Assembly: GCA_002269645.1 (NCBI GenBank)
Contig: NIVC01002251.1
Location: 1 to 41,836, forward strand
DNA: 41,836 nt
Source: Macrostomum lignano
Taxonomy: Eukaryota
Reading direction: 5' to 3'
A model generated the notes under the pieces. It was not told the origin of the DNA. It saw only the letters and a list, made by a program, of their open reading frames with translations, and ran no database searches. The position numbers and the translations under genes were made by a program. Shown here one piece after another: positions 1-41,836 of this stretch; position 1 is the stretch's first letter, and every line of letters starts with the position of its first letter.

Positions 1-538
1 AACACGCACAGAGGAAAAGCATGAGAAAAATGACTTCCATTGATATATGTATATAAATATATTGCTACAAAAAACATTGCATTCGTAAAGCACGACTGAC
101 TAGTGGGAGGATCGGGAGATTTTTATTCAGAGCTACATATTAAAATAGTCGCTTCAATGTACTTTTAAAAATTCTAAACAAGAAAATTTATTTAGCAATG
201 CTTCATGCAACGAATTATTTTCTAAGATAATAAAAATGAAATAAACAAAAAGTGCTGAGATTGCCTCAGTGAGGGACTATTGCGGACCAGAGCAAATTAA
301 ATCAAGTTTACTATCGATGAGATTCGAACTGTTCTCTCCTCGCTGACTTGGCTGACTGACTAGAAACAATTGAGACGAGAAAAAATTTAAAAGTCTAACA
401 CGGCACATACTACTGCCACAAGTAGATTATCCGATAAATATGAGTTCGATCATAAAAATGACAGATTCCTTAACTTATTTAGCAAGCCAACTGGTTCAAC
501 GAATTGCTAGAATGTTCCACAGCTCTCTGCGATGCTCA

Positions 539-697
539 TCACTTCTTCATGAGGATCTCGAAGCGGGCCATGGCCTCCCTGTCTACCTTGCTGTACTGGC
601 TGTTGCGCAGGTTGCGCAGCACGCACTCCACCATCACCAGCGTGTTGGGCCGCAGATTGTTGAACTTCAGGGCCACCAGGGGGGCGCGGTAGCCAAT
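539..697 (-). CDS. ATP1B: Na,K-ATPase beta subunit, last exon (spliced CDS 948 nt = 315 aa)
   Basis: CGCAG| acceptor; GYRAPLVALKF...VEC...ARFEI C-terminal signature; TGA at 541-539. Confidence 0.95.
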   Translation of the reverse strand: MGYRAPLVALKFNNLRPNTLVMVECVLRNLRNSQYSKVDREAMARFEILMKK

Positions 698-759
698 CTG
701 CGGGAGATTAAGACGGGGAGAAGGGGTAGACAGGGACGGGAGATAGGGTAGATAAACGG

Positions 760-1265
760 AGATAGAATAGATGCATGTCATCGATGGGATGAATGATAGA
801 ATAGATGCATGTCATCGATGGGATGAATGCACAGAGATGGGATGAATGCACAGAGATGAGATGGATGCACAGAGATGGGATAGATGCATGGGGATGGGAT
901 AGATGCATGGGGATGGGATAGATGCATGGGGATGGGATGGATGCACAGAGATAGGATACATGCATGGAGATGGGATAGATGCACAGAGATGGGATAGATG
1001 CACAGAGATGGGATAGATGCACAGAGATGGGATAGATGCACAGAGATGGGATACATGCATGGAGATGGGATGGATGCACACAGATAGGATACATGCATGG
1101 AGATGGGATAGATGCACAGAGATAGGATAGATGCAGAGATAGGATAGATGCAGAGATAGGATAGATGCAGAGATGGGATTATTGCAGAGACGGGATGGAT
1201 GCAGAGATTGAATAGATGCACACAGATGGGATAGATGCACAGAGATGGGATGGATGCACAGAGAT
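760..1265. repeat. ~20-nt minisatellite in ATP1B intron 3
   Basis: GATGCACAGAGATGGGATA variants. Confidence 0.9.
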
Positions 1266-1312
1266 GGGGTAGATGCGGGTAGACAGAAGGCCAGATCAGG
1301 GGCGGCTCGCAC

Positions 1313-1612
1313 CTGCTTGAGGTAGGGATAGAAGGCCTGGTTGAAGAACCCGTAGGTGGTGACCTCGCCGGTGGCATTGTTCTCCAGCGACACGGACGGC
1401 TGGTAGGCGACATCGCCGATGCTCTCGGTGTCGGCGGGGTTCTCGCCGTGGCACTCAACGAGCGCGTGCGGCGCCCGCTCGTCCACCGGGTCGGGCAACC
1501 AGCCGAAGATCTTGTTGAGCTTGAGCACAACACAGGGCTGGCCAGAGGCATAGCCGAAGTCGTTTGCGGGCAGACAGTCGGGCAGCTCTCGGGTCCAGTT
1601 GAACTTGCAGAC
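1313..1612 (-). CDS. ATP1B: Na,K-ATPase beta subunit, exon 3
   Basis: VCKF...C...FGYASGQPCVVLKLNKIFGWLP...VECHGENPAD...FYPY; CCAG| acceptor and CAG|GTGCG donor; 300 nt, phase 0->0. Confidence 0.95.
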
Positions 1613-1719
1613 CTGGCGGGTTGGAAGGGCTGAATGTACTTTATAATATCCCAAACACGATCAAAATACTATTTTGACAAAAGAGCAAACGTCAAAACAA
1701 ACATTTAATCTATTTAAAC

Positions 1720-1758
1720 TGCCGACGCGTTTCGTCCAAAGCGGACATCTTCAGGGCA
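1720..1758 (-). ncRNA. Minimal type-I hammerhead ribozyme (Penelope type), intact
   Basis: UGCC-CUGAAGA-U-GUCC gcuuu GGAC-GAAAC-GC-GUC-GGCA: stems I and II pair, palindromic stem III, GUC site. Confidence 0.88.
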
Positions 1759-4700
1759 AACGAACCATCGAAAACACAAACGAGAATGTATTTAAATTAA
1801 ATCGAAAAATATTGAGCGAACAAAAAACAGAAAGAACGAAAAAAGATGTACATGCTGTAAACTTTTAACTAACAAACCAATCAGTTAAGGCTGAACGTTT
1901 AAGCTAGGATTGTACTTCCTAATGTACGGGTCGTTCTCAAATTCTGGGAGGAGCGAAAATTTTAACAATTTTCGGAACATTTACTATTGTTACTGCCGTA
2001 TTGAAAATAATAGGACACTTTCATCTGTGAATAAAGATAATTTTTGGGTTGAAATTTATGTTGCAAAAGTGTTTTAAGTTGTCTTGCGGTATTAGGCGAT
2101 ATTAGGTGATGAAAAAATTCAAATTCAATCACTTCACCGATGTCCTAATTTTTGACACTATGATGTCTGTAGCTAAAAAAAGTTGTTGTTGAGTTGAAAA
2201 CTTGCTATATTACATTTAAAATGAAAGCTTATATAAATTTAATTTAAGATTTTTTTTAAAGCTTAATAAACTGCACTATAAATGATTTTATAGACGCTTA
2301 ACTGTACGCCTAGCATTTCCGGTGGGATAGCCTCTTTGCGTCTCACAAAATGTATTTTTCAGCTGACGTCTAGAATGTGCGCTTAAAATGATACATTTTG
2401 ATGCAGATAATTAGAAAAACATGTCTTATTATCTTTTTGTAAAAAATTGTTATGAAATAGAGCACTATTGTTGATAAAAATAATTAAAAGCAACCATGCA
2501 TCGCAATAAACTCCTACTTTGAAGCACAAAATACATATCCTGTAACCACACTAGCATTCTCCATGGAGCACCTTTTGAGCTGAAATTTTACACAGATATC
2601 CAGTAAAGTAAACTGAGCAAATGATTTTTTTTGTTTTTGAAAATACTTCAATTTGGCTATGTATCAGTTAGTTCATTGGACATATTTATTATATTTTTAT
2701 TAGAATCCTTGTAACCAAGCTACAGAGAAACATGTGCAAAACTGGACCTTGAAATTTGACCTGAATGATCAGCAAATGTGTATCTCGAAATGATTTTTTT
2801 TTGTTTTCATCAAGTCATTCTATGCTAATTTTTTCTGAAGGGAAAGATACCATATATTTAGAGTCAATAGGGGAAGCATTTAGACTTATTCAATAGTCAT
2901 TAAAATTGCAACTATATTATTATAATATAGTAATAATATTATACATGTATTATATAGTAATATTAACTTCTAAGATGCCCTTATAAATTTAAGTAAAGAC
3001 AACAGGCCTTAATTAATTAATCAGCATTTTGAAGAAACTGACCTTATACAGATGGGCCCCAAGCTAAGAAATGAATGTAGAGCTTATTTCGTGTAAGGTA
3101 TAAAAATCAATTTATTATAATATTAAATACTCCTAATAAATTGGTTAAATTAGTTATTTACCTTGAATTAATTTAATTTAATAATTAAATATATAAATTT
3201 GTTTCACTTCTTACTGCATTTAAATAGAGTACCTCTCTACTATACTATAGAAGTATAGTAAAAGTATGGTAAAAAAGTATAGTAAAAAATTTTCTTTGGT
3301 TTAATCCCAGCTTGCCTCAGTTTTTTAGTCTTAATACGAGCTAGATAGTAAGTGTTGATTAATTTGCTCCATCACCTTTTGCCACGGAAACAGCACATGT
3401 CGGACATGCAACACTCTTCCTGATCCCTGGATTCAAGATGACTGCTTCTGCTTCTTCAATGCTTGAAAACTGAGCTCATGGAGCTTTAGGTTATGCTGTC
3501 AGAGTGCTGCTGCCGGTGCTGTGTGTGTATGTGTGTGTCTTCTGTGGGTAGGTTCCCTGTCCCTCAGTTTAGCCACTGTAGTGGGCTAACTGGAGGAATT
3601 GCCGTTGTCGGTGCTGCAGGTGGCACTGCATGGTAGTATTGACGCTGTCAGTGACGCTGGCAAAGGCTTGGACGAAGCTAGGTGCCGTCATTGTCAGGAG
3701 GACATGCGTGTGCTGCTTAGACCAGTGCGCACATTCGACTGGACTCGTATCTGGTGCAGTCTGGTGTATTCACTGAGATTGTGTGGATCTGCCTCCTCGC
3801 ATCACCTCAACCAGGCTCAATTTCTTTTGTAGAATTTTCGTGCGCTGCTTAACTGCATCTTGTGCCTGCTGAGTGATGCCAAGAATTGTGCCACACAATA
3901 ATTTGGCCCATAAACTACTCGTATATTATACATATGTATGCACAGCACACACACACGCAGTTCATTCACATTAAACGTACTAGTTAATGGAATTCTCATC
4001 TCATGAGCTCTAGTCTATGGACAAACCTGAAATTACTAGAATATCTAGACAGATCTAAACTTCTTTGAGCAGCGCGCTGCGCTGCGAGCAAATACATGTA
4101 GATTCCTTAGCGCAACTAATTAATAGTGTAGTACAGTCTACAGCCTGAAGTAGCCTGTGTAAGATGCGGAGGGATGATTTTTGCATAGGAAGCCACTACG
4201 GTAAGGTTGATGGAACTATGGGGAGGTGAGAGATTCAAAGCGAGGGACGGAAGCCATGCATAGTTCGATCATAAGTTTGATTATTGCATGAGTCTGGGGA
4301 TGCATTAACGAGAGGCAGACGAGAGCATAGAAATAAAGCGGGCTAAATATATTAATACACAAAATTACATGTACTAGCTAGTAATTTCAGAATGGTCAGC
4401 GACTCCTCCGATTTGTATCCGCGACCGCGTGCCCACAAATCCCCCGGCAGACCCTGTCGCAGTTGGTGGTTGTGCACAGAATACAATGTTAATTTTCGAG
4501 CTTCTCTGCAAAAAATGCGTGATGCACTCAAGATGCGTGCTATAGTCTACTTCTTTGATTGATGGCTGGGTTTTGCCTTTTCGCTTGTGATCATCAAAAG
4601 CTTGGGCGTCATTGCTACTGGTGTTTCAGTGTGCGCATTATGTCTGGTTATCATATTATGTGCATGTGCAGTGTCTTTTACCTACATTTTTGTTTGTCTC

Positions 4701-5559
4701 TGTTTCCTGCATGCTCTTTCGCATTTTTACACCTCGCACATCCTCATTTTTCTCAATTAACAAGTGAAATCTTTTCTTAAAGACTAATTGCTATTTTAGT
4801 TAAGCTAGTAGGTTTTTGGTAATTAAATAATTCAATTTTGTCTATTTTCCAAAAAGTTTCAAAAAATGAATTAATTAAAATAAATTTGAATTATTTTAAG
4901 TTAATTGGAGTAAAATGTCTAATAAGTAACTATGATTTTTTATTTTAAGTACATGTAGCTTTGGTATAAGTATTAATGTAATGAGTACTTAAAGTAAAAT
5001 CAAGCAAGTTGTAGTTTTCAGAAATTATGCTACAAATAATCAAATATATACTAGTATCTGAATTCCTTTATTAAGGAACATGCAGTCGATATTAAATCCA
5101 CAATGTGCTTTTTGGTGTTCAAGGATAGTTCCCTGACTTTTTCTATTATTAGTTAGATTTTATTATATTTAATGTAAAAATGAACAATTCTATTCAAGGT
5201 AAAAATGAACATTCTTCATTTGTCGAATCATCTTGCCTTTGAAAAGATACATAGTGAAAACTTGATTTTTAATTCAACCTTTCAAGACTTATTTAGACTT
5301 CTCAATTCAGTGATTAGTTAAACTGATCGAAGTTCTTTCGACTGCATGCTATAATAATTTCGCACTTTTTCGCACACGATAATTTTAAATGTCTGGGATT
5401 TAGAGCAGAGTAACAAAATGCTGTGCTCAAAAACATTTCCTTTGTCAATTTCTTGTTCTTTTATTTTTGCAAAAGAAATTTAACTGCATATTTAAAATAA
5501 AAATGAAAGAAAATTTTATTTTCTCTTTAATATTTTTGTCGTTTATTTTCCGCAACAAA

Positions 5560-5820
5560 GAATAACAAATAGCCTTGATTTCTTCTCAATTTCAAGTTTT
5601 CTTGTGGTTTTAGTAGCAGCTTCTTACAGAAATTGTCAAAAGAATTTTTTTTGTACGATTATTGGTCGATGTATAAACTTTTTTTGCAATAACAAAAAGT
5701 TGTGACCTAGCTTTGAGAACGACCCGTACGTAGCCTCCAACAATTTTAGTTTTCTATCATTGTTACATCCATCCATCACCTTGAACATCAATACTATTTT
5801 GACCATCAACATCTTATTTG
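5560..5820 (-). mobile_element. Possible CR1/L2-like LINE 3' remnant
   Basis: LMFKVMDG...LGHNFLLLQKKF...KKFF resembles the TRGHxxKL...RKxFFS tail; weak. Confidence 0.3.
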
Positions 5821-5821
5821 A

Positions 5822-6500
5822 AGGAGCATTTGATCCCATTTCGAGCATCAAGATTCCATTTAGAGCATCAAGATCCCATTTAGAGCATCAAGATCCCATT
5901 TAGAGCATCAAGATCCCATTTAGAACATCAAGATCCCATTTTGAGCATCAAGATTCCATTTAGAGCATTAAGATTCCATTTCGAGCATCAAGATTCCATT
6001 TCGAGCATCAAGATTCCATTTCGAGCATCAAGATTCCATTTAGAGCATCAAGATCCCATTTAGAGCATCAAGATCCCATTTAGAGCATCAAGATCCCATT
6101 TAGAACATCAAGATCCCATTTTGAGCATCAAGATTCCATTTAGAGCATCAAGATCCCATTTTGAGCATCAAGATTCCATTTAGAGCATTAAGATCCCATT
6201 TTGAGCATTAAGATACCATTTTGAGCATCAAGATCCCATCTTGAGCATTAAGATTCCATTTTGAGCATTAAGATCCCATTTTGAGCATTAAGATACCATT
6301 TCGAGCATCAAGATCCCATTTCGAGCATCAAGATCCCATTTAGAGCATCAAGATCCCATTTAGAGCATCAAGATCCCATTTAGAGCATCAAGATCCCATT
6401 TAGAACATCAAGATCCCATTTTGAGCATCAAGATCCCATTTTGAGCATTAAGATCCCATTTGAGCATTAAGATACCATTTTGAGCATCAAGATCCCATTT
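5822..6500. repeat. 20-nt minisatellite (~34 copies) in ATP1B intron 2
   Basis: TAGAGCATCAAGATCCCATT. Confidence 0.95.
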
Positions 6501-6562
6501 TACACATGGGGCACCCAATGCAGATAGCAAAGATTCCCCGGATTTAGGCGAGCCAGCCTCAC

Positions 6563-6792
6563 CTTGAATGGCTGGCCGTCCGGTTTGCTGTCGGGCTGGC
6601 AGCCGGCGCGGACATGCACCTGCTCGGGCTTGAGCTCGATCCGCTTGTAGGTGTCGAACAGCTCCTGAATGTTGGCCACCAGGCGGGCGTAGGAGCCCGG
6701 CTTGCCGGCGGTGAACTCGATCAGGGTGCTGCTCATGTCCGGCTGCGGCCGGAAGCCCAGGCCGGGGTTCATCTGCAGCAGCGAATTGTCGC
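6563..6792 (-). CDS. ATP1B: Na,K-ATPase beta subunit, exon 2
   Basis: Acceptor TCAG| at 6793; NPGLGFRP motif; donor AAG|GTGAGG at 6562; phases 1->0 consistent. Confidence 0.93.
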
Positions 6793-6904
6793 CTGACAGT
6801 GGGGGGCGGGGTGGGGGTGGGGTGAGATTACAGACTGGATAGTGAGTGGCCAGGGTCCCAGATTCACGGCTAGAGTTCGGATTCTGTGATATGGAAAAGT
6901 GCAG

Positions 6905-7556
6905 TGGCAGTGGCCCAGCAACTGAGGATCTGGAAGGCTGAGAATCTGGAAGGCTGGCCCAGCAACTGACACTCTGGGAGGCTGGCCCAGCAACTGAGTA
7001 TCTGGGAGGCTGGCGCAGCAACTGACACTGTGGGGGACTGGCCCAGCAACTGAGGATCTGGGAGGCTGGCCCAGCAACTGAGTATCTGGGAGGCTGGCGC
7101 AGCAACTGACACTGTGGGAGGCTGGCCCAGCAACTGAGGAGCTGGGAGGCTGGCCCAGCAACTGAGGATCTGGGAGGCTGGCCCAGCAACTGAGTATCTG
7201 GGAGGCTGGCGCAGCAACTGACACTGTGGGAGGCTGGCCCAGCAACTGAGGAGCTGGGAGGCTGGCCCAGCAACTGAGGAGCTGGGAGGCTGGCCCAGCA
7301 ACTGAGGAGCTGGGAGGCTGGCCCAGCAACTGAGGAGCTGGGAGGCTGGCCCAGCAACTGAGGAGCTGGGAGGCTTGCCCAGCAACTGAGGAGCTGGGAG
7401 GCTGGCCCAGCAACTGAGGAGCTGGGAGGCTGGCCAAGCAACTGAGGAGCTGGGAGGCTGGCCCAGCAACTGAAGAGCTGGGAGGCTGGCCCAGCAACTG
7501 AGGAGCTGGGAGGCTGGCCCAGCAACTGAGGAGCTGGGAGGCTGGCCCAGCAACTG
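6905..7556. repeat. 28-nt minisatellite (~23 copies) in ATP1B intron 1
   Basis: CAGCAACTGAGGAGCTGGGAGGCTGGCC. Confidence 0.95.
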
Positions 7557-7590
7557 TGTACCCCCTTAGTATGAGCAGCAGGAGATTTAC

Positions 7591-7849
7591 CAGTGCGGTG
7601 AGGCTGGTTGTCCACCAGCACGCCGTACATGAAGACGGACAGCATGCCCACAAAGAAGCCGGCCAAGCAGCTGTAGAAGATGGCGTAGAAGATGAGGATC
7701 TTCAGCCAGGACATGCCGCTGCGGCCCATGACCTTGCCTGTCTGCTTGTTGTACAAAAAGTGGAGGAAAGCGGCGCACCGAGACACCTTGGAGGGCTCCT
7801 CGAACTCGGGCTCGGGCACGAAGGCCTCGTGCTGGTTGTCCTCCGCCAT
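7591..7849 (-). CDS. ATP1B: Na,K-ATPase beta subunit, coding exon 1 (cytoplasmic N-terminus and TM helix)
   Basis: MAEDNQ...FLYNKQTGKVMGRSGMSWLKILIFYAIFYSCLAGFF is the family N-terminal/TM signature; donor G|GTAAAT at 7590, phase 1. Confidence 0.95.
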
Positions 7850-7960
7850 GGCGATTCTAATAGGGGCTGCTGTGGCTGTGTGGCACCTTGCGGAATTTGC
7901 TCAGTAGCGGCTTGAGCCGGGGAGTTCGATGCGCTGAAAATGGGAAAATTAATACTGATG
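7850..7960 (-). promoter_or_regulatory. 5' UTR preceded by a strong 3' splice acceptor (cis- or SL trans-splice site)
   Basis: TTTTCCCATTTTCAG| ends at 7934, 84 nt upstream of the ATG. Confidence 0.6.
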
Positions 7961-8022
7961 GGATTAATCTGAATGGATGGATTGGCATTTTAGGAGGCGG
8001 AATATTTGAGTAATTCAACGGC

Positions 8023-8640
8023 GCTACTGGGGGCCACAACTCCCCCATGCAATGCTACTGGGGGCCACAACCCCCATGCAATGCTACTGGGGGCCACAAC
8101 CCCCCTCCATGCAATGCTACTGGGGGCCACAACTCCCCCATGCAATGCTACTGGGGGCCACAACCCCCCATGCAATGCTACTGGGGGCCACAACCCCCCA
8201 TGCAATGCTACTGGGGGCCACAACCCCCCATGCAATGCTACTGGGGGCCACAACCCCCCATGCAATGCTACTGGGGGCCACAACCCCCCCATGCAATGCT
8301 ACTCGGGGCCACAACCCCCCTCCATGCAATGCTACTGGGGGCCACAACCCCCATGCAATGCTACTGGGGGCCACAACCCCCCATGCAATGCTACTGGGGG
8401 CCACAACCCCCCCATGCAATGCTACTGGGGGCCACAACCCCCCTCCATGCAATGCTACTGGGGGCCACAACCCCCCTCCATGCAATGCTACTGGGGGCCA
8501 CAACCCCCATGCAATGCTACTGGGGGCCACAACCCCCCATGCAATGCTACTGGGGGCCACAACTCCCCATGCAATGCTATTGGGGGCCACAACTCCCCCC
8601 ATGCAATGCTACTGGGGGCCACAACTCCCCTATGCAACGC
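8023..8640. repeat. 30-32-nt minisatellite (~20 copies) upstream of ATP1B
   Basis: TGCAATGCTACTGGGGGCCACAACCCCC(C)nA. Confidence 0.95.
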
Positions 8641-10022
8641 TAGCTTGATAGCTAAGTGTTAAGCTACTATACAAGTGTGAAATTTTTGTTTGACAAATAG
8701 TAAAATGATAACTTTAAGTCTATAATAAGCTGGACTCCAAGCCCGGCTACACTTACTTTAAATCTGTTAACGGCGATTCCGACTGACTGAAGCAGAGAAA
8801 GACAGGCAAACAGGCAGGCTTAGCAGAAAACAGGAGATAACGGTGGGAGAACCGGCAGAGCAGGGCTGGCAGGGACTAAAAAGCCTTGCGCTAGAGGTGG
8901 GAGAACTGGATAGGGGACGGAATTTTCCCGGCGGACAGCAGAGGGGAAAATATGGGGACTTCATAAAGCTCCGAGGATCTTTCCCTGACCCAGCCAATCA
9001 AATCAATCCACAAGGCTCACGCGAGAGAAGCGTGGAAGGGAGAGAAAGAATAGAGAGAGAATTGCATGTACAGTCAGCTTGCGCACAGGGTCAGGAGGCA
9101 AAGACAGACTGGAGGACTGGCTTTTTACCCAGCCAGTTCTAGGCTTCACAATCTCCCGAATTCATTTGGCCCTTTCATCCCCCCACAGCTGTGATGCATA
9201 TTTTGCACTTTGGATGAGATGGAAAAGGGCCGGTCCATGGAGCTCTGGATTCTGATATCTGGATTGGAAGCAGTCTTGTAAACTTCAAATTGTAGGTTTA
9301 GAAATCGGGAATGAATATTGTAGATTATTGCATGGCTGTAGAATGAGATAACTGAGTTTGGATGCCCCCATACAATGAGGATGAGCTTGACAAAAGCTTC
9401 TACTTCTTTTGAAAAAAGCAGGCTCAATATTTTTCAAGTCAGACCGGTGCCACCTGCAGGTTTAAGGAATTTTATTTAATGAAAACTTTGTCAAAAACGG
9501 CCAGAGGAAGAATCCAGCTCATGGCTGCGAAACAGGAGGCAGGAAAGGAGAGGGAATAGAAGGGTAGAGGAGATAAGAGAAGAAAGGGGAAGAGGGGAGA
9601 GAGGGGAGAAGAGAGAAGAAAGAGGGGAGAGCGGAGAGGAGAGGAAAGAGCTGAGAAGACACAAACCCTAAACCCAAAGGCGTGGGTCAGATAGAGGCTT
9701 TGCGAGCGGGTCAGATAGAGGCTTTGCGAGCCGGAGCTTGCTGACCCCTATGACTTAGAATGACAGGGGCAACAAAGACAAGCAGATGAGGTAAATGTGG
9801 TACTCGTAGGTGCAAACGCAGACTGCCGAAAAATCGACGAACATTTTTAAGCGCTAAATTGCGGAGGATTGCTGGGGAGTTTCGGCGTATTTTTGGGGCA
9901 GGCAGAACTGCAATTCTTCTTTGACTGGCAGGCACGCAGCTTTGCCAGATGTGAGAGACGGCCCAGCCTGTAGACCTACACTCACACTAGTCTAAAAAGT
10001 ACAAATGGCCGCACATCTAAAG

Positions 10023-10341
10023 CAGGGGTTAGCAAAATCTGGCCTAGCTATATAGCCTCTCTATCTGGCCTTTGGTCCTTTGAAACTTCACAATAGCAAT
10101 CTGGCCTGCTCAAGGTTTGTGTCTGTTCTTTATTCTCCTCTCTAATCCCCTCCTTTCTCTTATCTCCCTTACTCTCCTCTCTCCCCTATTCTTTCTTGTC
10201 TGTTCTCTCATAGCATCTATCGCTTCTCCTCTTTTCTTTCATCTCTCATCTATTCTCTCGCTTTCTACTCTCATCTGGCCTGTAGCCATAAGCTAAATTC
10301 CTTATCTGGCCTTTAAGGTAGCCAGAAGTTTGCCAACCCTG
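10023..10341. mobile_element. hAT-type MITE
   Basis: Imperfect TIR CAGGGGTTAGCAAA / TTTGCCAACCCTG; 8-bp TSD ATCTAAAG/ATCTAAGG (7 of 8). Confidence 0.75.
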
Positions 10342-10472
10342 ATCTAAGGCAAACAGACCATAGACAGATGCAACGTAATACCCTTCACATCCTACTGCTA
10401 AATCTGCTGCTATAAATCTGGAACACATTTTATAAATTGTTCAAAAAGTAGAGAGTATTTTGTAACTTCTGA

Positions 10473-11415
10473 TACTTCGGGTGTGTCATAAGCCATGTCA
10501 CTGCAAGTAGAGAAAGAGAGCAGTGCAATGCAGTGACTGCATGCTTCGTATACCTAGTGAAGCAATACCAATGCATTTGAGATGTGCATAGGATGTTTAT
10601 TGTTTATAGCCCAACCTATTGCAAGATTTCGTTAAACAAGTGCAATGCGATGAAAAATCGTCTATGCAGCAAACAAAAATCACCTGCGCCAAATTACTTA
10701 TTACCATATTACTTATGGTACAAGACACCTGCGCCAAACAGATACGCAGGGTGTTCAGCAGCCAAGGCTTGGATGACGTCCTAAACTGCCTGGTTGCTGA
10801 AGATGAAACCTGGCTCCGCCTGGATGGCAAGGGCAGCAAGGCAGACAATCGCTGCTGGCTGAGAGCTGAGGACTCCAGGGCGACTGCGACCTGCTGCTGG
10901 TGGCCTTCACGCCAAACAAATGAGTCTCCATCTGTACAAGTATGCCAAACACCAAGGTTGATGGTCAGTGTTTTATCGACTTTTTTCTGGCATACTGAGA
11001 CCTCTGGCACACTCTCCAGTCAAATCCAATTCACATGGGCGAGGTTTTGTGGCAGATGGACAACATGCAGCCGCACACCCATAAGGCTGTTTTGGATTTT
11101 CTGGCTGGACAGTGAGTGAATCTTCTCTGGCAGAGTCCCTACAGCCCAGACTTCAACTTGTGCAACAGGTTTCTATTCAAATAGCTGAAGCTGGTCTTTA
11201 AATAACTTAGAAATTTTGCAAACCATGAAGAGATCAAATAGCCACATTGCACTATTTCTAGTAGCTAGAAGAACAGCTACAGGTTGAGGTAGAGAAGCTA
11301 TACAAGCACTGCCAAGGGCTGATTGATATTGAAAGACTGTTGTTGATATAGTTTTATTCATCTGTGATTGCAAGTTTGTTAGTTTCTATATCAGTGACAC
11401 TACTTATGATACAAA
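10473..11415 (+). mobile_element. Decayed mariner/Tc1 element
   Basis: CLVAEDETW and SPYSPDFNLCN (YSPDLxxxD) remnants; degenerate TIRs sharing TCATAAG-nnn-TGTCACTG. Confidence 0.8.
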
Positions 11416-11878
11416 TATGATATTAACAATAAAAAAAGAATTAATATTTTCTTAAACAATTCAAGCCTTACTTCAAGTTGCATATAAAAGAACTTTCACC
11501 TGTCACAAAACCATGTAAAAGAATGTAATAATTTTCTTATTGTTTCAAAGACACAAATAAAAAATACCCCTTGTTTTAAAGTCATATAGAATAATTGCCA
11601 CTCTATATATTTTGAATAACATAAAATATATTAAAGAATTATATTATCTATAGATGGAAAGCTCACCTTGTTTAAAGCTATTAATATGATTTGAAATATT
11701 ATTTTACTTAGGTGGCAAGTGCAAGCCAGAATAAAATTTTGGTAATAACTGATTGCATGCCAATATATATCAAAAACTAAAATTGCTAACCAGATTTATT
11801 TCTAAAAAGGTTATTTAGATAAAAGATAATAAATAGAGAAATGAAGGCCAATACCAACATATAAGAAATTATTATAAT

Positions 11879-11917
11879 AGCCAACGCGTTTCGACACAAG
11901 CGGTCATCTTCAGGGCT
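11879..11917 (-). ncRNA. Minimal hammerhead ribozyme, intact core, GUU site
   Basis: AGCC-CUGAAGA-U-GAC cgcuugu GUC-GAAAC-GC-GUU-GGCU. Confidence 0.8.
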
Positions 11918-12134
11918 TGCACTCATGATTCACACAGTTCAGTATACTTAAATAGAGAAAATCAAAAACTGTACATGGCAATAGACAAATGGGTTCAGTC
12001 TGGTTGATAATTGTAGATTAAGAGACGAAACTATAATAAATTATTTGGCCATCATACAGAAAACGCAACCACAGAGCAAACAAAATTGGGGGGAGAGAGA
12101 GCCTCAATTGAACTGTGTGTGAATCATGAGTGCA

Positions 12135-12173
12135 AGCCCTGAAGATGACCACTTGTGTCAAAATGCGTTGGCT
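12135..12173 (+). ncRNA. Inactivated hammerhead copy (inverted partner of 11879-11917)
   Basis: GAAAC changed to AAAAT; 3 differences from the partner copy. Confidence 0.7.
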
Positions 12174-12420
12174 ATTATAATAATTTCTTATATTTTGGTG
12201 TTAACCTTCATTTCTCTATTATTTATTAAAAGAGCATCGCTACCAGATAATAAATACCCAAGTAGTACTAAATAGATAATGAGGCATTTTGCCTTAATAA
12301 GATAGTCATACTTTATTCTTGCCATTTACCCAAAGTTGCACTAATTTTGCTTTAGTGTTTATCATAAAGTTGCACGTCTGAGAAAAAGTAGAATTAAGAA
12401 GGTGAGCGCTATCATTTTTT

Positions 12421-12460
12421 ATGCAACATGTTTTGCCTTGCGTCAGGCATCGTCAGGCTC
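12421..12460 (-). ncRNA. Penelope 3'-end hammerhead, G12->A inactivated
   Basis: GAGC-CUGACGA-U-GCCU...AGGC-AAAAC-AU-GUU. Confidence 0.65.
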
Positions 12461-12661
12461 TTAAAATTAGTACCAATTTATTTGTTCATATACATTTAAT
12501 AATCAAGACTAAGAATGGGTTGATAAAAGTCAGAAATGTATATAAATTAACAGTGGATTGTATAGTCCGATGGAGTGCTCACAAAGTTGCAATGAGGGGA
12601 GAGAGGGGAGAGAGGGGAGAGAGAGAGAGAGAGAGAGAGTGAGATGAGCACAAGTGTACAC

Positions 12662-13608
12662 CTAGAATACTCTAAGGAGGGCACTGGCACCGTGATTGGC
12701 AAGTTGCTTATTAAGGATTGGTTTACGCAATTTTATATACAGGGCTTCAAGCACTTTTAGTCTGTACTCATTTGAGCACGTATGGATAGTGGAGAAGTTT
12801 TTATCGATTTGGCTGTCACAGCATTCTTTGAATATCATCAGGTGGTCGTGCACAGCCGACATCTTTTGCCTGTGTTCTCTACTTCTCACGTACAGGTGTC
12901 GGGTAGTTTCACCTATGTAGGTGATATCTGGTCGCCAGAGCATTGAAATTGGTAAACGACACCTGCCCGTAAAGAGCTGGGAATGCAGCATTTCAAATTC
13001 TTAACAAATTGACCGATGTTTTCGCAACGGAAAGTGACCATGAGCTTTACATTTAAATACTTATTAAACACTTTGATGAGATTCTTTTTAAAATGAACAG
13101 AAGCAGGCCCATAGAAAGGAATGGAGATATGGGTGCAATCAGTCCTCAGATCTTTCTGTTCTTCCTTATTCTGTCTATTGTTAGGATTCGCGACTTTACC
13201 ATCAATGAATTTCCTAATGTGGTAATTGAGGAACCATTTTGGGTAGTTGTTATTGGAAAAATAGGTGCTAATCGAGCAAATTTCTTCGTGGAAACTAGTC
13301 CAGGTGCTACAGATTTCGAAAGCCCAGTGGAGCATACCACGCAGCAGGCCCACTTTCCACTGGGTTGGGCAGAGTGCAGAGAACATTGAAGTTTAGCAGA
13401 AGACCAGTGTAGGTGGGTTTACAATAAACTTTGGTAGACACACAATCATTTTCAACATTAATCTGAATGTCTAGAAAAGGTATAGATTACCCACCTTCTT
13501 CAGCAGTGAATTTTATATTGGGATAAGTGCTATTCAAGATGTCTAAGAATCGGCTATAGTCAGTCCCTTCATTGAAAACAAAAAGAGTGTCATCAACATA
13601 TCTCTTAT
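12662..13608 (-). pseudogene. Penelope RT C-terminus, thumb and GIY-YIG endonuclease (inverted copy, frameshifted)
   Basis: VVYQFQC...TYIGETTRHLYVRSREH...VLEALYIKLRKPILNKQ. Confidence 0.92.
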
Positions 13609-13649
13609 CTCCAAAAGACATAACATATCTTCATAAAAACATATCTCCA

Positions 13650-14320
13650 AAAGTTTGTGGACAGCCGCACCTATAAAGCCTTGTATCCTTGTGGGAGTCA
13701 ACCTAGGCAGTTGTATGGAACTTGTAAGGTCCACAAACCAGAGAAGCCCCTTAGACCAATTGTTTCTATGCTCAATACCACTGAATATGAAATCGCTAAA
13801 TACCTGGACAAGCTTATCAAGCCATATATACCGCAAGATCATCAAGTTAATTCTAATAGACAGCTGCTGCAATCTTTAGGAATTACCAAACTTAATCAAA
13901 ATGAAGTGCTCTACAGTTTTGACGTTGTCTCTTTATTTACTAACATTCTGCTAGAGTTTGCTATTAACCTTGCCACGGATACTGTTTTCCAATATTCGAA
14001 ACCAGATTTGGACAAAGAAACTTTCCACAAACTCCTCATCTTTGCCACTAACGGAATCTTCATGTTTCAGAATAAGCTTTACCAGCAGATTGATGGCTGT
14101 GCCATGGGGAGCCCTTTAGCCCCTACCCTGGCCAATCTTTGTCTGGCTCATTGGGAAGAGGAATGGATGAAGAGTGATGCGGCCCCTAAATTCTATAAGA
14201 GATATGTTGATGACACTCTTTTGGTTTTTAATGAAGGGACTGACTATAGCCAATTCTTAGACATCTTGAACAGCACTCATCCCAACATAAAATTCATTGC
14301 TGAAGGAGGTGGGAAATATC
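13650..14320 (+). pseudogene. Penelope-type reverse transcriptase fragment
   Basis: KVHK...PLRPIVS, SFDVVSLFTNI, YQQIDGCAMGSPLAPTLANL, YKRYVDD, HPNIKF. Confidence 0.95.
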
Positions 14321-14325
14321 CCATA

Positions 14326-14624
14326 CATACATGTGCAACAGTCGGCCGAGTCGGCCAATCTGGCTGACTGATTTTGTGACCAACCAAGGAAGTCCCAAAA
14401 TGCCCACCCGAAAAAATACCAAAGTAGTAGTACTAAGTAGCTGACAAAGAATTTTTGAGTTAATAAGACAGTCATAGTTACTCCTACCGTTTACCCAAAT
14501 TTGCATTAATTTTGCTTTAGGGTTTTTTTTACATGTAAGTCGCATTTTTGGCCAAAAACGATGTCACATTTTTGTTAAAACTAAGTTGCACGGCTGACCG
14601 AATTTTGGAGGTTGCACATGTATG
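14326..14624. mobile_element. 299-bp MITE with 8-bp TSD (hAT- or P-like)
   Basis: Perfect 14-bp TIR CATACATGTGCAAC/GTTGCACATGTATG; TSD ATCCCATA at 14318-14325 and 14625-14632. Confidence 0.92.
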
Positions 14625-14632
14625 ATCCCATA

Positions 14633-15099
14633 TCTTTATTCCTTTCTATGGGCCTGCTTCTGTTCATTTTAAAAAGAACCTCATCAGAGCATTTAATAAG
14701 TATTTAAATGTGAAGCTCATGGTCACTTTCCATTGCGAAAAAATTGGTCAATTTGTTAAGAATTTGAAATGCTACATTCCCAGCTCTTTACAGGCAGGTG
14801 TCGTTTACCAATTTCAATGCTCTGGCGACCAGAGTATCACCTACATAGGTGAAACTACCTGACACCTGTACGTGAGAAGTAGAGAACATAGGCAAAAGAT
14901 GTCGGCTGTGCATGACCACCTGATGATATGCAAAGAATGCTGTGACAGCTAAATCGATAAAAACTTCTCCACTATCCATACTTGCTCAAATGAGTATAGA
15001 CTAAAAGTGCTTGAAGCTCTGTATATAAAATTGCGTAAACCAATCCTTAATAAGCAACTTGCCAATCACGGTGCCAGTGCCCTCCTTAGAGTATTCTAG
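14633..15099 (+). pseudogene. Penelope GIY-YIG region, direct copy
   Basis: Near-identical reverse complement of 12662-13130. Confidence 0.9.
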
Positions 15100-15298
15100 G
15101 TGTACACTTGTGCTCATCTCACTCACTCTCTCTCTCTCTCTCCCCTCTCTCCCCTCTCTCCCCTCATTGCAACTTTGTGAGCACTCCATCGGACTGTACA
15201 ATCCACTGTTAATTTATATACATTTCTGACTTTTATCAACCCATTCTTAGTCTTGATTATTAAATGTATATGAACAAATAAATTGGTACTAATTTTAA

Positions 15299-15338
15299 GA
15301 GCCTGACGATGCCTGACGCGAGGCAAAACATGTTGCAT
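15299..15338 (+). ncRNA. Penelope 3'-end hammerhead, G12->A inactivated (second arm)
   Basis: GAGC-CUGACGA-U-GCCU gacgcg AGGC-AAAAC-AU-GUU. Confidence 0.65.
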
Positions 15339-15505
15339 AAAAAATGATAGCGCTCACCCTCTTAATTCTACTTTAGGGTTTTTTTATGTTCAAGTTGCAT
15401 TTTTGGCCAAAAACTACATTGCATTTTTTGTTAAAAACAAATATAGCCAACCAAATTTTGGAGGTTGTGCATATATGTGCCACACAAAATAGGTCTAGGC
15501 AAAGG

Positions 15506-15578
15506 GGGGCTATAGCTCAGTGGTAGCGCAGCTGCTCTGGTATGCCAGCGACCCAGGCTCAATTCCAAGTGCAGTCAC
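15506..15578 (+). pseudogene. tRNA-derived sequence (degenerate tRNA or SINE head)
   Basis: GGGGCTATAGCTCAGTGGTAG (A box) and GGCTCAATTCC (degenerate B box); acceptor and T stems do not pair fully. Confidence 0.65.
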
Positions 15579-17964
15579 ATTAATTTGGAGCTGAATTGGA
15601 ATCTTGGCTTGGCTCTACTTTTGCAATTAATGGCCTTGAAAGCCAACCCCCCCCCCCAAGGCAGAGTGAAGTGTACATGCCTAATGATAAAATAAAGTTA
15701 GGGCTGTTATATAACTCCTATATAAGTGTGTGCCTATGTATATATCCACACACTTATATGCCTGCTCAAGGGAGTCGGCAGAATGGGCAGTAATGTCTCT
15801 TGCCAGTTATGTGCCTATTTCGCTTAAAGTGTGCCAGGGTGCACACAATACAACCCCTGCCTTTAATAAAAAAGGCCTAGGCAAATGCATACTAGAAAAT
15901 GGTAACATATAACATAGGCTAGCTTCTTAAGTATAATTGTATAAATATATACTAATAACTTTATATTATAACTAAATCTAGACTATTATACTAATAATAT
16001 TACCTAAGCCTTAAGGTCATTTTATTAATTCATTTTAAAATAAGATTGTTTTAAAATCTTAAAATGAAAGATAATTGCAATAAATAGAAAATTAAATCAA
16101 AAGTCTTATTATAAACCTTGCCTTATATAAGCCTTATTAGGTCTAGTAGCTTATAATATATAATAGGCATAAGCATTGCCTTTATAATACAATCAATATA
16201 CACAAAAAATATTTTTAATCTAGTTTGAATTTAGGCTTAAATATTTCATAAGTCATTATAATAAGACAAAAGATATAGGCCTAATTTCCCAATTGCCTTT
16301 TCAAATTTAATAAATAAAACTTTAAAAAAAATTATTCCAAAAGCATATGCTTTATGTCTATGGTTTTTTATGTTATAAAAAAGAGAATTTTCTTTTTGTA
16401 ACAAAAGGAAACTTATAATTTGGGCATATAGTATCTTCATTTAATTTAATTTATCAATATTTTTGATAAAATAAAAAAATCACATTTTCACATTTTTGGT
16501 TTGCACTTTTAGTTTTAAACAAACATTAAAATTAACACAATCACAAAGAATCAAGGGTGTTAGGCTACTACACCAACACAAAGAATCAAGAGTATTAGGC
16601 TACACTATACCATCATAAAGAATCAAGGCCAAGGGTAGGTCTATTAGGCTAGGCCTACCCATAGATTTCTAAAAAAATCCTAACCCTATGAATATGACTA
16701 TCAAACCTAATCTATTTATAATATAAGTGAAATGGAAAGTAGAAAGCCTAGCCTAGTTAGTAATTAATAATTAGTTAACTAAGTTATTAGCGCCCCAGCC
16801 CCCCATTGCATGAGTGGGGACATGGGAAGGCAATCTAATTTCTTGAATTTATTCAAATTCTTGAATAAAGAATAGGCCTATTATTATTCATATGCTTGAA
16901 TAAATTAAATGTAGCTTTTGACCTCTCAGCCTTGACATCTCAGCAACCCCCTTTCCTGACAGCTCTTCTCACTTTAAGAATGTAGTGTGTTTGTCGTGCA
17001 TGTAGACAGTAGATTTGTATAAATTGTACAGCACTAAGTTCGTTTTAATACGTACAACGTCCCACCGGAGTTGTTGTTGTTACCCTTGTTGTTGTTGTTG
17101 ATCATATTATTTTGAGCATATTTTAACAAGAAAGATATAATAGACTACTTGGATGTGCGCCTAATCTTTAGCTTTTGAATTCAAAGTCTATATAAAATTT
17201 AAAAAAATAAAAAATATTATTCGCTTATTTTTTGGTCAATATAGCGCTTCTTCGAAAACCATATTTTAAAATTCAATCATGAGACTGTTGTCTTGGACCT
17301 TCCTTCCTTCCTAGTCATTTCGTGATCTGCCATTTCGTCATCTGGGGTGTCTGTGTCTGGGGTGCTCACCTCGACTAGGGTCAGTTGTCATCTTAATTAG
17401 CATGCACTACCTGAAGAGAGTCATTTCACCACCCACCAATCATATTAGTTCCAACTTCCAAGTGAATTAATGTGGCAAATTGCTACGAGGTCAGATATGT
17501 AGCCAAGAGGTCAGACTGGCAATTAAACATTTTCACTTGGAATCCTAATAATCCCCAGTCATTTTGTCATCTCGATTGATAAAACCTGTCGATCGATCGG
17601 TTCTGCTTGCCGCAGCTTAAAGTTAATAAAAACAAAAATAGTTTTACACTAACTCGAATCTCATACAGATTGATTGGTTGATGACAAAGCATCCAGCATA
17701 CATAGGCCTAACTAAATATTTGGTCACTTTGTCATATTATTTTTCAAAGCTACTTTGCTTCTGGTCACTTCGTCATTCGATATGACAAAATGGAATAATA
17801 ATATGACGATCTGACCAGTGACCATTGTCTTTCAGTTTATTATTATTATGATTACTACTAATGCAACATATATACATCTACATATTTCACTTTACTAAAC
17901 TATTATTATTATGTTGCACAGCTGTCACACCTGCCTTTGGTATATCCAGTCACAGGGTATTAAT

Positions 17965-18377
17965 TAGAGGTTGGACTTGGACGGGATCCTGATCCCAAAA
18001 TCTTGGGATCCCAAGGAAATTTGGATTCCCGTGGGACTAAAATCCCAACTCTAAAAAACACAAGAAATAGGAATAGGTCTTTTGTTTAAAAATTCATAGA
18101 ATTAGTGATTACTTGGATGTAATATGATTTACCTTATACAACATTATTACATTATTAATTTGTTGGTTACAAAACTTTGCATTAATTTTGTTGTATTCTA
18201 CTTTTTGATCTTGACATTTTTAGCTTAATTTTGTTTAACTTTGTATGGACCTACAAGCTACAATACACTAAAAGACTTGATCCCAATTCCCGAATCCAGA
18301 TCCCGATCCCAATCCCAAGAAAAAAATTATTCCCAATCCCGATCCCACCCAAAGATTTCAATCTTGTCCAACCTCTA
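17965..18377. mobile_element. MITE with GATCCC-rich subterminal repeats
   Basis: Perfect 12-bp TIR TAGAGGTTGGAC/GTCCAACCTCTA; no clear TSD. Confidence 0.7.
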
Positions 18378-18398
18378 GTTGACACTAGACTAGAGGTC

Positions 18399-18478
18399 AG
18401 ACCTCATTATGACCTCATTAATGACCTCATTATGACCTTATATGACCTCATTAATGACCTCATTATGACCTCAATATG
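18399..18478. repeat. Short 11-12-nt tandem repeat
   Basis: TGACCTCATTA(A). Confidence 0.8.
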
Positions 18479-18689
18479 TCTAGGCCTACATGTTTGTGAA
18501 ATAGTTGTAGCAGCTATCCACAATGAGGGTTGACTTCTTCATCAAGCTGCCATCCTATATGATTAAGAAGCTGGGCTCTACCGCCTCTACTGCTACTGCT
18601 ACTGCTGTTGTTGTTGTTGTTATAGCTGAGCCGTATTTGACACCTTGTCAAGCTTCTCCTTCCATTTGGGGCGGCACCTGTACCAGTTC

Positions 18690-19020
18690 CAATAGCTCAG
18701 GGTCACCTTGGGTAGCTCATGCTCATTTGTGTATGCCATAAGAGAGAGCCCATGTTGTCTTCTGGCTAGCTCAGTGGCAGGGCACTCTGATGACGTGGAC
18801 CACCATCTCTTCTTCCAGGTCACACTCCCGGCAGAGCCCATCAGTGTCCTTTTGCAACCTTAGTTGGTAAGCTTTGAGCTCCAATGAGTGGCCTATCAAA
18901 AAATGACAGAAGCTGACCACCTCGGTCTGGGACTTGGTGTTGGCTGCTGCTGCTGTTGTGTGTATGTGTGTCATTGGAATGTGTCTCCAAGATCAGGCCA
19001 GCCATTCTGAGTGGGCCTTC
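18690..19020 (-). mobile_element. Remnant of a non-LTR retrotransposon 3' end (CCHC domain)
   Basis: FLIGHSLELKAYQLRLQKDTDGLCRECDLEEEMVVHVI. Confidence 0.65.
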
Positions 19021-19700
19021 CTCAGGATCTCAAATATCATCATTTTTCTTCCATAGCTACTATTATTGTTGCTGCTGCTGCTAGGCTAGTCAAGATGGCA
19101 CTGCTCTGACTATAATTGCTACTCTTGGTGCAAAAGGTAGCAACTTAAGAGCTAGTTTTTCAGCGACTATATCTTCAGCAGCAAATGATGTCTGCAATGA
19201 AAAAAGAAAGATTGAAACTTAAACCATTTTCAAAAACAGAATATCCACGTTGAACTCACATCAGCTACATTGTCAGTGATGACTACTAAAACTATTATTG
19301 CATGACACTGCAATTGTGGTGTCAATGCAGCTTCAGCCTCAGTAGCCTCAGCCTTAGCAGCCATAGCCACAACCTTAGCCTTAGCAGCCTTAGCCTCAGT
19401 AGCCATAGCCTCAGCCTTAGCAGCCACAACCTTAGCCTTAGCAGCCATAGCCACAACGTCAGCCTTAGCAGCCACAGCTATAACCTTAGCCTTAGCAGCC
19501 TCAGCATCAGCAGCTGCAGCCTTGCACCCTGTGCATGTCTATTCAAAGTCAGCTCCTGACTTTAGTAGGTGGCAATACTCTGCTCTAGTCACACCTGTCT
19601 GGCACTTGATTTTTCTGTACCTAATGCAAAATTTTTGCCTTATTGCCTGCCATTTAAAAAAATTCTAATTTAGTGCAACATACTTAACCACTGCTTAAAA
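19000..19700 (-). pseudogene. Decayed spliced gene fragment with a PHD-like half domain and Ala/Lys-rich repeat
   Basis: KCQTGVTRAEYCHLLKSGADFE*TCTGC; two 68-nt GT-AG introns (19688-19621, 19259-19192); several TAG stops. Confidence 0.45.
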
Positions 19701-20576
19701 TAAAATTAAGTGACAATTTAAAAAACTTTTTAATTTCAAAACATTAATCATCAATCTGATATTTCAAAATGTGAAATGTTCAGTGTTAAATGTGTTCAAT
19801 GTTCAATGATTGGCAAATGGGGTTTTAATTTCTTGTGAAAAGGCAAATAGAGTATATACAACAATATTGGATCATAGTCATACAAATTTGCTTTCCAAGC
19901 AGATTAAATTGATAAAATTGTATTCAGAAAAAAATAATCTAGAAATTAGCTAAATTGATCTAAAAAATTAGCTGGCAAAGCACAAGCAAGCTTATTTTTT
20001 ACAGGGGTTGCTTTCTTTGAAAATACGATTTTGAAAATCAACAACTACATACAGCTGTAAAAATATAATTGCAATTACTATAGTTTAAGTAATTGTTATT
20101 TAATTGTTCAAGTATTAATAAGTAATAATAAAGAGCTAAAAATAATAGCTCAACTAATCTGTATATATGCTGATATATGTTGATTTAATATCTGTCACCA
20201 GATTGATTGTTGCCAGATTGTTTTTTTGCCAGATTGACTGGAAGACACCATAAGCCCATACTTATCAAAGCCCTGACTGCACCTTTAGCTAGCTACTAGC
20301 TAGTAGATGGCTATAGTCTTCTTGGAAAAAGAGGGAATTATTCTAATTGAATGGCTTCTTTTTGGTGCCACTATCAATAGTAAATAGTATATCAAAGTGC
20401 TGCAAAAGTTGCCTGTAAGCTATTAAACTGACCTGCAGTGCAGTATCACCCTTTAGTATAACATGGCATATTATTGTCAAGGTAAGGTACATTGTTTGAG
20501 AAAAGCCAGGAAAATGGAAGCAAAAATGAACATTTGCATTTTTTTAATAATACAAAATTACAATTTATTATTTTTT

Positions 20577-20616
20577 ACATGACATGTTTCGACAAACAAT
20601 CAGCATCTTCAGGCAA
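20577..20616 (-). ncRNA. Degenerate hammerhead (core intact, stems weak)
   Basis: CUGAAGA-U-G...GUC-GAAAC-AU-GUC. Confidence 0.55.
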
Positions 20617-21028
20617 AAATATAGATGAAGAGAGATAGTAAATTTTTAAAGTCTAGTAAGCCAAAATGAATCAATGATGCAAGTATGAGCTATAGGTAGC
20701 AGAGTTAGATGGCCCTGAATAAAAGGCAAGTGCATGGGGTCAGAAAAAAATAAATGTGCATGGCATATTATATACTAGTTAGTCAACAATGGCAGCCATC
20801 TTTGACCTGGCCTTCAAGGTGCTGCCATATCCACCTTATTCACTTGACATTGTTTCCATTGACTTCTGGCTATTTAGTAAGATAAAAGAAACCCCTTTGA
20901 AGCTGCTAATATAGTTCTATAAAGGCTCTAAAATCAGCTATCAACTGGTAGGTTAGAGGCCAAAAGAAGGTCACCTACAGAAACTGCCTAAGAGATTACA
21001 GAAGTATATAACCCTTAATGGTGCTTAC

Positions 21029-22323
21029 CGTAAAGACGGTCTCTGACTGTTTTTACCCTGGTTGCCTCTCTGGTAGCTTGTCTAAGGGTTGTGCGCAATC
21101 CGATTGGCTATGCCAATTTCTAAGGGTCCGCCCCGGAGGGGCTATGCCCGTTCTAAAAATAAACCCTATTTTTTCTCTATATCCAATTTCGGCCCTCGGC
21201 CCTGGTTTAGGGGGGGTGGTGCCCGGAGTGAGTTGTTTCTCTGGACTGCAGTGTGGCTAGGTCGGGACTTGAGCCCCCCGGTCGTACCTGCCCTGCAGGA
21301 AAGCATGACCAATTCACAAAGGTGTATGGTAGACCCAGTAGACTGCCAGCCCTGAGGCTGAGCACCCAGGTTGCAGGTCGGCAAGCTGCCTGCTTTAGGG
21401 CTATGGTGCTCCTCCTTCTGCCATTCTTTTTTTCTGGGCTGGCATCCTAGTGCTGTTTTATCCCTTAGCTTTGTGCCTTTGTGGCTTTTATTATTTTAAT
21501 CTTTTATCTTGGCCACTAGAAGCCTTCCAATCTTCGGAGTTTTGAGCTCTGCCCTCGCCCGGTCCATCTTGCCCTGTCCTTGGGTCCATCTCCTGGCTCC
21601 TGCTGCAAGGTCCCTGCTTGCGTGTCTCTGGCTCTCATCCTGACAGTGGATTGGTGTCCTGGGAAGGATGTTCGTCCCGAACTGGGGACAACCGGCTGAG
21701 TTCGGAGTCCTCTTGCCCTGGGTGCCTCTTCTCCTGACCCCTTGGCCTGGCCCCAAATATTGAGCTAGATAGGCGATGCCCTTGGGTTGGTAGCAATATA
21801 GGTGGACGGTCTTCCCGCCTAGAGTCTCCCCCTTGGATACAAGCCTTCCAGACTCACTCCAAAATAGAGCTGGGTAGTGAAAAGCCTTGAGGCTCGAGAC
21901 CCGCTTGGTGTCTGGTGTGGATCGCTTCTGGTAATTAGCTGCCCAGACTCGTTCCAATAGTTTAAGCCATTTCCGCAGGTTTAGGAATAATTCCTTCCTC
22001 GGACTGCTTTCAGTAGTAATCCAAGCATTTCGCTTTCAAATTTTCTGCGCACTCCCAAAGACTTGCTGGCTGGGGGGTGGCCTGGGTGGACTTGGTCCTA
22101 GCACTGTCCCTGATTCCACTGTTGTTTTGGCAGTGTCTTGTACCGTAGGCTTGGGTCTAACTCGCCTCCCCGTGCCTTGAGCCGGGTCCAATCCCAATGT
22201 ATCTCTAGGGGTATCTCGGGCCCTGTGCAGCTAATGCCCTGGCCCCTGGTAGTGCCCCTCGCGGCAGAGCCCTCCCCCGGGCTGATCCGCGGGTAGCTAA
22301 GCTTCCCACCCCCGTTTAACAAC
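21029..22323 (+). mobile_element. 1.3-kb non-coding retro-insertion with SL-like head (candidate SINE)
   Basis: Perfect 12-bp TSD AATGGTGCTTAC (21017-21028, 22324-22335); no TIRs; ends in AACAAC. Confidence 0.85.
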
Positions 22324-22905
22324 AATGGTGCTTACATGTATATTGAAAATGAGGAGCAAATTATATTTCATATATATTATTATCTTATATTCTTTTGTTA
22401 ATAATTAAAATTATTGAAGCTTATTATATAAAAACATAGCTACCATAACATAATTTTGTTTGACATAATAGTTAAGGCTGTTAGGCCTTTACTTTATTGT
22501 AGGCACAATATTGACATGATCACTATATCTCTAAGTATTTTGAAGTTTCTAGGTCCCTTAGAACTGGAAATAAAATGATCTATAATATTAATATAATAAG
22601 CCTAGACCTAATACATATTGTTATATAATAATAAACCTATCATTGAAAATTTTCTTTTTCTTCTTACATTTATCATTTCTTATAATTTTCTGCTAATATT
22701 ACAATGAAGCAAACAAACATCAACTCTTTTTTTAAACTGGTAAGTGCTACCTATGATGGAAATTTATAACATTTTACCTATCAAATCCACATGTTCTAAA
22801 TGTATAAGAACCCTACTCTTATGTACACTCATAGATATACATTTGTCTATTTTTATGGTTTATTTTTTACTTTAGATGGAAGGAAATTGCGAGCATTTTT
22901 CATTC

Positions 22906-22944
22906 AAACGACATGTTTCGACTAACATTAGGCATCTTCTAATG
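22906..22944 (-). ncRNA. Degenerate hammerhead (core mutated to UAGAAGA)
   Basis: AGAAGA-U-GCCUAA ug UUAGUC-GAAAC-AU-GUC. Confidence 0.45.
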
Positions 22945-22999
22945 CTAATGTCTTCCTATATCTTATCGTTCAAAAATTTTCTATATATCTCTCTCACAG

Positions 23000-23529
23000 G
23001 GCTCCACCGCGGCCCAGTCTGCGGCCTCCACTGTTGACATTGTGCCGCCGTCTCCCCCTGCGGCGCCCCAGCAGCAGCAGCAGCAGCAACAGCCACAGAA
23101 GCGACTCGCCCGCCGCTCTTTCCTGTCCAACCCGCGCCCGTCTTCCGCCTCATCCTCCGCCTCGTCCGTCGCCTCCGCCGTCTCCTTTGACAAGCCGCCC
23201 AACGCCAAGGCCTCCAACGTGGCCCGGACAATTTTCGGCCGGAAGCGGCCACCAAAGGGTCTCAACTATCGGCCGGACGCGCCTGACCTGCCGCCGGCCA
23301 AGCGGGCTTTCCTGTACGGCGAGGAGCAGCAGAAGCAGCAACAGCAGAAGCTGACAGCCGAGCCCATTGTGGTGCTGTCGGACAGCAGCAACAGCAGCGG
23401 CGCCTGTTCTCCCAGCGAGAAGTCGCCCGACTGTGCGGTGGGGCGGGCAGCGAAAATTGGCAAGGAGAATTCGGATGCTGGCGCTGCTGCCGAGCTTGAG
23501 GCTGAGGCCGATTGCTGGCTGCCTGCGGA
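23000..23529 (+). CDS. DNA2: DNA2 first identifiable coding exon (low-complexity N-terminal extension; no in-frame ATG)
   Basis: CTCTCACAG| acceptor at 22999; open frame GSTAAQ...CWLPA; donor GA|GTGAGA (phase 2) splices in frame to the next exon. Confidence 0.75.
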
Positions 23530-23754
23530 GTGAGATCCCAATCTGGCCTGTTTGGGATTCCGCATAAGCTCGTTGGGATTGAGGATTTAACAGACCTTGG
23601 AAACCCATCGCATTGAAAACCTGTCTGAGTATTGACCTTCAGACAATATTTTGATCTCCTTAAAATCCTATCTCGTCTTGAGATCTCAGATGATCTCATA
23701 CGGGTCCTATATGATCTTCTTGGCCTCCCGTATGATATCCTTGGCGTCCCGGAT

Positions 23755-24000
23755 GATCTCATTAGGATCCCATATAATCTCGAGATCCCATATAATCTTG
23801 GATCCCATATAATCTTGAGATCCCATATAATCTTGAGATCCCATATGATATTGAGATCCCATATGATATAATCTTGGATCCCATATAATCTTGAGATCCC
23901 ATATGATCTTGAGATCCCATGTAATCTTGAGATTCTATATAATTTTAAGATCCCATATAATCTTGGGATCCCATATAATCTTAAGATCCCATATAATCTA
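23755..24000. repeat. 18-nt minisatellite, DNA2 intron 1
   Basis: GATCCCATATAATCTTGA. Confidence 0.9.
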
Positions 24001-24149
24001 TCTCAATTTGTGATTATTATCTCAAGATCTTATCTCACATTGAAATTCAAGTATAATCTCCTTGAGATCTCTCTATGATCTAGTTGGATCCCATCCCGCC
24101 TCCTTAGGATCCGACCTCCCTAACTCTGAGACCCCAACCCCTCCTGCAG

Positions 24150-24281
24150 GTGGCGCCACCGACCCGAGTGGATCCGCGGCCGGGTCCGCTCAGTGAAGCG
24201 GCTGTCTGACGAGCTGGAGCTCGACTGTGCGGGACTCGAACCCTGCGGCTGGAATTTCGTCTGCCGACTGTGTGACTCTTG
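24150..24281 (+). CDS. DNA2: DNA2 exon 2
   Basis: CCTGCAG| ... TG|GTGAGG; EWRHRPEWIRGRV...FVCRLCDSW; phase 2->2. Confidence 0.82.
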
Positions 24282-24420
24282 GTGAGGCCCGAATTGGGTA
24301 GCACCTGTTGACCCCATTTGTATTGCGAAATCCCATTTCTAAGATGATTTCCTATGAGGCCTCCATCGCCGCCCGATTGTCATCTGTTTCAATGGCGCCA
24401 TTGTCAAACTTCTCTCTCAG

Positions 24421-24597
24421 GTCGGAGACTCGCCTGCACACAGGGGACACGGTTCAGATCGTGCTCAGCCCGGAGACGCCATGGCAACCGGATCACCCGG
24501 AGCTGTCTGTCACGGACCAGCAAAATTATTTTGTGCTGCTGCCGGACCAGCTGCTCAGTGCCACCGCCGTGGTGGCCTCGCTTGGCTGCGTGCGGAG
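24421..24597 (+). CDS. DNA2: DNA2 exon 3 (contains the first Fe-S Cys)
   Basis: GDTVQIV...YFVLLPDQLLSATAVVASLGCVRR matches the DNA2 YPDxLISxTxIxxSxxCxRR motif. Confidence 0.92.
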
Positions 24598-24612
24598 GTG
24601 AGTTGCAGCGGG

Positions 24613-25003
24613 CTGGGATCTGAGGACTCGAAACTGGGGATCTGAGGGCTGGGGACTTGGCGTCTGAGGGCTGGGGACTTGGGATCTGAGGGTTGGGACT
24701 GGATACTGAGGGCTGCGGACTTGGGATCTGAGGGTTGGGGACTTGGGATCTGAGGACTCGAAACTGGGGATCTGAGGGCTGGGGATTTGGGATCTGAGGA
24801 CTCGAAACTGGGGATCTGAGGGCTGGGGATTTGGGATCTGAGGACTCGAAACTGGGGATCTGAGGGCTGGGGATTTGGGATCTGAGGACTCGAAACTGGG
24901 GATCTGAGGGCTGGGGATTTGGGATCTGAGGACTCGAAACTGGGGATCTGAGGACTCGAAACTGGGGATCTGAGGGCTGGTGACTTGGGATCTTAGGACT
25001 GGA
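24613..25003. repeat. 44-nt compound minisatellite, DNA2 intron 3
   Basis: GGGGATCTGAGGGCT + GGGGATTTGGGATCTGAGGACTCGAAACT. Confidence 0.9.
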
Positions 25004-25113
25004 GACTGAGACCTGGACAATTTATCTAGAATTGAGATAAAATAAAGATCTGCAGACAATGCCGTAGGGAAATATGCCCGAATCCACTGTCATGTGCCGC
25101 CACGCTGTTACAG

Positions 25114-25201
25114 GTCGGTGCTGGACTCAATGTACACATCGTTGGAAGGCGAGAACAAAGTCATGCTGCTGGGCAGCGTTGTGCACCAGCTGTTTCAGGA
25201 T
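25114..25201 (+). CDS. DNA2: DNA2 exon 4
   Basis: RSVLDSMY...MLLGSVVHQLFQD matches the MLxGTxxHExFQ motif; donor GTAAGT. Confidence 0.92.
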
Positions 25202-25378
25202 GTAAGTCAGACTGGCCCAGCCTCATACTTTGCATTTCATTTGAATATAAATGTTTGATTTCACTAAGTCCGAACTAAACATGGAAATCTTTTTGGTTTC
25301 TAACTGGCTCATAACTCACAGAATCACCACCGGGTATTTTAGGTTCGGTAATTAATCATTCGCATAATAAGTTTGATC

Positions 25379-26219
25379 GTATGGGATCCTAATGAGATCA
25401 TATGGGATCCTAAGGAGATCATATGGGATCCTGATGAGATCATATGGGATCCTAATGAGATCAAATGGGATTCTAATGAGATCAAATGGGATTCTAATGA
25501 GATCAAATGGGATCCTAATGAGATCATATGGGATCCTAATGAGATCATATGGGATCCTAAGGAGATCATATGGGATTCTAATGAGATCATATGGGATCCT
25601 AATGAGATCATATGGGATCCTAAGGAGATCAATGGGATCCTAAGGAGATCATATGGGATCCTAAGGAGATCATATGGGATCCTAAGGAGATCATATGGGA
25701 TCCTAAGGAGATCATATGGGATCCTAATGAGACCATATGGGATCCCCAGTAGACCATATGGAATCCCCAGTAGACCATATGGGATCCCCAGTAGACCATA
25801 TGGGATCCCCAGTAGACCATATGGGATCCCCAGTAGACCATATTGGATCCCCAGTAGACCATATGGGATCCCCAGTAGACCATATTGGATCCCCAGTAGA
25901 CCATATGGGATCCCCAGTAGACCATATTGGATCCGCAGTGGATCATATGGGATCCGCAGTGGATCATATGGGATCCGCAGTGGATCATATGGGATCCGCA
26001 GTGGATCATATGGGATCCGCAGTGGATCATATGGGATCCGCAGTGGATCATATGGGATCCGCAGTGGATCATATGGGATCCGCAGTGGATCATATGGGAT
26101 CCGCAGTGGATCATATGGGATCCGCAGTGGATCATATGGGATCCGCAGTGGATCATATGGGATCCGCAGTGGATCATATGGGATCCGCAGTGGATCATAT
26201 GGGATCCGCAGTGGATGAT
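25379..26219. repeat. 21-nt minisatellite in three variant blocks, DNA2 intron 4
   Basis: ATGGGATCCTAATGAGATCAT / ATGGGATCCCCAGTAGACCAT / ATGGGATCCGCAGTGGATCAT. Confidence 0.95.
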
Positions 26220-26405
26220 ATGCACGGATTCAATCCAGAGGTCGTATCGTGAAGAGTCAGACGCGGTTACTCTAATGGATAAAGTAGGGAATATTTATCT
26301 GAATTCCCGAAGCATTGCGGGCAAAATGCACTAGGGGAAGAACCTCTTGGACACGAATATCTCGATAGTCCCCCAAGTTGAACTGTTTGCTCGGCTCGCC
26401 CGCAG

Positions 26406-26783
26406 CTGCTGGTTCGCCATCAGACGGCTCCCGTGACGGAGGCGTCAGCCTCGGCGGCAGCGGCGCAGCTGGTGAATTCCGGGCAGCTGGCGCAGCAGCT
26501 GGCGGCGCTGGGACTGTCCGAGTCCGAGCTGCTGGCCGAGGTGTCCCAGTTTGTCAAGCACATCGTCGACTGGCTTCGCCGCCATCACGACGACGATGGC
26601 AGCGACGGTCTGCGGGTGAACGGCGTGGCGGACATCGAGGAGAGCGTCGGCAGCCGAAGATTCGGCCTGAAGGGCAAGGTGGACGTCAGCCTGCTGGTGG
26701 CTGACGCTGCGGGCGGCGACAAGCGGCTGCCAGTTGAACTTAAAACTGGCCGGGCGAGCTTCAGCCACGAGCACGTTGGACAG
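26406..26783 (+). CDS. DNA2: DNA2 exon 5 (nuclease active site)
   Basis: DIEES...RFGLKGKVDV...VELKTG...EHVGQ, PD-(D/E)XK (RecB/Cas4-like) nuclease motifs. Confidence 0.96.
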
Positions 26784-26802
26784 GTAAGCAGCACGCGGGC
26801 TG

Positions 26803-27722
26803 GCGAGATTTGTTGGAATCGGTAGGTAGATTTGTTGGAATCGGTAGGTAGATTTGTTGGAATCGGTAGCTAGATTTGTTGGAATCGGTAGCTAGATTTG
26901 TTAGAATCGGTAGCTAGATTTGTTGGAATCGGTAGCTAGATTTGTTGGAATCGGTAGCTAGATTTGTTAGAATCGGTAGCTAGATTTGTTGGAATCGGTA
27001 GGTAGATTTGTTGGAATCGGTAGCTAGATTTGTTAGAATCGGTAGCTAGATTTGTTAGAATCGGTAAGTAGATTTGTTAGAATCGGTAGCTAGATTTGTT
27101 AGAATCGGTAGCTAGATTTGTTGGAATCGGTAGCTAGATTTGTTAGAATCGGTAGCTAGATTTGTTGGAATCGGTAGGTAGATTTGTTAGAATCGGTAGC
27201 TAGATTTGTTAGAATCGGTAAGTAGATTTGTTAGAATCGGTAGCTAGATTTTTTGGAATTGGTAGGTAGATTTGTTAGAATCGGTAGGTAGATTTGTTAG
27301 AATCGGTAGCTAGATTTGTTAGAATAGGTAAGTAGATTTGTTAGAATCGGTAGCTAGATTTTTTGGAATCGGTAGGTAGATTTTTTGGAATCGGTAGGTA
27401 GATTTGTTAGAATCGGTAGCTAGATTTGTTAGAATCGGTAGCTAGATTTGTTAGAATCGGTAGCTAAATTTGTTAGAATCGGTAGGTAGATTTGTTAGAA
27501 TCGGTAGGTAGATTTGTTAGAATCGGTAGCTAGATTTGTTAGAATCGGTAGGTAGATTTGTTAGAATCGGTAGGTAGATTTGTTAGAATAGGTAGGTAGA
27601 TTTGTTAGAATCGGTAGCTAGATTTGTTAGAATCGGTAGGTAGATTTGTTAGAATCGGTAGCTAGATTTGTTAGAATCGGTAGCTAGATCTGTTAGAATC
27701 GGTAGCTAGATTTGTTAGAAAC
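26803..27722. repeat. 22-nt minisatellite (~41 copies), DNA2 intron 5
   Basis: AGATTTGTTAGAATCGGTAGCT variants. Confidence 0.95.
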
Positions 27723-27788
27723 GTCTGGTGGATAGCAACAATTTCACACGCAGAGCTCAAGCCTCAACATTGTGCTCAACCATGCCAG

Positions 27789-28128
27789 GCCCTGCTGTAC
27801 TCAATGATGCTTGACGGCCCCGAAGCCGAGAACTCATCAACAGCTGACGGCGCTGACGGCGCTCTGCTGCTGTACCTGCGCGACGGCCCACAGCAGCAGC
27901 TGTTCCGTCCTGACAGGTCCCGGCGCTGCGGTCTCCTGCAGCTGCGCAACGAGCTGGCCGGCTGGCTGGCCCGGCCCCCTGTCGTCGTTGATGAAGGCGA
28001 CGGAGGCAGCACCGAGGCTTGCGAAGTTCGGCTTGCGCCGCTGCCCGACCCGCTGACCGGCAGGGACCGCTGGTGCGCTGCCTGCCCGCAGCTGCTCAGC
28101 TGCTCACTGCTGCATCGGCTGGCAAAAG
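27789..28128 (+). CDS. DNA2: DNA2 exon 6 (Fe-S CxxCx5C)
   Basis: ALLYSMM...LLLYL...LLQLRNELA...CAACPQLLSC. Confidence 0.93.
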
Positions 28129-28650
28129 GTGATCCCTTGATCCCAGATCCTTTCACCCCAGATCCCTTGACCCCAGATCCCTTGACCCCAGATCCTTTCA
28201 CCCCAGATCCCTTGACCCCAGATCCCTTGATCCCAGATCCCTTGACCCCTGAGAATTGATTCCTGATCCCTGATCCCACATCCCAGATTATTCACCCACG
28301 ATCACTTGATCCCAGATCATTGATCCTTGATCCCTGATCCCTTGATCCCTGATCCCTGATAATTGATTCCCGATCCCTGATCCCACATCCCAGATATTTG
28401 ACCCATGATCACTTGATCCCTTGATCCCTGATCCCTTGATCCCTTGATCCCTGATCCCTTGATCCCTGATCCCTTGATCCCTGATCCCTTGATCCCTGAT
28501 CCCTTGATCCCTGATCCCTGATAATTGATTCCCGATCCCTGATCCCACATCCCAGATATTTGACCCATGATCACTTGATCCCAGATCGTTGATCCCTACT
28601 CCCTGATCCCTTGATTACTTGATCCCTGATCCCTTGATCCCTGATCCCCT
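28129..28650. repeat. GATCCCT(T) 7-8-nt repeat with larger internal duplications, DNA2 intron 6
   Basis: Starts at the donor GT itself. Confidence 0.9.
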
Positions 28651-28702
28651 AATCCAAGCTGTCAGATTTTAACGCTCAGCGCGACCCCCCACCCCTTGCC
28701 AG

Positions 28703-28958
28703 GCGAGGCCGGCTGCAGTTTCGGCGGTCGGCCATCTGCCGAGAAGGCGATGCGCCACCTGAGCGAGAGGCACGCGGCCTACTTTGGCCACTGGAGTCGC
28801 CTGCTGCTGATGGAGCGTCAGGCTGGCCAAGCGGAGGCTGAGGCTACGTCAGCTGCCGCGGCTGCATCCGCCACTCTGCTGTTCGAGGGGCAGCGGCCGG
28901 CCGGCGGTCGGGACGGCGGCTCCGGCCAGCAGACTCTGGTCCGCTTCCGGGTTGCTGG
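28703..28958 (+). CDS. DNA2: DNA2 exon 7
   Basis: HLSERHAAYFGHWSRLLLME matches HLxxxHxxYFxxWxxLLxxE; phases 1->2. Confidence 0.9.
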
Positions 28959-29019
28959 GTGAGCGCGGGGCGAGTAATTACTTGGCATAGGTGGGGAATG
29001 CCTAGTTAGATTATCGATT

Positions 29020-29280
29020 CCTGACAGGATTAGGTATTAGGGTTTAGAGATTAGGGATAAGGGATCGGGGTTTTGGGATTAGAGATAAGGGATTAGGGTT
29101 TTGGGATTACGCGGATAAGGGAATGGGGATTAAGTTTTGGGGTTTAGGGATTATGATTGGGGATTAGGGTTTAGGTATTAGGGATAAGGGATTAGCAATT
29201 TGGGATTGGGGATTAGGCATTTGGGATTTGGGATCGGGGATTGGGGATAAGAGATTGGAATTTTGGTTTAGGGATTAGGG
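29020..29280. repeat. Degenerate GGGATT(AG) repeat, DNA2 intron 7
   Basis: G-rich imperfect repeats. Confidence 0.7.
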
Positions 29281-29613
29281 TGAGAAACTAAATATTAGAA
29301 TAGAATGATTGAAAAGAATAGGATTAATTTGAAGGATTGATGAAGCTTCTGTGTGATTTGTAAATCTGGGGATTAAATTACGAGTACTCGTATAGGATTA
29401 ACTCTTTCTGTTAATATTAGCAATATAATTTTTTAAAGATTCATGCATCCTAAAAGGGATTCAAGACTGCAATTTTTGGGATTTAAAAATCATTTTCGAG
29501 TAAACATCAATGATATATTTTGAGTTTCTTGATTATTGTTTTCATCGTGTTGCCATGACAACCTTGCACTTCTGTTATCTCCCCCCCCATTGCTGAATTC
29601 CCGTCGCCGTCAG

Positions 29614-29754
29614 CACCGACGAGCCACCGCTGACGGACGTGGCCTCCGAGGGCGACTTCGCTGTGGTGGACTCGGCGGATGGCTGCCTGGTCGGGCTGTG
29701 CGCCGGCTTGGTCAGGGAGATGGCCTGCGACCGACTGGCTCTGCTGTGCGACAG
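29614..29754 (+). CDS. DNA2: DNA2 exon 8 (stalk/barrel)
   Basis: EGDFAVVDS...GLCAGLVREM...LLCDR; phase 2->2. Confidence 0.88.
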
Positions 29755-29769
29755 GTGTGCAGGGGCATG

Positions 29770-30030
29770 CTGGGATAGCCTTAGGTGGTTAAGGGATGGG
29801 GAGAGCCGATTAGGGGATAGGGAGAGCCGATTAGGGGATATGGACAGCCGATTAGGGGATAGGGAGAACCAGATAAGGAATATATAGAGCCGATTAGGGG
29901 ACTGATAGAGCTGATTAGGGAATAGGGAGAGCCAATTAGAGAACCGGTTAGGGAATAGATAGGGACAATTAGTGAATGGATGGAGCCTATTAGGGGACTG
30001 GGATAGCTTGTTTAGGGGACGGGTGGAGCC
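29770..30030. repeat. Degenerate ~21-nt repeat, DNA2 intron 8
   Basis: GGGAGAGCCGATTAGGGGATA. Confidence 0.7.
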
Positions 30031-30090
30031 GTTTAAGCGAAAGGGATAATTGTAGCATCCTGCTAAATCGCCACCAACTTCTACCTGCAG

Positions 30091-30201
30091 ACCGCTGAAG
30101 AAGACGGACCTGCATTATCGGATACGAAAAAGCAACTCGCAAAAATCTATAGGAATTTGCCTATCCTACCTGGTTATGCTAATGGAAGATTCCCCTATCA
30201 G
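30091..30201 (+). CDS. DNA2: DNA2 exon 9
   Basis: CTGCAG| ... AG|GTGGGG; HYRI...YLVMLMEDSP; phase 2->2. Confidence 0.8.
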
Positions 30202-30277
30202 GTGGGGCTGGTTTTTTTCAATCTTCTCAAACCTCTGCTTTGCTTCTCAAAATTAGTTTTTTGTTTGCTTCTTTCAG

Positions 30278-30354
30278 CACAAGACTGCGAGAGCTTCTCA
30301 TTGACAGGCGGCCGCCCGAGGTGACCAGCTTCGATCATGCGACCGTCGTGTCAG
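30278..30354 (+). CDS. DNA2: DNA2 exon 10
   Basis: RLRELLIDRRPP matches the LRxLIIDxxxP motif; phases 2->1. Confidence 0.88.
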
Positions 30355-30440
30355 GTCTGAATTATATTACTTACGCAGGCAGTAGTGCTACTTGCGCATG
30401 CCAGCTATATTTACACTAAACTGAAACGCATTGATTTCAG

Positions 30441-30542
30441 TGCGACAATTTGCGGTGCCGCTGAACAGGGAGCAGCGCAAGTGCCTTCTAGCGACCCTAG
30501 CAGCCAAGGACTTCGTCCTGCTCAAAGGCTATCCTGGAACCG
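30441..30542 (+). CDS. DNA2: DNA2 exon 11 (start of helicase, Walker A first half)
   Basis: LNREQRKCL...KDFVLLKGYPGTG; donor GTAAGT. Confidence 0.95.
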
Positions 30543-30707
30543 GTAAGTTATAAAAAGCATTTACTTACTTGCTTAGCTGCAGGGCTGTCCCGGGGGGACA
30601 CAGCGGGAAGGCGCGAACGCCCATTCCGCTAATCCCTGAACGGCCGACGCGTCGCTATGGACGAAGGGTTGGCGCCGCCCAGGGAGGTCCCCCAGTGTCG
30701 CCAGCAG

Positions 30708-31717
30708 CTATGGTGCTCTCTGGAAAGGAGAGTTCAGCCCTGCGGGTGGCCCGGAGGTAGCGCATGAGCTGATTAAAGTTTCGGGTTTGCACGCTTCAGT
30801 AATAGATGTGTGTGGCCCGAGGTAAGTGAGTCTGGCTCGCATAAAGGCGGGACAGATGCTGACGAAATACTCAGCGGTTCCGTCACCTGAGTTACAGAAA
30901 CTGCAGATGGCGTTGGTGGCGTTGCCCTGCAGGTACTGGTGCCTAGAGAAGCAGCCGTGACCTGAGAGGGTCATGGTGGCAGCCCGGATGTCTCTGCGCG
31001 AGAGGCGCAAGAGGAGCTTCCGGAGCTGGTGAGAGGGCTGAGGGACAGCGCCTCTGGATTGCCTGCAGGTGGTGCAGTTCGCCCAAGTCGAGCGGTGCTG
31101 GGTCCTGATCCACGCTTTGATGCGCGAGTCGGGAGCCAGGAATCGGGACAAGGGGTTCGGGACCGAGAGAGGAGCCGGAGGCGCCAACTTTAGCAAGGGC
31201 GTCAGCCAACTCATTTCCTCGGATCCCCACATGCCCCGGAACCCACTTAAAGGTGAATTTATTGGTGGAGCCCAACATGTTGAGGAGTTTGATACAGTCG
31301 AGGACTGTAGCAGAATTGGTACTACAGCCACTGATGGCGTGCAAGGCAGCTTGGCTGTCCCAATGGAAAATGTTCTTACCGGTTACGCCAGTGGCGAGGA
31401 GCTCTGCGGTGCAGGAGCTGATGGCGAGAACTTCATTTTGGAAGACACTGGAGTTGACCCCCGTGTACTGAGCGTGGGTTGCGATGACCCTCCCGTTCAA
31501 GAAGATTCCAACACCAAAACCGGTGTTGGCTGACTGCTTAGAACCATCGGTGTAGCAGTGAAGCTCACCAGGGTTCCAGTGGTCATTGATGGTATCGCGC
31601 GAGTCGATTAGCGTTGTCTCAGGTTGAGCGTTGAGGCAATGCCATCGGTAAAAGACGCGATTGGCCTGACACTCGTTGAGAATGTTGAGGCACAGGTCGC
31701 TATGCGGGTGAGGCGGC
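30708..31717 (-). pseudogene. LINE ORF2: RNase H and C-terminal Zn-knuckle region
   Basis: CYTDGSK, VFQNEVLAI, WDSQAAL, WVPGHVGIRGNELADALAK; CSFCNSGDGTAEYFVSICP. Confidence 0.92.
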
Positions 31718-33300
31718 TTAGTTCAATCTTCCGACTATCGCATGCAGGGCGCTGTCAGTCGCCCTCCCAGTACGGAAGACGTGCTGGTGATTGCTGAGGG
31801 GTATTGCTGTCAGCTCGCATCGCATGAAAGCAGCCGCCAGAGAATAAGCCTCTCAGTCAGCTTTAGCATTGCTGACGTTAAGCTAATTGGCCTAAAGGCC
31901 TTGACGCTCTGGTAGTCACCCTTCCCAGGTTTGGGAATGAAGACTACCCGAGCTTCGGTCCAGCACTTGGCAACGTATCCCAGCTGGATAGAGGCCCGCA
32001 TGAGATTGCGGGTAAGTCTCAAGAACGAGGGTATCTTGGCTGCTTCACGAAGAAGAACAGAGTAGATACCATCAGGTCCAGGAGATTTGAAGGGCTTGAA
32101 GGTTCTGACCGCACGAGCGATTAAGTCTTCAGTGATAATGCCCGCCGCTAGGGTGGTTCCATCCATCGAATGGTTGGGTTCCAATCTAGCAGTGGGTACC
32201 GTCGGAAAGAATGTGCTGAGCATATACTGAAGCACTTCTTCAGGGTCTTTAGTAAGAGAGCCATCATCTTTTCTGATCATGGCTAATTTTGACATTTTGT
32301 CCATTGTAAGGGCCTTGACAAGCCTAGAAGTAGGTCTGTCTTGATCCAATTCATTGCAGAATTAGCGCCATTTACATTCCTTGGCCTTGCGCACTTCAGA
32401 TTTGAAGTTGCGGGAGGCTTGTCGGAAAAGCTCCATGTCCTCTGGGTTTCCGGTCTTCATGGCACGGCGATGAAGGCTTTTGGCCTTCCGCCTGAGTTTC
32501 CCCAGCTCCGGGTTCCACCACGGTGCCGAGGTCTTGCCTTTGTAGGCACGGACAGGGCAGGCCGCTTCAAAGGCTGCAATAATGCAACCTGTCAGCGTCT
32601 CAGCCGCATGATCCACATCCTCGCAGGTCTCAATCGGACAGGAAGGGCTCCTCAGACCAGACTCTCCACTCCTCAACTCTGTCAAAGAGTCTTGGGGTAA
32701 CGAGTGTGGCATCGAGGACCTCAGTCCATCTGCCATTGTTAAAGATAGGAGTTCTACCGCGGTTGCAGAGCATGAGGTTTGTGTTAGAGATAAGGGCCAG
32801 AAGCTCCTCCCCTCTAGTATTGGTGTCTTTGCTGCCCCAGTGCTTATGGTGTGCGTTGAGGTCGCCCCCTAAGCACAGCTCAGCGTTCTGGGACTCGCAG
32901 TACTGCGCAAGGCGCAGTAGACTCCCAGGTGCAGGGTCTCTGTCGCCTGGAATATAAATCGAAGCAGCAAGACACGTCCGCGGAGAGATATGATTAGATT
33001 GGATGACACAGTGGTCTCCATCTGAGAGATCAGTCCTCAGCCAAGTCTGGAGATGGCTGGCAGCGAGGATAGCCGCTCTGGGGCGGCTGTTCCCCGGGCC
33101 ACACACATAAAAGTCAGAGTAGTCAGAAGGAATGTTGGGCAACTTACCGGTGCGCATCCAGGGTTCCTGGATCAGGATGAGGCCTGGCCTGTACAGCTCA
33201 GCAATCTTCATCAGATTTACTGACGCAGATACGCAATGCTGTAAATTTATTTGCAGACAGAATGTCGCTCCTTTGGCAGCGTGGAGCTTAGTCGTACTGT
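31718..33300 (-). pseudogene. LINE ORF2: APE endonuclease and N-terminal RT, frameshifted and truncated
   Basis: ORFs 32630-33211, 32362-32736 and 31810-32349 in different frames; ends at HQHVFRTGRATDSALHAIVGRLN*. Confidence 0.9.
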
Positions 33301-33422
33301 ATTAAATGCAATAGCTGGCTAGAACCCCGGGCCATCAAGGAGACTTGGAAAGCAAATCGTCCTCGTCCCAGGCCGTTGGGGCTTGACTGGGAGATGGGAG
33401 TTGGTCGACGTCTATGGCCTCC

Positions 33423-34829
33423 TCACCCCCACCAGCCCCCCCCCCCAGCAGAGTCCTCGGGCTCCGATGACAGGATGGAGGAAGCTTCCTCATCTGTATC
33501 TTTGCCTTCAGACCCCACCAGGGTGGCCGAGGAGAGCTCGGATTCCGAAGACCCAGCCTCGTCCTCAACTCCTTCTCCTGCTAGCAGGTTCGCTTCCCGG
33601 GGCTTGGCCGGAGCCGTCACCGCGGTCGCCGAATTGCTGCTAGCAGAGGGGCCAGACGCAGCTCCGGCTTTGGGATCGGCTTGCGCCTTTCCTTGTGCCT
33701 TAGACTGCGCCCCGCTCTTGCCGGAGATGCCGGGGTTGGCAGAAGCCTTCCCCTTGGCAGACTTTCCTCGGCGCATCTTGAGCTTGAGGGCACCCAGCTG
33801 GAAAGAGGATCCGTTAGGGTACCGACTCGCCCAAGCGTTGGAAAGGCCGATGACGATTGATTTGCCCGTCTCCCCCCTGCAGACATTGCGGTGATACACC
33901 AGTCCACTAGCAGGGAGGTCGGGATTCAGGCGCAGTAGGACCCGGCGGATAACGTCTGGTCCAGCTGCGGTGCTCTTTGCAGGGACAAAAACCACGTAGG
34001 TTATTGTCTTTGGACGCTGGCCTTCGCGAAGAAAAAGGGCTCCGCCGAGGTCAGCATCCAAGGAGACCGTCGGCAGCCGCTGAAGCAGCTGCTGAGCGTC
34101 CTCCTCACTGCTAGGAGCAATAAGAACGAATGTGCTTCGCAGCACCATCCATTCAATGCCGATGGAGATTCCCTCCTCGACAGTCAGCTCAATCAGATAG
34201 GAGTCAATAGCACTCCACACTTTTTGAAGCTGATCAGTGGTCCAGTCCTGGTCGCGACCTTGAATGATCACTCCCGGGATTTTGGCCTTGGCCTTCGCCG
34301 CAAAGGTAGCTCCCGAAGGAACCTCCTTGTTGGCAGTGGCCATTTGTTGCGCCGTGGTTTCGGCCTCAGCAGCCGCAGCAGCATCTCCAGGGAGCGCCGC
34401 CGCTGAACTACCGGAGCTTCCACCGGCCGGCCCGTCTGGTTGCCTTGGGACGCCAGTTGCTTCAGCGTCCATGGTGGACGCCGCCGCTTTGGCCCCCGCA
34501 GCTCCCTACTTGGCCTGCCTTTTGGCGCGTTGCTTAGCGCGTTTGCGCTCAAGCCGAGCCCGCTGAGCTTCGTCGGATCTGCCAGATTTGGCCGGTCCTT
34601 TAGGCTCAGAGCTCGCGGTTCCCTTTGATCCTCCAGCAGAGCTGGCAGGTCTTTGGGTACTTTGAGTTTGGTAGCTCTGGTCGGATCTGCCAGCAGAGCC
34701 AGCCGGCCCTCCCTTTGCCACAGTTGAATCAGTCGGTTAGGATCTGCCAGCAGGGCCGGCTGGTCCGTCGGACTGAGGTTGGGGTTTAGAAGGGTCCCCG
34801 TCCCTAGAAATAGCTTGTTTATTATCCAT
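33423..34829 (-). pseudogene. LINE ORF1 (gag-like), interrupted by two in-frame stops
   Basis: ATG at 34829 is in frame with the 349-aa ORF 34472-33423; stops near 34739 and 34506. Confidence 0.75.
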
Positions 34830-35435
34830 AGTCGGCTCGAAGGCCATGATAAAAGTTGGTGGGCTACCCTCGAAGGGGCGCGGTACCCACCCGGTCGCTC
34901 CACCTGACCGGGCAGTAGGCCAAAAGAACCCTCAAGGCTGGCCCGACACCAAGAGGGGGACCGCTTGCGACCGGACTACTCCCCGGCCTTCCAGCCCATC
35001 GGCACGGTCGAACACCTTAGGCATTAGAGGGTACGTTGAGCAGTACCACGGTCTGCGGACTGGCGAACCAAACCCGCATACCCAAGTTCGGCAAAAGCCA
35101 CTGGATGGGTCCCCAGCGCCGGAGCCCAGTCAGTCCGGCAGCCCTAGGGTCTGCCTTGAACACTCGCGGGGACGGGTACCCCTGGGTCGGCTTGCAAAAC
35201 AGCGTGGGGGGGGGTCTGCGGCTGCCAGCGGCAAATAGAGGGTGCAGACCTCCCACCAGCCTTTACCTACTGAAGATAGGGGCAGGCGTGGAGCATCGCA
35301 GACCTTAGCCCATAGGCCTGGTCTGTCTCATACTTCACTGGCATGCTGAATACGCCCGAGCGAGCATAAAAAAGATTTAAATGTTATTACTTTGATTTGT
35401 AGTAACTATTTTCATCGTGCATTTTTAACTGCCAG

Positions 35436-35563
35436 GTAAGACCACTTTCCTTGCCGCTCTGGTGGCGGCGCTCGTTCACCTGGGCGCCAGGGTTCTCGTA
35501 TCGGCCTACACACATAGCGCTGTTGACAACATTCTGGTTAAGATTGCCGACACCTATCCGCAG
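35436..35563 (+). CDS. DNA2: DNA2 exon 12 (Walker A second half, motif Ia)
   Basis: (G)KTT...VLVSAYTHSAVDNILVK. Confidence 0.96.
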
Positions 35564-35636
35564 GTTTATTAATTTGCTTTTGTGTCCTATTTTGGTTTGG
35601 AATTTTGTTTCCGCCTTTCTTGATAATCTGTTGCTT

Positions 35637-36046
35637 TTCCTGACACCCACCGCCGCTCCTAACACCCACCCCCTCTCCTGACACCCACCGCTGCTCCTGA
35701 CATCCACTGACACTCCTGACACCCACCGCTGCTCCTGACATCCACTGAAACTCCTGACATCCACTGACACTCCTGACATCCACTGACACTCCTGACATCC
35801 ACTGAAACTCCTGACATCCACTGACACTCCTGACATCCACTGACACTCCTGACATCCACTGACACTCCTGACACCCACCTAAGCTACTGACATTCACTGA
35901 CACCCAGCAACAAAACACCTGACACTCCTGACACCCACCTAAGCTACTGACATCCACTGACACCCAGCAACAAAACACCTGACACTCCTGACACCCACCT
36001 AAGCTACTGACATCCACTGACACCCAGCAACAAAACACCTGACACT
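35637..36046. repeat. 19-nt and ~59-nt compound repeat, DNA2 intron 12
   Basis: CTGACATCCACTGACACTC. Confidence 0.9.
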
Positions 36047-36076
36047 GCATTCATTCCTGACGCCGCGGCCCCGCAG

Positions 36077-36319
36077 GTCGGGCTGCTCCGCATCGGCCAG
36101 GAGGCCCGAGTGCACCCTCGAATCCGGTCTCGCTGCCTTGCCTCCGAGCTGCAGTCGCTCCAGCAGCAGCAGCGCGAAGGAAGCTCTGGCGCCACCTCCG
36201 CTGGCGTGCGCGCCTTGGTTGAGTCGCGGCCAGTCGTCGGCTGCACCTGCTTAGGGGCGCTGGACCCCTGCCTGGCCCGCTGCCAGTTCGACTTCGCTCT
36301 CATTGATGAGGCCGGGCAG
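36077..36319 (+). CDS. DNA2: DNA2 exon 13 (Walker B)
   Basis: LLRIG...VHP...VVGCTCLG...FDFALIDEAGQ. Confidence 0.96.
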
Positions 36320-36423
36320 GTACATTCCGGCTCTTGCTCTGTGGGCTGTGTCCTACAGTGGTAAACTCAAATCCCACATTTAAAATCCCGCCTGAATCCC
36401 CACTAACCGATTCCTTATCGTTA

Positions 36424-36580
36424 ATCCTCTCTGACAGATCCTTAGCCCTCTCTGACAGATCATTAAGCCTCTAACAGATTTTAAATCCTCTCGGACAGAT
36501 CCTTAAGCCCCTCTGACAGATCCTTAAGCCCCTCTGACAGATCCTTAAGCCTCTCTGACAGATCCTTAGTCCCTACTGAC
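36424..36580. repeat. ~22-nt repeat, DNA2 intron 13
   Basis: CTCTGACAGATCCTTAAGCC. Confidence 0.85.
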
Positions 36581-36638
36581 AGAAGACTCAAAATCCCATT
36601 ACCCTAACTCCAAAGCATCTGACCCTCGTGAAATCAAG

Positions 36639-37043
36639 GCGCCTCTCCCAGCCTGTCTCGGGCCGCTTCTCCGCCTGTCGGGCAGCGGCGGCCGCTTCCT
36701 GCTGGTCGGCGACCCGCACCAGCTGCCCCCCATGGTGCTGAGTCGGCGCGCCGCCTCCCTGGGCCTCGGCCGCAGCCTGCTCTGCCGCCTGCTCAACAGG
36801 GAGGCCGTCACAGCCAGGGTGACGTTCGCCCTCACCGAGCAGTACCGAATGAACTCCTATCTGCTGCAGCTGCCCAACCAGCTGCTGTACAATGGGGAGC
36901 TCACGGCTCACGAGTCCGTCTCCCAACTCACTCTGCCGGCTGTGACTCTCCCACCTCGGCTGCGAGACCCTCTTGCCTGTCTGGCTGCCGTCTGGTCCGA
37001 CAGGCTTGAGCACTCTCTGGTCTTTGTCAGCACCGAGCGCATT
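36639..37043 (+). CDS. DNA2: DNA2 exon 14
   Basis: CLGPL...FLLVGDPHQLPPMV...SLLCRL...LTEQYRMN...LYNGEL; donor GTGAGT; acceptor TCAAG| is weaker. Confidence 0.93.
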
Positions 37044-37082
37044 GTGAGTGCCGTCTTTATCCGTTTGTGGTTGCTGAAGTCT

Positions 37083-37277
37083 ATAGCTTCGATCGATGTA
37101 ATGCAGCATTGTCACTCTCCAATTCAGCAGTGTCACTCTCCAATTCAGCATTGTCACTTTCCAATTCAGCATTGTCACTCTCCAATTCAGCATTGTCACT
37201 CTCCAACTCAGCAGTGTCACTCTCCAATTCAGCAGTGTCACTCTCTAATTCAGCATTGTCACTCTCCAATTCAGCAA
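37083..37277. repeat. 21-nt repeat, DNA2 intron 14
   Basis: CAGCATTGTCACTCTCCAATT. Confidence 0.9.
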
Positions 37278-37359
37278 GGTTACTCTAGTGCAACATAGCC
37301 AGTCTCCATTGTCACTCCCATCCTCACTCATGCTGTCTATGGTCTAATCCCTTTCGCAG

Positions 37360-37887
37360 GATTCGGTCCAGGCGGAGTCATGCGGCCGCCGCAGCAGCCT
37401 CGCGGGCCAAGCATCGGGGTCTTCGAGCCTCGCCAACCCGCTGGAGGCGTCGCTGGCCGTCAGTCTCCTCCGCCTGCTCTGCCCCGCCGCCGCGGCACCG
37501 GCAGACGTCGGCCTGATGTCGCCCTACCGCGATCAGGTCGCGCTGCTCCGACGCCGCCTTAGCGCCGAGTCCGGCTCGCAGTTGACTGGCGTTGAGGCCA
37601 GCACAATCGACCAGTTCCAGGGTCGGGACAAGAGCCTCATCTTGCTGTCCATGGCTCGCCGAGAAGCCGGCGCAGCCTCCGCCAGCTCCATCCTGAGCGA
37701 TCCGCGCCGATTTAACGTGGCGGTGACGCGGGCAAAGCGCAAGCTGATCGTGATCGGACACGCTGCCGGGCTGGGCGGCTTGCCTACAATTGATGCCCTG
37801 CTGAAGCTGCTCCCAGCCGAGTGTATGGTGCGGCTGACTGACCGGGAATTTGACGTCCTGACCGCTGCGGAGATGACTGAGTGTTGA
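37360..37887 (+). CDS. DNA2: DNA2 last exon
   Basis: NPLEA...GLMSPYRDQV...STIDQFQGRDKSLILLS...RRFNVAVTRAKRKLIVIG (SF1 motifs V/VI); TGA at 37885-37887. Confidence 0.96.
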   Translation, partial: DSVQAESCGRRSSLAGQASGSSSLANPLEASLAVSLLRLLCPAAAAPADVGLMSPYRDQVALLRRRLSAESGSQLTGVEASTIDQFQGRDKSLILLSMARREAGAASASSILSDPRRFNVAVTRAKRKLIVIGHAAGLGGLPTIDALLKLLPAECMVRLTDREFDVLTAAEMTEC

Positions 37888-37981
37888 TCCCGCAAGTGCT
37901 GGTCAGTTAGACAGTCGAGGCAGTTGTTGAGATTTTCCTTCTAGAACTTTCCAGTGATGCGAGCTAATATACCGTGAATTC

Positions 37982-39148
37982 TTTTGGGCCATTTTGTCAC
38001 GTGACCATAGACGGCAGTTAACTTTGTATTGAAGTTTGGCTACTTTGTCACGTGACCATAGACAGCAGTTAACTTTGTATTGAAGTCGGGCCACTTTGTC
38101 ACGTGACCATAGACAGCAGTTAACTTTGTATTGAAGTTGGGCCATTTTGTCACGTGACCATAGACAGCAGTTAACTTTGTATTGAAGTTTGGCTACTTTG
38201 TCACGTGACCATAGACAGCAGTTAACTTTGTATTGAAGTTGGGCCATTTTGTCACGTGACCATAGACAGCAGTTAACTTTGTATTGAAGTTTGGCTACTT
38301 TGTCACGTGACCATAGACAGCAGTTAACTTTGTATTGAAGTTGGGCCATTTTGTCACGTGACCATAGACGGCAGTTAACTTTGTATTGAAGTTTGGCTAC
38401 TTTGTCACGTGACCATAGACAGCAGTTAACTTTGTATTGAAGTCGGGCCACTTTGTCACGTGACCATAGACAGCAGTTAACTTTGTATTGAAGTCGGGCC
38501 ACTTTGTCACGTGACCATAGACAGCAGTTAACTTTGTATTGAAGTTGGGCCATTTTGTCACGTGACCATAGACAGCAGTTAACTTTGTATTGAAGTTTGG
38601 CTACTTTGTCACGTGACCATAGACAGCAGTTAACTTTGTATTGAAGTTGGGCCATTTTGTCACGTGACCATAGACGGCAGTTAACTTTGTATTGAAGTTT
38701 GGCTACTTTGTCACGTGACCATAGACAGCAGTTAACTTTGTATTGAAGTCGGGCCACTTTGTCACGTGACCATAGACAGCAGTTAACTTTGTATTGAAGT
38801 TGGGCCATTTTGTCACGTGACCATAGACAGCAGTTAACTTTGTATTTAAGTTTGGCTACTTTGTCACGTGACCATAGACAGCAGTTAACTTTGTATTGAA
38901 GTTGGGCCATTTTGTCACGTGACCATAGACGGCAGTTAACTTTGTATTGAAGTTTGGCTACTTTGTCACGTGACCATAGACAGCAGTTAACTTTGTATTG
39001 AAGTCGGGCCACTTTGTCACGTGACCATAGACAGCAGTTAACTTTGTATTGAAGTCGGGCCACTTTGTCACGTGACCATAGACAGCAGTTAACTTTGTAT
39101 TTAAGTTTGGCTACTTTGTCACGTGATCATAGACATAGCAGTTAACTT
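37982..39148. repeat. 51-nt minisatellite (23 cores) just 3' of DNA2
   Basis: GTCACGTGACCATAGACAGCAGTTAACTTTGTATTGAAGT plus one of 3 variants of a 10-nt segment. Confidence 0.97.
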
Positions 39149-41836
39149 TTTATGTACTGATTTTTTTATGCTTCAAAGGCCAATCCCACTTTATAACTTT
39201 GTTTAAAATAATTTTAACTGATGCATTTGAAGTCCGACCCGATTATGGCTTTTAATACAGTTTTACTACAGTGTCTATTTATTTGATTGCTTGCTTGCTG
39301 CGCGGTGCAGCCACCAGTTTACACGAATTTGCTGCTTTTTACTTTTGCAATAATAATACAGCTGACGATAAATAATTTTTATGTTCTTAATTAGTATTTA
39401 TAACCCTCTTACACTTACTTGTTTGTCGATTTGTCTTCTGTAAATTAAATGCTTTTTTGAAGTAGTTTGACACTTATGTAATGGATAGTGCGCGTAAGAA
39501 TGCAGGTCATGTGATGACGGCTATTAATGTTATTAATAGTTCATATATGAGTTGTGGTAAAGTGCCTGCGGATTATGATAAATAGACCCCGGATTATGAT
39601 ATTAGACTCCAGATTTTGCTAATTAAGCTGTGGATTATGGAGCCAGCCAGTGGATTATTGCACTGAACCAGTGGATTGTGAACTATAAAGAAAAGCCAAT
39701 GTGATTTGAGAACAACGCCAAATCAATTGGATTGATGAATGCGTGGGCTGTTTCACACTCGGAAACAATCAAAGCAGGATTATGCAGAATTCCGCATGAG
39801 CAGAAAGCCCTTCTCGGCTGTCCTCGCAGCTGATGCCGTGCTGGCAGCCTAACAGCTGTCTAAGGCGCTGCCGTACACTGCTGCAGATCAGGCTAAGGGA
39901 ACAAATCAATGGGATTTAAGCGCCCTGGGATGGGGAACAAGTGAGCCAAAAATGCATTGGATTATCATTTTCGCCCTGTTTGGCGGATTCAGGCCGGCCC
40001 CACCCCTACGAGGGTTGCTGCAGGCTGCACACGCAAGCCTTGCGGATAACGAGCTGTTGCCTGCCTGTGTAGACAGATTTCAAGGCAAGAGATTGCTGGC
40101 TTGATCAATACAGATTTTTGTTTTTAAAAAGCGATCCTCAGCTGCTGCTGTGCCTGGATTTGAGAGCGGCATTAATCTGAGCTGAGCATTCTCGGTGCGA
40201 GCTCTGCAGACTCAAACCTTTGATTGTAACTCAATCTGGAATTAATCTAGCGAGTTGGAAATAAGCGCTTCGTCAGGTTTAATACCTTCTGGTTTTTCAA
40301 ACCGGTAGGTAGGTATAGCTCTAGCTTTAGTTCCTCTGGCCTTTTTATTTGTATACCATTTCGGCTTAGTTTTCGACTGTTCTAGGGCCCTAGCAGAGCG
40401 AGTGGAAGGAGAGATTGAGGCGGGCCTTATTAACTAAGCGGCCCGGGTTAAGTCGCTGTGAGCCTGCGATTGTGTGCCGGCGGCTGTGCGACTCTAATAG
40501 GAAGAGTAGACGGCCGGAGAGCTTGGCCTGGCTTGACCCCCCCCCCCCATTGAATTAAAGCTGCGCCACGCCCCAGTGGAATCAGCCAGCGCCCGGCTTA
40601 ACCCCTGCCCAGCAAACCCTCCAGTGTACAAAGCCACAGTGAGGGGTCTGCGCCTCCGCCGGCCGGCCCGCCATAAACCCACCACCCCACTCTCTCCCCG
40701 GGACTCTTAATCAATAATCTCTGGCTTTCGCTCGGGAGTGAAGCCGCCCACCCCCTCCGCGCGCGCCCGCAAGAATTCCAGCAGAGTAAAGCCTTGTTCG
40801 CTAAGCGTCTTACCTTTTTTCAATTCTCTTCCTCTCCGGCTTTTCTCTTCAGAGCTCGCGCCACTGAGCTTGCTCAGCCGCCACCCGCCTCACCGCAAAT
40901 TCTTCGTGCAAAGCCGGGGTTTGTGGGACCCCCTAATCTGGGCGCACTAAACTTGCTAACACGCGGTCCAAGGAGGCTTCTGGACTCAATGCTAATTAAA
41001 GCCGTCTCCCCCATTTCACCCAAACTCTCCGGCCTGGCTAGATAAGATACACAGTGGGGCTGGGAGTGGCGGCTCAACTTTAGCTCAGCTCTCGGCTCCG
41101 TCTAGTCCGTAATAAGCCCTCCTTCCGCCGTGCGCCAAAAAGCAAAACGATCGGGAATTGCGGAATTGCGCATTTGGCTTTCTATAAAAAATAATCGTTG
41201 GATCGATAGTAAAATAATTTGTGCTCGCTGGCCGAGGAGTTCCATCCGCGACGTCTCCCGGAGCTTCGGGTCAAATTCAGCCATTTGTTGCATCTAAAAT
41301 GGCAGCTATGTCAGGTACGTACGCCAGTGATGAAGGCTAACCAAGCTCGTACAGTACAAGTATGAATTTGAGCTATCTTCGCTTAAAGCAACGCATACTC
41401 ATGTTAAGACAAGAGGCGATGCTATTAGGTTAAGCATGTACCATTTGCCTGTTTATAGATTTATTTTAGTGTAGATTCTAGTTTTACTTTTAGATCATAG
41501 GCGGGCGTGCGTGCATCAGTTTATTTTAACGTAATGCATTAATAAGGGGTAGGCAAGGATTAGGTAGGGATATTAATTGAGAAGATTTAATATTTTTATT
41601 TACTTATTAAAATATACTATAGTTGTCTTTGTCATACTACTAACAAAATCAATGATCAGTAGCAAGTAGCGGCATTAGAAATATAGATTTAAACAACTGT
41701 CAAAACCCCACCGGCCGTCTCGCAGACTCGGTGAGCATGGACTGCGCTGCCTGATCGAGCACCGGCCGCCAAGTCAGAATCCGATGACGCGACAAGCACC
41801 GGCGGCGGCTACGGCAAGAACAGCGCCTTCCGCTTC

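What the first reader, a model, noticed from the sequence alone, without database searches (positions are those of the whole stretch)
21017..22335. Candidate spliced-leader-headed SINE: 1.3-kb retro-insertion starting with a flatworm SL-like sequence
Seen: a perfect 12-bp TSD, no TIRs, an AACAAC end and no recognisable protein; removing it restores the mariner frame, so the boundaries are exact. The first 22 nt (21028-21049) are CCGTAAAGACGGTCTCTGACTG, with a CCGT-AAAG-ACGG hairpin. Recalled from literature and to be verified: the Macrostomum SL begins CCGTAAAGACGGTCTCTTACTG (21 of 22 identical), and flatworm SLs share this 5' hairpin. A donor-like CTG|GTAGC lies 45 nt from the start, about where an SL exon would end. 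It is followed by hairpins (GGGTTG/CAATCC, ATTGGC/GCCAAT), a U-rich Sm-site-like AATTTCTAAG, a GCCCC/GGGGC hairpin and a T6 run. Inference: a non-autonomous retroelement whose head derives from an SL RNA (or SL-like snRNA) gene, rather than from tRNA, 7SL or 5S. Such a head could supply a promoter, cap or translation features, or interfere with trans-splicing.
Basis: partly seen in the sequence, partly recalled or inferred. Interest (0 to 1): 0.88.

Follow-up and report, generated by a model that had tools for sequence, protein, structure and literature searches.

The report
Retro-insertion capped by a spliced-leader fragment
A 1.3-kb non-coding, retrotransposed insertion really does begin with the first 22 bases of the flatworm spliced-leader RNA, but the match stops abruptly there, so it looks like a leader fragment fused onto an unrelated RNA, not a SINE built from a whole leader-RNA gene.

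Summary
A perfect 12-bp direct repeat (21017-21028 and 22324-22335) brackets a 1,295-bp GC-rich insert in an AT-rich mariner relic. The insert has no terminal inverted repeats, no coding signal and no poly(A) tail. Its first 22 nt match the published Macrostomum spliced leader (SL) at 21 of 22 positions and start within 1-2 nt of the SL RNA 5' end.

After nt 22, identity to the SL falls to chance (6/22). I fetched two genuine Macrostomum-type SL RNA genes. Pairwise alignment to them, a covariance model built from them, and a 32-sequence flatworm SL RNA profile all fail to recognise the rest of the proposed head. The leader-terminal AUG, the GURAG donor and the UUUGG/AUUUUUAG Sm motif are absent.

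The first ~128 nt are strongly structured on the + strand only (z about -3.1). They include a 12-bp 5' hairpin that the one SL mismatch helps to close.

Best reading: a LINE-mobilised non-coding retroposon or retrocopy whose 5' end gained a 3'-truncated SL RNA fragment. The likely route is reverse-transcriptase template switching, as in U6/U1/U2 chimeras and SINEU heads. A master copy sitting inside an SL gene is the alternative.

Interest is moderate.

The parts
21017..21028 (.). Left copy of the 12-bp target-site duplication AATGGTGCTTAC. The last C may belong to the element instead.
   Evidence: Perfect direct repeat that cannot be extended on either side.
21028..21049 (+). SL-derived 5' terminus CCGTAAAGACGGTCTCTGACTG. 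It corresponds to SL nt 2-23 counted from the G that starts the published 45-nt leader (the transcription start itself has not been mapped). The one mismatch is T>G at the 18th base.
   Evidence: 21/22 identity to the published SL and to the SL genes L001 and L002. It is the only such site in the window.
21030..21056 (+). 12-bp 5' hairpin GTAAAGACGGTC-TCT-GACTGTTTTTAC with two G-U pairs. It spans the breakpoint between SL and non-SL sequence.
   Evidence: Minimum-free-energy and centroid folds agree. The 3' arm is the reverse complement of the 5' arm apart from two C>T changes. The G that mismatches the SL pairs with C14.
21050..21155 (+). Structured, non-SL part of the head. It has four further hairpins (21060-21078, 21086-21101, 21102-21118, 21124-21149), the ATTGG/CCAAT palindrome and a CCGCCCC box.
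   Evidence: The 21028-21155 window folds with z -3.1 on the + strand and -0.66 on the - strand, and no other 128-nt window in the element passes |z| 2. It shows no similarity to SL RNA or to any Rfam family.
21150..21190 (+). AT-rich linker with an A-run (AAAAATAAA, 21155-21163) and T6 (21169-21174) between the head and the GC-rich body.
   Evidence: Sequence and fine-scale composition.
21191..22313 (+). GC-rich, T-over-A-skewed non-coding body of unknown origin.
   Evidence: No homologues in any frame. No codon periodicity. No similarity to the rest of the window.
22314..22323 (+). 3' end GTTTAACAAC. There is no poly(A) tail and no AATAAA signal near the end.
   Evidence: Sequence. No significant similarity to the 3' end of the one LINE in the window.
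22324..22335 (.). Right copy of the target-site duplication AATGGTGCTTAC.
20789..21016 (+). Decayed mariner transposase C-terminus (the target of the insertion). It continues at 22336 onwards.
   Evidence: The restored frame aligns with the Mos1 C-terminus, E 4e-9.

Best explanation
The insert is a young, non-coding retro-insertion made by a LINE-type endonuclease and reverse transcriptase through target-primed reverse transcription. Its RNA template carried the first ~22 nt of the host's Sm-class SL RNA at its very 5' end. That fragment was joined at a sharp breakpoint (SL nt 18-22) to an unrelated RNA made of a ~100-nt structured segment, an A/T-rich linker and a 1.1-kb GC-rich body.

The SL piece is a 3'-truncated snRNA fragment added onto the 5' end. 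The most likely route is that the reverse transcriptase reached the 5' end of the body RNA, switched template onto the abundant SL RNA, and ran to its cap. Complementarity between the body's first bases (GACTGTTTTTAC) and SL nt 3-14 may have helped the switch. This is the mechanism documented for U6/U1/U2-LINE chimeras and for the recurrent 5' addition of U1/U2 pieces to crocodilian SINEU elements.

What is shown: the boundaries, the target-site duplication, the SL homology and its sharp end, the lack of coding capacity, and the strand-specific 5' structure. What is inferred: the LINE machinery, the template switch, and whether this chimera is a single event or the founder or member of a propagating family.
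For: - Retroposition signature: a perfect 12-bp target-site duplication, no terminal inverted repeats and a sharp composition boundary.
- The 5' end coincides within 1-2 nt with the SL RNA 5' end, judged from the published leader and two fetched SL genes.
- Identity is 21/22 and then 6/22. Beyond nt 22 there is no similarity by alignment against shuffles, by covariance model or by flatworm-wide profile. This is a breakpoint, not gradual divergence.
- The + strand is the RNA sense strand. The head folds with z -3.1 on + and -0.66 on -, with G-U pairs that exist only on +.
- The hairpin spans the junction. I calculated by hand, from the element's base composition, that the 7 nt after the SL part would extend the pairing by chance with p of roughly 1e-3. 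The lone mismatch closes the stem.
- Precedent: SINEU heads arise by repeated 5' addition of 3'-truncated U1/U2 pieces with occasional microhomology, and they insert into a mariner (PMC4494074).
- Partial leaders next to LINE and LTR elements are common in parasitic flatworm genomes: 597 loci (PMC12582326).
Against: - Only one copy could be examined, so a template switch cannot be told apart from other ways of making the same junction.
- No partner LINE was identified. The one LINE in the window has a different 3' end, (AAGT)n, with no significant tail similarity.
- The 3' tail (AACAAC) is short and not diagnostic.
- The strong structure of nt 23-128 would also fit a head derived from some other, unidentified small RNA.
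- The host species, and therefore its exact SL, was not identified.
Confidence: 0.45

Rival explanations
1. 5' transduction from an SL gene. A master copy of the element sits inside an SL RNA gene at about nt 22/23, in the sense orientation, and is transcribed from that gene's promoter. This is how SLACS is transcribed in trypanosomes, and R2 is similarly co-transcribed with 28S rRNA. Every transcript then starts with SL nt 1-22, and this locus is an off-target copy of such a transcript.
For: - It explains the exact SL 5' end, the sharp breakpoint and a source of transcription for a promoter-less non-coding element.
- The two SL loci L001 and L002 are conserved only from -6 to about +110, with no shared upstream element. 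An SL-proximal or internal promoter is therefore conceivable.
- SL-gene-specific LINEs (SLACS, CZAR, NeSL-1) are established from my own knowledge. Kojima argues that some SINEU copies are transcribed from flanking sequence.
Against: - This copy lies in a mariner relic, not in an SL gene.
- No SL remainder (CGAAGACTCAATTTATTGCATG) occurs anywhere in the window.
- No SL-gene-specific LINE is known to me in flatworms.
- The junction-spanning hairpin is not predicted by this model.
Confidence: 0.17
2. The whole ~125-nt head is a diverged SL RNA (or SL-like snRNA) gene, with a 45-nt exon, a donor, an Sm site and a terminal hairpin, heading a multi-copy SINE-like family.
For: - GT lies at nt 45/46, where the true donor lies at 44/45. 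The layout is a hairpin holding the GT, more hairpins, a U-rich stretch and then a GC hairpin.
- The head is a discrete, strand-specific structured module.
- An A-rich linker after the head recalls composite SINEs.
Against: - None of the conserved flatworm SL RNA motifs beyond the 5' hairpin is present. The exon ends CUCUG rather than UGYAUG. The donor is GUAGC rather than GURAG. AAUUUCUAAG is neither AUUUUUAG nor UUUGG.
- The covariance model and the profile do not score the head.
- 95% identity followed by chance-level identity is not how a diverging gene looks.
- A GT within +/-1 nt of a given position is expected about one time in five (my hand estimate).
- At 1.3 kb with no Pol III head, it is not a SINE in the strict sense.
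Confidence: 0.15
3. A retrocopy of a transcript that had acquired the SL by trans-splicing. This is the explanation proposed for partial-leader loci next to transposable elements in parasitic flatworms and for SL relics in dinoflagellate genes.
For: Retrotransposon-associated partial leader sequences are frequent in flatworm genomes and were interpreted this way (PMC12582326). About 30% of M. lignano genes are reported as SL trans-spliced.
Against: - Trans-splicing would deliver the entire 44-45-nt leader, and its 3' end (…TTGCATG) would abut the acceptor exon. Here the 5' half is present and the 3' half is missing, which is the opposite of what 5' truncation gives.
- There is no poly(A) tail, no AATAAA signal, no ORF and no parent-gene homology.
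Confidence: 0.05
4. The element is sense on the minus strand: a 5'-truncated LINE-like element with a decayed ORF and a 3'-terminal hairpin. The SL match would then be an antisense coincidence or a transduced flank.
For: The minus strand is A-rich throughout. One minus frame has only 7 stops in 432 codons, matched or beaten by 30 of 2000 shuffles. Its longest open run of 179 codons is matched by 99 of 2000 shuffles.
Against: - The minus frame has no codon periodicity (p 0.54), whereas real ORFs of the window's LINE give p 1e-9 and 3e-4.
- No homologues were found.
- The structure is specific to the + strand.
- An insert boundary falling exactly at the SL RNA 5' end has no explanation in this orientation.
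- There is no tail at the would-be 3' end.
Confidence: 0.05

Closest known systems
SINEU (crocodilian retroposons with U1/U2 snRNA-derived heads; Kojima 2015, PMC4494074)
   Same: - A 3'-truncated piece of a Pol II-transcribed, Sm-class snRNA sits at the extreme 5' end of a non-coding, target-site-duplication-flanked retroposon.
- Heads are added by template switching, with variable truncation points and occasional microhomology.
- There is no internal Pol III promoter, and oligo-T runs occur inside the element.
- SINEU inserts preferentially into a mariner, and this element lies in a mariner relic (n=1, so this may be coincidence).
   Different: - The donor here is the SL RNA, not U1 or U2.
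- Only 22 nt are retained.
- The element is 1.3 kb, whereas SINEU elements are under 500 bp.
- Family status, a Tx1-type partner and target preference are untested.
Chimeric retrocopies made by LINE template switching (U6/U3/U5/5S-L1 chimeras in mammals; the MGL chimeras of Magnaporthe, PMC2104539)
   Same: A small nuclear RNA copy at the 5' end is fused directly to an unrelated RNA copy, and the whole is bracketed by one target-site duplication.
   Different: - Those chimeras usually end in poly(A), and the 3' partner is a recognisable LINE, Alu or mRNA. Here the 3' partner is unidentified and tailless.
- I found no such chimera with an SL RNA donor in the literature I searched.
Partial-leader loci next to LTR/LINE elements in parasitic flatworms (Calvelo et al. 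2025, PMC12582326)
   Same: The only SL RNA feature is a partial leader, and it is attached to a mobile element in a flatworm genome.
   Different: - Those 597 loci were filtered out of that study and not dissected, and they were attributed to trans-splicing of transposon transcripts.
- Here the anatomy argues against trans-splicing: the 5' half is kept, the 3' half is lost, and the start coincides with the SL 5' end.
- The host here has a Macrostomum-type leader, which points to a free-living macrostomid.
SL-gene-resident LINEs (SLACS/CZAR in trypanosomatids, NeSL-1 in C. elegans) and the Pr77 heads of trypanosomatid LINE/SINE elements (PMC8190864)
   Same: The retroelement RNA begins with, or depends on, SL RNA gene sequence or its transcription factors.
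   Different: Those elements are autonomous, or share a dedicated 77-nt promoter, and they reside in SL genes. This element is non-coding and lies in a mariner relic.
SVA and Sadhu-type non-coding retroposons
   Same: Kilobase-size, non-coding, LINE-dependent composite elements that are neither LINE nor SINE.
   Different: They have different components and hosts. SVA has a poly(A) tail and an identified partner (L1).

Membership tests
Flatworm SL RNA gene | Leader begins with the conserved 5' CCGU...ACGGU segment | tested here: met
   21028-21049 matches the Macrostomum leader at 21/22 positions. The flatworm profile aligns 21028-21050.
Flatworm SL RNA gene | Leader ends in (UGY)AUG, immediately followed by a GURAG donor | tested here: not met
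   The head has CUCUG|GUAGC at nt 45/46. Genuine genes have UUGCAUG|GUAAG.
Flatworm SL RNA gene | Sm-like motif (AUUUUUAG in Macrostomum-type genes, UUUGG in parasitic flatworms) between a hairpin and a 3' GC hairpin | tested here: not met
   Only AAUUUCUAAG is present, and part of it lies within a predicted stem. The profile gives no alignment there.
Flatworm SL RNA gene | Whole-molecule match to an SL RNA covariance model or profile | tested here: not met
   Model R1, built from L001 and L002, does not list the head among hits at E<=10 with filters off. nhmmer with 32 SL RNAs covers only nt 1-23, E 8.8. Caveat: R1 is built from only two close sequences.
SINE (strict sense) | Head from tRNA, 7SL or 5S with an internal Pol III promoter, and total length under about 600 bp | tested here: not met
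   No tRNA. No Rfam family at E<=10 apart from one spurious lncRNA hit. The element is 1,295 bp, and T6 lies at nt 142-147.
SINE (strict sense) | 3' tail shared with a partner LINE | tested here: inconclusive
   No significant similarity to the 3' end of the only LINE in the window (270 of 1000 shuffles score as well). The genome-wide LINE set was not available.
SINE / any transposable-element family | Dispersed copies with the same ends and different target-site duplications | not testable with these tools
   The element is single-copy in the window. The host genome is absent from the protein collections: the Dna2 exons find only a 42%-identical hit, and look-ups were empty. Viral-contig scans were empty.
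snRNA-headed retroposon / template-switch chimera (SINEU-like) | 5'-terminal segment collinear with the 5' end of an snRNA, truncated at its 3' side, joined directly to unrelated sequence | tested here: met
   SL nt 2-23 are followed by chance-level identity.
snRNA-headed retroposon / template-switch chimera (SINEU-like) | A single target-site duplication brackets the whole chimera, with no terminal inverted repeats | tested here: met
Processed retrocopy of a trans-spliced mRNA | Complete leader abutting the acceptor exon, a poly(A) tail, and homology to a parent gene | tested here: not met
   The 3' half of the leader is absent. There is no poly(A) tail or AATAAA near the end. There is no protein homology.

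The most novel reading that the evidence does not exclude
The insertion is one member of an active, multi-copy family of kilobase-size non-coding retroposons. All copies would start with the same 22-nt SL RNA 5' segment folded into a 12-bp cap-proximal hairpin. The family would keep that segment because it supplies SL-type functions: an internal or proximal snRNA-type promoter element (the Ascaris SL sequence is reported to act this way, from my own knowledge), trimethylguanosine capping, or protection of the RNA 5' end. That would make the SL RNA a new class of retroposon head donor, the invertebrate counterpart of SINEU. It would also be a possible source of competition with trans-splicing.
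Probability: 0.22. Interest if true: 0.75.

Novelty: new variant of a known kind. Interest (0 to 1): 0.45.

Why it matters
- If confirmed genome-wide, it would add the SL RNA to the short list of small RNAs that donate retroposon heads (tRNA, 7SL, 5S, U1/U2, 28S).
- It gives a dissected example of what the hundreds of partial-leader loci next to transposable elements in flatworm genomes can be: a template-switch or transduction product rather than a trans-spliced transposon transcript.
- It matters for SL RNA gene annotation. Such loci mimic SL genes in BLAST-based screens.
- As a single chimeric retrocopy it would be a minor curiosity.

Tried and rejected
- Rfam. Gathering thresholds on the whole window gave no hit. 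E<=10 on 20900-22450 gave only a spurious lncRNA hit. Rfam also gave no SL-family match on the two contigs carrying genuine Macrostomum-type SL genes, so this test says nothing about SL ancestry.
- Finding other copies through proteins. The 153-aa ORF, a six-frame concatenate of the whole element and the 179-codon open stretch against 1.84 billion representatives all returned nothing. Exact look-ups of two window ORFs returned nothing. A Dna2 exon query found only a 42%-identical protein, so the host genome is not in these collections and the negatives say little about copy number.
- Collection scans. I spent the single metagenome scan and the single genome scan on the leader pattern. This yielded two genuine SL RNA genes, which were useful as references, but left no scan for the element-specific junction. 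Viral-contig scans for the junction and the leader were empty.
- Partner LINE. The 3' end of the window's LINE versus the element's 3' end was not significant. tblastx and blastn of the element against the window found nothing beyond itself.
- Minus-strand coding hypothesis. Rejected on codon periodicity, despite the low stop count.
- tRNA-like head. None found.
- Mariner terminal inverted repeats and Pfam on the mariner relic. Nothing found.
- RNAalifold on the 32-sequence SL RNA alignment gave no consensus structure, so I used a sequence profile instead.
- An ATTATTGCATGG match at 9324-9335 to the leader's 3' end is only 11-12 nt and at chance level.
Full report
**1. What is in the sequence**

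The 12-mer AATGGTGCTTAC occurs at 21017-21028 and again at 22324-22335. The repeat is perfect and cannot be extended by a single base on either side (also family D4).

The 1,295 bp between the copies are 54.6% GC. The 200-bp flanks are 38% and 23% GC. T exceeds A along the whole length of the insert. There are no terminal inverted repeats.

The insert ends in GTTTAACAAC, with no poly(A) tail and no AATAAA near the end.

Removing the insert joins ...KLPKRLQKYITLNGAY to MYIENE... in one frame. The target is therefore a decayed mariner. The insertion lies only about two codons before the transposase stop, so 'frame restoration' is a weak test of the boundaries. The duplication and the composition step carry the argument.

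One base at each end is ambiguous: the C at 21028 and the AA at 22324-22325.

**2. The spliced-leader match is real**

The recalled leader was checked against the literature.
- M. cliftonense: GCCGTAAAGACGGTCTCTTACTGCGAAGACTCAATTTATTGCATG.
- M. hystrix: the same sequence from CGTAAAG onwards (PMC10468722, Table S3).
- M. lignano: a 35-nt SL, CGGTCTCTTACTGCGAAGACTCAATTTATTGCATG. [quoted passage not shown]

Window 21028-21049 matches the first 22 nt after the initial G at 21 of 22 positions. About 3e-7 such matches are expected by chance in the window. It is the only leader-like site in the window.

Scanning public contigs for the leader gave two genuine SL RNA genes. One is on a JGI metagenome contig (L001). 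The other is on a contig binned into a Flavobacteriaceae MAG (L002), which also carries a U1 snRNA gene and is plainly flatworm DNA.

These genes show the real anatomy. A 45-nt leader ending in UUGCAUG is followed by GUAAG. Stem I pairs the leader with the donor region. Then come the hairpin GAUCCA...UGGAUC, the motif AUUUUUAG and the hairpin AGCCC...GGGCU. In both genes the leader is preceded by ...TTTG. The insert therefore starts within 1-2 nt of the SL RNA 5' end.

**3. The match stops at nt 22**

- Across the second half of the leader, identity is 6/22, which is chance level.
- Local alignment of the head after nt 22 against either genuine SL RNA scores no better than dinucleotide shuffles: 1994 and 1101 of 2000 shuffles do at least as well.
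- BLASTN of the whole element against both SL loci finds only the 25-nt 5' match.
- A covariance model built from the two SL RNAs, run over the window with filters off, does not list the head among its ten hits at E<=10.
- I built a profile from 30 parasitic-flatworm SL RNAs (PMC12582326, Supplementary File 1) plus L001 and L002. It aligns only 21028-21050, at E 8.8.
- The motifs conserved from Macrostomum to cestodes are absent from the head. These are UGYAUG|GURAG, the AUCG/ACCG segment and the UUUGG/AUUUUUAG Sm-like site.
- The GT at nt 45/46 is real. A GT within one base of a given position is expected about one time in five (my hand estimate), and GUAGC is a poor donor.

A jump from 95% identity to chance-level identity indicates a breakpoint. 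It is not what a diverged whole gene looks like.

**4. What follows the breakpoint**

The first 128 nt fold far better than shuffles on the + strand (z -3.1 to -3.5). They do not on the - strand (z -0.66). No other 128-nt window of the element is unusual on either strand. The + strand is therefore the RNA sense strand, and the 5' region is a discrete structured module.

The first hairpin pairs nt 3-14 (GTAAAGACGGTC, from the SL) with nt 18-29 (GACTGTTTTTAC). It has twelve pairs, two of them G-U. The single difference from the SL (G at position 18) closes the stem. The seven bases after the SL match extend it. By my hand calculation from the element's base composition, this has a chance probability of roughly 1e-3 with G-U pairs allowed. 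The junction thus lies inside a hairpin.

Four more hairpins follow. They contain an ATTGG/CCAAT palindrome and a CCGCCCC box. Next comes an A/T-rich linker (AAAAATAAA...TTTTTT), and then the GC-rich body.

The body has no detectable relatives in any frame. It has no Pfam domain and no similarity to the rest of the window. One minus-strand frame has few stops: 7, matched or beaten by 30 of 2000 shuffles. That frame shows no codon periodicity (p 0.54), whereas real ORFs of the window's LINE give 1e-9 and 3e-4. I attribute the low stop count to T-poor composition, not to coding.

**5. Mechanism**

A variable-length target-site duplication, the absence of terminal inverted repeats, non-coding content and a complete 5' end point to target-primed reverse transcription by a LINE enzyme acting in trans.

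The SL fragment at the 5' end has three possible sources.

(a) Template switching, which I rank first. The reverse transcriptase reaches the 5' end of the body RNA, jumps onto the very abundant SL RNA and runs to its cap. This is the established origin of U6/U1/U2 chimeric retrocopies. It is also the origin of the repeated 5' additions of 3'-truncated U1/U2 pieces to SINEU elements, which show variable truncation points and occasional microhomology (PMC4494074; PMC2104539). The ACTG shared at SL nt 19-22, and the complementarity between the body's first bases and SL nt 3-14, fit a pairing-assisted switch. In that case the single 'mismatch' at position 18 would belong to the body RNA.

(b) A master copy inserted in an SL RNA gene at about nt 22/23 and transcribed from the SL promoter. 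SLACS is the precedent. This explains the same junction, but this copy is not in an SL gene and no leader remainder is nearby.

Section 3 contradicts it.

Acquisition by trans-splicing was suggested for 597 partial-leader loci next to LTR/LINE elements in parasitic flatworms (PMC12582326). It is contradicted here because the 3' half of the leader is the part that is missing. That half must abut the acceptor exon.

**6. What could not be done**

The decisive test is copy number and conservation of the 5' end among copies. It needs the host genome. The host is not represented in the searchable protein collections.

The element is single-copy in the 41.8-kb window. The one LINE in the window has an endonuclease domain and an RNase H domain and an (AAGT)n end. 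It does not share the element's 3' end. Whether this is a family or a one-off chimera is therefore open.

The host species was not identified. The leader match indicates Macrostomum or a close relative.

**7. Comparison and verdict**

The closest known system is SINEU together with the wider class of snRNA-LINE chimeric retrocopies. The architecture is the same: a 3'-truncated Sm-class snRNA piece at the 5' end, one target-site duplication and no Pol III head. There is even the same kind of target, a mariner, though that is a single observation here.

The differences are the donor RNA (SL RNA), the short 22-nt piece, the 1.3-kb size and the unknown copy number. It is not a SINE in the strict sense, and it does not pass the tests for an SL RNA gene.

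I rate it a new variant of a known kind, of moderate interest. It would become considerably more interesting if a genome search shows a family that conserves the SL hairpin.

Noticed in passing
L002 1121-1283 and 1589-1699 (JAGQZA010000190.1, 'Flavobacteriaceae bacterium' MAG): A contig deposited in a bacterial MAG carries a full U1 snRNA gene (151.7 bits) about 300 bp upstream of a Macrostomum-type SL RNA gene. It is flatworm DNA mis-binned into the MAG, and it shows U1-SL gene linkage.
   Followed up: partly
L001 610-725 versus L002 1584-1699: The two SL RNA loci are 91% identical from about -6 to +110 but show no conserved upstream element. Either the promoter evolves fast or it lies within or next to the transcribed region.
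   Followed up: partly
window 30560-35300, minus strand: A LINE with an ORF1-like 349-aa ORF (33423-34472), an APE endonuclease domain (32630-33211) and an RNase H domain (30943-31500), ending in (AAGT)n at about 30560. No RVT domain was detected between the endonuclease and RNase H domains, so the RT core appears deleted or decayed.
   Followed up: partly
window 12385-15374: An RT-bearing ORF (13657-14367, RVT_1) lies between 750-bp inverted repeats (12385-13133 and 14627-15374, 96% identical). This arrangement is typical of Penelope-like elements. I did not check for a GIY-YIG domain.
   Followed up: no
window 739-1276, 5781-6501, 6911-7560, 8023-8642, 23650-24112, 24614-25010, 25375-26222, 26803-27723, 28130-28655, 35638-36046, 37984-39153: The window has an unusually dense set of minisatellite arrays. 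Several lie inside or next to host exons and create long repeat-encoded ORFs. The array at 23650-24112 is related in inverted orientation to the one at 25375-26222.
   Followed up: no
window 812-1654 and 6500-7849 (minus strand); 26433-26825 and 37516-37887 (plus strand): Host genes: exons of a Na+/K+-ATPase beta subunit on the minus strand, and exons of Dna2 nuclease/helicase on the plus strand. The insertion lies between the two genes, about 0.7 kb upstream of a Q/S-rich ORF at 23042-23533 (no Pfam match) that may be the first Dna2 exon. It has the same orientation as Dna2.
   Followed up: partly
window 21102-21165: The head contains an ATTGG...CCAAT palindrome, a CCGCCCC (GC-box-like) motif and a TAAAAATAAA stretch in the order seen in Pol II promoters. 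This may be chance, or it may be an internal promoter of the element.
   Followed up: no
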